This document shows positions 1-64,000 of a stretch of DNA of 64,000 bases, piece by piece. Both the position numbers and the translations under genes were made by a program. The stretch spans positions 4,707-68,706 of the forward strand of contig JBBDKM010000062.1 in NCBI GenBank assembly GCA_040879385.1, written 5' to 3'. This DNA comes from Thermoanaerobaculia bacterium. Its GTDB lineage: Bacteria > Acidobacteriota > Thermoanaerobaculia > UBA5066 > Gp7-AA6. Every line of letters starts with the position of its first letter. Position 1 is the first letter of the stretch. The notes under the pieces were generated by a model. The model ran no database searches and was not told where the DNA came from. It was given only the letters and a program-made list of their open reading frames with translations.

Positions 1-1300
1 CGCCCTCGGCCGCGGCCAGGTGGCCGATGGAATAGGACATCGGGACCTTGTCGATGACTTCCCAGGTGCCGAGCTTCCACTTCGCGATCGCGCTGTCGAC
101 GAAGAGCGAGGTGTAGCACTCGCCATTCAGGCCGAACTGCGTGTGGAGCGGACCCAGCCCCACCGGGACCTCGGCGTCCTTGACCGACTCGTACTTCAGG
201 ATCGGAATGCCGTCCTCGTCTCCCGTGAAGTCCTTGTTGCGGATCGCGGTCTGGATCTTCTCGAAGTTGAAGACGGTCGTCACGCCCTGGAGCTTGCCCG
301 AGCCGACGATGTATTTGCCGTCGGGTGAGACGTCGACGCCGTGCGGCGACTTGCCGCAGGGGATCAGGTAGACGAGGCCCGGGACTTTCTTCGGGTCGAT
401 GACCCGGACGCCGCCGATCAGGTCCCCCTTGCCCTCGGCGACGGCCTTCTCGACCGCCCGCCAGTCCACCGCCGCGATGTAGTCGCGGTCACGCTGCGAA
501 GCCGTGACCTCGAGCTTTCCGGTAGCGCGTTCGGAGTTGTAGCAGCTCCAGAACATCCATCCGTCCGAGGCCTTCTTGCCGGCGTCGCCCAGATCCCAGT
601 CGAATGGTGGCGTCATGATCTCCCAGCCGAGCGACATCTCGCCCGACCTCGGATCGATCTTGATACCGACGAGGACACCCTTGTATTTGGTGGCGTAGTC
701 TTCGATCCCGGCGGCCGTGCCTTTCGGAATCGGGATCGAAAAACGAGAGGCCATCATCGAGTACTCGGTGTTGGGCGTGACGAAGGCCGAGCCGTGGTTA
801 CCCGAGAGGTTGGCGATCGGGCCGAGGATCTGCTTGGTCTTGAAGTCGCGCAGATCCACCCGCGCGACACGGCCGTTCATGTCGTTGACGAAGAGCCAGC
901 GTCCGTCGTAGTCGCCGTTGGTCTCCGAAAGCGACGGATGATGGACATCGCCCCAGGTCAGGTTGCCGAGCATCGCCTTCGACTCGTCGTCGAAGCCGTA
1001 GCCGGTGGCCGGGTAGGGCGTGTAGACCGGGATCGTCGAGAGGTGCCGCATGGAAGGAATTCCGTACACGTAAACGTTTCCGGAGTGGCCTCCGGAAGCG
1101 AACATGTAGTACTCGTCGAGGTCTCCGGGCGCTACGTAGACCTTCCCGGCCGCGACGGCCATGTCGGATGCTCCGGCCGGGCCTCCCTTCTTCGCCCCGG
1201 CCTTGGGCGCGCTCGGCGCGCATCGGCCGGCGAGCGCGATCAGGATCGCGAAGACCGCGGCCGCGCCCAGGGTGATGAACTTCTTCGAGGGACTGCTCAT
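1..1300 (-). CDS. nosZ: Nitrous oxide reductase, clade II (Sec-type); 3' end beyond window edge
   Basis: Not in the ORF track. My translation from the ATG at 1300 (RBS GGAGG) gives MSSPSKKFITLG...VYVAPGDLDEYYMFASGGHSGNVYVYGIPSMRHLSTIPV...WGDVHHPSLSETNGDYDGRWLFVND, typical of clade II NosZ. No twin-arginine signal. Confidence 0.95.
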   Translation of the reverse strand, partial: MSSPSKKFITLGAAAVFAILIALAGRCAPSAPKAGAKKGGPAGASDMAVAAGKVYVAPGDLDEYYMFASGGHSGNVYVYGIPSMRHLSTIPVYTPYPATGYGFDDESKAMLGNLTWGDVHHPSLSETNGDYDGRWLFVNDMNGRVARVDLRDFKTKQILGPIANLSGNHGSAFVTPNTEYSMMASRFSIPIPKGTAAGIEDYATKYKGVLVGIKIDPRSGEMSLGWEIMTPPFDWDLGDAGKKASDGWMFWSCYNSERATGKLEVTASQRDRDYIAAVDWRAVEKAVAEGKGDLIGGVRVIDPKKVPGLVYLIPCGKSPHGVDVSPDGKYIVGSGKLQGVTTVFNFEKIQTAIRNKDFTGDEDGIPILKYESVKDAEVPVGLGPLHTQFGLNGECYTSLFVDSAIAKWKLGTWEVIDKVPMSYSIGHLAAAEG

Positions 1301-1311
1301 GGAATCCTCCT

Positions 1312-2550
1312 TCAATGTCCTCCGGCCTCACCGGCCGGCGTTATCGAACCTTGTGCCTTCTGCTTCTGGTGTTCGGCGAACGCCTCTCGCAGCTTCTGGA
1401 CGGCAATCGCCTTCTCCTGAGGGGACAGGATGATCTGGCGCGACAGAACGACGGCCATCGTTCCGGTGGGCTCGCGCAGGAAGTCGTCGACCGTCCGGCC
1501 GAAGCGGGCCTGCGTGTCCTCGACGGCCGTCGAGAGATCGGGGCCGATCTGCGCGGGGCTCTTGACGCCGAGCGCCTGCACGGAGTGGCACACGAAGCAC
1601 CCCGTCTTGACGAACCAGGCGCCCGGCCCCGTCTTCATGCGCTGTTCCTCGACGACCTCCTCGGGCGTCTGGGGATCCGTGCGCGGCAGCCCCGGGCGGT
1701 AGTCGGCGGGCACCGGCGCGCGGCGCCAGGAGAGGGCAAGCATGGAAAGCGCCTGAGCCTCCTTGGTCGTCAGGTGGAAGTTGGGCATGACCGTGTCGGG
1801 CACCAGCGCCCGGGGGTCCTTGAAATGCGCGACGTGCCAGGCAAAGGAGGTCTTCTGGCCGGAGAGACGGCCATACTCGTACTGTTCGGGCGCCTTGTCG
1901 CCGACCCGCGTGAGATCGGGGCCGATCGTTCCGCCGCGCCCGTTGATGACGTGGCAGGCCCGGCATCCCTTTTCCTTGACGAGGTTTTTGGCGAGGTTGA
2001 TCTGGTCGGCGCCCTTGGTCTCCCGGTCGTAACGGTGGCAGACGTTGCAGTTCATCTGCATCAAGGCCTTCTTGTCGGCCGCCAGGGAATAGGCTTCCCC
2101 GAGCGCGGCGCCGAGAACCGGCTCCTCCCAGTGCTCGACGGGGCCGTGGGCGGCCTCGACGTCGATCGCCCAGCCCTGGCCGCCGTGGCAGGAGGTGCAG
2201 CCGAATTCTTCGATCGGGTGGTTCTCGAGCGGCTCGGCCGGATGCGTCTTGAACGGGTTCTCGGCGTTCTCGAAGCCCTTCCAGAGGGAGGCCTGGTGGC
2301 ACGTGACGCAGCGGTCGGCCCGCCGCATCTCCGGGATCCAGATCTGCTGGACGCCGGCCGGGATGCCCTTCGCCTTCTCGGTTCCGAACTTCTCGGCGAC
2401 CTGGCTTTGGAACGCCCACTGGTAGTAGCGCCAGTCGTGCCTGCGGTCGCTCCAGGCGAAGAGCAGCGTCGAGACGACGAGCAGGACGCCGACGATCGCC
2501 AGAACCGGCCGGTCCTTCCTGGGAAACGGGGAGTCGGTTCGCTTTTCCAT
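1312..2550 (-). CDS. Membrane-anchored pentaheme cytochrome c (c subunit of Rieske/cyt b complex)
   Basis: N-terminal TM helix; CVTCH, CTSCH, CNVCH, CRACH, CFVCH; adjacent to cyt b and Rieske genes. Confidence 0.88.
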   Translation of the reverse strand: MEKRTDSPFPRKDRPVLAIVGVLLVVSTLLFAWSDRRHDWRYYQWAFQSQVAEKFGTEKAKGIPAGVQQIWIPEMRRADRCVTCHQASLWKGFENAENPFKTHPAEPLENHPIEEFGCTSCHGGQGWAIDVEAAHGPVEHWEEPVLGAALGEAYSLAADKKALMQMNCNVCHRYDRETKGADQINLAKNLVKEKGCRACHVINGRGGTIGPDLTRVGDKAPEQYEYGRLSGQKTSFAWHVAHFKDPRALVPDTVMPNFHLTTKEAQALSMLALSWRRAPVPADYRPGLPRTDPQTPEEVVEEQRMKTGPGAWFVKTGCFVCHSVQALGVKSPAQIGPDLSTAVEDTQARFGRTVDDFLREPTGTMAVVLSRQIILSPQEKAIAVQKLREAFAEHQKQKAQGSITPAGEAGGH

Positions 2551-2551
2551 T

Positions 2552-3889
2552 TCAGATCCTCGACGGCAGCTCGGGCCACGGCTGCCACGGCCAGTAGAAG
2601 TGCCAGTAGGGGCCGCGCAGGAAGGTGCCGATGATCGTCAGGGCGACAACCGCGGCGACGAGCAGCAGAAAGACGAGGTTCTGTTTCCGGCGGCTCCCGG
2701 CGAACCAGACGCCCGCCGCGCCGCCGGGGCTCTTGTCGAGCCACGGCCATGCGGTGAGGAGCGCCAGCAGGGCCGCCGGCAGCAGCACGCCGCCGAGAAA
2801 GGCGCCGTTGACGATGAAGGACCCGATGCGGATCGTCGTGTCCGTGACGATCTCCTGGAGCCAGAGGAAGTACCAGGGCGCCTTGGCCGGGTTGGGGGTG
2901 ATGAGCGGATTGGCCGGCTCCTCCAGAGGCGAGCGCACGAAGACCGCGAGGACTCCCACGAGCGCAATCGTGCCGAGCACCACGATGGCGGCCCTCCTGG
3001 TCAGGTCCGGGACGGAGTTGACCGTCGCGCCCTGCGCCTCGAGCGTGGAAGCGCGGACCTGCGGAGATGTCCCTCGCGCCACCCCGAGGAGCGTGTAGGT
3101 CTTGGTCTTCGACGCCGGGACTTCGGTCTTCTCGGAGGCGAGCCTGGCGGCGTCGGCCCTGGCGAGGCCGCCATCCTTGCGCATGCGCCACATGTGGTAC
3201 GCGAAGAGGAAGCCGATGATCATCGGGAGAAAGAGGACGTGGAGGACGTAGAAGCGGATCAAGGTCAACTGCTCGATCTCCCGGCCGCCGATCAGGAGCT
3301 CGCGGATGGCCGGGCCGACGAAGGGGACGGAAGAGGCAATGTTGGTGCCGACGGTGACGGCCCAGTAGGCGAGCTGATCCCACGGCAGAAGGTAACCGGT
3401 GAAGGAGAGGAAGAGCGTCAGGATGAGCATCGCGACGCCGATCACCCAGTTCCACTCGCGCTTCTGGTTCTGTCCCGTCCCGTTCTTGTAGGCGCCGGTC
3501 AGAAACACGCGCACCAGATGGAGAAACACCGCGGCGACCATCAGGTGCGCCGAGACCCGGTGCACCGCGCGGATCCAGGACCCGAACGTGATGACGTACT
3601 CGATGTCCTTGACCGAGGCGTAGGCGCGCTCGACCGACGGGATGTAAAGGAAGAGCAGCGGCAGCCCCGAGACGACGAGGAGCAAGAGGAGAGCCGCCGA
3701 GGCCGTCCCGAGCCAGAAGGAGTAACTCCAGGAGAGCGAAGCCTTGTAGCTCTTGGCCGGGAACCAGTGCAGCAGGAAGTTCGACACGATCGCGTCGCCC
3801 GCCTGGCGGTCGGAGGCCGGGCGGAAGCTCCACCAGCGTGTCGGGTGAACTCCCGGGGCAGACGGTTTCGGTTCGCGTCCCGTGATCAT
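2552..3889 (-). CDS. Cytochrome b of a Rieske/cytochrome b complex (fused b6 + subunit IV type)
   Basis: IRAVHRVSAHLMV and FTGYLLPWDQLAYWAVTVG motifs, RFYVLH, PAKAPWYF (PEWY-equivalent). Confidence 0.93.
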   Translation of the reverse strand: MITGREPKPSAPGVHPTRWWSFRPASDRQAGDAIVSNFLLHWFPAKSYKASLSWSYSFWLGTASAALLLLLVVSGLPLLFLYIPSVERAYASVKDIEYVITFGSWIRAVHRVSAHLMVAAVFLHLVRVFLTGAYKNGTGQNQKREWNWVIGVAMLILTLFLSFTGYLLPWDQLAYWAVTVGTNIASSVPFVGPAIRELLIGGREIEQLTLIRFYVLHVLFLPMIIGFLFAYHMWRMRKDGGLARADAARLASEKTEVPASKTKTYTLLGVARGTSPQVRASTLEAQGATVNSVPDLTRRAAIVVLGTIALVGVLAVFVRSPLEEPANPLITPNPAKAPWYFLWLQEIVTDTTIRIGSFIVNGAFLGGVLLPAALLALLTAWPWLDKSPGGAAGVWFAGSRRKQNLVFLLLVAAVVALTIIGTFLRGPYWHFYWPWQPWPELPSRI

Positions 3890-3899
3890 GCAATCCCCC

Positions 3900-4400
3900 T
3901 CAAGCCACAGTCAGCCGGAAGTCGCGCTCGACGGGGCGCGCCAGGTCGACGACGAGCTGGCCGTCCTCGGGCGAGAACGAGAGGTGATACCAGGCAAGCG
4001 GCTTGGGGGCCGGCCCCGATACGTTCGTGCCGTCGCCGTTGTACTTCGAACCGTGGCACGGGCAGAGAAACCGGTGGGTGAGCCGCAACGGCTTGCCGTC
4101 GGCGGCCGTCGTTTCGATCTGGGAGAGAGCTTCTGCGCGCACCGTGCAGCCCAGATGGGTGCACACGGCTGAGACCGCGTGAAACGTGTTTCCATCTCGA
4201 AACACGTAGAGTCGCTCGTCGGGAAGAAACTTCAAGCCGTCCGGGAAGTCGTTCGGCATCCCGAGCTTGACCGTCGTCGGCGCGTCATAAGAGACGTTCG
4301 GAACGAGGGACCGCATCGAGGCGACCGTCTGAGCGCCCAGCGCCGCGACACCGCTTCCGATCCCGAGCTTGAGGAGGAATTCCCGCCGGTTCCTGGCCAT
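3900..4400 (-). CDS. Rieske [2Fe-2S] protein with Tat signal
   Basis: MARNRREFL Tat motif; CTHLGC and CPCHGS boxes; start reassigned to the ATG at 4400. Confidence 0.93.
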   Translation of the reverse strand: MARNRREFLLKLGIGSGVAALGAQTVASMRSLVPNVSYDAPTTVKLGMPNDFPDGLKFLPDERLYVFRDGNTFHAVSAVCTHLGCTVRAEALSQIETTAADGKPLRLTHRFLCPCHGSKYNGDGTNVSGPAPKPLAWYHLSFSPEDGQLVVDLARPVERDFRLTVA

Positions 4401-4414
4401 CGCGTCTGACTCCC

Positions 4415-6358
4415 TTACCTCGCCGCCGCGGCGAATCGTTCGGTGATCGAAAACCGCTCCATCGTCATGGCGTCCGTCGGACAGCGGATCGCGCAGAGCC
4501 CGCAGCGGATGCAGCGGGCGTCGTCCTTGACCATCGCCGAGAGCGGCAGGCCATCGCCCTCGGCCCGCGCCGCCAGGGCGGCGCGCTCCGCCTCGGGGAG
4601 CTCCAGCTCCTCGAAAGGGACGAGCGCGAGACAGTACTCGGGACAGATGTCCACGCATCGGTTGCAGAGCACGCACTTTTCGGGGTCGTAGATCGTCTGG
4701 ACATGGCAGATCAGGCAGCGCGCCGCTTGGCGGCGGGCTTCGGCGTCTTCGTAGCCCGTCTCGACCTCGGCGATCCCGGTGCGCCGTCCGACGTCGAGCG
4801 TCGGAGGGGCCTCACGGTCGAGGACTTCGAAGCCGGCGATCATGCGGTAGTCGGCCGTCGGGAGCTTCTCGATCTCGAGGTGAGCCTCGAGGCGCGCGGC
4901 CTCGCGCGAGAGAAACTCGTGGATGGAGCGGGCCGCGCGCTTCCCGTTGGCGACGGCCTCGATCAGATTGCGCGGGCCGAAGGCCACGTCACCGCCGGCA
5001 AAGACGCCCGGAGCCGACGTGGCCAGGGTGACGGGATCGACCTGGATCGTGCCGCCGGGTTTCAAAGCCACGCGGTCGGCTTCCTCGAGGAACGAGAGAT
5101 CCGGCTGCTGGCCAATCGCGAGGATGCAGGCGTCCGCCGGGATCGTGGTGAGATCGGCCTCGTCGTAGCTCGGAGCGAAGCGGCCGTTTTCGTCGAAGAC
5201 CGAGACGACGCGCCGCAGCTCGACGGCCTCGAGCTTCCCGTTGCCGAGAAATCGATTGGGGCCGCGTCGCGGGACGAACACGACTCCCTCCTTCTTCGCC
5301 TCCTCGAACTCCTCGTGCCCCTGGGTGGTCCGCAGCACGGGCATCTCCCCGAAGCTCTCGAGCGAGACGATCGTGACCTCGGCGGCGCCTCCGCGGATCG
5401 CCACCCGCGCCGAGTCGAGCGCTTCCTTCATGCGCGCGTCTTCTTCGGCGGAGGCGGCGAGGCGGTCCGCGTCCCCCTCGCGCCCAACGCGCAGGGCGGT
5501 TCGCGCGGCGTCGAAGGCGACGAAGCCGCCGCCGATGACGACGACCCGCCGTCCGAGGTCCACGCGGTAGCCGCGGTTGACGTTGAGGAGGTAGTCGATG
5601 GCTTTGACGACGCCGTCCTTCTCCACGCCTGGCACCTGCAGATCACGGCCTCGCGAAACTCCGACCGACAGGAAGACCGACTCGAAGCCCTGCCGGCGGA
5701 GCTCGGCCAGGCCAAAGCTCTCCGACAGCGGCGTCTTCAGCCTCAGCGTCACTCCGAGCGAGAGGATCTTGTCGATCTCGGCCTGGATGAGTGAGCGGGG
5801 AAGCCGGTACTCGGGGATCCCGAAGCGCATCATGCCGCCCGGCTCCTCGGAGGCCTCGAAGACCGTGACCTGGTAGCCAAGGAGCGCCAGGTCGTGCGCT
5901 GCGGAAAGGCCGGCGGGGCCCGAACCGATGACGGCGACCTTCCGCTTCGCGAGGAGCCCCGCCGGCGCAGACGCGGTGCGAGAAAGCGGGTAGACCGGCA
6001 GATGTCCGGCGTAGCGGTTTCCCTCGGTGACGAGCCGCTCGCGCAGGACGTCCTGCGTCGCCGGCCGCACGGACTCGGCGCCGTACTTTTCAGTCACGAA
6101 GCGCTTCAAGGCGCGAATCGTGATCGGCGCGTCGATCGAGCCGCGGCGACACGCGTCCTCGCAGGGCGCGGCGCAAACGCGTCCGCAGACCGAAGCGAAG
6201 GGGTTGGGAGCGCGGGCCACGAGGAAGGCCTCCTCGTCCCGCCCCTCGGCGATGAGCTGGACGTATCGACCCGCGTCGGTTGCGACCGGGCAGCCCATCT
6301 GGCACTTGACCTGGGCCTTCCAGTGCGCGAGGTCGGGCAGACGTGTGGGGATCGGCAT
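4415..6358 (-). CDS. GltD/NfnB-like NAD(P)-dependent FAD oxidoreductase with C-terminal 2x[4Fe-4S] domain
   Basis: CQMGCP...CGRVCAAPCEDAC Fe-S domain; GSGPAG and IGGG Rossmann motifs; C-terminal CVLCNRCVDICP and CIRCGLCAIRCP; start MPIPTRLP at 6358. Confidence 0.9.
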   Translation of the reverse strand: MPIPTRLPDLAHWKAQVKCQMGCPVATDAGRYVQLIAEGRDEEAFLVARAPNPFASVCGRVCAAPCEDACRRGSIDAPITIRALKRFVTEKYGAESVRPATQDVLRERLVTEGNRYAGHLPVYPLSRTASAPAGLLAKRKVAVIGSGPAGLSAAHDLALLGYQVTVFEASEEPGGMMRFGIPEYRLPRSLIQAEIDKILSLGVTLRLKTPLSESFGLAELRRQGFESVFLSVGVSRGRDLQVPGVEKDGVVKAIDYLLNVNRGYRVDLGRRVVVIGGGFVAFDAARTALRVGREGDADRLAASAEEDARMKEALDSARVAIRGGAAEVTIVSLESFGEMPVLRTTQGHEEFEEAKKEGVVFVPRRGPNRFLGNGKLEAVELRRVVSVFDENGRFAPSYDEADLTTIPADACILAIGQQPDLSFLEEADRVALKPGGTIQVDPVTLATSAPGVFAGGDVAFGPRNLIEAVANGKRAARSIHEFLSREAARLEAHLEIEKLPTADYRMIAGFEVLDREAPPTLDVGRRTGIAEVETGYEDAEARRQAARCLICHVQTIYDPEKCVLCNRCVDICPEYCLALVPFEELELPEAERAALAARAEGDGLPLSAMVKDDARCIRCGLCAIRCPTDAMTMERFSITERFAAAAR

Positions 6359-6360
6359 TC

Positions 6361-6597
6361 TCAGTCCAGGCGGACGAGGTCCCCGGCGCCCGCGCGGTCG
6401 GCCGCCCGTCGGGTCTCCTCGGTGCGGAAGCGGTAGTGCCCGCCGGGCGTCCGGACCGCCTTCAGCGCTCCCGTTCGCGCCCAGCGGGTCACCGTGGAAG
6501 CCGAAACTCCGAAGAGCCGGGCGACCTCGGTGCGGGAGAGAAACTCGGGCCCGATCGAAACCCGTGATGGATCGCTCGTTCTTCCGCGTGCGGTCAT
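6361..6597 (-). CDS. BldC/excisionase-like MerR-type HTH DNA-binding protein
   Basis: FLSRTEVARLFGVSASTVTRWARTGALKAVRTPGGHYRF matches the BldC-family pattern. Confidence 0.85.
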   Translation of the reverse strand: MTARGRTSDPSRVSIGPEFLSRTEVARLFGVSASTVTRWARTGALKAVRTPGGHYRFRTEETRRAADRAGAGDLVRLD

Positions 6598-6640
6598 GGC
6601 TATCTACCCCCAAAAATCTCCCGGCGCGACAGCCGGACCT

Positions 6641-6818
6641 ATGACGCAGGTCATGCGCTCGATCGTTTTGCTCGGTTTCGTCTTCTTGAGCGTTTTGCGC
6701 CGTGCCGCGACTCTTTTAGCGCCCTGCAAGCGGTCGGACCTGATGCGAACGAATCAAATTTGCGGTCTTGTCGCCTGAGTGATTTGCGTCATGCGCGATG
6801 AGGAGACGGACCGGTAGC
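6641..6818. repeat. Repeated ~170-bp promoter module, copy 1 (others at ~10639-10809 and 13607-13786)
   Basis: Near-identical to 10650-10808 and similar to 13607-13760. Contains ATGACGCAGGTCAT (6641-6654), TGATGCGAACGAATCA (6741-6756) and GTGATTTGCGTCAT (6779-6792). Confidence 0.9.
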
Positions 6819-7217
6819 GAGCCAATCGAGGCGACCAAGCGGGGCACCGACCGGATCGTCGCGGGGGGAGCGTTTCCGACGGTCTGCATCTTCCGGCCGA
6901 CGATCGGCGGTGAGCTCGAAAGCGCGCCGCCTCCCGATCCGGGCGCGATGCGGGAAGTGTTCGCCCACCTCTACGAGGCGTGCCGCGAGGCGGGGCTTCC
7001 CATCGGCATTCTTCCAATCGAGGTTTCTCTGGTGGTCCACCCGGAAGAGGCGGCGGGCCTCGTCCGGCCGAGCCTCGCATCACGAATCTACGAGTGGAAC
7101 CTCGCGGTGCTGCGCACGCTTACCCGGCCATGCGTGGCTTGGAAGTTGATGCCCTGCGGGAGCACGCTCTCGGCCGAGGTTCTCCGCTCCCGGCTCGGAA
7201 CATCTGTGTCCCGAGTT
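6819..7217 (+). pseudogene. Truncated third copy of the radical SAM gene (3' third only)
   Basis: EPIEATKRGTDRIVAGGAFPTVCIFRPTIG...VAWKLMP matches the C-terminus of 10817..12088. The 5' part is deleted directly after the promoter and the stop is mutated (TGA to CGA). Confidence 0.9.
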
Positions 7218-7250
7218 AGAGCCAGACGCGGCGGCTCCGACCTCTCTTCC

Positions 7251-9611
7251 TCAGAAGACGTAACTCAGATACACCGTCCCGACGTTGACGGTGTAGGAGC
7301 CGTAGGTTGCGTCGAGGTAGTACGCGCGCCGCACGTCCACCAGGTCTTGCGGCACTCGGTCGAACATGTAGGGAACCATGACGTCGGTCATGAAGTCCGA
7401 GAGCTGGAAGTTCTCGTACCAGTAACGGACCCCGACCGTGAGCGCCTTCGTGACCGCGTACGAGAGCTTGACCCGCAGCGTGTAAAGATTGTCGGTGATC
7501 TCCGGCCAGGGGTAAGCGATCGCGGTGAAGAGTTTGGTGGGCAACCCGTTCGGGTTGCTCGCGTCGAAGTTTGCATGGCCCTGAGTCGCCGAATACCGGA
7601 GGTCGTAGTGGAAGCCGTTTCCGAAGTCCCCGAACATGTTGACACCGTACGCGTTGATGACGTTGGCGGTATTGTCGTTCCAGGCGTTGGAGGGCAGCCA
7701 GTTCGTCCCGCCGATGTTGTCGTCCTTGGCGATCGACTTCATGAACTCGTCGAGGGACTCCCGCGCCCAGAAGGCGCCGATGCCGAAGACCGGCAGCGGG
7801 GCAAACGTCACATCCAGACCGCCGGAGAGGTACTCGTTGCTCTGCAGCCCGTAGGGCGACTCGGGGAAGTCGGTTTGAACGTACGAGACGTTGCCGCCCA
7901 GGGTCAGCGAAGGCAGCGGCGACCACGTGAACTGAGCGTCGTAGGTGTCCTGGACGCGGGCCGCGACGTCGAAGTCGCGCAGAAGCGCGAACTCGAGGCC
8001 CGGATCGTAGATCGAGGCGTCCCGGGAGGTGTATGCGTAGGAAACGCGGGCGAACAAACTCCGGGCCATGCGCAAACGTGCCCCGATCGTCCAGATGTCC
8101 TCGTGGTTCTCGTTCACGGTCCGATGCGTGCGATCCCAGTCGTTCGACGCGTAGGAGGCGTCGATGTCGAGAATCGGAAGCGGCCGCACGATGGCCTCCA
8201 GACCCCAGCGCGTGCGCGTGTAGTCCTTGGGGACGTTTTCGATCGGCTCGCCCTCGATGTTCGTCCTCCAGCTCGACTCCGATCCGGCCGCGTAGCCGGG
8301 GAAGAGGATCTCGCGGCTCTCGTCGTCGTAGTCGTAGCGGCGGAAGCGCGCCGTCGCCGTGACGAAGTCGACTGGCCGCGAGCTGAGGACGACGTTCTGC
8401 GAGTTGATGCTGACCTTGCCGTCGAGACTCGAGACAGGCAGGTTGGCCGGGTTCGTCACGTCGAAGCCTGCCGGCACGGAGATCGCCGAATTCAGGGTGT
8501 AGGGAGCGAAAGCCTCGTTCTGCTCCCAGTTCGACCACGAGAAGCTCCCCGAGAGGCTCGTGCGAAGGGGCAGCCGGACCGCTCCGGAGAAAGTGAACTC
8601 CTCCGTCTGGTTGTCGGGCGGAAGAGGCGAGATTCCCTCCGCGAAGCGCTGACGGAAGGCCGTGGAGGCGAGGTTCGTGATGCGGAACGGATTGTCGAAC
8701 ACCAGGTACGGCACGTCGTTGTCGAACGTGGAGAGATCGGCTCTGCCCTCGACCACGAAGGACGGTCCCGAGAAGTCCATCGAAACGCCGTAAAGCTTGG
8801 TCGAATAGCTGACCGGTTCGGGCATCTCCAGGTCCGGCGTCCGGAAGTAGTCTCCGGTGTGGGCGGTGCCCGAGCCGCCGATCGCCTGCCGGTCGTAACT
8901 TCCCGCCGAGGTGACTTTCGTGCCGTCGCGCTGCTCGTCGCTGAAATAGCCCCCAAGGTTCCAGTTCGGCAGGATCGCGATGTTGGCCGCACCCCCACCG
9001 GTGTTGCGCTGGACGTCCAGCACGGTTTCGGGGAATGTGCTCGCGTAGAGGAAGCCGAGCGGCGGAATCAGCGGGTTGTCCGCGCCGGCCTGGCCGTTCG
9101 AGGTGTCGTCGAGCGCCTCGAAGGCGGCCTGCACCGGATCCGGTACACGCAATTCGCCTGGGGCTGGCGAAGAGAACGCGGGCCGGGCGTGAACGGAATA
9201 GAGATGCGGCGTCTGGTCGTAGAAACCGATTGCGGACACGGGCCCCAGGCGCGCCTTGAGCGTGTAGCGCGCGTCGATTCGGCCGACGTTCCAGGCGCGC
9301 GCGTCAAACATCCGGCTGCCGTCGGCGTTGGTGTCGGCAAAACGAAGCGAGTCGACGAAGCCGCCCGACGGAACGGTCCGGTACTCCTCGAACTTGGCGC
9401 TGTCGCCATCGACGTCGACGAACTGGAAGCCTCCCAAGATGCCGTTGTTGTCGAACGTGAAGGTATCAACCTGCCAGGGCGAGGGCGTCTGAACGGGCTC
9501 AGGCGTCGTCGGCTCAGGCTCTGTCGCTTCCTGCGCGGCCAGAGGGCCACCGAACGGGATGAGCGCGGCGAGGGAAACCAGGCCGACCAGGCGGAAGATG
9601 TTCTTTTTCAT
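7251..9611 (-). CDS. MtrB/PioB-family outer-membrane beta-barrel
   Basis: Signal peptide, DSAKFEEYR and PPDNQ motifs, alternating beta-strand pattern, terminal Phe; directly downstream of a decaheme gene. Confidence 0.9.
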   Translation of the reverse strand: MKKNIFRLVGLVSLAALIPFGGPLAAQEATEPEPTTPEPVQTPSPWQVDTFTFDNNGILGGFQFVDVDGDSAKFEEYRTVPSGGFVDSLRFADTNADGSRMFDARAWNVGRIDARYTLKARLGPVSAIGFYDQTPHLYSVHARPAFSSPAPGELRVPDPVQAAFEALDDTSNGQAGADNPLIPPLGFLYASTFPETVLDVQRNTGGGAANIAILPNWNLGGYFSDEQRDGTKVTSAGSYDRQAIGGSGTAHTGDYFRTPDLEMPEPVSYSTKLYGVSMDFSGPSFVVEGRADLSTFDNDVPYLVFDNPFRITNLASTAFRQRFAEGISPLPPDNQTEEFTFSGAVRLPLRTSLSGSFSWSNWEQNEAFAPYTLNSAISVPAGFDVTNPANLPVSSLDGKVSINSQNVVLSSRPVDFVTATARFRRYDYDDESREILFPGYAAGSESSWRTNIEGEPIENVPKDYTRTRWGLEAIVRPLPILDIDASYASNDWDRTHRTVNENHEDIWTIGARLRMARSLFARVSYAYTSRDASIYDPGLEFALLRDFDVAARVQDTYDAQFTWSPLPSLTLGGNVSYVQTDFPESPYGLQSNEYLSGGLDVTFAPLPVFGIGAFWARESLDEFMKSIAKDDNIGGTNWLPSNAWNDNTANVINAYGVNMFGDFGNGFHYDLRYSATQGHANFDASNPNGLPTKLFTAIAYPWPEITDNLYTLRVKLSYAVTKALTVGVRYWYENFQLSDFMTDVMVPYMFDRVPQDLVDVRRAYYLDATYGSYTVNVGTVYLSYVF

Positions 9612-9623
9612 GGCTTCCTCCCG

Positions 9624-10517
9624 CTATCGCTGGAAGATGGGACCCGACGGGCTGTTGGACCCGTGGATCTTGGGGTGGCAGTTCATGCAGGCGCGGCTGA
9701 ACACCCAGGGCTCGTTCGCCTTTGACGGGATCGTCTGATGGCGCCCCTGCATGTGGCACTGCTGGCACAGGCGCGAGGTCTGCGCCACGAGGAGCGACTC
9801 GAAGTTGGAGGAGTGCGGATTGTGGCAGTTCAGACAGTTCTCCTTGACGGGTGAGTGCTCCCAGAGGTGCGGCCCGCGCTTCTCCGCGTGGCACGTGTAG
9901 CAGAGCTCGTTGACGGAATTGCGCCGGACGAGGCTCTCCGTCACGCTGCCGTGCGGGTTGTGGCAGCTCGCGCAGTCCATCTTTCCCTCGAGGAGCGGAT
10001 GTCGCGAGCGCGCGTTGAGCGCCCGCGCCAGGTTCGTGTGACAGGTCAGGCAGAGCTCCGTGGCCTTGGGCCTGGCCAGCAGCGCCTTGCTCGAGGGTGC
10101 GGCGCCGTGCATCGAGTGACAAGACGTGCAGCCTGCCCGGCCCTCCGCGTGCGCGCTGCCTGCCCAGTGGATCTGTGTTTTGTCCTGACGGTGGCAGCTC
10201 AGGCACTTCTCGGAGGCTTCGAGGGGCTTGAGAGACTTGAACGAAACGATGTTCTCCTTGGTCGGGTTTTCCGCATGTTGCGCGCCCGGCCCGTGGCAGG
10301 ACTCACACTCGGCGCTGTTTTGTTTGTATGGCTTCTTGCCGCCGGTCAAGACGTGTGGGTTCTTCGCGAACCTCTTCCCGACGTCCTCATGACAGGTGAT
10401 GCAGGTTTCGTTTCCCACCGTGTCGCCCGCTTTTTCCTGGCCCTGGGCAGACAGGGCGAGAGGCAACAACAGCAGAACGGCCCCTCCAAGAAGGGTCCCC
10501 AGTGTCCGCCTTGGCAT
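9624..10517 (-). CDS. DmsE/MtrA/MtoA-family periplasmic decaheme cytochrome c
   Basis: 10 CxxCH motifs; HAEKRGP..WEHSPV and IHGSN signatures; AAGGAG RBS before the ATG at 10517. Confidence 0.95.
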   Translation of the reverse strand: MPRRTLGTLLGGAVLLLLPLALSAQGQEKAGDTVGNETCITCHEDVGKRFAKNPHVLTGGKKPYKQNSAECESCHGPGAQHAENPTKENIVSFKSLKPLEASEKCLSCHRQDKTQIHWAGSAHAEGRAGCTSCHSMHGAAPSSKALLARPKATELCLTCHTNLARALNARSRHPLLEGKMDCASCHNPHGSVTESLVRRNSVNELCYTCHAEKRGPHLWEHSPVKENCLNCHNPHSSNFESLLVAQTSRLCQQCHMQGRHQTIPSKANEPWVFSRACMNCHPKIHGSNSPSGPIFQR

Positions 10518-10558
10518 GCCCACTCTCCTTGAGCTTCGAGGTTGACCTGCGGCGATAG

Positions 10559-10631
10559 TCGGCCGAAGCGGGCGAAGTGTCAAGATGCGGCCATGAGCAA
10601 GACGGACACGGCGGGAGCAGAACGGGCCGGG
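10559..10631 (+). pseudogene. Remnant of the VKOR gene start (duplicate of ~12174-12246)
   Basis: gtgtcaagatgcggccATGagcaagacggacacggcgggagcagaacgggccggg versus gtgtcaagatccggccATGagcaagccgggcacggcggaagcggaacgggccggg. Confidence 0.8.
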
Positions 10632-10638
10632 TCCGGTA

Positions 10639-10809
10639 GGTCAGGGCTTGATCGTTTTGCTCCGTTTCGTCTTCTTGAACGTTTTGCGCCGTGCTGCGAC
10701 TCTTTTAGCGCCCTGCATACGGTCGGACCTGATGCGAACGAATCAAATTTGCGGTCTTGTCGCCTGAGTGATTTGCGTCATGCGCGATGGGGAGACGGAC
10801 CGGTAGCCT
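10639..10809. promoter_or_regulatory. Promoter module copy 2; Crp/Fnr-like box 10768-10781, -10-like TAGCCT 10804-10809, 16-bp palindrome 10730-10745
   Basis: Direct repeat of the 6641 module; the box centre lies about 42 bp upstream of the radical SAM ATG. Confidence 0.75.
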
Positions 10810-10816
10810 GTGATCG

Positions 10817-12088
10817 ATGTTTTCTCCCGTCGAGCTCGAGATCGAACTCTTCTGCCGCGGGATGCGGCTGGATGCGAGCTCCACGGTCGACGAAGACGGG
10901 CGGCGGATCTCGAGGACGCGGGCAGGCCTCGGCTCCGGCCTGGAGCTCGTGATTCCCGCTCCGCGCAAGCCTATCTGGGTCAACGTGCCCGTCGTGGAGC
11001 GCTTCGCCGAGACGTCTCCTTTCGAGCTCGTGAAGGGGCCGGCGGGCTACGAGGTCGTCGACGAACGAACGAGGGAGGCCTACCCCGTCGCCATTCCCGC
11101 GGAGCCGGGGTGGTACTCGCGCGAAACCTCGTCCGGAATCCCGATGAACCGGATCGGCGTCCTGCAGGGCAACTACCTCGGGGTCTACGTCTCCAACGCC
11201 TGCCTCTACTGGGCCCGGAACCAGGCCTGCAAATTTTGCACGACCGGAAAGAACGTCGGCGTCAACGAACAGGCGCGCAAGAAAGTCGAAGACGTCGTCG
11301 AGGTCGCGCTCGCGGCGCGCGACGAGTCCGGCTCCGTCTTTACGCACCTGAACACGGGCTATCACTACGAGGAGGTCGACCGCCTCGAGCCCATCCACGG
11401 TTTGCGGCAGTGCGAGCCGTTCGTCCGCGCGCTGCGCAGGGAGGTCGGCGGGTTCATCGGCGTCCAGGCGCACGCGGTGCCGCGGCGGAAGTTCTCCGAG
11501 TACGACGCGCTCGTCGACGCCGGGACCGATCACTTTTCCTTCTGCTATGAGTTCGAGGACCCGCAGTGGTTCGAGCGCATCTGCCCCGGCAAAGCCGCCA
11601 CACTCGGCCAGGAGGGCTTCTTCGAGGCGATGGAGTACACGTCGAAACGGCTCGGCCGGGGGAGGGTCTCCGGCGAGATCATCGCCGGCCTCGAGCCGGT
11701 CGAAGCGACGATGCGAGGCGTCGATCGGATCGTCGCGGCGGGGGCGTTTCCCACCGTCTGCATTTTTCGCCCGACGATCGGCAGCGAGCTCGAGAACGCG
11801 CCGCCTCCCGATCCGGGAGCCATGCGCGAAGTCTTCGCCCACCTGTACGAAGCCTGCCGGGACGCCGGGCTTCCGATCGGGATCTTGCCGATCGAAGTCT
11901 CGCTCGTCGTGCAGCCCGAGGAGGCGGCGGATCTTGTCGCCCGGAGCCTCGCCTCGCGCCTTTACGAGTCGAAGCTCTCGGCCCTGCGCAAGGTCGCCCG
12001 GCCGTACGTGGCGTGGAAGTTGATGCCCCGCCCGAGCACGCTCTCGGCCGAGGGTCGCCGCTCCCGGCAAAGAACATCCGCGTCCTGA
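10817..12088 (+). CDS. Radical SAM protein, MSMEG_0568/NitD-like
   Basis: CLYWARNQACKFC (CX8CX2C); RTRAGLGSG, WY..TSSGIP, KKVEDVVEV and GAFPTVCIFRP resemble the MSMEG_0568 family. Confidence 0.8.
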   Translation: MFSPVELEIELFCRGMRLDASSTVDEDGRRISRTRAGLGSGLELVIPAPRKPIWVNVPVVERFAETSPFELVKGPAGYEVVDERTREAYPVAIPAEPGWYSRETSSGIPMNRIGVLQGNYLGVYVSNACLYWARNQACKFCTTGKNVGVNEQARKKVEDVVEVALAARDESGSVFTHLNTGYHYEEVDRLEPIHGLRQCEPFVRALRREVGGFIGVQAHAVPRRKFSEYDALVDAGTDHFSFCYEFEDPQWFERICPGKAATLGQEGFFEAMEYTSKRLGRGRVSGEIIAGLEPVEATMRGVDRIVAAGAFPTVCIFRPTIGSELENAPPPDPGAMREVFAHLYEACRDAGLPIGILPIEVSLVVQPEEAADLVARSLASRLYESKLSALRKVARPYVAWKLMPRPSTLSAEGRRSRQRTSAS

Positions 12089-12206
12089 GTTGGAGGAGAA
12101 GAGGCGCCCCGCTGGGCGGCCTTCCGCAGAAGCGGGCTCGGGCGCGCTTGTTGATCAAACTTGGATTGGCCCGTCGGCCCAACGGGGGTCGTGTCAAGAT
12201 CCGGCC

Positions 12207-13583
12207 ATGAGCAAGCCGGGCACGGCGGAAGCGGAACGGGCCGGGCCCGGCGCCCCGGGAGGCTGGGCGAGGCTGACGGGGCTCGGCGCGTTGTCCGCGC
12301 TGTGGTCGCTCTTCCTTTGGGCCGAGCTCGTCCTGTCGCGTTCGGGCGGGGGCTCCTTCTGTGGCTTTGGCGGTAAGTTCGATTGCACCGGGGCCTGGAA
12401 CAGCGCGCTCGCGTCCACGGTCCATCGGGTCAGCGGGCTGCCCATCGCCGGATGGGGTCTCGTCTGGAGCGTTACGGCGTTCGTTGTGCCCCTGGCAGGA
12501 CTGGCGCGCCTGGCGTCGACCGGGCGGCCCGGGGCGCTGGTGTCGGCCGTTCGCCTGACGGCCGGTGCGGGCCTTCTCGCCGTCGCCGTTCTTCTCGCCG
12601 CGAGCGCGGTCGCCGGCGCGATCTGTGTCGGCTGCATCGCGACCTATCTCATCGTCGGCGCCTACGCGGCGATCGCTCTGCTCGGCTGGCGGCGGGCGGG
12701 GCTGCCCGAGGCCGGCCGCGGCGGGGCGCTCGCGCTCGGCTGCACGGCAGCCGCCTTCGCGCTTCTGCTTTATCCCGGATTGCACACGCCGAAGACGAGC
12801 GGAGAAGCGGGGCGCCGGGCGGTGGCCGAGGCGGCCGGCCTCTCCGGAGAAGCGCCCGTACCGGCTCCGAGTCGCGTCGGGACCGGGGATGAGGCGAAGG
12901 ACAAAGTGCTCGCGGACATGGTCGCCACGCTGGATCCGGGTGGCAAGCAGATCCTCGCCGATTCGCTGGCGATCTATCGCAACTCCCCGGCGGCGATGCT
13001 ACCGGCGGCGCGCGCTCTCGTGGGCTCGCCGATGGCCCCGATCCGGATCACGGAGTTCACCGACATCCTCTGCGAACATTGCGCGGGGCTCTACGAGACG
13101 CTTCAGACCCTTCGCACGCACTCGGCGCCGGGGAGCTTCAGTGTGGACGCCCGGCAGTTCCCGCTCGACGGCCGCTGCAACCCGCAGTTCACGGCGGGCA
13201 AGGGCGACGACGTGCGTTGCGTGGCGGCGTCGGCCCGGATCTGCATGGAGGCCTCGGGCAAGGAGCCCGAGTTCGCCCGGGCGCTCTTTGCGCGGCAGCA
13301 GGGCCTGACCCGGGATGCGGTGTTCGCGATCGCCGCGCCCTTCATGCCCCCCGAGAAGCTCGCGGCCTGCCTCGCCTCGCCTTCGACTCGCGCGGCCCTC
13401 GACCAGGACCTCGCGGCCGCGGCGCAGTTCGATTCGGACGGGACGCCGATCGTCGCCATCAACGGGCGCCGCGGCACGAGCTTCGGCCCGTTCCTCTACG
13501 CGATGATCCTGACCCGCGGAAACCCGGAGCACCGGACCTTCGACGCGCTGCCGGCGGGCGATCCGGGGGCCCACCTGCACTGA
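12207..13583 (+). CDS. Vitamin K epoxide reductase (VKOR)-thioredoxin/DsbA fusion
   Basis: Loop Cys pair FCGFGGKFDC, membrane CVGC, then thioredoxin-fold EFTDILCEHC and GTP motif. Confidence 0.85.
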   Translation: MSKPGTAEAERAGPGAPGGWARLTGLGALSALWSLFLWAELVLSRSGGGSFCGFGGKFDCTGAWNSALASTVHRVSGLPIAGWGLVWSVTAFVVPLAGLARLASTGRPGALVSAVRLTAGAGLLAVAVLLAASAVAGAICVGCIATYLIVGAYAAIALLGWRRAGLPEAGRGGALALGCTAAAFALLLYPGLHTPKTSGEAGRRAVAEAAGLSGEAPVPAPSRVGTGDEAKDKVLADMVATLDPGGKQILADSLAIYRNSPAAMLPAARALVGSPMAPIRITEFTDILCEHCAGLYETLQTLRTHSAPGSFSVDARQFPLDGRCNPQFTAGKGDDVRCVAASARICMEASGKEPEFARALFARQQGLTRDAVFAIAAPFMPPEKLAACLASPSTRAALDQDLAAAAQFDSDGTPIVAINGRRGTSFGPFLYAMILTRGNPEHRTFDALPAGDPGAHLH

Positions 13584-13606
13584 CGCCCCGCGTGCCGGCA
13601 GCGTCC

Positions 13607-13786
13607 ATGACGCAGGTCATGCGCTCGATCGTTCTGCGCCGTTTCGTCGTCTTGAGCGTCTTGCACCGCCTGGACGGATTTCTAGCGCAGCGGCGAGGGC
13701 CCGGAATGAGTCAAACGCATCAATTTCGCGGCATCGCGGTCCTGCTGATCTGCGTCATGCGCGCTCGGGTGGCGGCCCTGTAGTCT
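13607..13786. promoter_or_regulatory. Promoter module copy 3; boxes 13607-13620, 13707-13722, 13745-13758; -10-like TAGTCT 13781-13786
   Basis: Diverged repeat of the 6641 module with the palindromes conserved. Confidence 0.75.
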
Positions 13787-13793
13787 GTGCTCG

Positions 13794-15038
13794 ATGCTTT
13801 CGTCCGTCGAGCTGGAGATCGAGCTGTTCTGTCGCGGGATGCGGGTCGACGAGACCTGCACCCTGGCCGATGACGGACGCCGGATCGCCCGCACACGCGC
13901 CGGACTCGGGTCGGGACTCGAGCTGATCCTGCCTTCGCCGCGGAAACCGATCTGGGTCAATGTTCCCGTGACGGAAGCCTTCGCCGCGGCATCGCCGTTC
14001 CGGCTGGTGAAGGAGGCGGAGGGTTACCGGGTGATCGACGAACGCGCCGGCGACGCGTACTTGGTCGAAGTCCCGGAGGAGCCCGCCTGGTACGGCCGCT
14101 CGACTTCCTCGGGCGTGCCCATGAACCGGATTGGCGTGCTCCAGGGGAACTATCTCGGCGTCTACGTGTCGAATGCCTGTCTCTTCTGGGGCTCCTCCCC
14201 GTCGCGCGCCTGCAAGTTCTGCACGACCGGCAAGAACGTGGGCGTTGCCGAGCAGGCGCGAAAGAAGGTCGAGGATGTCGTCGAGGTCGCGCAGGCGGCG
14301 AAGGAAGAGTCGGGGTCGGTCTTCACGCACCTCAACACGGGCTATCACTTCGAGGAGGTCGACCGGCTCGAGCCGATCCACGGGCTCCGGCAGTGCGAGC
14401 CCTTCGTGCGGGCGCTGCGCGAGCAGGTCGGGGGCTTCATCGGGGTGCAGGCGATGCCCGTGCCGCGCCGCAAATACTCGGAGTACGACGCGCTGATCGA
14501 CGCCGGAACAGACCACTTCTCCTTCTGCTACGAGTTCGAAGATCCGGACTTCTTCGCGCGGCTCTGCCCTGGAAAAGCGGCCACGCTCGGCCAGCGGGGG
14601 TTCTTCGAAGCGATGGAGTACACGGCGAAGAAGCTGGGCCGGGGACGCGTCTCGGGGGAGATCATCGCGGGTCTCGAGCCGATCGAGGCGACCAAGCGCG
14701 GCATCGACCGAATCGTCGCGGCGGGCGCCTTCCCGACAGTCTGCATCTTCCGGCCGACGATCGGCAGCGAGCTCGAAAACGCGCCGCCTCCCGATCCGGG
14801 CGCGATGCGGGAAGTGTTCGCCCACCTCTACGAGGCGTGCCGCGGCGCGGGATTGCCGATCGGCATCCTCCCGATCGAGGTGTCCCTCGTCGTCCAGCCG
14901 GAGGAGGCCGCCGATCTGGTGGTGCCGAGCTTCGGCTCGCTTCTCTACGAAGGCAAGCTCGCCTTGCTGCGGCAGATGGCGCGGCCGTACGTCGCGTGGA
15001 AACGGCGCGCCCGCGGGGCGGCGTCCCGGCCGCGCTGA
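13794..15038 (+). CDS. Radical SAM protein, MSMEG_0568/NitD-like (paralogue)
   Basis: CLFWGSSPSRACKFC (CX10CX2C); highly similar to 10817..12088. Confidence 0.8.
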   Translation: MLSSVELEIELFCRGMRVDETCTLADDGRRIARTRAGLGSGLELILPSPRKPIWVNVPVTEAFAAASPFRLVKEAEGYRVIDERAGDAYLVEVPEEPAWYGRSTSSGVPMNRIGVLQGNYLGVYVSNACLFWGSSPSRACKFCTTGKNVGVAEQARKKVEDVVEVAQAAKEESGSVFTHLNTGYHFEEVDRLEPIHGLRQCEPFVRALREQVGGFIGVQAMPVPRRKYSEYDALIDAGTDHFSFCYEFEDPDFFARLCPGKAATLGQRGFFEAMEYTAKKLGRGRVSGEIIAGLEPIEATKRGIDRIVAAGAFPTVCIFRPTIGSELENAPPPDPGAMREVFAHLYEACRGAGLPIGILPIEVSLVVQPEEAADLVVPSFGSLLYEGKLALLRQMARPYVAWKRRARGAASRPR

Positions 15039-15045
15039 CGGCTTC

Positions 15046-15732
15046 TCAATCCGCGGGCGCGATCCGGGTCAGGGCCGCGGCGTCGCGGATGAGGAAGCCT
15101 TTCGCGTCCGTGTGCACGAGGCCCTCCTTCTCCCAGCGGCTCATCACGCGAATGGCGGTCTCGATCGTCGTTCCGATGAGATCCGCGATCTCCTGCCGCG
15201 AGAGGTGGAGGGGGACGAAGAGGCCGTCCGGGCGCTTCTGGCCGACGCGCTCGCCGAGAGTCGAAAAGAGGCGCGCCACGCGGTACTCGACGGAGCCGGT
15301 CATGTCCGCCAGGCGGCGGTTCAGGGCCATCAGGCGCAGCGTCAGCCCGGCGAGCAGCCTCCGGGTAATCTCGGGCCGCTTCTCGATCAGGCCAAAGAAC
15401 TCGCGCTCGGGAATGGAGACGACACCGCACGGGTCGAGCGCGATCGCGGAGGCGGGGAACGGGCGCCGCTCGAAGACGGCGACGGCGCCGACGGGCTCTC
15501 CGGGTCCGAGGATCTCCAGGATCAGGTCCCGTTCGGGCGTGGCCTTCACGATCTTCACTCGCCCGACGAAAAGGAAGTGGATGAGAAGGGCGGGCTCTCC
15601 CTCTTCGAAGATGTGCGCCCCCTTCTCGTAGGCCTGGAGCTGACAGAGCGGCTCCAGGGCCCCACGCTCCTCGGCCCGGAGCGGAGCGAGGATCGGGATG
15701 GCGTCGAAGGGGATCGGCGGGCGCGCCGGCAC
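15046..15732 (-). CDS. Crp/Fnr-family transcriptional regulator (Dnr/HcpR-like, no FNR Cys cluster)
   Basis: cNMP-binding domain (IFEEGEP, GRVKI, GPGEPVG); HTH LSRQEIADLIGTTIETAIR. Confidence 0.93.
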   Translation of the reverse strand: MPARPPIPFDAIPILAPLRAEERGALEPLCQLQAYEKGAHIFEEGEPALLIHFLFVGRVKIVKATPERDLILEILGPGEPVGAVAVFERRPFPASAIALDPCGVVSIPEREFFGLIEKRPEITRRLLAGLTLRLMALNRRLADMTGSVEYRVARLFSTLGERVGQKRPDGLFVPLHLSRQEIADLIGTTIETAIRVMSRWEKEGLVHTDAKGFLIRDAAALTRIAPAD

Positions 15733-15739
15733 CCGCGGA

Positions 15740-17563
15740 TTATCGCACCGGCAGCGTCGAAGAGAAGGCGGGCGGCGCCGATCGCGAGGCCGCCTTCGGG
15801 GGTGCGGGCCGGGCGCGCATCGTGCGGACCAGGTTGAACATGTAGAGGACCAGGGCGAGCACGACGGGAATTCCCATGTAGGAGCCGACCTGGTACAAGG
15901 CGGGATGGAACGCCGCCGGGTACTGCAAGAGCCGCAGCGCCACCCCGAAGAGCAGGAGCGAGTAGGTCAGGTAGGCCAGGCGGGGCGACCAGAGGGTCTT
16001 GCCCGAGAAGACAGGCAGGATCCGGAAGCTCATCCCGACGATCAGAAGCGTCAGGAACCCGATCGTGAAGACGTGGCGTCCGGCATCCGCCCACCAGAGG
16101 TTCTGAGCGGGCAACCGGGTCGCGCGGGACAGGATCACGGCGGACAGCTCCAGCAGAGACCAGAGGCCGAGGCAGCCGAACGCGAGGCGGATCGCGACCG
16201 TCGGGGCTCCGGGAGTGCGCATCATCGGAAGGGTCGCGCGCCGCCAGAGAAACCCGTTGCCGGCGAGATAGACGGCCGCCGACAGAGCCGCCAGAGCGAG
16301 ACCTCCGTCGCGCAGGGCGAGCGCGCCCCGGTCCGGGAGACCGGGCAGCCAGGAGCCCAGGAACAGGAATACGCCCCCCGCTTGCGCGGCGAGCGCGATC
16401 TCGCTTGTTCCCTTCACGGCAGGCCCCACGCCAAGAAAGAGGGACACGATCCGGTGGCCGAAACCGTAGATCCAGGCGAGGAGAAACCCGTAGAGCGTCG
16501 CGAAATAGAAGGTCTCGTTGAGCGCGGCAGGAAGGACCGTGTCGATGTTCCCGGCGAGCCAGAGCCCCTGGCCGGCCACGAGCGCCATGGCGAGCGCGAA
16601 GTAGACCGTGCCCGCGCGCACGAACCGCAGGAGCGGATCCTTGCGGTCGTATTTTCCTTCCCGCACGGCGGCGAGGAGGCCGAAGACGAACCGGATGAAG
16701 AGAACCGCCGAGGCGGCCTCCATGCCGGCGGACAGCAGCGAGAGCAGGCGCCCGGCCGGATGGAAGCCGAACGGCTGGCTCGCGTTGCGGAGGAGAACCC
16801 CGAGAAACATCAGCCAGAAGCTCGCGCGAACCGCGCGTCCGGGCCGGAAGCCGCCGACCCCCAGTATCCGGGGAAGGGCGTGATAGGCGATTCCCATGAG
16901 GAAGAGCGCCGCGAAACCGAGAACCTGCGTGTGCCCGTGAATCTGGCGGTGGTCGATCGGAACCTCGCCTCCCGCCGCGATGCGCAGGAGGTTGATCATG
17001 CCCATCGTGGCGCCGAGAGTGAGCGTCAGGAAGAGCGACCCCACGATGAAATGCGGCGAAAAGGGGCTGGCCGCCTTCTCGGCGGGAGGGGGAGCGGCGG
17101 CGACGTCATGAATCGCCACCGACCGGACGTCCCGCAGGAACTCCTCCAGCGGCAGCCGGTGCACCGTCGCAAACCACGCCAGCGGCTCGTCGGGCCCGTC
17201 CTCGCCGCCACAGTCGGCGAGGCCGTAGCGCTCGAGCACCGGCCCGGTCGCCGGGAAACGGCGGCGCAGCTCCCGAATCGACATCGTCGGAGGCACGAGG
17301 TTGTGCGCCTCGGCCGCGCCGTACGCCGATTCCAGGTCCTGGATCACGTCGGGAAGCGCGAGGCCCTTGGCCCGGCAGGCGTCTTCGAGAGGATGCTCCC
17401 CGCCGCAGCAGGTATCGAGCCCGTGAGCGGCCAGGGCGGAGCCGAGCTGCGGGTAACGGGCGAGCAGCTCTTTGACCGGAAGCTTCGGATCGAACCGTGT
17501 CGTCGTAATCATTGGCTCTGGAGAGTGGAGCGAATCGCTCGTTTCCGCCATGATGGGGATCAT
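15740..17563 (-). CDS. DUF542/ScdA_N-repeat + NnrS-like polytopic membrane protein
   Basis: GLDTCCGG and GLADCGG small domains, followed by many TM helices with IHGHTQVLGF and DAGRHVFTIGF His motifs; start uncertain. Confidence 0.75.
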   Translation of the reverse strand: MIPIMAETSDSLHSPEPMITTTRFDPKLPVKELLARYPQLGSALAAHGLDTCCGGEHPLEDACRAKGLALPDVIQDLESAYGAAEAHNLVPPTMSIRELRRRFPATGPVLERYGLADCGGEDGPDEPLAWFATVHRLPLEEFLRDVRSVAIHDVAAAPPPAEKAASPFSPHFIVGSLFLTLTLGATMGMINLLRIAAGGEVPIDHRQIHGHTQVLGFAALFLMGIAYHALPRILGVGGFRPGRAVRASFWLMFLGVLLRNASQPFGFHPAGRLLSLLSAGMEAASAVLFIRFVFGLLAAVREGKYDRKDPLLRFVRAGTVYFALAMALVAGQGLWLAGNIDTVLPAALNETFYFATLYGFLLAWIYGFGHRIVSLFLGVGPAVKGTSEIALAAQAGGVFLFLGSWLPGLPDRGALALRDGGLALAALSAAVYLAGNGFLWRRATLPMMRTPGAPTVAIRLAFGCLGLWSLLELSAVILSRATRLPAQNLWWADAGRHVFTIGFLTLLIVGMSFRILPVFSGKTLWSPRLAYLTYSLLLFGVALRLLQYPAAFHPALYQVGSYMGIPVVLALVLYMFNLVRTMRARPAPPKAASRSAPPAFSSTLPVR

Positions 17564-17618
17564 ATGGAGGGCATCCGGGCGGGCAGGGCATTGACCGACT
17601 CGTCTATTCTTCCGTAGG

Positions 17619-17775
17619 TTGAAAAGAGTGGATCGATGCCCAGAGCTTCGGAACCTCGTTCTCGGGACCGTCTCGTTCGCTCTGTGCTTTGCGGCGTGGG
17701 GATCGATTGGCGCATTCGCGCCCCGCTTCCGTCAAGCCTCCCAGCTCTCTGCGACCGAGACGGCCCTGCTCGTCC
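17619..17775 (+). pseudogene. narK: N-terminal remnant of a NarK-type nitrate/nitrite MFS transporter
   Basis: NLVLGTVSFALCFAAWGSIGAFAPRFRQASQLSATETALLV resembles NarK TM1 to TM2, then similarity stops. Confidence 0.65.
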
Positions 17776-17919
17776 GGGCGAGGTCACGCTCGATGATGCG
17801 GCGGGAGGAGAGGACCGTTGGCGCCCTCGGCGCTCTTTTGATATCCGCCCCGTGAAGGCATCCGTCCAGCCGCGCCTCGCAGTGCGGGCGGCGCCGCGCA
17901 AGGGACCTCGGCCCGGTCG

Positions 17920-20676
17920 ATGAGCAGAGAGCGACCCGGGAAGCCGCTCGAAGAAACCGAAGATCGCCGGGCCATGTCGGACGCCCGCCTTCCCGGGGGC
18001 GTGCCTGAGTATCCGGCCCGGTATGAGACCGACATCGTTCTGCGGACCGGCTCGACCTTGCGCCTGCGGCCGGTCAAGCCGGAGGACGGCGCCGGCCTTC
18101 TGGATTTTTTCAGTCGGCTGTCCCCGGAGAGCCTCCATTTCTCTTTCTCCTCGGTCCCGAAGGCCGAACCCGGGGAGGCCGCCCGACTCGCGCTCGTGGA
18201 CTACGAGAATCAGTTCGCTCTGGTCGCGGAGACAGCCGATGGGATCGTCGCAGTCGGGCGCTTCTCCCGAGACCCGAAGCGCCCGGACCACGCGGAGGCC
18301 GCGTTCACGATCGCCGACGCCCTCCAGGGGCAGGGAATCGGGACCGGCCTGATCGAGCGGCTGGCGGCGATCGCCCGCGAGAAGGGGATCACGACCTTCG
18401 AGGCGGACGTCCTTCCGGCCAACAGCCGGATGCTCGATGTCTTTGTGAACTCCGGCTACGCGATGACGCAGCAGGTCGAGGACGGGGTCGTCCACGCCGT
18501 CCTCTCGCTCCTGATCACGGCGCCCTCGGAGGCGAAGGCCGGCGAACGGCACAGGCAGGCGGCGGTCGCCTCGATGAGGCCCTTCTTCGAGCCGCGCGCC
18601 GTGGCTGTCGCGGGAGCCGGCCGCCAGCGAGGCAAGATCGGCGCCGAGATCTTTCACAACGTCCGAGCGGCGGGGTTCCAGGGAGAGGTCTTTCCGGTCA
18701 ACCCGAAAGCGGCCGCGATCGATTCCGTGAAGTGCTACCCCCGTGTGACGGACATTCCCCGCGAGGTGGACCTCGCGATCATCGCGGTGCCGGCCGAGGA
18801 GGTCCTGGGCGTCGTGGACGACTGTGTCGCGAAAGGCGTCCGAGGAATCGTCGTCATCAGCGCCGGGTTCGGCGAGGCGGGCCCGGAGGGGCGGGCTCGG
18901 GAGGTCGCGCTTCTGGAAAGGATCCGCTCCGCCCGAATCCGGATGATCGGGCCCAACTGCATGGGGCTCGTCAACACGGACCCGCAGGTGCGGTTGAACG
19001 CCACGTTCGGGCCCGTGTATCCGCCCGAGGGTCGGGTGGCGATGCTGTCCCAAAGCGGGGCGCTGGGGCTTGCGATCCTGGACTACGCGAGCCGCTTGAA
19101 TCTCGGCATCTCGACGTTCGTCTCCGTCGGAAACAAGCCGGACGTCTCCGGAAACGACCTCATCCAGTATTGGGAAGAGGACCCGCGAACGGACGTCGTT
19201 CTTCTCTACCTCGAGAGCTTCGGCAACCCGCGCAACTTCGGTTCGATCGCAAAGCGGGTATCCCGCAAGAAACCGATCGTGGCCGTGAAGGCCGGCCGCT
19301 CCCGCGCCGGGTCGAGAGCCGCGTCGTCGCACACTGGGGCCCTCGCCGAGAGCGATGCCGTGGTCGAGGCCCTTCTGCGCCAATCCGGCGTCATCCGCAC
19401 TCGAACGCTCGAAGAGCTGTTCGACGTGGCTTCGCTCCTCGCCCACCAGCCGATTCCGACCGGCCGCCGCGTCGCCATCCTGACCAATGCCGGCGGGCCC
19501 GCGATTCTCGCGGTCGACGCTTGCGAGGCGCAGGGGCTCGCGCTGGCTTCCCTTTCGGGATCCACCGCAAAGGACCTCCGCTCCTTCCTTCCCGCCGCCT
19601 CGAGCGTGGCGAACCCCGTGGACATGCTGGCCTCTGCGTCCGCCCGCGACTACGGCCAGGCCATCCGTTCGCTTCTCGCAGACCCCGGAGTGGATAGCCT
19701 GCTCGTGATCTACATCCCGCCGCTCGCCTCCGATCCGGACGTCGTGGCTTCCGAAATCGTCGGCGCGGCGCGCGCGGGCTCGGGCAAACCGGTTCTCGCG
19801 ACCTTCATGAGCGCGAAGGGCGCCCCGCCCGGCCTGTCGCCCCTTCCTTGCTACCCCTTTCCGGAGCCCGCCGCTGCGGCCCTGGCGCGCGTGACGGCCT
19901 ACGGAGAGTGGCGGAACCGCCCCGAGGGAAAAATCCCGCCGCTCGAGGGTATTCGACGCAACGACGCGCGCTCTCTCGTCGCGAGGGCGATGGACCGCGG
20001 CGGAGGGTGGCTGACTCCCGGAGAAGCGCAGGACCTCATGAGTGCTCTTGCGATTCCCGTGGCCTGGTCGCGCCTGGCGGCGACCTGGAAGGAGGCTCGC
20101 GAAGCGGCCGGGGACATCGGCTTTCCCCTGGCGCTCAAGGCCGTCGGACCGGCGATCCTCCACAAGACCGAGATCGGCGGGGTCAAGCTCGGGCTTGCCG
20201 ACATGCCCGCGCTGCGCGCGGCGTACCGGGAGCTGTCGCGAAGCCTCGGAGACGCCATGACGGCCGTTCTGCTTCAAGAGATGGTCTCCGGCGGCGTCGA
20301 GGTCATTGTCGGAGCGACGTACGATGCCGCGTTCGGCCCTCTTGTTCTCTACGGGAGCGGCGGCACGCTCGTGGAGCTTCTGGCGGACGTTGCCTTCCGG
20401 ATCGCGCCGTTGACGGACGTCGATGTCGCCGAGATGCTGGAGGAAGTCAAAGGGACCGCGCTCCTCAGGGGATACCGTGGCGCCGCTCCCGCGGACGAGG
20501 CGGCGCTCTGCCAGGTCCTTCTGAGAGTTTCGGCGCTTCTCGATCTCTGTCCGGAGGTGCTCGAGCTCGACCTGAACCCCGTGAAAGTGCTCGAGAAGGG
20601 CGCGCGGGCCGTCGACGTCCGCATCCGGGTCGGCCGCCCCCCGGCCTTGCCGCGCTCTCGAAGGGTCTCCTACTGA
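17920..20676 (+). CDS. GNAT + acyl-CoA synthetase (NDP-forming)-like protein, Pat-type lysine acetyltransferase
   Basis: N-terminal GNAT (QGQGIG); IGPNCMG, SQSGAL, VSVGNK, SHTGALA; C-terminal ATP-grasp LDLNP. Confidence 0.9.
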   Translation: MSRERPGKPLEETEDRRAMSDARLPGGVPEYPARYETDIVLRTGSTLRLRPVKPEDGAGLLDFFSRLSPESLHFSFSSVPKAEPGEAARLALVDYENQFALVAETADGIVAVGRFSRDPKRPDHAEAAFTIADALQGQGIGTGLIERLAAIAREKGITTFEADVLPANSRMLDVFVNSGYAMTQQVEDGVVHAVLSLLITAPSEAKAGERHRQAAVASMRPFFEPRAVAVAGAGRQRGKIGAEIFHNVRAAGFQGEVFPVNPKAAAIDSVKCYPRVTDIPREVDLAIIAVPAEEVLGVVDDCVAKGVRGIVVISAGFGEAGPEGRAREVALLERIRSARIRMIGPNCMGLVNTDPQVRLNATFGPVYPPEGRVAMLSQSGALGLAILDYASRLNLGISTFVSVGNKPDVSGNDLIQYWEEDPRTDVVLLYLESFGNPRNFGSIAKRVSRKKPIVAVKAGRSRAGSRAASSHTGALAESDAVVEALLRQSGVIRTRTLEELFDVASLLAHQPIPTGRRVAILTNAGGPAILAVDACEAQGLALASLSGSTAKDLRSFLPAASSVANPVDMLASASARDYGQAIRSLLADPGVDSLLVIYIPPLASDPDVVASEIVGAARAGSGKPVLATFMSAKGAPPGLSPLPCYPFPEPAAAALARVTAYGEWRNRPEGKIPPLEGIRRNDARSLVARAMDRGGGWLTPGEAQDLMSALAIPVAWSRLAATWKEAREAAGDIGFPLALKAVGPAILHKTEIGGVKLGLADMPALRAAYRELSRSLGDAMTAVLLQEMVSGGVEVIVGATYDAAFGPLVLYGSGGTLVELLADVAFRIAPLTDVDVAEMLEEVKGTALLRGYRGAAPADEAALCQVLLRVSALLDLCPEVLELDLNPVKVLEKGARAVDVRIRVGRPPALPRSRRVSY

Positions 20677-20677
20677 G

Positions 20678-23254
20678 TCAGGCGCGCGCCGTCTTTCGTT
20701 GAAACGTCTTGAAAACCTCGAACCAGAGAATGCTGAGGCCTCCCGCCGCAAGACAGAGGGCGAGATCGTTCCAGTGGAGCTTCGAGAATCGGAAGAGATC
20801 TCGCAGGACAGGGACCGAGAGAACGAGAGCGAGGAACGCCACTGCCCCCCCCATCACCCAGGCGAGAGCGACGTTGGGCGACCGCAGTGACTGAAGAACC
20901 GTGCGGGACCAGGAGCGGTTCGTCAGAATCAAGGCGAGGTTGGCGACGATCAGGGTGGTGAACGCCAGCGCCCGGGCGTCTTCCGCTCCGTGGTCACGCG
21001 CGAGGGCGCCCGCGAAGACCGCCAGAACGATGCCGAGGACGCCGGCTCCCTGAAGAAGCGCGATTCCGACGGCGCGCCGCGAGAAGAGCGACTCCTGCGG
21101 GCTCCTGGGCGGTCTCCGCATGAGATCGGCCTCCTCGTTCTCGGCCTCGAAGACCAGCGAGCAGGCCGGGTCGATGATCAGCTCCAGGAAGACGATGTGA
21201 ACGGGAAGGAGAACGAGAGGCCAACCGAAGAGAACCGGCAGGAGCGACATCCCGGCAATCGGGACATGGATGGCGAGAATGTAAGCCGCGGCCTTGCGAA
21301 GATTGTCGAAGATCCGGCGCCCCATCCGAATGGCCTCGACGAGCGACGCGAAATCGTCGTCGAGGAGCACGAGGTCGGCGGCCTCGCGGGCGACATCGCT
21401 CCCTCGTTCTCCCATCGCGATTCCCATGTCCGCGGCCTTCAGGGCAGGAGCGTCATTGACGCCATCTCCCGTCATGGCGACGATCTCGCCGTTCGACTTC
21501 AGGGCGCGGACGAGGCGGAGTTTCTGGTCCGGGGCGATCCGGGCGAAGACGTTTGCCGAAACGACCCGGCGGCGAAGCGTCCCCTCGTCCATCTCCTCCA
21601 GCTCGGGGCCGGTGATGGTCGAGATCTCGCCCGAGCCTTCGAGACCAATCTGGCGGGCGATGTTCGCAGCCGTCACCGGGTAGTCTCCCGTGATCATCAC
21701 GACTCGAATTCCCGCGGCGTGGCATTCGCGAATCGCCGCGGGCACGGCCGGGCGCACGGGGTCGGCCAGGGCGAGCAAGCCCACGAGCTCGAATGCAAAA
21801 CCGTGTTGGTCGGCCGGGAGCTCGCCGGACTGGAACGTCGCCCTGCCGACGCCCAGCACGCGCAAGCCTTCCTCGGCCAGAGGACGAACGCGTTCGAAGA
21901 GGGCGGAGGACTCCGGCGGTGTCAACCGGCAGAGCTCGGCGATCGCCTCTGGCGCCCCCTTCACCGCCACGACGCAGGGCTCGCCTTCGCGCAGCCGCCA
22001 GACCTGAGACATGGCCAGGAGCTGCGGCGAGAGCGGGTACTCGCGGACGAGCTCTCCGCCGTCGTGAAGGCGGCCGGTGTTCGAGAGCGCCCGCGAGCCG
22101 AGGTCGTGGATGGCTCGCTCCATCGGATCGAAGGCGTCCTTCCGACTCGCCAGGATGCCGAACTCGACGAGCTCGTGGAAGCTCCGGGGGAGGGGCTCGC
22201 CCTGCTCGGCGGGAATCTCGTAGAGGTCTTGTCCCGCCGAGAGCGTGTGGACCGACATGCGGTTCTGTGTGAGCGTGCCCGTCTTGTCGACGCAGAGAAC
22301 GGTCGCGGCGCCGAGGCTCTCGATCGCAGGAAGATTGCGGGTGAGAACGTTCTTGCGAGCGAGCCGCCATGCCCCGAGCGCGAGAAAAATGGTCAGGACC
22401 ACCGGGAACTCTTCCGGGAGGATCGCCATGGCCAGGGCGAGGCCGGCGAGAAAACCGTCCAGCCAGCTCTCCCGGGTGAGCCCGTAAAGAACGACGACGG
22501 CCAGACAGAGCGCGACGGCGCCGACGGCGACCCGGCGCACGAGACGGTCTGTCTCCTTCTGAAGGCGCGTCTTCTCGGGAACGATCGTCTGGAGCGACCG
22601 TCCGATCTTGCCGAGCTCCGTGCGCGCGCCGGTCGCGGACGCGCTGGCGATGGCGGATCCCGAAACCAGCAGCGTCCCGGAATAGACGAAGGGCTGGTCG
22701 TCTCCGCCCGGCCTCCCCCGGCCCGCCCCGGCGTTGGATGCCACCTTCCGGACAGGCACGGACTCACCCGTCAGGAGCGATTCGTCGGCCGACAAGCTCG
22801 AGGCCTCCAGGACCAACGCGTCGGCGGGGACGCGGTCGCCCTCCGACAGCAGAAGGACGTCTCCGCAGACGACCTCTCGACTCGGTATCCGCCGCCGCCG
22901 GCCGCCCCGCACGACCAGCGCTCGCGGGCTCGCGAGATCCCGAAGCGCGGCGAGCGCGCGTTCGGTCCTGCGGTTCTGAGCGAGCGAGATCCCGATGACG
23001 ACGAAGACCGAGGAGAGGAGAACCAGCGCCTCGCGCAGGTCTCCGAGGAGCAGGTAAGTCGTTCCGGCGGCCAGCAGCAGGAGGATCATCGGCTCGCGCA
23101 CGACCTCCCAGGCGGTCGCAAAAACGCTCCGGCTCTCGGCCGAGGGGAGCTCGTTGTAACCCTCCTGCCGCAGCCGAGCGGAGGCCTCCTCGTCGGAAAG
23201 CCCCGCGTTTTGATTCGAGTCAGCTACGGCCAATCGCAATCTCCTCTCGAGCAT
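20678..23254 (-). CDS. Cation-transporting P-type ATPase (type II)
   Basis: LTGES, PEEFP, DKTGTLT, TGDGVNDAPAL motifs. Confidence 0.95.
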   Translation of the reverse strand: MLERRLRLAVADSNQNAGLSDEEASARLRQEGYNELPSAESRSVFATAWEVVREPMILLLLAAGTTYLLLGDLREALVLLSSVFVVIGISLAQNRRTERALAALRDLASPRALVVRGGRRRRIPSREVVCGDVLLLSEGDRVPADALVLEASSLSADESLLTGESVPVRKVASNAGAGRGRPGGDDQPFVYSGTLLVSGSAIASASATGARTELGKIGRSLQTIVPEKTRLQKETDRLVRRVAVGAVALCLAVVVLYGLTRESWLDGFLAGLALAMAILPEEFPVVLTIFLALGAWRLARKNVLTRNLPAIESLGAATVLCVDKTGTLTQNRMSVHTLSAGQDLYEIPAEQGEPLPRSFHELVEFGILASRKDAFDPMERAIHDLGSRALSNTGRLHDGGELVREYPLSPQLLAMSQVWRLREGEPCVVAVKGAPEAIAELCRLTPPESSALFERVRPLAEEGLRVLGVGRATFQSGELPADQHGFAFELVGLLALADPVRPAVPAAIRECHAAGIRVVMITGDYPVTAANIARQIGLEGSGEISTITGPELEEMDEGTLRRRVVSANVFARIAPDQKLRLVRALKSNGEIVAMTGDGVNDAPALKAADMGIAMGERGSDVAREAADLVLLDDDFASLVEAIRMGRRIFDNLRKAAAYILAIHVPIAGMSLLPVLFGWPLVLLPVHIVFLELIIDPACSLVFEAENEEADLMRRPPRSPQESLFSRRAVGIALLQGAGVLGIVLAVFAGALARDHGAEDARALAFTTLIVANLALILTNRSWSRTVLQSLRSPNVALAWVMGGAVAFLALVLSVPVLRDLFRFSKLHWNDLALCLAAGGLSILWFEVFKTFQRKTARA

Positions 23255-23341
23255 GGGGCCAAGGCCCCTCCCGGTCTGTCGGAGGATAGCTAAGGAAACG
23301 CGGGTTCAACACCCATCGACCGCGGGAAGGGGCCGCGCCGG

Positions 23342-24799
23342 TTACTTCGTCAGGCCCAGGTCCGACAGGATCTTCGGCTCCTGCTCCTCCATCGCGAGGA
23401 CCTCGTGGCACGCCGAGCAGTCGTCGGCGATGACGCGGCCATCGGCGCTCTTGTGCTTGCCGTCGTGACAGCGGAAGCAGCCCGGGAACTCCTCATGGCC
23501 GATGTTGTTCGGGTGGGTTCCCCAGGTGACCTTCATGTCCGGGAAGATGTTCCGGAGGTAGATCGCCTTGACCTGCTCGGCCGCCGTCTCGACCGCCGCC
23601 CGGAGGTTCTGGTAAGTCCCCGGGTACGTCGTCTTGTAGAAATCCACGACCGCCCGAGGGATCTTCTCGGAGGCCGTCGGCCGGTCCGGGTAGGCGGCGC
23701 GCAGCGCGGCCACCGCCTCTCTCTTGACGAACGGCAGGCCCTTGCTGATCCGGCCGTCGCTCATGGCCTGGTCGACGGCTCGCTCCGGCATCTCGAAGGC
23801 GTGGGTCGGCCGGTTGTGACAGTCCATGCAGTCCATCTTGCGCCGCTCGCCGCGGGAGAGCTGCTCCGGCGTCGCCGGGACCTCGGTCGAGACATATTCG
23901 ACGATCTTTCCGGCGTCGTCGATATAGGTCACGTGAGGGATGACCTGGCGGCGGCCGTCGGTCGAGACGTACTCGATGCGCTCGGCCGTGTCGAGGTGCC
24001 GGCCGTGAATGCCGACGAGGCCCTCCGCCGTCCGTCCCCCGATCTTCATGAGCAGCACGGTCGTCGCCGGCGTGTTCTTCTCGTCGTCGGCGTACTTCGT
24101 CCTCACGAGGAACTTGTCCCCGGTGAACTTCTGGGGCCAGTGGCAGTGCTCGCAGGTGTCCCGGGCCGGCCGCAGGTCGTGAACGGGAGAGGAGATCGGC
24201 TTGGAGTAGGTCTTGAAGGCGACGGCGAAGACCTGCCGCACTCCCGAGATCTTCGCCTTCACAAACCAGGGCGCCCCCGGCCCGATGTGGCACTCGACGC
24301 AGGACACCCGCGAGTGGGGAGAGTTGACGTAGGCGGTGTACTCCGGCGACATCACTGTGTGACAGGTCTGCCCGCAGAACTGGGCGGAGTCCATGTACTC
24401 CACGCTCTTGTACGAGGCCGTGCCCATGATCGCGAAGTTGGCGAACGTGAGGACGGCGACGAGCGCGAAGGCCCGGCGCAGAAACTGGCTGCGGAGGTCG
24501 ACCTTCGGGTACTCGCGCGGCAGCTCGCCCCGCGCGCGAAGCTTGCGCCGCTTGAGCCACACGCCGACCGGTATCAGGACGAGGCCGAGCGCGAAGACGC
24601 CCGGGAGGATCAGGAAGAAGACGATGCCGGTATAGGGATGCACCGGGCGCGCCTGGACGATGAGGTACACCCAGAATACGAGCAGCGTGACGGCCGCGCT
24701 CGTGGTCAGCACGACGCCGGTGAGGGAGATCGGGTTCTGGCCCAGGAACACGGCGGGCCGGAGCCGCGTCTCGAGCGTATTGCGGGAACCCTCGACCAT
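23342..24799 (-). CDS. imcH: ImcH-like NapC/NirT-family inner-membrane multiheme cytochrome
   Basis: Three N-terminal TM helices (NPISLTG...PYTGIVFFLILP); 6 heme motifs (CGQTCH, CVECH, CEHCH, CMDCH, CFRCH, CSACH). Confidence 0.8.
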   Translation of the reverse strand: MVEGSRNTLETRLRPAVFLGQNPISLTGVVLTTSAAVTLLVFWVYLIVQARPVHPYTGIVFFLILPGVFALGLVLIPVGVWLKRRKLRARGELPREYPKVDLRSQFLRRAFALVAVLTFANFAIMGTASYKSVEYMDSAQFCGQTCHTVMSPEYTAYVNSPHSRVSCVECHIGPGAPWFVKAKISGVRQVFAVAFKTYSKPISSPVHDLRPARDTCEHCHWPQKFTGDKFLVRTKYADDEKNTPATTVLLMKIGGRTAEGLVGIHGRHLDTAERIEYVSTDGRRQVIPHVTYIDDAGKIVEYVSTEVPATPEQLSRGERRKMDCMDCHNRPTHAFEMPERAVDQAMSDGRISKGLPFVKREAVAALRAAYPDRPTASEKIPRAVVDFYKTTYPGTYQNLRAAVETAAEQVKAIYLRNIFPDMKVTWGTHPNNIGHEEFPGCFRCHDGKHKSADGRVIADDCSACHEVLAMEEQEPKILSDLGLTK

Positions 24800-24857
24800 G
24801 CTGGGACCTCCTTGGCGTTCTTCTTCGGGAGTACCGGCGGCGGACGCGTTGGCCGGT

Positions 24858-25697
24858 CTAGGTTAGCAGCGCGAAGATCGTCAGCACAACGAGAGTCAGG
24901 CCGATGGCCACGGCCACGATGGCCGACACGTCGGCTCTCCGCAGAGCCCGCGGCGAGGGCGGATCCGCGCTGAGCGCGTCGAGGCCTCCGCTCGCCTGGA
25001 TCCGCGCGTACTCCGCGGGCCTCTCCGCGCGCAGCTCGTCTTCCGCGACGACGCCGGTGAAGATGACTCTGTCGACCGGGAACTTCTCCGGCCGCAGGTG
25101 GCTGTTGAAGAAGTGGATCGTGAAGATGAAGCTGACGGCGAGCAGCGCCTCTTCGCCGTGGATGAGGAGGGCCAGGTTGAAGACGGTCCCCGGCAGCACT
25201 CGGGTGAAGAACTGCGGAAACCAGAGGAGGAGGCCCGAGCCCCCGATGATCGCCATGCCCCAGAAGACCGCCCAGTAGTCGAACTTCTCCCAGTAGGTGT
25301 AGCGGTCGAACCGGGGCCGCGGGCCGAGGCCCAGGAACCAGCGGAAGTTCTGGTACATCTGGACGAGATCCCGGGGCTGCGGCACCAGGGAATCCGGGCC
25401 CCAGAGGATCCCCCAGTCCCGTCGGGCGACGAGGCGGTAGGCCAGCCGCGCCAGGTGCATGACGAAGCAGGCGAGTATTCCGGTCGCGAAGATCCGGTGC
25501 AGCAGGCCGGCGCCGCGAAAGCCGCCGAGCGCGTTCGCGAGGACGGCGGCCCAGCGGTGGGTCGAGAAGAAGAGCGGCAGGCCCGTCAGCGACAGGCCGA
25601 GGAACGTGACCATCATCAGGAAGTGAAGGAAGCGGTCGAAGGGATCGAACCGCTTCACATAGCGGCGGGCGGGGCCGGCCGCGGTTTCGCCGGTCAT
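24858..25697 (-). CDS. Diheme cytochrome b, FdnI-like (CbcL membrane domain-like)
   Basis: RFLHFLM, LLHRIFA, DRYTYWEKFDYWAVFWG, IHGEEALLA..FIFTIHF; start MTGET overlaps the upstream stop. Confidence 0.88.
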   Translation of the reverse strand: MTGETAAGPARRYVKRFDPFDRFLHFLMMVTFLGLSLTGLPLFFSTHRWAAVLANALGGFRGAGLLHRIFATGILACFVMHLARLAYRLVARRDWGILWGPDSLVPQPRDLVQMYQNFRWFLGLGPRPRFDRYTYWEKFDYWAVFWGMAIIGGSGLLLWFPQFFTRVLPGTVFNLALLIHGEEALLAVSFIFTIHFFNSHLRPEKFPVDRVIFTGVVAEDELRAERPAEYARIQASGGLDALSADPPSPRALRRADVSAIVAVAIGLTLVVLTIFALLT

Positions 25698-26944
25698 TCC
25701 TTCTCTTCCTTTTCTTCCTTGCGGGGGGGCTCGGGTTCTGGCTCCGCGTGCCGGGCGCGCCAGGAGCGCGGGAACCACAGCACCGTGTGCACGCCGAAGA
25801 ACGCCATGACGCCGATCACGAGCCACTTCATGAGGATCGCGACGTAGAAAAGAAGCGGGTTGCGCGCACGGTCCTTCGGGTTGGGATGCGGGTCGTAGCG
25901 GGCGAACTTCTCGTTGACCCCGGGGTGGCACTTCTGGCACGTGGCGACGCGCCGGGCAACGGAGACCGTCGAGCGCGGATCCGACGCGGGGAGAATGTTG
26001 TGCGCCTCGTGGCAGTCGGCGCAGGTCGCGATTCGCGCGAAGCCGAGATTCGTGACCTGTCCGTGATACGTGTCCCGGAAGGTCTCCTGGGACTGCGCGT
26101 GGCAGCTCCCGCATTCCCTGAGAACGTCCAGGCGCCAGGCCTCGACGTCCGCCCGGCGGATCGCGTGCGCCGTGTGGCAGTCGGTGCAGACGGGCGCGCG
26201 CGTGTCGCCGCTCGCGAAGAGAGTCCCGTGAATCCCCTCCGCGTAGAGCCGCTCGATCCCCTCGTGGCACGACCCGCAATTGGACGGGATGTTGCCGCGA
26301 AAGACCTTCGACACCGGGTCGGAGGAACGGCGAATGTCGTGAATGCCGTGACAGGTCTTGCAGTTGGGCGCCGTCACGAGGCCGCTCTTCAGCACGGCGC
26401 GGCCGTGGATGCTGTCCTCGTAGAGCGCGGCGACGTCGCCGATGGCGATCGGCCCATTGCGAATGGTCTCGGGGTCGCCGTGGCAGCGCGCGCAGGTGCC
26501 CGGGAGGTTCAGAGCGTAGGTCTGCGAGGCGGGGTCCTTGGCCGGGAGGATCTCGTGAGTCCCGTGGCAGTCCGCGCAGGAGGCCGCGATGGTGTTTCCG
26601 GTCTTTTGCCTCGCGGCCGCGTGGATGCTCTTCCGGTAATCGGCAACCGCGGCCTCGTGGCAGGTGGAGCACTGGGCCGGGGCGAGCCTTTCCGCGTGCG
26701 GAAAGTCGGCCGCCGCGGCGAGGTCGGCGTGACAGTCCACGCAGGCGAGGCCGGCCTGGCCGTGGACCGACGCCTCGAGCTTCGGAAGAGCCACGAAAAC
26801 CGTGCTGCCGTCGGCCCTCTTCGCGTCAGCCTCGCCGTGACAGGAGAAGCAGTCCTCATTCGAGGGCGGCTTGGGCTTTGCGCCCGGGCTCGCGAGGGCG
26901 AGGCCCGCGAACGACAGAGCCAGAGCTGCCGCCGCGATTCTCAC
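25694..26944 (-). CDS. Multiheme cytochrome c (11 hemes) with C-terminal TM helix (CbcL periplasmic domain-like)
   Basis: Signal peptide, 11 CxxCH motifs, repeated SIHG motifs, C-terminal TM helix. Confidence 0.88.
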   Translation of the reverse strand: MRIAAAALALSFAGLALASPGAKPKPPSNEDCFSCHGEADAKRADGSTVFVALPKLEASVHGQAGLACVDCHADLAAAADFPHAERLAPAQCSTCHEAAVADYRKSIHAAARQKTGNTIAASCADCHGTHEILPAKDPASQTYALNLPGTCARCHGDPETIRNGPIAIGDVAALYEDSIHGRAVLKSGLVTAPNCKTCHGIHDIRRSSDPVSKVFRGNIPSNCGSCHEGIERLYAEGIHGTLFASGDTRAPVCTDCHTAHAIRRADVEAWRLDVLRECGSCHAQSQETFRDTYHGQVTNLGFARIATCADCHEAHNILPASDPRSTVSVARRVATCQKCHPGVNEKFARYDPHPNPKDRARNPLLFYVAILMKWLVIGVMAFFGVHTVLWFPRSWRARHAEPEPEPPRKEEKEEKE

Positions 26945-27008
26945 TGGAACAGCCTTTCGGAGCGCGCCTCCCCGCCGACCGAGTCCGGCGGAGAAGCGTT
27001 GGGACGGG

Positions 27009-27296
27009 CTACTTCTTGTCGCCGGGGTAGTCCTTCAACCATGCGCCGTCGACCGCTTTAGCTCCCCGCTTTTCCTTTTCGGCGAGGAGCCACTTGCCGG
27101 CGTCGTTGGGAGCGTGCTTGTCCTTCTTGGGCAGGGCGTCGACGTGACAGTGCTGGCAGTTCTTCACGGCGACGCCCGCGGCCTTGGCCTGCTTCTGCTG
27201 GTCCAGCGTGGCCGACGAGATTCCGCTCAAGGCGATCCAGCCGCAACAGAAGAGAGTGATCGCGGAGAGCCCCAGCCGCGAGCTCTTGATCTGCAT
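27009..27296 (-). CDS. Small secreted monoheme cytochrome c (95 aa)
   Basis: AAGGAGG RBS, signal peptide, single CQHCH. Confidence 0.75.
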   Translation of the reverse strand: MQIKSSRLGLSAITLFCCGWIALSGISSATLDQQKQAKAAGVAVKNCQHCHVDALPKKDKHAPNDAGKWLLAEKEKRGAKAVDGAWLKDYPGDKK

Positions 27297-27322
27297 CGAG
27301 TCCTCCTTATTTCTTCGTCCGG

Positions 27323-29284
27323 TCACGGACGCCAGTGAAAGAAAACGCCGTAACGGTTCGCATTGTAGTTGGCGAGCGTCCCCGCCTGGTCGAAGGCGGG
27401 CTGCTCGCCGTACTTGTCCCACAGCCATTCCCCGGCGAGGCCGACGTGCTCGGTGACGAAGTACTCGGCCCGCACCCGCGTCCGGTTGACGGTGAACGGG
27501 ATGGAGCCGCCGTTCTCCATCCAGAGGTAGGCCCCGTCGAGAGAGAAACGCTGCCAGGCGACGATCAGGCCGCCCTCCCAGGTGTGTCCGATCTCCTTCT
27601 GCGCCGTCGGAACGATGTCGAAGTCCTGCGGCTCGCGGATCAGGATCTTGCGGTCGGCTTTGAACTCGCCGCCGGAGGCCCGCAACGTCACGAGGCCCTG
27701 GAGGAGCGTCACCTCGACGTCGGCGAGGAACTCGCGGAGCTTGGTGCTGTACCCGATCTCGACGACGTCGTCGTTCGCATGGGTTTCCCGGAACGTGCCA
27801 CCGAGACGGACCAGGTCCTTCCAGGACCAACCCGCCCGGAGCTTGTAGCGATCGCGATTGATGAAATCGGTCCGGAAGATCGGCGCGTCCGCCTTGTCGC
27901 GCCGGTAGTCGGCACCGAGAGTGAAGCCCCACTGGGAGAAGGTCAGGCCGCCGCCGTACGTGTTGACGGTGCGGCTGTACCGGCCCGGCTCCGTTCCCGC
28001 CGCGAGCACGCTCGAGAGCTCCGAGCCGAACGTCACGTCCTGCTGCAACTGAGACCATCCCGCGTTGACGGCCACGGGCCCGAGCGCGCGGGCCAGGATC
28101 TGCGCGTCGAAAGTGGTGTCCTGGCGCTTCAGGGATGTTTCGGTGCGGACGATCTCGAGCAGATCGCCCACGGGGACCCCGCCGAACGTCACGGCGTCGA
28201 TGAACAAGCTGGAGGCCAGCGCCGTGCCCTCGAGGGTGCGGCGTCGTTCGGCCCAGCCGCCGGTCAGGTCGACGTTGGGCAACAGGTTGACCTCGGCCCG
28301 CGCCGAGGCGCGCCAGAAGTCCGTGCGCGCCCGGGACTCGATTGTCTCCTCCAGGCCCGAGAAGAAGCGCGCGATCTGGAACGAGACGAAGTTGCCGGCG
28401 TCCGCTTCGACCGAGCTGGTGTCGCCGCTGGCGTCGGCGCGGACGTAGCTGCCGATGAGCTTGACGCGGGACAGCAGGCGTCCGGTGATCCAGACGCTCG
28501 TGACGGGGGTGTTGGTCTTGTTCTCGGTCGTGCGGGTGATCTCGTCGGCATTCACGTCCTGGCCGAGGATCGGACCGCTCCCGTTTCCGCCGCCCGCCCC
28601 CGACTGGAGCAACACGGTGTCGGTCCAGCGGTACCTTCGCCAGCCCTGCGTGACGGCGCCCTGGACCGGCCCCGCGTCGAAGGCGAGCCCGATCCGGTAC
28701 TCCTCGTCCTTCGCGCTGACGTGCTGGTCGAGGGCGAACTCATCGGCGCCGAGGTTGTAGGTCGTTCGCCCCGGGCCCTGGTAGACGTTGCGCGTGTACC
28801 CGAGGATGGGCGTGATCATTTTTCCGGGGAGGATCTGCAGGGTCACGTCGTAGACATCGCGCGTGCGGTTGTAGGTATGTTGACCCGGAATGATCCCCTC
28901 GCCGATGAACGGGTTCGCGAAGGCCGGGAGCGCGCTGTACATATCCGCACGCCGCCAGGAGAAGTCGAGTCGGAAGAGATTCTGCCGGCCGGCCGACAGG
29001 CGCAGCATGCCCGCGGGGCCCGCGCCCAGGTCGGAGGCATCGATCCGGAAGTCGTCGAGAACGCCGTCGAGCGGCCCGGTGGAGGCCCAGTGGAGCGATC
29101 GCAGGAGCAGGCCCGGCCGGTCGTTGATCTGGGTCCGGTACATCTGTTCGTTGCCGGAGACGTCCACGAACCGATAGCCCAGCTCGAACTCCGGCGCCGT
29201 CGCCTGCGCGGAGATGGCCGCGGCCACGAGCAGGCCGGCGGCGCAGGCGAGAGCGGTGTGCGGCGGGCGCGAGGCTTTCTTCAT
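27323..29284 (-). CDS. Outer-membrane beta-barrel partner of the decaheme cytochrome (MtrB-like porin)
   Basis: Signal peptide, ELGYRFVDVSGNEQMYR start, amphipathic beta strands, position after the mtrA-like gene. Confidence 0.8.
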   Translation of the reverse strand: MKKASRPPHTALACAAGLLVAAAISAQATAPEFELGYRFVDVSGNEQMYRTQINDRPGLLLRSLHWASTGPLDGVLDDFRIDASDLGAGPAGMLRLSAGRQNLFRLDFSWRRADMYSALPAFANPFIGEGIIPGQHTYNRTRDVYDVTLQILPGKMITPILGYTRNVYQGPGRTTYNLGADEFALDQHVSAKDEEYRIGLAFDAGPVQGAVTQGWRRYRWTDTVLLQSGAGGGNGSGPILGQDVNADEITRTTENKTNTPVTSVWITGRLLSRVKLIGSYVRADASGDTSSVEADAGNFVSFQIARFFSGLEETIESRARTDFWRASARAEVNLLPNVDLTGGWAERRRTLEGTALASSLFIDAVTFGGVPVGDLLEIVRTETSLKRQDTTFDAQILARALGPVAVNAGWSQLQQDVTFGSELSSVLAAGTEPGRYSRTVNTYGGGLTFSQWGFTLGADYRRDKADAPIFRTDFINRDRYKLRAGWSWKDLVRLGGTFRETHANDDVVEIGYSTKLREFLADVEVTLLQGLVTLRASGGEFKADRKILIREPQDFDIVPTAQKEIGHTWEGGLIVAWQRFSLDGAYLWMENGGSIPFTVNRTRVRAEYFVTEHVGLAGEWLWDKYGEQPAFDQAGTLANYNANRYGVFFHWRP

Positions 29285-29289
29285 GTCGT

Positions 29290-30210
29290 CTACTTCAGGA
29301 ACGCCGGGGACAGGTTCGACCCGTGGACGGCGAAGTGGCAGGTCGTGCAGTTGCGGTAGCGAGGCAGCGTCAGATCGTGGAACGACGGAGGCTGGGGCCC
29401 CGCGGTCCGCGGCCCGCCGGTCTGGGAGTGGCAGGAGAGGCAAAGCTGATCGACGCGCGCCCAGAGGAGCATCTTCGGATTGTTCGAGCCGTGAGACTCG
29501 TGACAGCTCAGGCAGTTGCCCGCGGAGCCCGTGACGTGGTCGAAGACGAAGGGGCCGCGCTTCTCGGCGTGACAGCTCATGCAGACGAGCTCGCCGTCTC
29601 GCGTCATCCGGACCGTCCGGCCCTTCCGGTCGTGGGGGTCGTGGCAGTCGACGCAGGCCATCCCGCCGCGGTCGAGGCGGTGCGCATAGGGCTTGTTGCG
29701 GAAGGAGGCCGAAACGCTCGAATGACAGGTTTCGCAGAGCGGCCCCGGGTCCTTCGCGAGCAGATGTGGGCTCTTCGGAGCGGCTTTATGGATCGCGTGA
29801 CAGCTCAGGCAGTTCACCGCGGGCGAGTTCGCGTGAAATCCCGTCGTGAACGACTCGTGCTCGTTGGTCTTGTCGTGGCAGGAGAGGCAGTTCTCGGCGC
29901 CCGTGAGGCCGTGGAAGCCCTGGATGAAGCCCTCGCCGCTGGCTTCGATGTGTTTCGCGCCGTCCCCGTGACAGGTGGTGCAGAAGTCCTCGATGTTCGG
30001 CTTCGCATCCCGGTGCGAGGAGCGAGCGTGCGGGTTGGCCGCGAACCCCTTGACCTGCGCCTCGTGGCAGTCGGCGCACCCGGGAAGCTCCGCCGCTGCG
30101 GGGACCGGAGCAGGCGCCGGGGTCGGAGTGGGTGTCTGCGCTCGAGCCGGGAGGGCGAGGCCCACGCCGGCAATCAGCGCCAAACCGATGAGCCTCACGA
30201 CTCTTTTCAC
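29290..30210 (-). CDS. mtrA: MtrA/DmsE-family decaheme cytochrome c
   Basis: 10 CxxCH motifs; HAEKRGPFVFDH and VHGSN signatures. Confidence 0.9.
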   Translation of the reverse strand: MKRVVRLIGLALIAGVGLALPARAQTPTPTPAPAPVPAAAELPGCADCHEAQVKGFAANPHARSSHRDAKPNIEDFCTTCHGDGAKHIEASGEGFIQGFHGLTGAENCLSCHDKTNEHESFTTGFHANSPAVNCLSCHAIHKAAPKSPHLLAKDPGPLCETCHSSVSASFRNKPYAHRLDRGGMACVDCHDPHDRKGRTVRMTRDGELVCMSCHAEKRGPFVFDHVTGSAGNCLSCHESHGSNNPKMLLWARVDQLCLSCHSQTGGPRTAGPQPPSFHDLTLPRYRNCTTCHFAVHGSNLSPAFLK

Positions 30211-30252
30211 ACTCCGACGTCCTCGAGACTCGCGGCGGTCACTGCGACCGCC

Positions 30253-32343
30253 CTACCGCGCGTGGGCCTTGTCGACCGAGAACTCCCCTTCGGGTCCGTG
30301 GCAAGCTCCGCAGGCTTCGCCGAAAGGCGCCGTCATGACGAAGGCGTGAGCGGCCTGGTGCTTCTCATCGTGGCAGCCCAGGCACGCGGCCGCGACCGGC
30401 TGCATCGGCGAGTACCAGTCGCGGAGCGTGATCGTCGGAATGCGAGTCGCGAGCAGGTCATCTTCCGGCACCTGCTGGGCGCCCGGGACATGGCACTTCT
30501 CGCAGTCGCGGCGGTCGCCGGGGAACCGCAGCTCGTTGTAGTTGTGGGCCGTCCCGCCGAACCCGTAGATCGTGAGGTCCTGGATCAGCTCCTCGCCGGT
30601 GTGGATGCGGTGGATCATGCGCTTGAAGTCGATCGACTCTTCGGGAGCCTGATCCGCGGGCCGCCGCGCGACGTCGCTCGCGTTGGGGTTGTGGCACATG
30701 ACGCATTCTTCGGTGTTGAACCGCTGGCCGCCGTGGAGCACGAGCCGGTCGTGGCAGGTGTTGCAGTTGGCCAGGTCCACGACGATGCGGCGGGGCTCCG
30801 GCGTGCCTCCGGAGAGGTTGGCGTAGTGGACGACGTTGAACGCTCCCTCGGTGAAGTTGGGCCCCTCCGGCGGCGCCGGATCGAGGACGACGGTCCGACG
30901 GGCCTCGATCGAGAAGGCCCACGTGCCCGTCGCGTCCTCCGGGATCGCGTTGGTGAAGGTGAAGGTCGCGGTCGTCCCGTCGAAGCTGGCGCCGTCGGCG
31001 CGCTCCCGCCTCGGGTTGATGGCGTAGTCGGTGGTGGGGCCGCCCATCAGGAGGTTCAGGTTGCTCGCCCCGGCGGCCGTCGTGAACGAGGCCGGCGACA
31101 CGGGCGTCCCGTCGTTCTCGAGGATCTTGAAGACGACGGTCGGCTTCTGGCCGGGCGCGGCGTTCGAAACCGACACGATCTCGGAGTTGAGCCCCTTCAA
31201 CTGCGTCGACTTGTAGGGCACGGTGTGCGCGCCCTGGATCGAGGCGTCGAACTCGCGGTCCCCCTGCGGCCGGTGGCAGGAGGCGCATTCCGAGTCATCG
31301 ACTTTGATTCCGGCCGGATGGTTCTCGCCGGTGGCGAAGTTGACGTCGTCGTGGCACGAGCCGCAGGCCGCGCGGGACGGGAACGTGTAGTAGTTGAACG
31401 CCTGCGTGGCCGGCGCCGCGTGGCAGGTCGTGCAGTTGCGGATGTCCTTCGGGAGGGAGACCGTCGAGTAGTCGTGGACCGATTGCTGGAAGCCGATGAT
31501 CTGGTACGGCGTGCCGGCCTCGACACTCGGCAGGTTCTCGCCCCGGTGGATCTTGTGCACCATGACCTTGAAGTCCAGGGTGTTGCCGGTGTCGGGATCG
31601 ACGGTCTGCGGCTGATGGCACGTCACGCAGAGCTTGACGTCCTGCCGGGAGCCGCCGTGCAGGGCAAGCGGGTTGTGACAGGTGTTGCAGGCGGCGGTTA
31701 CCGTCTTGTCCCAGACCTCGGTGACCGCGTCGCCGTCGGGGCGGAAGTCGTACTCCACGTTGGCGAAGTAGTTCTTCTCCTGGATCCCCGCCATGTTGCG
31801 CGTGGCGTAGATCGCCAGCGTGTGAGTCTTCGAGCCGTCGTAACCCTCGGGCAGCACCGTCCTGAACTTGTAGGTCGCGCGGCCGAGCTCGAGATCCGTC
31901 CACGTTCCGCCCGAATCCGCGGCGGCCTGCGTCGCCGAGTCGTTGGTGATCGGGCTCGTCTGGATCCGCGTCGTGTAGGCCGTGTAGTACCGGGTGCCCG
32001 CGTTCCACCAGGCGAGCACCTGGCTGATGCTGAGCGGTCCGGGCGTCACCTGCCCCAGGCGATCGAGCGGCTGATCGAAATCGTCGGTGAACGAGAGGTC
32101 GACCAGCGGGCGCCGGTCCTCGGGGATCGTGATGCTGTTGACCGTGATGAGGAAGCCCGGGCGAATGTAGCCGAACTCGTCGGCGGTCATGTAGAACTCT
32201 TTCGAGCTCTTCTCGTAGAGGGCCTGCGGATCCGCGTTGCCGCGCGGCCCGATCGTCCGCGTCAATCGTGTGTTGACCGTCGGCACGACCAGGAGAGAAC
32301 CGGCCGCCATCGCCATCACGAGTCTGCCACGCAGGGTTTTCAT
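30253..32343 (-). CDS. mtrC: OmcA/MtrC-family decaheme cytochrome c
   Basis: Two pentaheme blocks separated by beta domains; CNTCH..LALHGG.R, DFKVMVHKIH and DFKRMIHRIH signatures. Confidence 0.9.
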   Translation of the reverse strand: MKTLRGRLVMAMAAGSLLVVPTVNTRLTRTIGPRGNADPQALYEKSSKEFYMTADEFGYIRPGFLITVNSITIPEDRRPLVDLSFTDDFDQPLDRLGQVTPGPLSISQVLAWWNAGTRYYTAYTTRIQTSPITNDSATQAAADSGGTWTDLELGRATYKFRTVLPEGYDGSKTHTLAIYATRNMAGIQEKNYFANVEYDFRPDGDAVTEVWDKTVTAACNTCHNPLALHGGSRQDVKLCVTCHQPQTVDPDTGNTLDFKVMVHKIHRGENLPSVEAGTPYQIIGFQQSVHDYSTVSLPKDIRNCTTCHAAPATQAFNYYTFPSRAACGSCHDDVNFATGENHPAGIKVDDSECASCHRPQGDREFDASIQGAHTVPYKSTQLKGLNSEIVSVSNAAPGQKPTVVFKILENDGTPVSPASFTTAAGASNLNLLMGGPTTDYAINPRRERADGASFDGTTATFTFTNAIPEDATGTWAFSIEARRTVVLDPAPPEGPNFTEGAFNVVHYANLSGGTPEPRRIVVDLANCNTCHDRLVLHGGQRFNTEECVMCHNPNASDVARRPADQAPEESIDFKRMIHRIHTGEELIQDLTIYGFGGTAHNYNELRFPGDRRDCEKCHVPGAQQVPEDDLLATRIPTITLRDWYSPMQPVAAACLGCHDEKHQAAHAFVMTAPFGEACGACHGPEGEFSVDKAHAR

Positions 32344-32909
32344 GGCGCTGACCTCCTCGCCTCGAACCCGTTTCTTTCGGGATTCTTGCTTAAACTACTC
32401 CTCGGAGCGGGGTTCATGTCAAGCCTTCTCATTCTAACCGCCGCCGGATCACGATCCGTTTGGGCGGTTTGATCTTTTCGTTCGGTCACGACCACGTTTC
32501 TCCCGAGGACCTCATCGCAGAATCGTCCCAGCGCTTCGTTGGAGAACTCGTCCCAGCCGCGGCAGGCGCCGTGCGAGATCGTCTGCGCGTCGCAGGCGAG
32601 GCAGACGCGAAAACGAATCTGCTCGCCGAGCTGCCAGATGTTGGCGAGCTCCTCCATCTGTGCCCGCGTCAGGTGCGTGCTCTCTCCGATGATCGCCGTC
32701 CAGCGCTCGTGGAACTCGTGGTCGGGCCAGCGGCGGAATCCCCGACAGAAGATGCCCCGCTCCGCGGCGACCTGGCACATCGAGTGCTCTTCGTCCGACA
32801 GCTTCCGAAGCGAGCTGCGGAGCCGGTCGATCGCCTCCGGGCGAGCCCAGACCTCCGGCTGCCTGCCTGCGGCCGTGTTCCGGACGTTTGCACCGAATGT
32901 GCGGCTCAT
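32340..32909 (-). CDS. Hypothetical Cys/His-rich cytoplasmic protein (paralogue A)
   Basis: ATGA overlaps on both sides; aligns with 32906..33313. Confidence 0.75.
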   Translation of the reverse strand: MSRTFGANVRNTAAGRQPEVWARPEAIDRLRSSLRKLSDEEHSMCQVAAERGIFCRGFRRWPDHEFHERWTAIIGESTHLTRAQMEELANIWQLGEQIRFRVCLACDAQTISHGACRGWDEFSNEALGRFCDEVLGRNVVVTERKDQTAQTDRDPAAVRMRRLDMNPAPRSSLSKNPERNGFEARRSAP

Positions 32910-33313
32910 GGAGCGCTATCGATGACGACGTGACGTCCCGCGAGGTCCCGGCAGAAGTTCTCGAGCGCCTCGTTGTGGAACGTGTTCCAGCCGTCGCAGC
33001 TGTAGTGGTCGCGTGTCTCGACGTCGCAGCAGAGGGCGAAGCCTTCGACCTCCTGCCGCCCGAGATGGTACAGGCTGACGAGTCTCTCGAGCTCTTCGCG
33101 AGAGGCGTGGGGTCGCGTTCGCGCGATCCAGTGAAAGCGCTCGCGGAACTGCTGGTCCGAGAGTCCGCGGAGCCCTTTGCAGAACACGCCGAAGTGCGCC
33201 GCCGCCGCGCAGGCGCAATGCTCGTCGTCGCAGAGCGCCCGAAGGCGTTCGCGAATGACCGCCATCGCCTGCGGCCGGGACAGGTGTTCGGGCCCTGGCA
33301 GCGCCTGCTTCAT
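32906..33313 (-). CDS. Hypothetical Cys/His-rich cytoplasmic protein (paralogue B)
   Basis: Shares DxEHxxC, GxFCxG and CDxxTxxHxxCxGWxxFxNEALxxFC with the neighbouring gene. Confidence 0.75.
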   Translation of the reverse strand: MKQALPGPEHLSRPQAMAVIRERLRALCDDEHCACAAAAHFGVFCKGLRGLSDQQFRERFHWIARTRPHASREELERLVSLYHLGRQEVEGFALCCDVETRDHYSCDGWNTFHNEALENFCRDLAGRHVVIDSAP

Positions 33314-33347
33314 GAGCGGATCATGGCAACGCGGGGTCGGGCCCGCC

Positions 33348-33573
33348 TGATGCAATCGGATCAAATTTCGCGAATCGGGCGCGCGCCGCGGCGGAACCGG
33401 CGCCGCGGGGCCGGAAGGCAGGGACCCGCCGGTCGTCAACCGCCTGCGTTCGACGAGCGCTCGGCCGCGCGGCCCGGCAGTCCTCGATGGCCGCGCGGGC
33501 CGAGGCCTCTTCCTCGGACACCCGGTCGGTGCGGCCCGGCCCAGCGCCGCTGGTTTTTGATGTGTTCACATCA
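33348..33573. promoter_or_regulatory. Divergent promoter with two TGAT-N8-ATCA palindromes (33348-33363, 33558-33573)
   Basis: TGATGCAATCGGATCA and TGATGTGTTCACATCA between divergent genes. Confidence 0.65.
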
Positions 33574-33649
33574 GGCGAGAAACCGGCGCGGCTGGTATCA
33601 GGAAACCGTGAGATTGCCGATCGAAAAGTCGACCCGTGGGGGACGTGCG

Positions 33650-34087
33650 ATGAGGATTCTGGTCGCCACGGATGGGTCGCGGGCGGGTATCGCCGCGCTG
33701 AAGTTCGCAGCAAGGCTCGCCACCGGCGACCCGAAGGCTCAGCTGGTCGTGCTCACCGTGGATCCGAGCCCGAACGGCGGCCCCCCCGGGAAGGGCGGCC
33801 GGCGCAGCGACGCGCAGAAGGCGCTCGAGAGCGCGGCCAGACATGTGCGCCGCCCGGGTGGTCCGCCGACGCGGTTCCAGCTCGTTCCCGCCCGGCGGGT
33901 CGACGAGGTGCCCGACGTGATCTCGCGCGAGGCCGATCGCATGCGGGCCGACATGGTCGTGGTGGGAAGCGAAGGCCGGGACACGCTCAACGAGTGGATC
34001 GTGGGGGGCACGGCCCTCCGGCTGATCTACGTGGCCCGCCGGCCGGTGACCGTAGTCCGGGCGCCCCGCAAGCGCCAGACCCGCTGA
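33650..34087 (+). CDS. Universal stress protein
   Basis: MRILVATDGS...ADMVVVGSEG...VGGTALRL..PVTVVR. Confidence 0.9.
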   Translation: MRILVATDGSRAGIAALKFAARLATGDPKAQLVVLTVDPSPNGGPPGKGGRRSDAQKALESAARHVRRPGGPPTRFQLVPARRVDEVPDVISREADRMRADMVVVGSEGRDTLNEWIVGGTALRLIYVARRPVTVVRAPRKRQTR

Positions 34088-34164
34088 CGCGGGCTCGACC
34101 GATCCCGGCGCCACGCCGGCCCCACCGGCCGATCGGTGCTAGGCTTTCGGCTTCCGGTCCAGCC

Positions 34165-34821
34165 GTGCCACGCTCATCCGAAGCTCTCGACCGAATTGCC
34201 CGAAGCGGAGAGGCGGTCTTCGCCATCGACTCCGCCGATCGGATCATTCTCTGGAACAAGAAGTGCGAGGAGCTGCTCGGCCAACCGGCGCGCGCCGTTC
34301 TCGGCAAGCGCTGCGACGCCGTCATCGGCGGCCGCGACGAGAACGGCAACGTCTACTGCTACCGCAACTGCCCGGTCGCCTTCCAGGCCCGCGAGATGCC
34401 GAAGGAGCCGGTGCATCGCTTTCAGCTCTCGGTCCAGACGGGAAAGGGAGCCCGCCGGGCGATCGAGGTGTCCCTCTTCGCGATCTCCGCGTACCATCCG
34501 GCGCTTTCGACCGTCGTCCACGTTTTGCGGGACGGGAAACGCAAGACCTCCGCGCTCGAGTGCGAGCTGGCCGAGCACGCGCAGGTCCGCGAGCCGCTCT
34601 GGCCGATGGAAACCAGGGCGGGCCAGCCCATCGATCTGACGGCGCGCGAGAAGGAGATCCTGCGGTGCCTCGCCGAGGGAATGCCGACGGTGGCGATCGG
34701 AAAGAAGCTCTTCATCTCGCCGGTGACGGTGCGCAACCACATCCAGAACCTCCTGCACAAGCTGGACGTCCACACCAAGCTCGCCGCGATCGTTTTCGCC
34801 TACCAGCACGACCTGATCTGA
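34165..34821 (+). CDS. PAS-LuxR one-component transcriptional regulator
   Basis: PAS (AVFAID..DRIILWNK); LTAREKEILRCLAEG...LFISPVTVRNH HTH; same length as 61526..62182. Confidence 0.9.
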   Translation: MPRSSEALDRIARSGEAVFAIDSADRIILWNKKCEELLGQPARAVLGKRCDAVIGGRDENGNVYCYRNCPVAFQAREMPKEPVHRFQLSVQTGKGARRAIEVSLFAISAYHPALSTVVHVLRDGKRKTSALECELAEHAQVREPLWPMETRAGQPIDLTAREKEILRCLAEGMPTVAIGKKLFISPVTVRNHIQNLLHKLDVHTKLAAIVFAYQHDLI

Positions 34822-34929
34822 ACTGAAGCGGGCGGCCGCCCGGGTGCCGATGGCCGGACCGTGCCCTGCACGGTGCTGATGCAAGTGCAACTGGCGCCTT
34901 GGGATTTCGCAGTCGAACCTCGTGAGGGT

Positions 34930-35357
34930 GTGCCACGCGTTTGATCTCGAAGGACGATGCCCCAACGCTATGACGCAAATCATAGGGAGGTTGCCAGTTC
35001 GTCAACACACTCGGCGGAAAGGAGGGTGACACGGTCTTTAATGTCGCGCTGCCGATCGCCGGTATGCAGCTCCCGCAGATGATGAAGAAGCCCGGGATCG
35101 TCAGCGTCAAGTGCGACGCGGGCCACACATGGGCCTATTTGCCGGAGGCCCGCCCGGAGGCCGGGCCGTTCTTGCCCGGCTCTCCCTGCCCCCTCTGCGG
35201 CTTCCCGGTCGCGCGGGTCGTCGTGAAGTGGGAAAGCGCGGAGCAACGGCGGCTCACGCCCCGAATCCGCGAAGACTTTCCGGAATGGCGGCCGGAGCTC
35301 GGAGCCTGTGAGCGTTGCCTCGAGGGATATGCCGTTCGGGAGGGGACATGGTTGTGA
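34930..35357 (+). pseudogene. Deleted duplicate of the nxr operon leader: promoter, cupredoxin-like fragment and Zn-ribbon protein fragment
   Basis: 34930-35030 matches 48548-48645. GMQLPQMMKKPGIVSVKCDAGHTW matches the 48652 gene. PGSPCPLCGFP...CERC matches the 49388 gene. Confidence 0.88.
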
Positions 35358-35650
35358 GCGCGGCCTCGCGCCGCGATCTTCTCCGGAGGTGGGCGGCGCC
35401 GGTCAGCCGCATGACCCGCGCCGTGACCCGGCCGGCGGTCGCGTGGATCGCGCCGGACATGTGCACGGCCTGGTCCGGCAGTGACTGCCGTGTCTGCGAG
35501 GCGGTCTGCCCGCGGCCTGGTGCGGTGCGGTTCGCCGCGGACGGCCGAGGCCCGCTCGTCGACCACGCGGTCTGCGACGGCTGCGGCCTCTGCATCGCGG
35601 CGTGCGAGCAAATGGGCTCGGCGGGGGCGATTCGCTGGGTATCCCGATGA
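35354..35650 (+). CDS. NapF/NapG-like 2x[4Fe-4S] ferredoxin (copy)
   Basis: CTAWSGSDCRVCEAVCP and CDGCGLCIAAC; paralogue of 50356..50628. Confidence 0.8.
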   Translation: MSAASRRDLLRRWAAPVSRMTRAVTRPAVAWIAPDMCTAWSGSDCRVCEAVCPRPGAVRFAADGRGPLVDHAVCDGCGLCIAACEQMGSAGAIRWVSR

Positions 35651-35670
35651 GTGCGGAGTGAGGAGGCGTG

Positions 35671-35949
35671 ATGAAAACGACCCGAAGGCAGTTCGCCAGG
35701 ATCGCCGGCGCCGCGGGGACCGGGGCGGCTCTCGGGAGGAAGGCCTTCGGTTTCCAGTGGCTCGAGCCCGTCGCCGTCGACAACCCGCTCGCGGCCTACC
35801 CGTCGTGTGACTGGGAGAAGGTCTACCGGGACCAGTACCGCTACGACTCCTCCTTCACCTGGGTGTGCTCACCCAACTGCACGCACGAATGCCGCTTGCG
35901 CGCCTTCGTCCGCAACGGCGTGTTCACGCGCGCCGAGATCCTGGAGTGA
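35671..35949 (+). pseudogene. nxrA: Truncated nxrA-like 5' fragment
   Basis: MKTTRRQF...CSPNCTHECRLRAFVRNGV is nearly identical to the 50642 gene, then stops after about 92 aa. Confidence 0.92.
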
Positions 35950-36118
35950 CCGCCCGGCGGCAGGATTTCCGGCGCCGGCAGTAACGACCGGAGATCTCGG
36001 TGTTTGGGTGGCACGGCGGGTTTCGGCGCCGCGGTTAGAATACGAACAGCCTGGCCGGAGGAGAGCGCCGGAGGAGAGCTCTGCCGAGATCCTGACGCAC
36101 GTCCAGGCGGCAAATCGG

Positions 36119-37432
36119 ATGAACACCGGCTCCCGGGAGGCTCGCTGGTTCTGGATCACGCTGCTGCTGTCGAGCATCAGCATCGTGGCGGTGGTCTTCG
36201 CTGCCTGGGAGCTGGTGGAGAGCCGGTTCTTCCGCGGGGTCGACTACCTGACTCTGCACTACCTCTACATCAGCCGGGGCATCATGTCTTCGCTCCTGCT
36301 CGCCGCGTGGGCCGCGTGGTACGTCCTGCGTGTCCGGCGCCGGAGCGAGGACGAGTTGCGTCGGTCGTGGGAGCATTACCGAAACCTCTTGGAGGCCTCC
36401 CCCGGCGCGGTCGCGCTTTTCGACTCGGATCTGCGGGTGACGGAGTGGAATGCCACGGCCGAACGACTCTATGGCTACAGCAAGCAACAGGTCCTCGGTC
36501 GCTCGCTGCCGACAGTGCCGGCGGACCGGGTCGAAGAGCTCCGCCAGCAGATGGAGCGCGTCCGGACGGGTCAACCGGTGGCAGATGTGGAAACACGTCG
36601 CGCGGATCGCGGCGAGACCAGCTTCGAGGTCCAGCTGAGCCTGCTGCCGTTCCGCGACTCGGCGGGGGAGGACCTCTTTTTGGAAGTGACCTCCGACATC
36701 CGCGAGCGGGTCCGCCTGCGGGAGCGCCTGTTGGAGATCGAGAAGCTGACGAGCATGGGCAAGATGGCGGCGGGGACGGCGCATCACTTGAACACGCCCC
36801 TGGCCGCGATGCTGCTGCGCGTTCAGATGATGCGCGAGCGCGCCCGCCACGCCCCGGTCCAGCCGGACCTCGAGCGGCTGGAGGGCGGCATCCTGTATTG
36901 CCAGCAGTTCGTCAGGCGGCTGCTCGAGTTCGGACGCCGGCCCGCGGCCCGCAAGGAGCCTCAGCCGATCGCCGGCTGCCTCTCCTCGGTCGTAGCCTTC
37001 CTGGCGCCGGCGCTCGACTCGAGGGGCGTCCGCGTCTCCCTCGACGTGGGCGCGGTCGACGGCGACCAGGTGCTCGCCGACCGCAACCTGCTCGAGGCCC
37101 TCTTGTTGATCCTTCTCTCCAACGCGCTCGACGCCGTTGCCGACGGGAGCAGCATCGACGTTCGGTGCCTCCGGGCGGGCGGGGAGCGCATCGAGATCCG
37201 GATCGCCGACGAGGGATGCGGCATCGCGCCGTCGCAGCTTCCCCACGTCTTCGAGCCGTTCTACACGACCAAGGGACCGGGCAAAGGCACCGGGCTCGGC
37301 CTCGCGATCGCACGCAACATCGTACTCGAGCACGGCGGCTCGATCCGCCTCGAAAGCGCGCCGGGTCGAGGGACGGTCGCCTCCGTCGAGCTGCCGGTCT
37401 GGGTCCCCGAGGCCGGGAAGGCGGCGCCGTGA
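36119..37432 (+). CDS. Membrane PAS sensor histidine kinase (NtrB-like)
   Basis: Two TM helices, PAS, H-box AHHLNTPL, NALDA, DEGCG, FYTTK..GTGLGL. Confidence 0.92.
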   Translation: MNTGSREARWFWITLLLSSISIVAVVFAAWELVESRFFRGVDYLTLHYLYISRGIMSSLLLAAWAAWYVLRVRRRSEDELRRSWEHYRNLLEASPGAVALFDSDLRVTEWNATAERLYGYSKQQVLGRSLPTVPADRVEELRQQMERVRTGQPVADVETRRADRGETSFEVQLSLLPFRDSAGEDLFLEVTSDIRERVRLRERLLEIEKLTSMGKMAAGTAHHLNTPLAAMLLRVQMMRERARHAPVQPDLERLEGGILYCQQFVRRLLEFGRRPAARKEPQPIAGCLSSVVAFLAPALDSRGVRVSLDVGAVDGDQVLADRNLLEALLLILLSNALDAVADGSSIDVRCLRAGGERIEIRIADEGCGIAPSQLPHVFEPFYTTKGPGKGTGLGLAIARNIVLEHGGSIRLESAPGRGTVASVELPVWVPEAGKAAP

Positions 37433-38808
37433 GCTCCTCCTTCGCGCCGCACCCCTGCGGCATCCTCGTGGTGGACGACGACGCACGGCTCGCCGCGACG
37501 CTTCAGGAGCTGCTGGTCGGGGAGGGCTACGCCGTCGAGGTGGCTCTCTCGGCGGCGGAAGCGCTCGTGGTCCAGGAGCGCAACCCTTCCATCGCGGTCG
37601 CGCTCGTCGACCTGATCATGCCGGTCACCGACGGCCTGACGCTCTTGGACGAGCTCCACCGCCGTGATCCCGACCTGGCCGTCGTGGTCATGACCGGCTA
37701 CGGCACGATCGAAACCGCCGTGGAGGCGATCAAGCGGGGCGCGGAGGACTATCTCACCAAGCCGATGGACTCGCACGCGCTGCGCAAGAAGGTGGCGCGG
37801 CTGGTGGAGGTCTTCGAGTTGCGGGAGCGCGTGCGGCAGCTCGAAGCCAATCTCGACCGGGCCCCGTGTTTCGAGACGATCGTCTCGGTCTCGCCCCCGA
37901 TGCTCCGGGCCATCGAGCGCGCGCAGACCGTCGCCGCAACCGAGGCCTCGGTGCTGCTGGTGGGCGAGACCGGGACGGGCAAGGAACTGATGGCCAGGGC
38001 GATCCATGCGGCCAGCCCCCGGGCCGCCCGCCCCTTCCTCGCGGTCAACTGTGGCGCGATCCCTCGCGAGCTCGTCGAGAGCGAGCTGTTCGGGGTCCGC
38101 CGGGGCGCGTTCACCGGTGCCTACGCGGATACGCCCGGCATCTTCGCGGCGGCCACCGGGGGGACGGTGTTTCTCGACGAGATCGGGGAAATGCCGAAAG
38201 AAGCGCAGGTCAAGCTGTTGCGGGTGCTCCAGGAGGGAGAGCTGCGGCCCGTCGGCAGCGCGAAGGCCGTGCATGTCGACGTACGCATCGTCGCGGCGTC
38301 CAACCGTCCCCTCGCGGCGTTACGAGACGAGCATCTGCGGCCGGATCTCTACTTCCGGATCGCCACCGTCGTCATCGAGCTGCCCCCTCTGCGGGTGCGG
38401 CCGGAGGACGTGCTCGTGCTGGCGCACTCTTTGGTCGGCCGGATCTCGCGCCGCACGGGCCGCAAGATCACGCTGGCCCGTTCCGCGGTGGACCTGCTCG
38501 TCAACTCCTCTTTTCCCGGCAACGTGCGCGAGCTCGATAACGTCCTGGAGAGCGCGACCACGCTCTCGCGGGACGACCCGCACGTCATCACCGAGAAGGA
38601 CCTGGCCCCTCTCCTGCGCCAATCCGAGGGCGCCCCGCTGCCCGGTCGCTTCGGCGAGCAGGCGCTCTCTCTCGAGACTTTGGAGCGTGCGGCGATCGAG
38701 CAGGCTCTACGCCTTTGCCGGGGCAACCGCACGCGCGCGTCCTCCCTGCTCGGCATCTCCCGCGACACGCTCCACCGCAAGTTGCGTCAGTACCACCAGG
38801 AGGGCTGA
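37429..38808 (+). CDS. Sigma54-dependent response regulator (NtrC family)
   Basis: Receiver domain, GETGTGKE, GAFTGA, Fis HTH. Confidence 0.95.
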   Translation: MSSSFAPHPCGILVVDDDARLAATLQELLVGEGYAVEVALSAAEALVVQERNPSIAVALVDLIMPVTDGLTLLDELHRRDPDLAVVVMTGYGTIETAVEAIKRGAEDYLTKPMDSHALRKKVARLVEVFELRERVRQLEANLDRAPCFETIVSVSPPMLRAIERAQTVAATEASVLLVGETGTGKELMARAIHAASPRAARPFLAVNCGAIPRELVESELFGVRRGAFTGAYADTPGIFAAATGGTVFLDEIGEMPKEAQVKLLRVLQEGELRPVGSAKAVHVDVRIVAASNRPLAALRDEHLRPDLYFRIATVVIELPPLRVRPEDVLVLAHSLVGRISRRTGRKITLARSAVDLLVNSSFPGNVRELDNVLESATTLSRDDPHVITEKDLAPLLRQSEGAPLPGRFGEQALSLETLERAAIEQALRLCRGNRTRASSLLGISRDTLHRKLRQYHQEG

Positions 38809-38995
38809 ACGCCCTTCGGGAGCGCGCGGGCCTCTTCCGTCAGATTTTCGGACGCTGACGCTTTTTCTGACACGACGTCTGCGCGGCCGCGCGGGCAGCC
38901 CCCCCTCCCGCCACTGTTGCCGGCAGGCCTGGAAGTGGCTGCCGCGAAAGGCTTTTTCGCCATGAGCAGAGGTTGGAGCGCTCCGAGAAGACGAG

Positions 38996-39011
38996 TGGCA
39001 GATGGCGTGCA
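38996..39011 (+). promoter_or_regulatory. Putative sigma54 -24/-12 promoter
   Basis: TGGCAGATGGCGTGCA (GG-N10-GC), between the NtrC-family gene and the cytochrome operon. Confidence 0.55.
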
Positions 39012-39037
39012 AAGGAGCAGGCCTGGAAAACGGTTCC

Positions 39038-40282
39038 GTGTCATCGCAGCAGGCGGGACTCGACACGGGAGGCAGGGGGCCTTCGGGGGCCCGGCTGTGG
39101 ATTCGAGTCCTCCTGGCGATCGCCGCGGTCGGTCTCCTGCTCGCCGTTCTGTTCTGGGAGAGAAAGCAGTCCAAGAGCCGGTGGTCGTCGCTCGTCGCCG
39201 GGAGCCCTCGGGCCGGGGCGGAGCTCTTTCAGACGAAGGGTTGCGCTTCCTGCCACAGCCCCGGAGCGGGCCAGGCGCGCCAGGCCCCGGATCTGGCCGC
39301 CGACGAGTCGGGGCGGTCGAGGCCCGACCAACTCGTCACCGTGATGTGGAACCACGCTCCCCAGATGTGGGAGCGAATGCAGGCGCAGAAGATCGTCCAG
39401 CCCGCCTTCAGCGAGCAAGAGATGGCCGACCTCCTCGCCTACGTCTACACGCTCCGATACGTCGGAGAGCCCGGCAACGCGGCGCGGGGTGAGAGCCTCT
39501 TCGCCGCGAAGGGCTGCGTGGCCTGCCACCGCGTGGGGAACAAAGGAGATCTCGCCTCCAGGGACGTCACGGCCCTCGGCGCGACGATGACGGCGGTCGG
39601 CTGGGCGACGGCGATGTGGAACCACCCGGGGGCCAGCGACGCCGACCGGCCCCGCTTCGAAGGCCGCGAGATGAACGACATCTTGAGCTATGTCCGGGGC
39701 GGAGCAACGGCCCCCAGGCTGGACGAGGACCTGCTCAGAGCCGATTTCGGACGCGGCTGGCAGGTCTTCCGGGACAAGTCGTGCGCCGCCTGCCACTCGG
39801 TCAAAGACGAGGCCGGGCGCGTCGGCCCCGAGCTCGGACCGGGCCGAGAGCTGCCGGCCACGATCCTCGAGCTCGCCGGGTCGATGTGGAACCACTCTCC
39901 GGCGATGTTGCGGCAGATGGAGCATCTGCGCATCGCGCGCGCCGTCTTTCGCAAGCAGGAGATGGCCGACCTGCTCGCGTTTCTCTACAGCTTTCGCTAC
40001 GCCGAGCCGGGAGGCTCCCCGAAGGTCGGCGAGGTGCTTTTCGCGGGTCGCGGTTGCAGCCATTGCCACGGCCGGCGCGCGCAGGGCACTCCTCAGGCGC
40101 CGGGGCTTCGCGGGCGCGGCAAGAACTACACGGCCGTGACGATGGCGACGGCCCTCTGGCGGCACGGCCCCGCGATGTACCGGCGCGCCCAGGACCTCGG
40201 CATGTCGTGGCCGCTCCTGGCCGAGAACGACGTCGGGGATCTCATCACTTTCCTGAATACGGCGCCGGAGAACGAGCGATGA
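39038..40282 (+). CDS. Membrane-anchored cytochrome c with four tandem monoheme domains
   Basis: CASCH, CVACH, CAACH and CSHCH, each followed by an MWNH/LWRH-type motif; start uncertain (39002 or 39038). Confidence 0.85.
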   Translation: MSSQQAGLDTGGRGPSGARLWIRVLLAIAAVGLLLAVLFWERKQSKSRWSSLVAGSPRAGAELFQTKGCASCHSPGAGQARQAPDLAADESGRSRPDQLVTVMWNHAPQMWERMQAQKIVQPAFSEQEMADLLAYVYTLRYVGEPGNAARGESLFAAKGCVACHRVGNKGDLASRDVTALGATMTAVGWATAMWNHPGASDADRPRFEGREMNDILSYVRGGATAPRLDEDLLRADFGRGWQVFRDKSCAACHSVKDEAGRVGPELGPGRELPATILELAGSMWNHSPAMLRQMEHLRIARAVFRKQEMADLLAFLYSFRYAEPGGSPKVGEVLFAGRGCSHCHGRRAQGTPQAPGLRGRGKNYTAVTMATALWRHGPAMYRRAQDLGMSWPLLAENDVGDLITFLNTAPENER

Positions 40283-40806
40283 CCGAGGGCCGTGGTCGGT
40301 GGGTGGCGCCCGCTCTCGGGTTTCTCATTCCCTTCACGATCACGGCGGCGGTGGTCGCCTTGCTTCCCCACCACGGGCCGACAAAGCCGGTCCGCCAGCC
40401 GATCGCCTTCAACCACCGCAAGCACGTCGAGGAGGCCTCGCTGACCTGTTCGACCTGCCACCAGTTCTACGAGACGGAGGCTTTCTCCGGCCTTCCGGCT
40501 GCCGACGTCTGCGCGATGTGCCACCTCGAGCCGCAGGGCAAGAGCGCCGAGGAGCGCGAGCTCGTCCGATTGCTGAAGGCGGGCGCGCCGCTCGACTGGA
40601 AGCCGCTCTTCCGCCAGCCTCCCCACGTGTTCTCGTCGCATCGGCGCCATGTCGTGGTGGCCAAGCTCGACTGCCCGGTCTGCCACGGAGAGATCGGGAA
40701 GAGCACGCAGCCGCCGCTGCGGGTGCGGCGCCTGGTCATGCAGGACTGCATCGACTGCCACCGCCGCAGCGGCGCGGCGGCGGAGTGCACGACGTGTCAC
40801 CGATGA
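40279..40806 (+). CDS. Pentaheme cytochrome c (QrcA/ActA-like)
   Basis: TM helix, QPIAFNHRKH, HVFSSHRRH, 5 CxxCH motifs. Confidence 0.88.
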   Translation: MTEGRGRWVAPALGFLIPFTITAAVVALLPHHGPTKPVRQPIAFNHRKHVEEASLTCSTCHQFYETEAFSGLPAADVCAMCHLEPQGKSAEERELVRLLKAGAPLDWKPLFRQPPHVFSSHRRHVVVAKLDCPVCHGEIGKSTQPPLRVRRLVMQDCIDCHRRSGAAAECTTCHR

Positions 40807-40825
40807 GCGATTTCGGGAGCGTGTG

Positions 40826-43255
40826 ATGGAGCGGAGCGCGAGCGTCAGCCGCAGGCGCTTTTTGGGTTTTGCGGTCGGTGCCGCCGCGGGGACGGCGGTC
40901 GGCGTGCCGGCGGGACGGGTTCTGGGCGACTTTCTCCGGGCCACCGAACTGCCCGTCTACCCGCCGCGGGGGCCGGAGAGCTTCGTCCTCTCCGTGTGCG
41001 GCCTCTGCCCGGGCGGCTGCGGGTTGCGCGTCCGGCGGATCGGCGAGCGAGTCGTCAAGGTCGACGGAAACCCGCTCCATCCGGTCAATGGCGGCCGTCT
41101 CTGCCCCCGCGGGCAGGCGGCTCTCCAGAGCCTCTATCATCCCGACCGTCTCGCGGGACCGCTCCGTCGGGTCGGGCCGCGTGGAACGCTCCGATCCTTC
41201 GAGCGAGTCTCGTGGGACCGCGCGCTCGGCGAGATCGCCGCACGTCTCACACCTCTGAGAGAGAAAGGGCGGCCCGAGTCGCTCGTCCTGCTGCGCAACG
41301 GTGCCCGGCGCGTGGGCAGCCGCCTGGCGCAGCGTTTTGTCGCGGCGTTCGGCTCGCCCAACGACGTGACACTGGACCGCGGCGAGGTCTCCACCTCGCT
41401 CGCCTTGCAGCTCGGCCAGGGTCTGCTGGCCACACCCGCCTACGACGTCTCCTCCGCCGACTACGTTCTCTCGCTGGGCGGCGCTCTGCTGGAGGCCTGG
41501 AGCTCGCCGGTCCACGCCTCGCGCGCGTACGGCCACTTCCGGCAGGGCCGCACCGGCCGGCGCGGCAAGCTTGTGCAGGTCGAGCCGCGGCTGTCGATCA
41601 CCGCCGCCTCGGCCGACCAGTGGATTGCCGTCCGGCCGGGCACCGAAGGGGTCTTCGGCCTCGGGGTGGCGGCGGTCATCGTCGCCGAGGGGCTCTACGA
41701 CAGGGAGTTCGTCGCCGAACACACGGCGGGGCTCGAGGACGCGGCGGGAGCCAGGGGGGAGCCTCGGCGCGGCCTGCACGCGCTGCTCGAGCGCGACTAC
41801 AGCCTGGAGCGCGTGGCCGAGGAGACGGGGGTCTCCGCCAATGTGATCCTGCGCGTGGCGCGGGAGCTCGCCGCCGCGCAGCGCAGCGTGGCCGTCGGCC
41901 CTCGCCGCGGACCGCTCCTGCCGGGCTCGCTCCACGGCCATCTGGCCGCGCAGACCCTCAATGCCCTGCTCGGCAGCGTCGATTCGCCCGGCGGCGTGCT
42001 GGTGGCCGAGGAGGCGCCGCTGGCCCCGTGGCCCGAGCTGCCCGAGGATGCGGTCGCCCGGCGGGGCCGCGGGCGGCCGCGCCTGGACGGCGCCGGGAGC
42101 GGGGACTTTCCCTCCCTTCCCTCGGATCCCGAGCGCCTTGCCGAGGCGATCCTCTCCGGCTCGCCTTATCCCGTTGAGGCGCTCATGATCCTCGAGGCGG
42201 ATCCGGTCTTCGCGTCCTTTGCGCCCGACCGTTTCGCGGCGGCTCTCGAGCGGATTCCGCTCGTCGTGTCCTTCGCGACGCTGCCGGACGACACGGCGCT
42301 TTGCGCCGACTGGATCCTTCCGGAATCGCATTTCCTCGAGCAATGGGAGCTCCACACGACGCCGCCGGGCGTGCCCTATCCCGTCGTCAGCCTCTCGCAG
42401 CCGACGCTGGCCCGGCCGCTCCACGACGTTCGGCCGGTCTCCGAGATCTTTCTCGAGCTGGCCCGGCGCACGGGCCCCGAGGTGGCCGCAGCGTTTCCCT
42501 GGAAAGACGTCCAGTCCCTGCTCGAGGCGGAGATGGAGGGCCTCTACGAGCAGAAGCGCGGCGCCATCATGGGCACGGCCTTCGACGAAGCCTTGGCCCG
42601 CATGATGGAGGGGGCGGGCTGGTGGGTGCCGGGCTACCGGTCTGCCGAGGAGCTGTGGACGAAGTCGCGGGAGACCGGCGGCTGGTGGGATCCCTTCTAC
42701 GATCACGGCGACTGGAAACGCGTCTTGAAGACGCGCTCCGGGCGGTTCGAGTTCCGGGCGGACGTCCTCGAGCGGCGGCCCCGGACGGCCGTGGCTGGCG
42801 GCCGTGAGCAGCCCAAGCCCGATGCGCTCGCCCTCGTGCTCTTCGAGCCCCTCGCCCTGGCGGGCGGCACGGGCGCCGAGTTGCCGTTCCTGCAGGGGAT
42901 TCTCGACCCCGGTGAGGAAGAGCGGTGGGAGACGTGGGCGGACATCCATACGGAAACGGCCGCCTCGCTCGGGATCGCCGACCGGGACCGCGTGACGGTC
43001 TCCTCGCCCCACGGCGCCATCTCCGTGCGCGCCCGCGTGGGTCTGCGCGTCGTGCCCGGCGTCGTCGCGATCCCGGTCGGCCAGGGAAAGCGCGCCGGCG
43101 GGCGCTGGGCGGCCGGCATCGGGGCGAACCCGCTGCGGCTGGTCTCGGGGGAGCGGGAGCTCTTCTCCGGGCTGCCTGATCCCGGCGCGACGAGAGTGCA
43201 TGTGTCGAAGGCGACCGGGCGCGAACCGGGCGGGCCGGCAGACCGGAGGAGCTGA
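40826..43255 (+). CDS. Molybdopterin-oxidoreductase-fold subunit (QrcB/ActB1-like), Tat-exported
   Basis: SRRRFLG; CGLCPGGC...GRLCPRG Fe-S motif; ADWILP..FLE; no obvious Mo-ligand Cys after GSPN. Confidence 0.85.
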   Translation: MERSASVSRRRFLGFAVGAAAGTAVGVPAGRVLGDFLRATELPVYPPRGPESFVLSVCGLCPGGCGLRVRRIGERVVKVDGNPLHPVNGGRLCPRGQAALQSLYHPDRLAGPLRRVGPRGTLRSFERVSWDRALGEIAARLTPLREKGRPESLVLLRNGARRVGSRLAQRFVAAFGSPNDVTLDRGEVSTSLALQLGQGLLATPAYDVSSADYVLSLGGALLEAWSSPVHASRAYGHFRQGRTGRRGKLVQVEPRLSITAASADQWIAVRPGTEGVFGLGVAAVIVAEGLYDREFVAEHTAGLEDAAGARGEPRRGLHALLERDYSLERVAEETGVSANVILRVARELAAAQRSVAVGPRRGPLLPGSLHGHLAAQTLNALLGSVDSPGGVLVAEEAPLAPWPELPEDAVARRGRGRPRLDGAGSGDFPSLPSDPERLAEAILSGSPYPVEALMILEADPVFASFAPDRFAAALERIPLVVSFATLPDDTALCADWILPESHFLEQWELHTTPPGVPYPVVSLSQPTLARPLHDVRPVSEIFLELARRTGPEVAAAFPWKDVQSLLEAEMEGLYEQKRGAIMGTAFDEALARMMEGAGWWVPGYRSAEELWTKSRETGGWWDPFYDHGDWKRVLKTRSGRFEFRADVLERRPRTAVAGGREQPKPDALALVLFEPLALAGGTGAELPFLQGILDPGEEERWETWADIHTETAASLGIADRDRVTVSSPHGAISVRARVGLRVVPGVVAIPVGQGKRAGGRWAAGIGANPLRLVSGERELFSGLPDPGATRVHVSKATGREPGGPADRRS

Positions 43256-43258
43256 GCG

Positions 43259-43960
43259 ATGCCGCGGTGGGGGATGGTGATCGATCTGGACCGCTGCACG
43301 GCCTGCCAGGCGTGCGTCGTGGCGTGTCAGGTGGAAAACAACGTTGCGCCCGCCGGGCCGGAGCTCGCGGAGAGGGGCCGCGCGATCTCCTGGCTGCGTC
43401 TGGTTCCTTTCCAGGGAGGGGAGCACGGGACGCGACCGGAGCTACGGCTGGTGCCGCTGCCGTGCATGCACTGCGAGCGCCCCCCGTGCACCCGCGTCTG
43501 TCCGGTGAAGGCGACCCTGATCGACCGGGAGGGGCTCGTTGCCCAGGTCTACCCCCGCTGCATCGGCTGCCGCTATTGCACGACCGCCTGTCCCTACACC
43601 GTCCGCCACTTCAACTGGGACCGCCCGCAGTGGCCGCGCCCGATGGAGGACAGCTTGAGCCCGGACGTGTCGGTGCGACCCAATGGGGTCGTCGAGAAGT
43701 GCACGTTCTGCCACCACCGCCTGCAGCGCGCGCGCGACCAGGCCCGGGCGGAGGGCCGGCCGCTGCGGGAAGGCGACTACGTTCCGGCATGCGTCCAGAC
43801 GTGTCCCGCGGAGGCGATGGTCTTCGGAGACCTCGACGATCCGCGCAGCGCCGTGGCCCGGCTCTCGCAGGGGCCGCGCGCCTTCCGGCTGCTCGAGGAG
43901 CTCGGGACCCGGCCGAAGGTCGTCTACCTGTCGAAAGGAGAATGGGGTGGAGAAGTTTGA
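43259..43960 (+). CDS. Fe-S subunit (QrcC/ActB2/NrfC-like)
   Basis: WGMVIDLDRCTACQAC, CMHCERPPC, CIGCRYC, GVVEKCTFC. Confidence 0.92.
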   Translation: MPRWGMVIDLDRCTACQACVVACQVENNVAPAGPELAERGRAISWLRLVPFQGGEHGTRPELRLVPLPCMHCERPPCTRVCPVKATLIDREGLVAQVYPRCIGCRYCTTACPYTVRHFNWDRPQWPRPMEDSLSPDVSVRPNGVVEKCTFCHHRLQRARDQARAEGRPLREGDYVPACVQTCPAEAMVFGDLDDPRSAVARLSQGPRAFRLLEELGTRPKVVYLSKGEWGGEV

Positions 43961-45287
43961 GCTCGGCGAGGATGCCCGGCTGCTGCGCCCCATCGAGCGC
44001 ACCGGCCGCGCGTTCTGGATCAGCGCGGCCATCCTGCTCTCGATCGTGGCCTGGGGCGTCTTCGCCTACCTCTCCCAGCTGCGCCGCGGCCTCTCGGTCA
44101 CCGGCTTGAACGTACCGGTCTACTGGGGCCTCTACATCACGAACTTCGTCTTCTTCATCGGTATCAGCCACGCCGGCACGCTGATCTCGGCGATCCTGCG
44201 GCTGGCGCACGCCGAATGGCGCCGCTCGATCACGCGCTCGGCCGAGGTGATCACCGTGCTGGTCCTCTTCTTCGGAATGGGGTGCGTGATCCTGGACCTG
44301 GGGCGGCCGGACCGGGTCTTGCACGTCCTGCGCCATGGCAACTTCACCTCGCCGCTGCTGTGGGATGTCACGTCGATCGCGACCTACCTGACGGCCAGCA
44401 CGATCTACCTGTACCTGCCGCTCATCCCCGACATCGCCATCCTGCGCGACAACTTTCCGGGCCGCAAATGGCTCTACCGCACGCTGGCCCTCGGCTGGAC
44501 CGGCACGTCCCGGCAGCAGCGCCTGCTCGACCGGGCGATCGCCGCGATGGCAGTCATCGTGATCCCGATCGCCATCAGCGTTCACACGGTCGTCTCCTGG
44601 GTCTTCGCGATGACGGTCCAGCCGATGTGGCACTCGACGATTTTCGGACCCTATTTCGTCGTCGGCGCGATCTTCTCGGGCATTGCCGCGATCCTGATCG
44701 CCATGGCGATCATCCGCAAGGCCTACCACCTGGAGGCATACCTCAAGCCCGTGCACTTCAACAACCTGGGGCTCCTGCTCCTCGTCATGACGCTGCTCTG
44801 GTTCTACTTCACGTTCGCCGAGTTCCTGACGACCTACTACGGCGGCGAGCCGTCCCACATGGTGATCTTCCTCTCGAAGACGCAGGGCCGTTTTTCGCCC
44901 TTGTTCTGGACGATGATCGTGACGTGCTTCGTGGTTCCCTTCGCGATGCTCGCGAACAACCGGACGCGCGGGACGGTCTGGGGCACGGTGACGGCTGCCG
45001 TCTCGGTCCAGATCGGCATGTGGCTCGAGCGCTTTCTGATCGTCGTTCCCAGCCTCTCCAATCCGAGGCTTCCGCTGACGGCGGCCACCTACACGCCATC
45101 GTGGGTCGAATGGTCGCTGATGGCAGCCTTCGTTGCGGCCTTCATTTTCCTCTACGCGGTGTTCACCAAGCTCTTCCCGATCGTTTCGATCTGGGAGATC
45201 CACGAGGGGCGCGAAAGGTCGCTCGAGGAGGTCAGCGCCCGCGTCCAGAGCTACCTGCCGGCCCCGGCCGGGGTGGAACATGAGTAG
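43947..45287 (+). CDS. NrfD/PsrC-family membrane subunit (QrcD/ActC-like)
   Basis: WGLYITNFVFFIGISHAGTLISAIL, DLGRPDR, SPLLWD, WHSTIFGPYF. Confidence 0.92.
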   Translation: MEKFELGEDARLLRPIERTGRAFWISAAILLSIVAWGVFAYLSQLRRGLSVTGLNVPVYWGLYITNFVFFIGISHAGTLISAILRLAHAEWRRSITRSAEVITVLVLFFGMGCVILDLGRPDRVLHVLRHGNFTSPLLWDVTSIATYLTASTIYLYLPLIPDIAILRDNFPGRKWLYRTLALGWTGTSRQQRLLDRAIAAMAVIVIPIAISVHTVVSWVFAMTVQPMWHSTIFGPYFVVGAIFSGIAAILIAMAIIRKAYHLEAYLKPVHFNNLGLLLLVMTLLWFYFTFAEFLTTYYGGEPSHMVIFLSKTQGRFSPLFWTMIVTCFVVPFAMLANNRTRGTVWGTVTAAVSVQIGMWLERFLIVVPSLSNPRLPLTAATYTPSWVEWSLMAAFVAAFIFLYAVFTKLFPIVSIWEIHEGRERSLEEVSARVQSYLPAPAGVEHE

Positions 45288-46518
45288 CGGGTCTCCCCGT
45301 GCCACTCTGGCGACCGTGCTCGGCCTTGCGACCGCGCTCGCGTCGGCGCCGGAAGCCCGCGGCGAGTTCGGTGACCCCGTTCGGGGGCAGTCGCTCTTCG
45401 TGGAGAAAGGATGCGTCCAGTGCCACGCGGTGCGCGGCACGGGCGGAAGGATCGGGCCGGATCTCGGCCGCACTGCGGGCAAGGGCTCTTTTTTCGAGCT
45501 CGCCGCGGGGATGTGGAATCACGCCATCGTCATGGGGAACAAGATGCAGGAGGCGCGGATCACTCGCCCTTCCTTCCAGAACGATGAGCTCGGCGACCTG
45601 ATCGCTTTCCTTTACTTCCTCAACTACTTCGACGAGCCGGGTGATCCGAAGATCGGCAAGGTGCTCTTTGTGCAGAAGCACTGTATCCAATGTCATCGAA
45701 TCGGCCAGGAGGGGGGGACGGCGGGGCCGCCGCTGGACCGGCTCCCCCGCGGGACGGCGCCACTGCGCATCGCGCAGGGCCTCTGGAACCACGGCCCGGT
45801 GATGGTGCCCTCCATCCGACGCATCGGCATGGAAGTTCCCAAGTTCGAAGGCAGCGAGATCGTCGATCTCTTCGCCTATCTCCGCAGCCGGGGACAGCGC
45901 CAGGCAGCCCGAGAATTCCGATCCGCAGGGGATCCCGAGCGGGGCAAGAAGGTCTTTGCCGATAAGGGTTGTGCCCGCTGCCACGCGATCTTCGGGCGCG
46001 GCTCCGCAATCGGTCCGGACCTGGGAAAGGCAGAGCTACGAGGCAGCGTGACCCAGCTCGCCGGCCGGATGTGGAACCACTGGCCGGCGATGGCAGAGGC
46101 GATGGGGGCCCTGGGGATGGCGCCGCCGACGTTCCATGGAGACGAGATGGCGGACCTGTTCGCATACCTTTTCCTCTCCCGCTACGAGGGGCGGCCCGGC
46201 GACATCGCGCGAGGCCGGGCGCTGTTCGAGCTGAAAGGATGCTCCGCCTGCCACGGCCAACGCGGAGAGGGCAACATCGGGCCCGCCCTCGGTCACTTCG
46301 TCGCCGGCCGGCAAAAAGAGCAGATCACGCAGCTCATGTGGAACCACGCTCCGCAGATGGGCAAGAGGATGAGGGCGTACGGCGTTCCCTGGCCCCGGTT
46401 CGAGGCGGACGAGATGTCCGACCTCGTCGCGTTTCTCGCAGGCGGCCTTCCGATTTCGCCGGCGGCGGGCAGCGCGTCCCGAAGCCCCGCGAAGTCCGAG
46501 CCCGCCGTCAAGAAATGA
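45280..46518 (+). CDS. Secreted cytochrome c with four tandem monoheme domains (paralogue of the 39038 gene)
   Basis: CVQCH, CIQCH, CARCH and CSACH with MWNH/LWNH motifs. Confidence 0.85.
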   Translation: MSSGSPRATLATVLGLATALASAPEARGEFGDPVRGQSLFVEKGCVQCHAVRGTGGRIGPDLGRTAGKGSFFELAAGMWNHAIVMGNKMQEARITRPSFQNDELGDLIAFLYFLNYFDEPGDPKIGKVLFVQKHCIQCHRIGQEGGTAGPPLDRLPRGTAPLRIAQGLWNHGPVMVPSIRRIGMEVPKFEGSEIVDLFAYLRSRGQRQAAREFRSAGDPERGKKVFADKGCARCHAIFGRGSAIGPDLGKAELRGSVTQLAGRMWNHWPAMAEAMGALGMAPPTFHGDEMADLFAYLFLSRYEGRPGDIARGRALFELKGCSACHGQRGEGNIGPALGHFVAGRQKEQITQLMWNHAPQMGKRMRAYGVPWPRFEADEMSDLVAFLAGGLPISPAAGSASRSPAKSEPAVKK

Positions 46519-46531
46519 GGAGGAGAAAATC

Positions 46532-47107
46532 ATGCGAACCCTTCGGCTTTCGATCGTCCTCGCCGGCGGCTTGGCATTTCTGAACGGCGCTTCGGCGGGA
46601 GCCGACGCTCCCGTCTACGTCGGGGCCAAGAAGTGCCGGGGATGCCACTTGAAGCAGTTCCAGACGTGGGAGACGACGAAGATGGCCAAGTCCTTCGAGC
46701 TACTACGCGCGGGTGTGGCAGCCGGCGCGAAGAAGAAGGCTGGCCTCGATCCGCAAAAGGACTACACGCACGACGAGAAGTGCCTCGGCTGCCACACAAC
46801 TGGCTACGGCAAGCCCGGCGGGTTCCTCAGCGTCGAGAAGACGCCCGACCTCGTGGGCGTGCAGTGCGAGTCGTGCCACGGGCCGGGAAGCGAGTACTTG
46901 AAGGAAGGCGGGATGACGCTGAAGAACAAGGACTACAAGCGGGAGGAGCTCGTCAAGCTCGGCCTCGTCGTGCCCAAGGCGGAGACCTGCACCTCCCTCT
47001 GCCACAACGAGAAGAGCCCGTTCGTCGGGAAGGGTTATGTCTTCAAGTTCGAGGAGCGAAAGGCACAGGGCACCCACGAGCACGTCGCCTTGAAGTTCTC
47101 CCACTAG
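46532..47107 (+). CDS. Cytochrome c554-like tetraheme protein
   Basis: YVGAKKCRGCH, CLGCHTTGYG, GVQCESCHGPG, CTSLCH; strong RBS. Confidence 0.85.
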   Translation: MRTLRLSIVLAGGLAFLNGASAGADAPVYVGAKKCRGCHLKQFQTWETTKMAKSFELLRAGVAAGAKKKAGLDPQKDYTHDEKCLGCHTTGYGKPGGFLSVEKTPDLVGVQCESCHGPGSEYLKEGGMTLKNKDYKREELVKLGLVVPKAETCTSLCHNEKSPFVGKGYVFKFEERKAQGTHEHVALKFSH

Positions 47108-47196
47108 AGGGAGGGCGGCTCACGGTGCCGGCGATCCCGGGTGCCGGCCTCTCCGCGCGCGCGGGCGGTCCTGGACGTCGGCGCGCTCCATGCGCG

Positions 47197-47394
47197 GGCG
47201 GCATCGGATCGGCGCTTCTCGAAAACCTCGTCCGCAATCTCCGGGCCCTCGGGATCGAGCGGCTGTGCACCGAGGTCGCATGGGACGAGCACGACCTGAA
47301 CCGTTTCCTGGGCCGTCAGGGCTTCGTCCCCGCGCCGAGACTCGTTCTGGAGCTTCGGCTGATGGAGATCATAGGGCCGGCCGCCGGCCGCTGA
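47197..47394 (+). pseudogene. C-terminal GNAT acetyltransferase remnant
   Basis: GGIGSALLENLVRNLRALGIERLCTEVAW...FLGRQGF with no N-terminus. Confidence 0.6.
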
Positions 47395-47445
47395 GATTCT
47401 GGGTTCGCGGCGCGGCCCGGAAGCCAGCCGGAAAAAGGGGGGAGC

Positions 47446-48150
47446 ATGACTCATCTGGTGACGGCAGAGCGCGCGTTGGACGTGCGTTCGCTTTCTGCGA
47501 GCGCGGGAACTGCGGAGGCGCTCTCGCGCTTCGACTCGCTGTCTTCCGGCGAGCGATTCGTCCTGGTCTCCGGCGGTACCGCCGCGGAAGTCCTGCGGCG
47601 GCTCCAGGCGGAACGGCCGGGGCTCTTCGAGTGGTCGCCTCTTGCGTCCGGACCCCCGGTCTGGCGCATCGAGATCGCGCGGCGCGAGGCCTCCTCCGGC
47701 GGGCTCCGGGGAGTCAACGATGCGCTGTCCTGGGACCACGACCGGCTCGACGCCCTCGAGGATGCGGCCTTCCGGGCTCGCGCCGCCGGGGATCTGCAGT
47801 CGGCCTACGACCTTTACGCAGAGTTCGCCGTCGGACTGCAGCGCCACATCGGTTTCGAGGAGGAGTTGCTGTTTCCGGCATTCGAGGCCGGGACCGGGAT
47901 GCCCCCGACGGTCGGACCGACATCTGTGATGCGCGCGGAGCATCGGGAGATCCGGCAGCTGCTCGATGAGATCGCCGCGTGCATCGGAGACGCAGCGGCA
48001 CCGGTCGAGCGGTTGCGCGCACACTTCCACGCCGTCCTGGGCGACCACAATCTCAAGGAGGAGCACGTCCTCTACCCCGGAACGGACGACTTGCTCGGCA
48101 GCGAAGAGGCGGACCGCCTCGTCCGGCAGATCCAGCGCTACGGTTCGTAG
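47446..48150 (+). CDS. DUF2249-like + hemerythrin (HHE) domain protein
   Basis: DHDRLD, RHIGFEEELLFP, MRAEH, HNLKEEHVLYP. Confidence 0.85.
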   Translation: MTHLVTAERALDVRSLSASAGTAEALSRFDSLSSGERFVLVSGGTAAEVLRRLQAERPGLFEWSPLASGPPVWRIEIARREASSGGLRGVNDALSWDHDRLDALEDAAFRARAAGDLQSAYDLYAEFAVGLQRHIGFEEELLFPAFEAGTGMPPTVGPTSVMRAEHREIRQLLDEIAACIGDAAAPVERLRAHFHAVLGDHNLKEEHVLYPGTDDLLGSEEADRLVRQIQRYGS

Positions 48151-48202
48151 CCCAAAACGATCTGACCTGATCGGGCGCGCCTGAGTCGCGGCGGGTCCGT
48201 CC

Positions 48203-48239
48203 TGGTGTCAGTGCATCAGGAATTGATGCGAACGCATCA
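48203..48239. promoter_or_regulatory. Tandem 16-bp palindromes, including a symmetric TGATGCGAACGCATCA (48224-48239)
   Basis: Seen directly; lies upstream of a PAS-LuxR remnant. Confidence 0.7.
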
Positions 48240-48297
48240 TCCGGCGCGACACGCGCGAAGGTGACGATTCGCTCGAGGCCCTGAACGGAGGCGTGCA

Positions 48298-48356
48298 ATG
48301 GAGCAGATCTTCGACGAGACGCTCGACCGCATCTCCCGGAGCGGGGAGGCCGTTTT
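48298..48356 (+). pseudogene. 5' remnant of a third PAS-LuxR gene
   Basis: GGAGG RBS then MEQIFDETLDRISRSGEAV, versus EALDRIARSGEAVF in the intact paralogues. Confidence 0.7.
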
Positions 48357-48460
48357 AGCTTTCGTTTTCGGGTGAGTTGGCCGAAGTAGGCCTCAACCAT
48401 ATTGAGCCAGGAGCTGCTGGTGGGTGTGAAGTGAAGGTGGAAGCGGCTTTCGTCCTTCAA
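48357..48460 (-). mobile_element. IS630-family transposase remnant
   Basis: RFHLHFTPTSSSWLNMVEAYFGQLTRKR is the conserved IS630 C-terminal motif. Confidence 0.8.
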
Positions 48461-48585
48461 GAGCCCAGAGATGCCGGAGCGCTGGAATCGCTGGCGCCAA
48501 AGTAAGACCGTGGCCGGCTCGTACCCAGACGTCCAGCAATGGCATGGTTGGCCACGCTGTGCATCTTGGAGAAGGCCCGAACGCT

Positions 48586-48627
48586 ATGACGCAAATCATA
48601 TGGAGGTTGCCAGTTCGTCGACACACT
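48586..48627 (+). promoter_or_regulatory. Crp/Fnr-like box ATGACGCAAATCAT (48586-48599) with possible -10 element upstream of the nxr operon
   Basis: Identical box at 34970-34983; same spacing to a -10-like hexamer as in the radical SAM promoters. Confidence 0.65.
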
Positions 48628-48651
48628 CGGCGGATAAGGAGGGTGGATAAA

Positions 48652-49380
48652 GTGACCCACAAGAACTCGCTCTTGCGGCCGGCCTTCGTGACGTTTCTCG
48701 CCCTGGCTTTCAGTGTGTCGTCCGTCTCGGGCTATGTGGGAACGACGGTCAGCAATGGGGGCGCGGTCTCGGGAACCGTGACGGCCCCGGGCGCAAAGGC
48801 GCTGCCTCCCGTCAGGGTGGCCAAGGACGCTCAGGTGTGCAGCGCCACGCACCAGCCGGAGACGATCGTCGTCGGCAAGGACGGCGCGCTCGCTAACGCC
48901 GTCGTCTATCTCAAAGACATCGCGACGGGCAAGCCGCTCGACAAGGCCGCGAAGGCCTCGCTCGACAACAAAGCGTGCACGTACGTGCCCCACGTCGCCG
49001 TCGTCCCGGTCGGCTCGACGCTCACGATCCACAGCTCGGACAACGTGCTGCACAACGTGCACGCCCTGATGGGCAGCGACACGCTCTTCAACATCGCGCT
49101 GCCCCTCCCGGGCATGCAGATACCGCAGACGATGAGGAAGCCGGGCATCGTCAACGTCAAATGCGACGCGGGCCACACATGGATGGCCGCCACGATCTAT
49201 GTCGTCGAGCACCCCTACTATGCGGTGACCGACGCGGCCGGCAAGTTCGACCTGAAGGACGTCCCGCCCGGGACCTACACCCTCGTGGCCTGGCACGAGT
49301 CGCTCGGGACGCAGGAGCAGAAAGTGACGGTCGCCACGGGCAAGCCGGCGACCGCGTCGTTTACGTACGCGGCAAAGTAG
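48652..49380 (+). CDS. Secreted cupredoxin-like / carboxypeptidase-regulatory-like domain protein
   Basis: Signal peptide; CTYVPHV, DNVLHNVH, KCDAGHTWM (candidate type-1 Cu ligands). Confidence 0.75.
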   Translation: MTHKNSLLRPAFVTFLALAFSVSSVSGYVGTTVSNGGAVSGTVTAPGAKALPPVRVAKDAQVCSATHQPETIVVGKDGALANAVVYLKDIATGKPLDKAAKASLDNKACTYVPHVAVVPVGSTLTIHSSDNVLHNVHALMGSDTLFNIALPLPGMQIPQTMRKPGIVNVKCDAGHTWMAATIYVVEHPYYAVTDAAGKFDLKDVPPGTYTLVAWHESLGTQEQKVTVATGKPATASFTYAAK

Positions 49381-49387
49381 GAGGCAC

Positions 49388-50359
49388 ATGGAGGCCACTG
49401 CCCCGGCCCTTCGCACGGTGCTCGTCGTCGACTCGCGCCTGAGTCGGCGGGTCGTCGACCTCGCGGCCGACCAGGCGCGGGCGTCGGGAGACCACGCGCC
49501 GGCGCGGGAGCTGGCCCGGGCGCTCGAGCCGGTCTACGCGAGCACCTCAGATCCGGCCGAACGGATGGCGAAGTTCGAATCCGTCTACCGCCGGCTCTTC
49601 GCAAAGTGGGGCTACGAGGGGCTCTTGGCCGGAGCGCTCGACGAATTTCCTGTCGTGACGCAATCGATCGAGTCCATCTGGTTGAAACATGCCGAGCGCG
49701 GCGAGACGGCCGGCGCCGACCTGGGCGGGGCAAACCTGCGGCAACTCGGCATCCTGATTCCGGCGCCTCTGTGTCTCGACCCGGAAGCCCTGCGCCTGTT
49801 CCTTCGGCGCGAGCTCTCCGCCGTCGAGGATACGTTCGACCCGCTGTTCGGTTACTCGCCGGGGGCGCTTCTGCCCGAGCTGCCCGGCGCGATGGAGAAC
49901 CTGGCGCGGGACCGCCTGCGGCTGCTCTGGGGCGCTTCGGTCGACGGCCGTCTGGCGCGCCGCTATCGACAGTACGCTCAACTCCGCGAGGAGCGGCTCG
50001 CAGAGGCTCGCGCAGCCTACAGGAGCCTCCCGATCGAGCTTCCGGAGCGGCTCGTCGAGACGCTCTGGTCCGGTCCCCGACCGGTCTACTCGCGGCTGCG
50101 GCACTGGGCGTGCGACAACGAGAGCTTGCTCGACGCGTTCCTTCCGGGCACACGGCCGCTTGCCGCGGCGTTCGTGCCCGGCTCCCCGTGCCCTCTCTGC
50201 GGCTTCCCGGTGACGCGCGTCGAAACCGGGTGGGACTCGCAAGAGCGCCGGACTCTAGCCGCGCTCATCGCGGGCGACTTCTCATCGTGGCGTCCCGAGT
50301 CGGGCGCCTGCGAGCGGTGCGTGGAAGGGTACGCGGTTCGCGCGGGGCAGTGGCTGTGA
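49388..50359 (+). CDS. Hypothetical protein with C-terminal CPLC...CERC metal-binding motif
   Basis: GGAGG RBS, operonic overlap, C-terminus duplicated at about 35170-35357. Confidence 0.75.
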   Translation: MEATAPALRTVLVVDSRLSRRVVDLAADQARASGDHAPARELARALEPVYASTSDPAERMAKFESVYRRLFAKWGYEGLLAGALDEFPVVTQSIESIWLKHAERGETAGADLGGANLRQLGILIPAPLCLDPEALRLFLRRELSAVEDTFDPLFGYSPGALLPELPGAMENLARDRLRLLWGASVDGRLARRYRQYAQLREERLAEARAAYRSLPIELPERLVETLWSGPRPVYSRLRHWACDNESLLDAFLPGTRPLAAAFVPGSPCPLCGFPVTRVETGWDSQERRTLAALIAGDFSSWRPESGACERCVEGYAVRAGQWL

Positions 50360-50628
50360 GAGCCCTCCTGTCCCGCAGGGAGCTTTTCCGGAACTTCGCC
50401 CGCAAGGCTCCGCGGCGGGCCGCGATTTCCCCGGACCTGTGCTCGGCCTGGTCCGGGAGCGACTGCCGGCTGTGCGCGGCGGTCTGTCCGCGCCCGGGAG
50501 CGGTGCTGTGGCGCGGGGACGGGCCGGCCGTCGACGCCGCCCTCTGCGACGGATGCGGGATCTGCCTCACATCCTGCGAGAGCGCCGGCTCTGCCGGGGC
50601 GATTCGGCTGGTTTCGAGAGTGGCCTGA
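50356..50628 (+). CDS. NapF/NapG-like 2x[4Fe-4S] ferredoxin
   Basis: LSRRELF N-terminus; CSAWSGSDCRLCAAVCP and CDGCGICLTSC. Confidence 0.82.
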   Translation: MRALLSRRELFRNFARKAPRRAAISPDLCSAWSGSDCRLCAAVCPRPGAVLWRGDGPAVDAALCDGCGICLTSCESAGSAGAIRLVSRVA

Positions 50629-50641
50629 GGGAGGAATTCCG

Positions 50642-53600
50642 ATGAAAACCACACGAAGGCAGTTCGCGAAGATCGCCGGCGCGGCGGGGGCCGCGGCCGC
50701 TCTCGGCCCAAAGGCCTTCGGCTTCAACCTGTTCGAGCCGGTTTCGGTCGACAACCCTCTGGCGGCGTACCCGTCGCGCGGCTGGGAAAAGGTCTACCGG
50801 GACCAGTACCGCTACGACTCCTCCTTCACGTGGGTCTGCTCGCCCAACTGCACGCACGAGTGTCGCCTGCGCGCCTTCGTGCGCAACGGCGTGATGCTCC
50901 GCTCCGAGCAGAACTACGACTCGGGGCGCATCGGCGACCTCTACGGCAACCGGGCTTCCGTCCACTGGAACCCGCGCGGCTGCCCGAACGGCTTCACGTT
51001 CCAGCGGCGCGTCTACGGCCCCTACCGCCTCCGCTACCCGATCGTCCGGAAGGGGTGGAAGGCGTGGGCCGACGACGGCTTCCCGGAGCTCGACGAGGCC
51101 GGACGCGCGAAATACAAGTTCGACTCGCGCGGCACGGACGAGTTCCTGCGCGTCTCCTGGGACGACGCCTTCACCTACGTCGCGAAAGGATTCGTCGCGA
51201 TCGCCCGGCGCTACAGCGGCGACGAGGGCAGGAAGCGCCTGCTGGCGCAGGGCTATCCCGAGGAGATGCTCGCGCACTGGGGCGGCGCCGGAACGCGCAC
51301 GATCAAGACGCGCGGCGGGATGGGAGTTCTCGGGTTCATCGGCAAGTACGGCATGCACCGCTTCTGCAACGGCCTGGCGCTGCTCGACGCGCAGATCCGG
51401 AAGGTCGGGCCGGAGCAGGCGAAGGGCGGCCGGATCTGGTCGAACTACACCTGGCACGGCGACCAGGCGCCGGGCTTTCCCTTCGTCCACGGGCTCCAGT
51501 CCTCGGAACCCGATCTCAACGACCTGCGCAACTCCAAGCTCCACATTTCGATCGGGAAGAACCTGATCGAGAACAAGCGGGCCGACAACCACTTCTTCAC
51601 CGAGCTGATGGAGCGGGGAGCGAAGATCGTCGTCATCACGCCCGAGTACTCGCCCGCCTCGCAGAAGGCTGACTACTGGATCCCCGTGCGCCCGCAGTCG
51701 GACGCGGCGCTGCTGCTCGGCGTTTCGAAGATCCTGATCGACGAGAAGAAGTACGACGCCGACTTCGTCAAGAAGTACACCGACCTGCCGCTTCTCGTCC
51801 GCACGGATACGCTCAAGAGACTCAAGCCCGAGGACATCATCGCGGGTTACGTGCCTGCCGATCTCTCCGGTGGCATGTCGCAGAAGCGGCAGGGCTTGAC
51901 ACCCGAGCAGCGCAAGCAGGTGGGCGACTTCGTGGTCTGGGACGCGAAGACGGCCCGGCCGGTTCCGGTCACGCGTGACGAGATCGGGCCGCTCTTTACG
52001 AAGAAGGGCATCGACCCGGCGCTCTCGGGCACGTACACGCTCCGGGGCGTGGACGGCAAGCCGATCGAGGTCATGCCGCTCTTCGAGATGTACAAGCTCC
52101 ACCTGCGCGATTACGACCTCGACAGCGTCGCGGAGATGACGTCCGCCCCGAAGGAGCTGATCCGCCGGCTCGCCGAGGACATCGCAACGATCCAGCCGGT
52201 CGCGATCCACATCGGCGAGGGGATCAACCACTGGTTCCACGCGACCGAGATCAACCGCGCGGCCTACCTGCCGCTGATGCTGACGGGCAACATCGGCCGG
52301 CCGGGCGCCGGCTGCCACACCTGGGCCGGCAACTACAAGGCGGCCCTCTTCCAGGGCTCGGCCGAGACGGGGCCGGGCTTCAAGGGCTGGGTCGCCGAGG
52401 ACCCGTACCACCTGAACCTCGACCCGAACGCAGACGGCAAGGATATCCAGGCCCACGCCTACACGTACGACGAGGAGGTCGGCTACTGGAACTACAACGA
52501 CCGGCCGCTCGTCGTCGACACGCCGAAGTACGGCCGCAAGTGCTTCACGGGCCAGACGCACATGCCGACGCCCACGAAGGCGATCTGGTTCACCAACGTG
52601 AACCTGATCAACAACGCCAAGTGGGCGTACCAGATGATCAAGAACGTCGATCCGATGATCGAGATGATCGTCGCGACCGACATCGAGTTGAACGGCACGG
52701 TCGAGTACTCGGACATCGCGCTGGCCGCCTCGAGCTGGGTCGAGACCGAGACGCACGAGGTGACCGGCTCCTGCTCCAATCCGTTTCTGCAGATCTGGAA
52801 GGGGGGCATGCGGCCGGTCTACGACACCCGGGACGACGCGCAGATCGTAGCCGGAGTCTCCAGGCGCCTCGGGGAGCTCATCGGCGACCGGCGCCTGACC
52901 GACCTCTGGAAGTTCGTCCACGAAGGCCGGAGCGAGGTCTACATCCAGCGGCTGCTCGACGCCTCGATGACGACGCGCGGCTACAAGCTCTCCGACATCC
53001 TCGCCGGTAAGTACGGGGAGCCTGGCGTGGCGCTCTTCCTCTTCCGCACGTACCCGCGCATTCCCTTCTACGAGCAGATGGTGGACGGCGAGCCGTTCTA
53101 CACGCCGACCGGCCGGCTCCAGGCCTACAACGACGAGCCGGAGATCATCGAGTACGGCGAGAACTTCATCGTGCATCGCGAGGGGCCGGAGGCGACGCCC
53201 TACCTGCCGAACGTCATCGTCTCGTCGAACCCGTACGTCCGGCCCGAGGACTACGGCATCCCGCCCGCGCACATGGGCGCGGGCGAGCGCCAGGTGCGCA
53301 ACGTCCGGCTGCCCTGGGCAGAGGTCAAGAAGAGCAAGAACCCGCTCTGGGAGAAGGGCTATCAGTTCTTCTGCCTGACGCCCAAGACCCGGCACTCGAC
53401 CCACTCCTCGTGGCAGACGACGGACTGGCAGTTCATCTGGAACAACCAGTTCGGCGACCCGTACCGGGCGGACCGGCGGTCACCGGGTGTGGGCGAGCAC
53501 ACGCTGCACATCCACCCGCAGGCCGCGCGCGACCTCGCGATCGCCGACGGCGACTACGTCTACGTGGACGCGAACCCGGCCGATCGCCCCTACGAGAACT

Positions 53601-54088
53601 GGAAGCCGAACGATCCCTTCTACAAGGTGTCGCGCCTGATGCTGCGCGTCAAATACAACCCGGCCTACCCGTACTCGATCGTCATGATGAAGCACGCGCC
53701 GTGGATGGCGACGGAGAAGACGGTCCGCGCTCACGAGACGCGCCCGGACGGGCGGGCCCAGTCGGAGGGAACCAACTACCAGTCCTCCTTCCGCTACGGC
53801 TCGCAGCAGTCCATCACGCGCGCCTGGGCCATGCCGATGCACCAGCTCGACTCTCTCTTCCACAAGCTGAAGGCGACGCAGGGCTTCCTCTTCGGCTTCG
53901 AGGCGGACAACCACGGGATCAACACGGTCCCGAAGGAAACGCTCGTGAAGATCACGAAGGCCGAGGACGGCGGCCTGGGCGGCAAGGGCGTCTGGAAGCC
54001 GGCGACGACCGGCACCTCGCCCGGCGCGGAGAGCGATTCGATGAAGCGCTACCTCGCCGGCGAGCTGACCTCCGTCAAGAAGGGATAG
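50642..54088 (+). CDS. nxrA: Periplasmic nitrite oxidoreductase/nitrate reductase alpha subunit, Nitrospira/anammox type
   Basis: Tat TRRQF; YRDQYRYDSSFTWVCSPN, RAFVRNGV, WSNYTWHGDQ (Asp Mo ligand), GEGINHWFH, FRYGSQQSITR, NTVPKETL; 1148 aa. Confidence 0.92.
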   Translation: MKTTRRQFAKIAGAAGAAAALGPKAFGFNLFEPVSVDNPLAAYPSRGWEKVYRDQYRYDSSFTWVCSPNCTHECRLRAFVRNGVMLRSEQNYDSGRIGDLYGNRASVHWNPRGCPNGFTFQRRVYGPYRLRYPIVRKGWKAWADDGFPELDEAGRAKYKFDSRGTDEFLRVSWDDAFTYVAKGFVAIARRYSGDEGRKRLLAQGYPEEMLAHWGGAGTRTIKTRGGMGVLGFIGKYGMHRFCNGLALLDAQIRKVGPEQAKGGRIWSNYTWHGDQAPGFPFVHGLQSSEPDLNDLRNSKLHISIGKNLIENKRADNHFFTELMERGAKIVVITPEYSPASQKADYWIPVRPQSDAALLLGVSKILIDEKKYDADFVKKYTDLPLLVRTDTLKRLKPEDIIAGYVPADLSGGMSQKRQGLTPEQRKQVGDFVVWDAKTARPVPVTRDEIGPLFTKKGIDPALSGTYTLRGVDGKPIEVMPLFEMYKLHLRDYDLDSVAEMTSAPKELIRRLAEDIATIQPVAIHIGEGINHWFHATEINRAAYLPLMLTGNIGRPGAGCHTWAGNYKAALFQGSAETGPGFKGWVAEDPYHLNLDPNADGKDIQAHAYTYDEEVGYWNYNDRPLVVDTPKYGRKCFTGQTHMPTPTKAIWFTNVNLINNAKWAYQMIKNVDPMIEMIVATDIELNGTVEYSDIALAASSWVETETHEVTGSCSNPFLQIWKGGMRPVYDTRDDAQIVAGVSRRLGELIGDRRLTDLWKFVHEGRSEVYIQRLLDASMTTRGYKLSDILAGKYGEPGVALFLFRTYPRIPFYEQMVDGEPFYTPTGRLQAYNDEPEIIEYGENFIVHREGPEATPYLPNVIVSSNPYVRPEDYGIPPAHMGAGERQVRNVRLPWAEVKKSKNPLWEKGYQFFCLTPKTRHSTHSSWQTTDWQFIWNNQFGDPYRADRRSPGVGEHTLHIHPQAARDLAIADGDYVYVDANPADRPYENWKPNDPFYKVSRLMLRVKYNPAYPYSIVMMKHAPWMATEKTVRAHETRPDGRAQSEGTNYQSSFRYGSQQSITRAWAMPMHQLDSLFHKLKATQGFLFGFEADNHGINTVPKETLVKITKAEDGGLGGKGVWKPATTGTSPGAESDSMKRYLAGELTSVKKG

Positions 54089-54092
54089 CGCG

Positions 54093-54356
54093 ATGCCGTA
54101 CGACGATCCGGACCGGGAAGATCCGCACGAGCTCATGGGCGTTTTCGTGCCGGAGGGCGACGAGGACGAGATGGCGCGCACCTTCGTCGAAGAGTTCGTG
54201 CGGATGGGGGCGAGCGACGAGGACCTGTGGCGAATGTTCCGCTCCCCCTTCTATGCCGGGATGAACCGCATCCTCGCCCGGCGCGGCGAGCCGTACGTCG
54301 CCGCCGTGATCGAGCAGGTCCGCGCGCAATGGGGCTACTGGAGGGCGATGCGATGA
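54093..54356 (+). CDS. Small acidic hypothetical protein between the alpha and beta subunit genes
   Basis: Fills the gap exactly, ATGA overlap with nxrB; DPHELMGV...EEFVRMG...FRSPFYAG. Confidence 0.75.
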   Translation: MPYDDPDREDPHELMGVFVPEGDEDEMARTFVEEFVRMGASDEDLWRMFRSPFYAGMNRILARRGEPYVAAVIEQVRAQWGYWRAMR

Positions 54357-55621
54357 ACCCGAAAGTCTTCAACTGGCAGCTCGGCCGCGATATGGAGTAC
54401 CCGTACGCGGAGACGCACCCCGACCGCCAGTTCGCCTTCGTCTTCAACACGAATCGGTGCATCGCGTGCCAGACCTGCACCATGGCCTGCAAGTCCACCT
54501 GGACCTTCTCGAAGGGCCAGGAATACATGTGGTGGAACAACGTCGAGACCAAGCCCTACGGCGGCTACCCGCAGAACTGGGACGTCAAGCTGTTGCAGAT
54601 GCTCGACGAGGCGAATCCCGAGGGACAGACCTGGAATGAGGCCGCGAAGGAGAAGGGCCCCTACGGCGCGTTCGAGGGGAAGACCATCTTCGAAGCCGTC
54701 GCGACCGCGCCGTCGGAGCCGGGGCAGCGGGCGCTCGGCTACCTGCCGTCGGAGGACGAGTGGCGGTTTCCCAACATCGGCGAGGACGTCTCGACGGGCT
54801 ACGAGGGCGCCGGCCTCGGGATGTCGAAGACCGGCGTCCAGCTCCCGGAGCACGGGAGCTGGTTCTTCTACCTCGCGCGGATCTGCAACCACTGCACCTA
54901 CCCGGCGTGCCTGGCGGCCTGCCCGCGCGGCGCGATCTACAAGCGCACCGAGGACGGGGTCGTCTTGATCGACCAGGAGCGCTGCCGCGGCTACCGCAAG
55001 TGCATGGAGGCCTGCCCCTACAAGAAGACGATGTTCCGCGCGACGACGCGCGTGACGGAGAAGTGCATCGCCTGCTACCCGCGCCTCGAGGGCAAAGACC
55101 CGCTCTCGAAGGGCAAGCCTATGGAGACGCGCTGCATGACCTCCTGCGTCGGGAAGATCCGGATGCAGGGGCTGGTCCCGATCGACCGGGCCTCGCGCGC
55201 CTGGAAGGACGACCCATCGCACCCGCTCGTCTTCCTGGTCAAGAAGGAGAAAGTGGCCCTGCCGCTCTACCCGCAGTTCGGCACGGAGCCCAACGGCTAC
55301 TACATCCCGCCGCGCTGGGTGCCGCGCCCGTACCTGCGGCAGATGTTCGGCCCCGGTGTCGACGCGGCGCTCGAGAGGTACCAGGCGCCGTCGCGGGAGC
55401 TGCTCGCCGTCCTGCAACTCTTCCGCGCCACACAGCTCATCCTCGAGCGCTTCGAGGTGATCCCGGGCAAGAAGGTTTTCGAGACGACGATCAACGGCAA
55501 GAAGTGGGAGATGTTCAACGACACGGTCCTGGGCTTCGACATGGCGGGCGAAGAGGTGGTCCGGACGACGGTCGAGGAGCCCTTCCACGTGCGCCCGGAA
55601 AGCCATCCCAACAGCATCTAG
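54353..55621 (+). CDS. nxrB: Nitrite oxidoreductase/nitrate reductase beta (Fe-S) subunit
   Basis: NWQLGR..YPY, CIACQTCTMACKSTW, GQEYMWWNNVETKPYGGYP, RICNHCTYPAC, LPLYPQFGTEPN. Confidence 0.93.
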   Translation: MNPKVFNWQLGRDMEYPYAETHPDRQFAFVFNTNRCIACQTCTMACKSTWTFSKGQEYMWWNNVETKPYGGYPQNWDVKLLQMLDEANPEGQTWNEAAKEKGPYGAFEGKTIFEAVATAPSEPGQRALGYLPSEDEWRFPNIGEDVSTGYEGAGLGMSKTGVQLPEHGSWFFYLARICNHCTYPACLAACPRGAIYKRTEDGVVLIDQERCRGYRKCMEACPYKKTMFRATTRVTEKCIACYPRLEGKDPLSKGKPMETRCMTSCVGKIRMQGLVPIDRASRAWKDDPSHPLVFLVKKEKVALPLYPQFGTEPNGYYIPPRWVPRPYLRQMFGPGVDAALERYQAPSRELLAVLQLFRATQLILERFEVIPGKKVFETTINGKKWEMFNDTVLGFDMAGEEVVRTTVEEPFHVRPESHPNSI

Positions 55622-55650
55622 CGCCATGACGCAACCCGACGCCCCGACCC

Positions 55651-63398: not shown

Positions 63399-64000
63399 CC
63401 TACTGGCCGCTTTCGCCGGATTTGCCGAGTTCACCGGGGAGCAGGGGCCCGCCACCGGCGGCGTCCTGGTGGGAGAGGAGTTCTCCTACACGGTGAAGAG
63501 GGGCGACTCGCTCGCCCTGGTCGGTGCGCGGTTCGGCGTCGAGCCCCGGTCGCTTGCTCAGAGCAATAACCTCTCGCCCGTCGCGTGGCTCCGGATTGGT
63601 CAGGTTCTTCGTGTCGACAACCGACACATCGTTCCGTTTTCCCTGGAGCAGGGAATCCTCATCAACATTCCGCAAAGGCTGCTCTTCCTTTTTCAAGAGG
63701 GTCGCCTCGTGGCCTGGTATCCGGCAGGACTCGGGCGTCGCGACTGGCCCACGGCGGCCAGCCGGTTCGAGATACGGGCTCTGGAGCGAGAACCGACCTG
63801 GAACGTGCCTGTTTCGATACAGGAAGAGATGAGACGTCACGGCGAGAGCGTCGAAACGCGTGTCCGGCCGGGTCCCGCCAACCCTCTGGGAGACTACTGG
63901 ATCGGTCTTGAAGGCTCCGCGTGCGGGATTCACGGCACGACCGCTCCGGCGAGCATCTACGGATTCCGGACGCACGGCTGCATTCGACTGCACCCCAACG
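63382..64000 (+). CDS. LysM + L,D-transpeptidase (partial, runs off the window)
   Basis: My translation: YTVKRGDSL (LysM), INIPQRLL, PGPANPLG, GIHGT...THGCIRL. Confidence 0.9.
   Translation, partial: MSRSVLLLAAFAGFAEFTGEQGPATGGVLVGEEFSYTVKRGDSLALVGARFGVEPRSLAQSNNLSPVAWLRIGQVLRVDNRHIVPFSLEQGILINIPQRLLFLFQEGRLVAWYPAGLGRRDWPTAASRFEIRALEREPTWNVPVSIQEEMRRHGESVETRVRPGPANPLGDYWIGLEGSACGIHGTTAPASIYGFRTHGCIRLHPN

Follow-up and report, generated by a model that had tools for sequence, protein, structure and literature searches.

The window, by which we mean the whole stretch of DNA analysed (64,000 nucleotides; positions 4707-68706 of contig C62 in genome G000), begins with six minus-strand genes that are read in the order HTH protein, FeS-flavoprotein, Rieske protein, cytochrome b, pentaheme cytochrome c, and nosZ (Table 1). 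Successive genes from the HTH gene through the pentaheme cytochrome c gene are separated by 2, 14, 10, and 1 bp, and the pentaheme cytochrome c and nosZ genes overlap if nosZ starts at its TTG codon or are separated by 11 bp if it starts at its ATG codon. Terminator-like sites in positions 1-7400 number four, vs. 4.1 expected from shuffled sequences; that is, there is no excess. These results bear out the tightly spaced, co-oriented six-gene anatomy that had been described from the sequence alone (the sequence-only reading), an account of the locus that, taken as a whole, is partly supported by the present analysis.

Table 1. Features of the block, with positions in the window.
Feature	Position	Strand	Remarks
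nosZ, clade II (Sec-dependent), first 438 codons	1..1315	-	starts at 1315 (TTG) or 1300 (ATG)
Pentaheme cytochrome c, 412 aa	1312..2550	-	5 CxxCH motifs; one N-terminal hydrophobic segment (membrane anchor)
Cytochrome b, 445 aa, b6 fused to subunit IV	2552..3889	-	PF00033 Cytochrome_B and PF00032 Cytochrom_B_C
Rieske [2Fe-2S] subunit, 166 aa	3900..4400	-	PF00355; twin-arginine signal/anchor with RREFL motif
FeS-flavoprotein, GltD/NfnB-type, 647 aa	4415..6358	-	predicted cytoplasmic
HTH protein, MerR/excisionase/BldC-like, 78 aa	6361..6597	-	first gene
14-bp palindrome ATGACGCAGGTCAT	6641..6654		44 nt upstream of HTH start codon

The HTH protein matches PF12728 (E 3.6e-11) and a MerR-type HTH model, and scores 62.5 bits against the BldC-like model NF033787, under the cut-off of 77. 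The palindrome ATGACGCAGGTCAT is conserved at 80% or more across 17 aligned upstream regions (the window and 16 related loci), and the window contains 6 copies of the pattern ATGAY-N4-RTCAT vs. 0.07 expected; we regard the palindrome as a candidate operator of the operon. Of 76 related loci, drawn from the 80 best of 420 flavoprotein relatives, just 17 have an HTH gene upstream.

The nosZ gene is cut by the first base of the window; the complete gene (C62, 4126-6021) encodes a 631-aa protein that scores 896.9 bits against the Sec-dependent model TIGR04246 (cut-off 625; 592 bits for the in-window part) and 440.9 bits, below the cut-off of 625, against the Tat-type model TIGR04244, and in which no CxxCH motif was found. 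Downstream of nosZ on the contig, with gaps of at most 5 bp or overlaps, lie nosB-like, nosD, nosF, nosL, and nosY genes. The nosB-like gene, which starts 5 bp past nosZ, is named by position only, its 216-aa product having about four hydrophobic segments and no Pfam or NCBIfam match; the nosD product scores 377.9 bits against TIGR04247 (cut-off 300), nosF encodes an ABC ATPase, the nosL product scores 24.2 bits against PF05573 (cut-off 24), and nosY, which encodes an ABC-2 permease, ends at the contig end. No NosR- or NosX-like gene was found among the 11 genes of the cluster. By model scores and gene content, the cluster is classed as a clade II (Sec-dependent) nos cluster with the maturation genes nosD, nosF, nosY, and nosL. 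It resembles a clade II nos cluster published in 2017, as that cluster is described elsewhere, in its Sec-type NosZ, in having nosB (here a nosB-like gene, by position) beside nosZ, and in Rieske/cytochrome b electron supply, presumed here; unlike that cluster, it has no nosG, nosH, nosC1, or nosC2 in the operon, and its Rieske and cytochrome b genes lie inside the nos operon, together with flavoprotein and pentaheme cytochrome c genes. The pentaheme cytochrome c, the presumed electron donor to NosZ, has Cytochrom_C/FixO-like and multiheme Pfam matches, and its five CxxCH motifs are present in 63/63 near-full-length orthologues.

The flavoprotein contains the Pfam domains Fer4_20, Pyr_redox_2, and Fer4_7, arranged from an FeS domain at the N-terminus, through Rossmann domains for FAD and NAD(P), to a C-terminal 2x[4Fe-4S] ferredoxin domain. 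Across 42 homologues, GxGxxG at residues 145-150, GGG at residues 276-278, and 16 Cys residues are invariant, the last enough for four [4Fe-4S] clusters. Sequence matches in the PDB are NfnA (9n5u and 9bov/9bp5), NfnI, NfnB, and GltD, and the top fold matches of an AF2 model (pLDDT 86.2) are NfnABC 9bov and then 9n5u, with StnABC 8oh5 next; the best structural match, 9bov_A, belongs to Nfn-ABC of Caldicellulosiruptor saccharolyticus, and 9bp5 is its companion entry, with identical chain sequence. NfnAB, NfnABC, and StnABC are electron-bifurcating enzymes with NADPH-binding FeS-flavoprotein modules, and the protein encoded here shares with them, and with GltD, the fold and the cofactor motifs (Fer4_20, FAD, and NAD(P) domains). 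It differs from the Nfn, Stn, and GltD modules in three respects: it has the additional C-terminal two-cluster ferredoxin domain, it is without an NfnA/GltB-type partner gene, and it is genomically coupled to a membrane complex. No hydrophobic segment was found in it, and it is present in single copy, with no other homologue in its genome.

The two best PDB relatives of the Rieske protein are 9rk4 (Kuste4569, E 1.6e-18) and 9rk3 (Kustd1480, E 3.4e-17), which are Rieske subunits of anammox complexes that bear an NAD(P) oxidoreductase (Hauser et al., 2025, PMC12954380). The alignment shows no variation in CTHLGC and CPCHGS, and proteins of the nos clade have a Tyr after the Ser of CPCHGS (CPCHGSKY) and a particular insertion of about 17 aa between the two cluster loops. 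A Ser/Tyr pair has been linked to high Rieske potential, and the anammox Rieske potentials, +303 and +335 mV, are described as compatible with NAD(P)+ reduction (Hauser et al., 2025); the Ser/Tyr signature suggests a high-potential Rieske centre here as well.

The cytochrome b has 7 hydrophobic segments and matches ExtP/ExtQ-like models of NCBIfam with scores below their cut-offs. The sites for both b hemes are present, as is the P-WY motif of the quinol site: H110, H124, H217, H232, H41, and PWY at 338-340 are invariant in 42 homologues, and a b6-like inner-side motif, HMWRMRKDGG, is kept after the bN ligand. In alignment with spinach b6, W59 stands in place of Cys35 and WLGT in place of CxGG; no heme cN Cys was found at this position in the 42 homologues, in which L60 and G61 are invariant. 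The inner-side cofactor chain therefore differs from published anammox models. In the model for anammox, an N-terminal His of cytochrome b (His43/His62) could bind an additional b heme where the two halves of the dimer meet (Hauser et al., 2025), and the invariant His41 might do the same here; His41 is not specific, because a cytochrome b paralogue in this genome that has no flavoprotein gene has it too.

The cytochrome b signature equals that of clade G' (WLGT / HHHH / P-WY; Dibrova et al., 2017, PMC5600118, supplementary file 3), an assignment made by motif match, with a long cytochrome b and a large conserved operon as further points of agreement. Dibrova et al. (2017) list Ca. Kryptonia and Acidobacteria bacterium OLB17 as clade G' hosts, describe clade G' operons as large, conserved, and "of an unknown function", and report that subfamily G cytochromes b are found together with FeS oxidoreductases that bind NAD(P). 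The content of clade G' operons is unspecified there and is here a complete clade II nos cluster; clade G' operons, to which those authors assigned no function, would thereby gain one, as N2O reduction operons.

To assess conservation, we counted neighbours for the best 80 of 420 flavoprotein relatives in genome contigs, using only loci with a long enough contig. Co-linear neighbours in this set are Rieske (74/74), cytochrome b (67/67), pentaheme c (62/62), nosZ (53/53), nosB (51/51), nosD (50/50), nosF (50/50), nosL (47/48), and nosY (47/47), in hosts from Acidobacteriota, Anaeromyxobacteraceae, and Binatia. We conclude that the gene arrangement is not due to chance; the count of 53/53 does not represent 53 independent observations, because close relatives inherited or transferred the block as one unit. 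Of 401 evenly sampled Acidobacteriota genomes, 42 carry nosZ; comparison of positions places a flavoprotein gene about 5 kb upstream of nosZ, on the same strand, in 18 of the 42, and the other 24 have nosZ without the module. Of twelve other nosZ loci retrieved, the 10 with 6 kb or more of DNA upstream yielded no match to flavoprotein, Rieske, cytochrome b, or pentaheme c. The nos clusters thus carry all four module genes or none. In a sample of 61 Anaeromyxobacteraceae genomes, all 17 that have nosZ have the flavoprotein, at identities of at least 74%, and the two genes are adjacent on one contig in 15 of the 17; an isolate, Anaeromyxobacter sp. PSR-1 (locus L046), carries the block. The linkage to nosZ, on which the sequence-only reading depended, is conserved at each of these levels (53/53 related loci, 18/42 Acidobacteriota nosZ, and 17/17 Anaeromyxobacteraceae nosZ genomes).

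Genes of the same kind were reportedly mapped upstream of clade II nosZ by Sanford et al. in 2012. Genes labelled 'Fe-S', 'S' (Rieske), 'cy-b', and 'cy-c' are drawn at that position by He et al. (2024, PMC11096178, Fig. 5), and are probably the genes of the block in clusters of the Anaeromyxobacter type, so that the cluster as such is not newly seen. In the portion of He et al. (2024) concerned, the first gene is labelled iron-sulfur protein only, with no mention of FAD or NAD(P) or of a likeness to anammox complexes.

The pairing of flavoprotein with Rieske/cytochrome b extends beyond nos operons. Among 40 homologous loci picked across identity tiers, 37, at identities of 41-100%, have Rieske/cytochrome b genes next to that for the flavoprotein: 8 of these include nos, 23 keep the order but are without nos, and 6 have a different order. 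A further locus, L114, has a Rieske match only, and the remaining 2 are a 33%-identity outgroup. No fewer than two gene orders and four operon contexts show the pairing, and so the association of the flavoprotein with cytochrome b that had been proposed holds at the genomic level. The nos-linked flavoproteins form one clade (33 rows, SH-aLRT 100) within the Rieske/cytochrome b-linked family, and sister clades adjoin cbb3 oxidase genes or genes for type II Mo-enzymes. The non-nos modules adjoin cbb3 oxidase genes in 7 loci and type II DMSO-reductase-family enzymes in 8, and these, too, are high-potential terminal enzymes, which fits a module that needs a strong acceptor. Two points correct the sequence-only reading: the six genes are minus-strand genes, and the module is not nos-specific, its nos-linked form being one clade within a larger family.

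The closest described systems are the anammox complexes of Kuenenia stuttgartiensis, Kuste4569-4574 and Kustd1480-1485. As those complexes are described, both they and the block have a Rieske protein, a b6-type cytochrome b and subunit IV, a membrane-anchored multiheme cytochrome c rather than cytochrome f or c1, a cytoplasmic NAD(P)/FAD oxidoreductase bearing four FeS-cluster sites, and the P-WY motif, and both are coupled to a high-potential N-oxide reaction. The block differs in its terminal partner (NosZ, for N2O, vs. an HAO-like octaheme protein), in the heme number of its multiheme cytochrome c (five vs. six or eight), in the fusion of cytochrome b to subunit IV, in a gene order that begins with the flavoprotein, and in its hosts (heterotrophic Acidobacteriota and Myxococcota vs. 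anammox bacteria). It differs also at the heme cN site, having WLGT where anammox cytochromes b, tabulated with CMGG, P-WY, and four His (Dibrova et al., 2017), have CMGG. The anammox parallel that had been drawn from the sequence holds: the closest solved Rieske proteins are Kuste4569 and Kustd1480, and the flavoprotein has the fold of 9bov, the companion of 9bp5, the homologue reported for anammox Kuste4570 (Hauser et al., 2025), a likeness that runs via this shared Nfn homologue.

We consider it likely, from gene content and conservation, that the flavoprotein belongs, as a subunit, to a complex that feeds NosZ. According to the reading that we prefer, and to which we assign a probability of roughly 0.45, the block would encode an anammox-type Rieske/cytochrome b complex dedicated to NosZ that bifurcates quinol electrons onto NAD(P)+. 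Within the clade II nos operon, the block would be the part for electron input, with a cytochrome b of subfamily G (clade G'); menaquinol would be oxidised at the outer (Qo) site; the first electron would pass via Rieske protein and pentaheme c to CuA of periplasmic NosZ and to N2O; and the second would cross the membrane via the two b hemes and enter the FeS wire of the flavoprotein, not quinone, to reduce NAD(P)+. The driving force would be the very high potential of the N2O/N2 couple, in line with the quinol-based electron bifurcation that Kartal et al. are said to have proposed for anammox complexes in 2013. If the genome-encoded complex I then re-oxidised this NAD(P)H, the number of protons moved for each N2O would about double. 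NuoH (3 loci) and NuoF (1 locus) are present in the genome, and the module is therefore not needed as an NADH entry point. Three points count against this reading: reverse electron flow that yields NAD(P)H is less obviously required in heterotrophs than in autotrophic anammox bacteria, 24 of 42 Acidobacteriota nosZ work without the module, and the heme cN Cys of anammox cytochromes b is absent.

A further point is that downhill electron transfer from NAD(P)H to b hemes or quinone is equally compatible with the sequence; both directions had been offered in the sequence-only reading. The flavoprotein would then be an NAD(P)H dehydrogenase head that passes electrons through its FeS wire to heme bN and the inner quinone site, and the complex would be an NAD(P)H/quinol:cytochrome c (NosZ) oxidoreductase, adding a non-pumping NAD(P)H entry to complex III. 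The anatomy required is identical to that for bifurcation, and the b6-like inner-side motif is kept. Transfer from NAD(P)H to menaquinone is thermodynamically downhill by established potentials. Although this direction is discussed as conceivable by Hauser et al. (2025), it is rejected by them for anammox on the ground that it wastes energy, and it would here waste the energy conserved by complex I, the genes for which, including NuoF, are in the genome. It also leaves unexplained the specific place of the module beside terminal enzymes of very high potential (NosZ, cbb3 oxidase, type II Mo-enzymes), and the Ser/Tyr signature suggests a high-potential Rieske centre in what are presumably menaquinone organisms, a combination for which a b chain of very low potential has been argued. 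We consider this direction rather unlikely.

Two other readings give the flavoprotein a different role. It could be a soluble, co-regulated NAD(P)H:acceptor oxidoreductase, with Nfn/GltD-like roles in redox balancing or in FeS/ferredoxin reduction, beside an ordinary Q-cycle of Rieske, cytochrome b, and pentaheme c that feeds NosZ; it has no membrane segment, the solved proteins nearest to it are components of soluble enzymes, and public annotations call it glutamate synthase beta-like, formate dehydrogenase beta, or FAD-dependent oxidoreductase. We judge this quite improbable for a gene that is the sole homologue in its genome, lies next to the Rieske gene, keeps beside Rieske/cytochrome b in 37/40 loci of varied orders and contexts, and is present in nos clusters together with its three partners or not at all; moreover, the homologous anammox proteins co-migrate with their Rieske/cytochrome b partners (Hauser et al., 2025, citing de Almeida, 2016), and Dibrova et al. 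(2017) took the same subunit view for subfamily G. Alternatively, in a NosR-like activation route, quinol would supply the catalytic electrons for NosZ, and low-potential NAD(P)H electrons passing outward via flavoprotein and b hemes would keep CuZ reduced and active. Clade II clusters are without NosR, the membrane FeS-flavoprotein of clade I (PMC11409646), as is the cluster here, and a cytoplasmic FeS-flavoprotein coupled to a transmembrane haem protein might, in principle, take the place of NosR. We hold such activation to be very improbable: the module, with sister flavoproteins, is found also in operons for cbb3 oxidase and Mo-enzymes, which have no CuZ, and the 24 acidobacterial clade II nosZ noted above lack it. 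We know, in addition, of no precedent for outward electron flow through a Qo site.

Complexes of Rieske/cytochrome b with an NAD(P) oxidoreductase represent a proposed, unproven mode of energy coupling, and have, to our knowledge, so far been argued only for anammox bacteria, for which we know of no pure culture and no genetic manipulation. The presence of the block in cultivable isolates (Anaeromyxobacter sp. PSR-1) opens the hypothesis of a bifurcating complex to deletion, purification, and enzyme assay. That N2O respiration of the Anaeromyxobacter type, and of many Acidobacteriota, runs through a quinol-bifurcating Rieske/cytochrome b complex that, as an exchangeable module and with complex I, about doubles the protons moved is a tentative and, in our estimate, doubtful generalization. 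Clade II organisms have shown biomass yields up to 1.5-fold higher, and differing electron-transport genes of nos clusters might explain the gap (Conthe et al., 2018, PMC5864245); if the generalization is true, recycling of NAD(P)H through complex I would provide a mechanistic basis for the higher yields of some of them, and Acidobacteriota would plug an exchangeable 'bifurcating complex III' into NosZ, cbb3 oxidase, or periplasmic Mo-enzymes. The module itself is common to N2O-, O2-, and Mo-enzyme-linked operons in Acidobacteriota.

By gene content and order, the locus is a predicted clade II nos operon of eleven genes. The first six, with the helix-turn-helix (HTH) gene first and nosZ last, are listed in transcription order in the table below; the gaps between them are 2, 14, 10, and 1 bp, and the junction between the pentaheme cytochrome c gene and nosZ is either an overlap or a gap of 11 bp. 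The sequence-only reading of a six-gene set holds for the genes, their co-orientation, and their close spacing, but the strand has to be corrected to minus. The G+C fraction across window positions 1-7000 is 0.63-0.69, and it is because of this G+C richness that the window contains many spurious open frames. Use of the 4.7 kb of contig C62 ahead of the window, which spans positions 4707-68706 of that contig, completes nosZ, which encodes a 631-aa protein that scores 896.9 bits with the Sec-dependent NosZ model TIGR04246 (cut-off 625) and that contains no heme motif over its full length. There follow, almost without spacer, a gene for a 216-aa membrane protein (named nosB by position only) and then nosD (TIGR04247, 377.9 bits; cut-off 300), an ABC ATPase gene, nosL (PF05573, at its cut-off), and, as last gene, an ABC-2 permease gene that reaches the contig end. 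The eleven-gene operon contains no nosG, nosH, nosC1, nosC2, or nosR and no internal excess of terminator-like sites. The only candidate electron-donor system within the operon is the Rieske/cytochrome b/pentaheme c set.

Genes and sites in the window (genes of the nos operon in transcription order, then other features)
Feature	Position	Strand	Remarks
HTH protein, 78 aa	6597..6361	minus	PF12728 and MerR-type; BldC-like below cut-off
Flavoprotein, 647 aa	6358..4415	minus	Fer4_20, Pyr_redox_2, C-terminal two-cluster ferredoxin domain
Rieske protein, 166 aa	4400..3900	minus	RREFL twin-arginine motif
Cytochrome b, 445 aa	3889..2552	minus	b6 and subunit IV parts in one protein; seven hydrophobic segments
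Cytochrome c, 412 aa	2550..1312	minus	five CxxCH motifs; one N-terminal hydrophobic segment
nosZ	from 1315 or 1300	minus	extends past window edge
Palindrome sites	6641-6654, 7378-7391, 13607-13620, 17550-17563, 34970-34983, 48586-48599		ATGAY-N4-RTCAT
MtrB/PioB-type outer-membrane porin	7251-9611	minus	PF11854, E 2e-85
MtrA-like multiheme cytochrome	9624-10583	minus	
Second MtrA-like gene	about 29314-30246		
ScdA_N/NnrS-like fusion, 607 aa	15740-17563	minus	ScdA_N (DUF542) and NnrS-like heme-copper membrane domain
Type II DMSO-reductase-family enzyme	50642-57839	plus	alpha (1148 aa), beta, gamma

The block formed by the flavoprotein, Rieske, cytochrome b, and pentaheme c genes is stable, and its linkage to nosZ is conserved. 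A scan of the flavoprotein against one genome per species gave 420 relatives, and we mapped the window's proteins onto the loci of the best 80 of the 420 (72-85% identical), with each count restricted to contigs reaching far enough. Downstream of the flavoprotein gene, and co-linear throughout, were found Rieske in 74/74, cytochrome b in 67/67, pentaheme c in 62/62, nosZ in 53/53, nosB in 51/51, nosD in 50/50, nosF in 50/50, nosL in 47/48, and nosY in 47/47; the HTH gene was found in only 17 of 76 related loci. These counts measure the stability of the block, not independent origins, the loci being closely related and having the entire block in common. The hosts are acidobacterial (Thermoanaerobaculia, Vicinamibacteria, Holophagales, Terriglobia) and, beyond that phylum, Anaeromyxobacteraceae (including the isolate Anaeromyxobacter sp. 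PSR-1), one Myxococcaceae MAG, and one Binatia MAG.

In 401 Acidobacteriota genomes sampled evenly, that of the window among them, a flavoprotein homologue (E<=1e-60) was present in 90 and nosZ (E<=1e-40) in 42. In 18 of the 42, comparison of the reported places showed that nosZ is preceded on its own strand and contig, at a distance of about 5 kb, by the flavoprotein gene; these 18 are exactly the genomes with a NosZ at least 64% identical to the window's. The other 24 have a NosZ at most 61% identical and no adjacent flavoprotein gene; one of them carries a 49% identical homologue on another contig (genome G263). When 12 of the 24 nosZ loci were fetched and searched by tblastn (E<=1e-3, query coverage of one quarter or more), none of the four block proteins (flavoprotein, Rieske, cytochrome b, pentaheme c) had a match there, with at least 6 kb of upstream sequence present in 10 of the 12 and less than 2 kb, which is uninformative, in 2. 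Since no gene of the block was matched at these loci, we conclude that a nos cluster in the Acidobacteriota sample has all four genes or none. Among 61 genomes of Anaeromyxobacteraceae, nosZ occurs in 17, and all 17 have a flavoprotein at least 74% identical to the window's, in 15 next to nosZ on one contig and in 2 on separate contigs of a fragmented assembly. At two nos-linked loci (L130, at G357:C2:1078600-1098500, and contig C51 of genome G345) the flavoprotein gene matches as two pieces, which could reflect decay, a frameshift, or an error of sequencing; the nos cluster of G357 is also flanked on both sides by HTH genes.

The tie of the flavoprotein to Rieske/cytochrome b INDEPENDENTLY of nos was surveyed at 40 places picked from 112 match rows, chosen by us over all identity tiers and not at random, with about 20 kb fetched around each. 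Eight of the 40 loci were nos-linked (flavoprotein 53-79% identical to the window's); 23 had flavoprotein, Rieske, cytochrome b, and multiheme c in the same order without nosZ (41-51% identical), often with separate b6 and subunit IV genes instead of a single cytochrome b gene; and 6 had Rieske, cytochrome b, and multiheme c followed, after about 3.5 kb, by the flavoprotein gene on the same strand. One locus had a Rieske match only, and the two most distant flavoproteins (33% identical) stood alone. A set of 65 flavoproteins, made up of the window's, 25 from the first 80 loci, and 39 from the 40 fetched places, went into a maximum-likelihood tree, which left out 55 near-identical or truncated loci and L130, with its split gene. 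In this tree, a quick search with some long branches and an unsure deep order, rooted on the two very distant stand-alone proteins, all 33 nos-linked flavoproteins form one clade (SH-aLRT 100) nested among 30 that are linked to Rieske/cytochrome b without nos. From the survey and the tree we therefore conclude that the family's tie to Rieske/cytochrome b is older and wider than its tie to nosZ. The flavoproteins of Anaeromyxobacteraceae, Myxococcaceae, and Binatia sit within the acidobacterial nos clade, and the nos-linked block has apparently passed from phylum to phylum as one unit.

Neighbours of the modules without nos were counted by tblastn, with Pfam run on five loci and families assigned separately. 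Genes for a cbb3-type oxidase (ccoN, ccoO, fixG-like) lie beside the module in 7 loci. A type II DMSO-reductase-family molybdoenzyme of 1243 aa, with an FeS subunit, is encoded next to it in 7 loci, and a 921-aa molybdoenzyme in 1 further locus. An upstream trio is present in 12 loci and encodes a LuxR/PAS regulator, a protein of 511 aa that weakly matches a phosphate porin, and a protein of 193 aa with a CarboxypepD_reg domain. Three loci had none of these. The cbb3-linked loci (fetched loci L111, L112, L115, L117, L118, L119, and L108, from sampled genomes G191, G291, G016, G292, G139, G089, and G361) also carry a P-type ATPase gene, and in 6 of the 7 the flavoprotein gene comes after ccoNO. 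The trio-type loci (L096, L099-L107, L109, and L110), which belong to another sister clade, continue with a 600-950-aa multiheme cytochrome c and show no evident terminal reductase.

The genome that contains the window has one copy of the flavoprotein gene, and three further Rieske/cytochrome b loci (C23:154772-159605, C13:~10620-11814, and C79:~23667-24805) have no flavoprotein gene. The C23 locus has a split b6, a 361-aa subunit IV, a CxGG motif (WCAGG), and a 1025-aa ORF that in part matches the pentaheme cytochrome c. Among distant representatives of the flavoprotein, one could be assigned to Myxococcota and one to Dehalococcoidia. The 1069-aa representative P0122 was rejected as a Rosetta-stone fusion, having only a TPR-like N-terminal part and not a cytochrome b.

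The flavoprotein has as its best solved sequence relatives NfnA of NfnABC (9n5u, E 7e-75) and 9bov/9bp5 (6e-70), followed by NfnI, NfnB, StnABC, and GltD. For the C-terminal domain the matches are to chains of polyferredoxin type, formylmethanofuran dehydrogenase subunit F among them. An AlphaFold2 model from a 42-row alignment (mean pLDDT 86.2, pTM 0.87) has 9bov_A, 9n5u_A, and 8oh5_C as top structural matches and then NfnI, NfnB, GltD, and dihydropyrimidine dehydrogenase. Across homologues of 42-100% identity both dinucleotide-fold glycine motifs are invariant, as are sixteen cysteines (C19, 23, 58, 62, 66, 70, 548, 551, 562, 565, 568, 572, 616, 619, 622, and 626), a number sufficient for four predicted [4Fe-4S] clusters. 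The flavoprotein has no hydrophobic segment, and a protein-cluster search returned only generic 'FAD-dependent oxidoreductase' clusters. A complex prediction with two copies of cytochrome b 20-445 and flavoprotein 500-647 (score 0.22, mark 0.32) weighs neither way.

The two best PDB-wide matches of the Rieske protein, 9rk4 (E 1.6e-18) and 9rk3 (3.4e-17), are Kuste4569 and Kustd1480, the Rieske subunits of the two anammox complexes with an NAD(P) oxidoreductase (Table 1 and text of Hauser 2025, PMC12954380). CTHLGC and CPCHGS are invariant in the Rieske alignment. The nos clade has CPCHGS-K/R-Y, with the Ser/Tyr pair that Hauser 2025 (PMC12954380) links to a high Rieske potential; its relatives outside nos have Phe at the Tyr position, like Kustd1480. 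The nos-clade proteins also carry, between the two cluster-binding loops, an insertion of about 17 residues that is absent from the non-nos relatives in the alignment and from the C23 paralogue; it could be a docking element for pentaheme c or NosZ.

The cytochrome b aligns best with b6 and has Trp59 in place of the heme cN cysteine (WLGT vs. CxGG); its four heme histidines and PWY are invariant in homologues. The combination of WLGT, four His, and P-WY is the signature of clade G' in a supplementary table of Dibrova 2017 (PMC5600118), with entries from Ca. Kryptonia and Acidobacteria bacterium OLB17, whereas the anammox cytochromes b, of subfamily G, have CMGG and P-WY. That paper places the clade G' genes in large conserved operons to which it gives no function, and describes subfamily G cytochromes b as co-occurring with large NAD(P)-binding FeS proteins (Dibrova 2017, PMC5600118). 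Because the heme cN site is absent, the chemistry on the inner side differs from published anammox models. His41, invariant here, was rejected as a specific ligand for an extra heme, the flavoprotein-less paralogue having it too, and the matches to the Geobacter ext proteins ExtP/ExtQ, at 234 and 74.5 bits, stay under the respective cut-offs (290 and 150).

At the level of genes, the analysis establishes the parts list, the predicted membrane sides, and the stable coupling of the parts to each other and to NosZ. The parts would make up a single menaquinol-oxidising complex, from which periplasmic NosZ would receive electrons by way of the Rieske centre and the five c hemes. By analogy with the anammox-type scheme, we favour a reading in which the second quinol electron would pass through the b hemes, four FeS clusters, and FAD, and the flavoprotein would reduce NAD(P)+. 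Such bifurcation was proposed for anammox by Kartal 2013 as described by Hauser 2025 (PMC12954380). The sister modules at O2- and Mo-enzyme-linked operons fit a device that needs a strong acceptor. With potentials of about -70 mV for menaquinone, -320 mV for NAD(P), and about +1.35 V for N2O/N2 (Hauser 2025 and general knowledge), the downhill branch (about 1.4 V) covers the uphill branch (0.25 V) many times over. Recycling of the NAD(P)H by complex I would, by our arithmetic, add about four protons per N2O.

The main rival to NAD(P)+ reduction is flow in the reverse direction, with which the sequence is equally compatible and in which the same predicted parts would let NAD(P)H serve as donor into the b hemes or an inner quinone site; the genome encodes complex I genes, NuoF among them, and a second, non-pumping NADH entry is therefore not needed. 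A NosR-like, NosZ-specific activation role for the flavoprotein is improbable, since operons that lack NosZ use the module as well. It is likewise unlikely that the flavoprotein is a soluble enzyme merely co-regulated with its neighbours, because adjacency to Rieske/cytochrome b is kept in 37 of the 40 surveyed loci and in several gene orders, which bears out, at the genomic level, the association with cytochrome b claimed by the sequence-only reading. The observation from which that reading started is confirmed, and its interpretation is partly supported by genomic evidence, as regards association and nos linkage.

Wolinella is said, in work by Hein from 2017, to need a Rieske/cytochrome bc complex for clade II N2O respiration, and Sanford in 2012 reportedly presented cluster maps with 'Fe-S', Rieske, 'cy-b', and 'cy-c' genes in clade II nos clusters. 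Genes so labelled are named for clade II cluster maps in the legend of Fig. 5 of He 2024 (PMC11096178), and Rieske/cytochrome b complexes with NAD(P) oxidoreductases, together with the bifurcation hypothesis, are known from anammox bacteria (Hauser 2025, PMC12954380). In the open-access papers searched we did not find the nos-cluster 'Fe-S' gene described as an anammox-type NAD(P)/FAD flavoprotein, clade G' operons recognised as nos operons, or N2O reduction driving NAD(P)+ reduction or bifurcation in a nos cluster; subscription papers and key reviews may mention them. Judged by their genes, the nos module and the anammox complexes are of one kind; what sets the nos module apart is that its terminal enzyme is NosZ, that its cytochrome b is fused and lacks heme cN, and that its host biology is different. 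An anammox hypothesis that is hard to test would move into cultivable N2O reducers, and the module is a concrete candidate for the unexplained yield advantage of clade II, which is discussed in Conthe 2018 (PMC5864245).

The palindrome occurs six times in the window, vs. 0.07 expected, and resembles the box of a Crp/Fnr-type regulator that would govern an N-oxide/anaerobic regulon. The first site precedes the first gene of the nos operon by 44 nt, and upstream regions of related loci conserve it; another lies at the start of the ScdA_N/NnrS-like gene and another ahead of the Mo-enzyme cluster. The ScdA_N domain is the N-terminal domain of a di-iron repair protein, and the fusion, encoded near the nos operon, is a protein of NO-stress type. 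The porin and first MtrA-like genes lie directly upstream of the operon, with about 650 bp between operon and porin gene that hold a possible divergent 151-aa ORF without family match. One sequencing run, probably of DNA, gave short contigs only, mostly from relatives at 90-95% likeness. The type II DMSO-reductase-family enzyme, preceded by a CarboxypepD_reg protein, has its gamma subunit fused to c-type cytochrome domains; it has no flavoprotein-Rieske/cytochrome b module beside it and is 42% identical to the Mo-enzyme that adjoins such modules in other Acidobacteriota.

Follow-up and report, generated by a model that had tools for sequence, protein, structure and literature searches.

Nine co-oriented genes lie tightly packed at 23342–33439 on the reverse strand of the window, by which we mean the whole 64,000-nt stretch of DNA that was analyzed. 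In the order in which they are read, they are as follows, with transmembrane (TM) helices of the operon proteins called by a crude 19-residue hydropathy window.

32906..33439, reverse strand: g1, orphan-family cytoplasmic protein with a twin-CX9C pattern; 177 aa if started at TTG 33439, 135 aa if started at ATG 33313
32340..32909, reverse strand: g2, second cytoplasmic twin-CX9C protein, a paralog of g1; 189 aa
30253..32343, reverse strand: g3, decaheme cytochrome of the OmcA/MtrC family; 696 aa; TIGR03507, PF22113
29290..30210, reverse strand: g4, MtrA/DmsE-like periplasmic decaheme cytochrome; 306 aa; signal peptide, ten CXXCH
27323..29284, reverse strand: g5, outer-membrane 26-strand β-barrel, a very divergent MtrB-like sheath by fold match; 653 aa from ATG 29284
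27009..27296, reverse strand: g6, small monoheme c-type cytochrome; 95-aa precursor, CQHCH motif
25694..26944, reverse strand: g7, putative c subunit of a split CbcL-type cytochrome; 416 aa; 11 CXXCH, one C-terminal TM helix
24858..25697, reverse strand: g8, putative b subunit that completes the split CbcL-type cytochrome with g7; 279 aa counted from ATG 25697; 5 TM helices; PF01292
23342..24799, reverse strand: g9, predicted ImcH-family inner-membrane cytochrome; 485 aa; 3 TM helices, six heme motifs; PF03264

The gaps between neighbors range from −4 to 64 nt (from g1 to g9: −4, −4, 42, 5, 26, 64, −4 and 58 nt, with ATG 29284 taken as the start of g5 and ATG 25697 as that of g8). The 4-nt overlaps join the g1 stop to the g2 start, the g2 stop to the mtrC start and the g7 stop to the g8 start; those of g1 and g2 constitute translational coupling to mtrC. 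AGGAGG-like ribosome-binding sites precede mtrC, the monoheme gene and the imcH-like gene, and in another study a single contig of 8,050 nt spans 25269–33313 of the operon. No RNA run was among those listed for this DNA. An earlier note on this DNA had described nine co-oriented genes, as we find, but had placed all of their products in the envelope, whereas g1 and g2 are cytoplasmic proteins without an assigned family. The operon end that it gave, 33313, is the alternative ATG start of g1, which can also be called from TTG 33439. Gene content, the family or fold of the parts, the tight spacing and the conserved arrangement can all be read directly from the sequences, and this operon of an uncultured member of the Thermoanaerobaculia seems to hold every heme protein needed to connect the quinone pool with external minerals.

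The third gene encodes a member of the MtrC family, in agreement with the earlier note. Its product scores 489.5 bits against TIGR03507 (cut-off 209.3) and 181 bits against PF22113, and the closest PDB match is MtrF (3pmq, E 1.4e-34). There are exactly 20 cysteines, all within ten CXXCH motifs arranged 5+5 in pentaheme blocks at residues 219–353 and 527–678, and the cysteine inventory shows none before residue 219 at the N-terminus (MKTLRGRLVMAMAAGSLLVVPTVNT...). Because every cysteine is heme-bound and none is N-terminal, the protein has neither a lipobox nor a CXnC pair, just as had been noted. It differs in both respects from Shewanella MtrC, a lipoprotein with a CX8C pair in domain III; according to the accessible text of PMC9973256, this pair keeps FMN reduction and peroxide formation in check when oxygen is present. 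These traits are clade-wide and not an oddity of one gene: a lipobox-like motif is found in 0/26 full-length MtrC homologs at ≥48% identity, versus 17/19 at <39%. Shared by all 26 of the closer homologs, its absence is accordingly a lasting feature of the lineage in an otherwise well-kept ten-heme, four-domain protein. The signal peptide has no obvious AXA site, and the region after its hydrophobic core is unusual and conserved (P-x-x-N-x-R). Two secretin-family ORFs are present in the assembly, both under the GspD cut-off, and a type II secretion system is not assignable. With no lipobox and no obvious AXA site, export of this MtrC to the surface, and with it surface exposure, is something we infer.

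The next two genes complete an Mtr-type outer-membrane module. The g4 product, with its ten CXXCH motifs, falls just below the cut-off of TIGR03508 (187.4 bits versus 192.2), and the top PDB match (E 3.4e-28), which is MtrA in the Mtr complex (6r2q_A), upholds its proposed likeness to MtrA. The barrel gene begins 5 nt past mtrA. Its product gave no match to Pfam MtrB_PioB (PF11854) at E≤1 and showed no PDB-sequence or BLAST similarity to MtrB. In an hhalign comparison, however, it aligned end to end with canonical MtrB over 546 columns (E 3.2e-5) at a moderate probability of 72.8%. The AF2 model (pLDDT 78.8) has 26 strands, which is the number in MtrB, and its top Foldseek match is 6r2q_B (E 7.7e-14, TM 0.64/0.65), with the next matches at TM ∼0.45. 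The description of this porin as Shewanella-type is thus right for the fold but not for the sequence family. Distant relatives of g5 from two Bryobacteraceae loci (L030 and L037) weakly pass PF11854, at 30.1 and 33.6 bits (cut-off 23). The monoheme protein encoded by g6 has no relative in Pfam, NCBIfam or the PDB, and a protein of this type is found in 12/12 complete loci whose MtrC is at least 60% identical; it is presumed to be a periplasmic shuttle. Elsewhere in the window, MtrA and MtrB are encoded a second time, there with no MtrC and next to a cytochrome b/c pair.

The inner-membrane part of the operon begins with g7 and g8. Members of the CbcL/MtrH/MtoC family are described, in the accessible text of Zhong and Shi (2018), as having an N-terminal c domain with 3–23 CX2CH motifs and, after it, a b-type membrane domain that usually comprises six helices. 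The same domain plan is seen here, with 11 CXXCH motifs and one helix in g7 (residues 362–394) and five helices in g8, but the single polypeptide of the family is divided into two after helix 1. The g8 product is FdnI/cytochrome b561-like and scores 38 bits against PF01292 (cut-off 30.1). Among the matches listed, 120/120 fused relatives align their N-terminal part to g7 and their C-terminal part to g8, the latter at 50–59% identity, and 59 of these 120 have 11 heme motifs. Of 55 fused relatives, 53–55 retain each of the 11 proximal histidines of g7, 11 further histidines and H386 in its TM helix, and the same is true of each conserved histidine of g8. By helix (g8 in 280-aa numbering), these are g7 H386 in helix 1, g8 H26 in helix 2, H68/H82 in helix 3 and H181/H196 in helix 5, with H201 also conserved. 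The resulting six helices with a 1-1-(1 to 2)-0-2 pattern fit the published CbcL, which has one conserved histidine in each of helices 1–3 and two in helix 5 (10.1101/2021.04.15.440034, in the text available). CbcL of Geobacter sulfurreducens (GSU0274) likewise has an N-terminal multiheme c domain, six helices and this histidine pattern, but carries 9 hemes rather than 11 and is not split. The earlier reading of a split CbcL therefore holds, as an assignment of CbcL type made from architecture and published description.

The split itself is not an assembly error. The same division, with the same 4-nt ATGA overlap, occurs in six other species-level genomes (loci L007, L015, L021, L055, L063 and L067), and the g7/g8 junction is bridged by contigs of three other studies, with no indel listed there; in 10 other loci the cbcL-like gene is fused. 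We also rejected CbcBA as the identity of the pair. The accessible text of a preprint (Joshi et al. 2021) describes a four-helix CbcB and a seven-heme CbcA with a C-terminal helix, without sequence homology to CbcL, whereas g8 has five helices, g7 has 11 hemes and the two are colinear with six-helix fused proteins.

The last gene has the traits of the ImcH family, which comprise three N-terminal TM helices, an atypical CX3CH near the membrane domain followed by 5–9 CX2CH motifs, and a NapC/NirT region (Levar 2014; Zhong and Shi 2018). Hydropathy segments of g9 lie at residues 23–51, 52–84 and 106–126 (published helices of G. sulfurreducens ImcH, GSU3259: 13–35, 45–67 and 100–122), and residues 114–199 match PF03264 (NapC/NirT) at 32.8 bits (cut-off 24.1). 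The first heme motif is a CX3CH (CGQTCH) at 142, with CXXCH motifs at 167, 216, 324, 441 and 461. The motif intervals, 25, 49, 108, 117 and 20, are nearly identical to those published for GSU3259 (24, 49, 106, 117 and 20). GSU3259 has seven motifs and g9 has six; the seventh, C-terminal motif is missing from g9 as it is from OFV85478.1 and other acidobacterial entries, being absent in 9/11 Acidobacteria entries of Table S3 in Zhong and Shi (2018). Over residues 21–473, g9 is 43–44% identical to seven-motif ORFs of 501–506 aa in six genomes of another phylum. The proposal of an ImcH homolog is thus supported by architecture and motif spacing, and the family assignment holds on that basis, from a comparison with published motif positions. 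Apart from g9, the assembly (95.6% complete) has one NapC/NirT-family gene above the Pfam cut-off, nrfH, which adjoins an nrfA-like gene.

The arrangement is not confined to this genome. An ImcH-like gene lies near mtrC in 26/76 related loci, mostly from Acidobacteriota; among loci with at least 8 kb on both sides of mtrC, the counts by falling MtrC identity are 8/12, 4/5, 6/9 and 1/9. Genes g3–g9 are colinear in 6 loci, where the g7, g8 and g9 proteins are 72–81% identical. The combination of mtrC-mtrA-barrel with cbcL-like and imcH-like genes is seen repeatedly among Acidobacteriota and also in a single MAG of Pseudomonadales, so that the synteny survey does not bear out the singular hybrid that the operon was first taken to be: the component families are known and their combination is frequent in relatives. 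In loci with ORF calls for both, the cbcL-like gene immediately precedes the imcH-like one and frequently overlaps it by 4 nt (Thermoanaerobaculia, Bryobacteraceae and the Pseudomonadales MAG). Four loci labeled Bryobacteraceae (L030, L031, L034 and L037) carry a fused nine-heme cbcL-like gene and an imcH-like gene divergently upstream of mtrC. MtrC homologs are present in 139/301 genomes sampled from the class, a count that includes one genome flagged as unpublished (G300).

Compared with Shewanella MtrCAB (PDB 6R2Q, 4LM8 and 3PMQ), the operon has the same order of mtrC, mtrA and barrel, a 5+5 decaheme cytochrome of the MtrC family, a ten-heme MtrA-like cytochrome and a 26-strand barrel. It differs in a barrel unseen by Pfam MtrB_PioB, in the extra monoheme gene and two cytoplasmic twin-CX9C genes, and on the quinol side, where Shewanella uses CymA and we find ImcH-type and CbcL-type cytochromes with no CymA. 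The imcH-like and cbcL-like genes are adjacent inside an mtr operon, whereas imcH of G. sulfurreducens is monocistronic in the accounts available. In the mtrH/mtoC clusters of Rhodoferax ferrireducens, Dechloromonas aromatica and Gallionella capsiferriformans, a CbcL-family gene is likewise grouped with genes of mtrAB type and for small cytochromes, among them the monoheme MtoD. As described in the accessible text, those clusters contain no imcH, whereas the present operon includes an imcH-like gene and has its CbcL-type gene in two parts; Zhong and Shi (2018) state that they found neither mtrAB nor mtoAB adjoining imcH. The Group 5 'Acidobacteriia' mtrCAB (Baker et al. 2022, PMC8805035) also has a small periplasmic cytochrome gene after mtrB. 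In the accessible text of that paper, these clusters are stated to lack a nearby inner-membrane quinone oxidoreductase, ImcH and CbcL are not mentioned and the Thermoanaerobaculia clade is absent from the class list; the Bryobacteraceae loci in the present data, in contrast, do have cbcL-like and imcH-like genes near mtrC. Our literature search found no description or test of the MtrCAB, CbcL and ImcH combination. Within the class, Thermoanaerobaculum aquaticum has been cultured; accessible passages of PMC9671151 and PMC8787282 cite it as reducing Fe(III) and report one MtrC and two MtrA from a MAG of this organism.

We consider it reasonably probable that the operon encodes one extracellular electron transfer pathway, most likely for the respiration of insoluble Fe(III)/Mn(IV). 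At the inner membrane, menaquinol would be oxidized by two co-encoded cytochromes, the six-heme ImcH-family protein and the CbcL-type bc cytochrome, the latter built from two polypeptides such that the 11-heme c subunit would contribute one b-heme histidine through its C-terminal helix to the five-helix b subunit. Electrons would then traverse the periplasm, probably on the small monoheme cytochrome, enter the MtrA-like decaheme protein threaded through the 26-strand MtrB-like barrel, and exit by a surface MtrC-family decaheme cytochrome that would be neither lipid-anchored nor equipped with the cysteine pair. The outward direction and the monoheme step are the probable reading of the gene content, as is a quinol side whose two modules may work at different potentials or act together. 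The earlier proposal of function across a range of potentials, with different modules for different potentials, would follow by analogy to G. sulfurreducens. The cbcL-like/imcH-like adjacency, often with a 4-nt overlap, is equally compatible with joint action.

A stronger form of joint action, in which the CbcL-type and ImcH-type proteins constitute a single quinol:periplasm oxidoreductase, as a complex or an obligate series, and not alternative potential-specific exits, appears unlikely to us. The fixed order and frequent overlap of the two genes argue for it, as does the contrast with the monocistronic imcH of G. sulfurreducens. A g8-like (b-type) match is present in 18/26 loci with an ImcH-like gene, a multiheme ORF is directly upstream of the ImcH-like ORF in 3/7 short loci, and the ImcH and CbcL homologs of Desulfuromonas acetexigens have consecutive accession numbers. 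However, adjacency does not by itself show binding, 8/26 ImcH-like loci have no g8-like match in the available stretch, and in G. sulfurreducens, by the accounts available, each protein alone supports respiration within its own potential window.

Flow in the opposite direction, or in both, is a poorer prospect still. An inward or bidirectional conduit would draw electrons from outside the cell, be it from Fe(II) or some other donor, and feed them into the quinone pool via the CbcL-type module, as proposed for MtoC in Mto clusters. CbcL/MtrH/MtoC homologs do occur in mtoAB clusters of Fe(II) oxidizers, and the accessible literature implicates the family in both directions. The window also holds an NXR-type enzyme and an ACIII-like complex, which with the second MtrA/MtrB pair and its neighboring cytochrome b/c pair point to a versatile respiratory chain. 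Given the relatives in Fe(II) oxidizers and that second pair, the direction of flow cannot be read from the sequence. On the other hand, a predicted surface cytochrome of the MtrC family is present here, whereas mto clusters, where described in the accessible text, list mtoA, mtoB, mtoC and mtoD and no mtrC. Pio systems, too, are not known to have MtrC. Moreover, the one role so far ascribed to ImcH is quinol oxidation, its known hosts are all Fe(III) reducers, and the cultured relative is cited as reducing Fe(III). Least probable is that the MtrC-like protein is not surface exposed and the cluster reduces soluble or periplasmic acceptors or shuttles instead of minerals directly: the missing lipobox, the unusual conserved signal region and the unassignable type II secretion system are consistent with this, but the canonical mtrC-mtrA-barrel order, the MtrB fold of the barrel and the absence of a lipobox from all 26 close homologs argue against it.

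More tentatively, the operon may belong to a larger group. The cbcL-like/imcH-like pair might be an old, mobile, single quinol-oxidizing complex which, with a lipid-free and disulfide-free MtrC, Pfam-invisible MtrB barrels and iron-linked twin-CX9C proteins, could mark out an acidobacterial type of extracellular electron transfer system in its own right. Systems of this type would be common across soils, sediments and permafrost, and today's searches with Mtr and Geobacter markers would overlook them.

For the twin-CX9C proteins, our guess is an accessory or regulatory role connected with iron or redox state. No Pfam or NCBIfam match was found for g1, and a fold search with the helical AF2 model of g2 (pLDDT 77) gave no match. 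In the alignment of the two paralogs four cysteines are invariant (C45, C55, C106 and C116 in g2), and a search of 1.84 billion proteins yields only 181 representatives of the family at E≤1e-3.

The operon comprises nine genes, all on the minus strand (23342-33439), and with start codons checked the earlier note's claim of nine co-oriented genes holds. The gaps from the first gene (g1) to the last (g9) are -4, -4, 42, 5, 26, 64, -4 and 58 nt, and AGGAGG-type ribosome-binding sites precede the mtrC-like gene (g3), the monohaem cytochrome gene (g6) and g9. Its sequence points to a real, conserved and complete-looking extracellular electron transfer operon, in which known kinds of parts are joined in an undescribed combination. 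Positions within the operon are as follows.

32340-33439, minus strand: g1 and g2, paralogues encoding twin-CX9C proteins
30253-32343, minus strand: g3, 696 aa, MtrC-like cytochrome of the OmcA/MtrC family
29284, minus strand: ATG of g5, the barrel gene, from the start-codon check
25697, minus strand: ATG of g8, the b subunit of a split CbcL-type cytochrome, from the start-codon check

The window is part of contig C62 in a 3.41-Mb assembly (96 contigs, 95.6% complete); its G+C content is 65-72% throughout, and close homologues carry Thermoanaerobaculia or Acidobacteriota labels. Soil and permafrost metagenomes from at least three other studies contain near-identical DNA, and no RNA dataset is listed among the holders of this DNA. 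One near-identical permafrost metagenome contig, X10, has a 1-nt insertion at 32433, in the non-conserved C-terminal tail of g2, and a net 3-nt deletion in mtrC at 30459-30464; the remaining listed indels are intergenic.

The g3 protein scores 489.5 bits against the OmcA/MtrC family model TIGR03507 (cut-off 209.3) and 181 bits against the MtrC/MtrF domain II/IV model. Its closest solved structure is MtrF (3pmq, E 1.4e-34), and its haem motifs are ten CXXCH in a 5+5 arrangement. Because all 20 of its Cys residues sit in these motifs, the earlier note was correct in stating that the protein lacks both a lipobox Cys and a CXnC pair. Species-representative genomes were scanned with g3 to give 76 loci, which were then searched by tblastn with the nine proteins; a full-length ten-haem MtrC homologue is present in 60 of them. 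The absence of a lipobox and of a Cys pair is a lineage-wide trait of these proteins.

MtrC traits and linkage to ImcH-like genes, by identity class of the MtrC homologue. Lipobox-like motifs are those in the first 50 residues, and non-haem Cys are those beyond residue 50; ImcH-like genes are counted only over loci in which mtrC is flanked by at least 8 kb on either side.
At least 60% identity: lipobox-like motif 0/16; non-haem Cys 2/16; ImcH-like gene 8/12 loci
48-59% identity: lipobox-like motif 0/10; non-haem Cys 1/10; ImcH-like gene 4/5 loci
39-47% identity: lipobox-like motif 3/15; non-haem Cys 6/15; ImcH-like gene 6/9 loci
Below 39% identity: lipobox-like motif 17/19; non-haem Cys 8/19; ImcH-like gene 1/9 loci

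Past the hydrophobic core of its signal peptide, the MtrC N-terminus (window 32270-32343) carries P-x-x-[NS]-x-R in place of an AXA site. This motif, perhaps an unusual signal for processing or sorting, is common to the MtrC proteins of loci L004, L006, L008-L013, L016, L026, L027 and L052 (for example VVPTVNTR and ILPMSNTR), and a second group of homologues has ALVPLSTGGP in that region. Soluble variants of Shewanella MtrC are exported. For type II secretion, the assembly holds two secretin-family ORFs, both under the GspD cut-off. A 'soluble form' was used in the Shewanella MtrC work, which attributes lower FMN affinity and peroxide formation under oxygen to a CX8C pair in domain III (PMC9973256). 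Whereas Shewanella MtrC has this pair, g3 has none, and therefore no such oxygen switch is predicted; a switch-less MtrC would suit a strictly anaerobic host or transfer that does not depend on flavin.

The MtrA-like protein encoded by g4 (306 aa, ten CXXCH) scores 187.4 bits against the DmsE/MtrA model, just below the cut-off of 192.2, and among solved structures it is closest to chain A of the Mtr complex (6r2q, E 3.4e-28). The claim of a Shewanella-type porin stood at the level of fold and failed at the level of direct sequence matching. The g5 protein gives nothing against Pfam MtrB_PioB even at E<=1, no match in a sequence search of the PDB, and in BLASTP no similarity to the other, canonical MtrB of the window (best E 0.05). 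A profile of 23 g5 relatives nevertheless aligns end to end with one of eight canonical MtrB proteins (hhalign probability 72.8%, E 3.2e-5, 546 columns), and distant relatives in Bryobacteraceae pass Pfam MtrB_PioB weakly, at 30.1 and 33.6 bits. The AlphaFold model has 26 strands (pLDDT 78.8), and its top Foldseek match in the PDB is MtrB (6r2q_B, E 7.7e-14, TM 0.64/0.65), with TonB-dependent receptors clearly behind at TM about 0.45. On the basis of the profile alignment, the Pfam-passing relatives and the predicted structure, g5 is an MtrB-type barrel, one that HMM-based screens will miss. The next gene, g6, encodes a precursor of 95 aa that carries a single CQHCH motif and for which Pfam, NCBIfam and the PDB gave no relative (best PDB E 0.11); its position and size suggest that it could act as a periplasmic electron shuttle.

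At the inner membrane, g7 encodes a protein of 416 aa with 11 CXXCH motifs and one C-terminal helix, and g8 one of 279 aa with five helices, FdnI/cytochrome-b561-like. As the earlier note had proposed, the two are a split CbcL-type protein. A search for longer proteins among relatives of g8 gave 2556 at E<=0.001, and in all 120 of those listed the first ~400 residues match g7 (36-55% identity) and the last ~275 match g8 (50-59% identity); 59 of these 120 have 11 haem motifs. Every His conserved across 55 fusions is retained in g7/g8 (11 proximal His, another 11 in the c domain, H386 in the helix of g7 and six in g8). This His pattern over six helices fits the description of CbcL in 10.1101/2021.04.15.440034. 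The published CbcL has 619 aa and nine haems, whereas g7/g8 carry 11 haems on two polypeptides. CbcBA, which the same source describes as having four-plus-one helices and no sequence homology with CbcL, is ruled out as the identity of g7/g8 by helix number, haem number and colinearity with the six-helix fusions. The ATGA overlap at the g7/g8 junction recurs in six other genomes (L007, L015, L021, L055, L063 and L067), and contigs of three other studies bridge the junction with no indel listed there, which rules out a frameshift or assembly error; the split is real. The cbcL-like gene is fused in ten other loci, and in four Bryobacteraceae loci the fused protein has nine haems and 565-643 aa.

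The last gene, g9, encodes 485 aa with three hydrophobic segments followed by CGQTCH at residue 142 and CXXCH motifs at residues 167, 216, 324, 441 and 461, and it matches NapC/NirT above the Pfam cut-off. Levar et al. 2014 define ImcH as having three helices, homology to NapC/NirT and seven motifs, the first of them CXXXCH. In Table S3 of Zhong and Shi 2018, GSU3259, the Geobacter sulfurreducens ImcH, has 507 aa and its motifs lie at 132, 156, 205, 311, 428, 448 and 486; the table also holds nine Acidobacteria entries with six motifs, one of them of 489 aa with motifs at 144, 168, 217, 327, 444 and 465. Motif spacing in g9 is nearly the same as in both, judged against these published positions. 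The protein is also 43-44% identical to seven-motif ORFs of 501-506 aa in six genomes of another phylum. Because of its helices, NapC/NirT match, motif spacing and this identity, we file g9 in the ImcH family as a putative six-haem form, the comparison with GSU3259 being through published motif positions; its architecture thus agrees with the ImcH-type assignment made earlier.

Colinearity from mtrC to imcH is found in six loci, with g7, g8 and g9 72-81% identical. An ImcH-like gene lies inside the fetched locus in 26 of the 76 loci, 18 of these 26 also having a g8-like (b-type) match. All of these counts, those by identity class included, are lower bounds because many loci end at contig ends, and they cover only genomes found through MtrC. 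The exception among the distant loci, the Pseudomonadales MAG locus L075, has cbcL-like, imcH-like, mtrA, canonical mtrB and mtrC genes. The barrels are of the g5 type in acidobacterial loci and canonical MtrB in proteobacterial loci. Of 301 sampled genomes of the class, 139 have an MtrC homologue (E<=1e-30), as do 16 of the 19 other genomes from the genus; the tally includes G300, which is flagged unpublished. In three further loci, L087, L088 and L093 (genomes G001, G002 and G008), a multihaem ORF stands directly before a seven-motif ImcH-type ORF of 502-506 aa, which takes the cbcL-imcH adjacency outside Acidobacteriota. In Desulfuromonas acetexigens, the accession numbers of the ImcH and CbcL homologues directly follow one another (PMC12133095).

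It is plausible that the two inner-membrane modules would serve a range of potentials, as the earlier note suggested. The adjacency of the cbcL-like and imcH-like genes, which persists across loci, is equally compatible with their proteins forming one joint module. A complex prediction with g7 (residues 250-416), g8 and g9 scored 0.00 against a mark of 0.32, which counts neither for nor against such a module.

Annotation of extracellular electron transfer is usually modelled on Shewanella, with CymA and a lipoprotein MtrC, and on Geobacter, with ImcH, CbcL and porin-cytochrome complexes. The operon joins systems of both types and is common in Acidobacteriota, an abundant phylum of soil and sediment. 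We found no description of mtr-imcH linkage in open-access papers and bioRxiv. Two surveys that shape annotation report such a link to imcH or a quinone oxidoreductase as absent: mtrAB/mtoAB were never found adjacent to imcH (Zhong and Shi 2018), and Group 5 acidobacterial mtrCAB clusters were described without a nearby inner-membrane quinone oxidoreductase, with ImcH and CbcL unmentioned and Thermoanaerobaculia absent from the listing (Baker et al. 2022). In contrast to that Group 5 description, loci L030, L031, L034 and L037 do carry cbcL-like and imcH-like genes beside mtrCAB. In these Bryobacteraceae-labelled loci a fused nine-haem cbcL-like gene overlaps the imcH-like gene by 4 nt; the latter is 51-53% identical to g9, and the pair is divergent, upstream of mtrC-mtrA-barrel. 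MtrABC genes are noted for a Thermoanaerobaculum aquaticum MAG in PMC9671151. If the operon works as read, the iron- and manganese-reducing capacity of Acidobacteriota is under-counted, and an MtrC that lacks both the lipid anchor and the redox-switch Cys pair would offer a natural comparison for the Shewanella flavin/oxygen switch model. A CbcL-type protein that is naturally split would give a biochemical handle on a hard-to-purify family.

The first two genes, g1 and g2, belong to an orphan family whose small cytoplasmic proteins share an invariant twin CX9C motif (C45, C55, C106 and C116 in g2), and have neither a signal peptide nor a family match in Pfam or NCBIfam. At E<=0.001 the family has only 181 representatives in a set of 1.84 billion proteins. 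Searches with g2 gave nothing at E<=0.001 in Foldseek against the PDB, a best Z of 4.5, within noise, in a wide VIA-align search, and no usable match in a protein atlas search. In 12 of the 76 loci mtrC is immediately preceded by at least one copy, and in a thirteenth, L043, a copy lies about 7.5 kb from mtrC on the opposite strand. A third copy in the genome of the window (L086:8530-8988 = G000:C14:170583-170981) directly follows feoB and a DtxR-type repressor-FeoA fusion (Fe_dep_repr_C+FeoA), and this neighbourhood therefore suggests an iron link for the family.

A P-type ATPase gene is next downstream of the operon, 87 nt away on the same strand. Scans for sigma-70 promoters and for terminators gave no signal above chance, and a scan for the sigma-54 consensus matched 12 sites where chance alone would give 14.7, with no match lying upstream of the operon. 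The window also holds regulatory genes upstream of the operon and further respiratory genes.

33617-34821, plus strand: universal stress protein and PAS-LuxR regulator, divergent from the operon
35807-38808, plus strand: PAS histidine kinase and sigma-54-dependent response regulator
9624-10583, minus strand: MtrA-like decahaem cytochrome
7251-9611, minus strand: canonical MtrB/PioB barrel (Pfam, 288 bits)
4415-6613: GltD-like Fe-S flavoprotein
2552-3889, minus strand: cytochrome b
1312-2550, minus strand: cytochrome c

The MtrA-like protein and canonical barrel form a second porin-cytochrome pair, without MtrC, that looks Mto/Pio-like; the last three genes lie downstream of it. A gene set at 39002-47107 (plus strand) resembles alternative complex III, with cytochrome c, molybdopterin-family, 4Fe-4S and NrfD-type membrane subunits and multihaem and c554-like cytochromes, and 50642-56319 (plus strand) encodes an enzyme of the type II DMSO-reductase family together with an Fe-S subunit and a NarJ-like chaperone.
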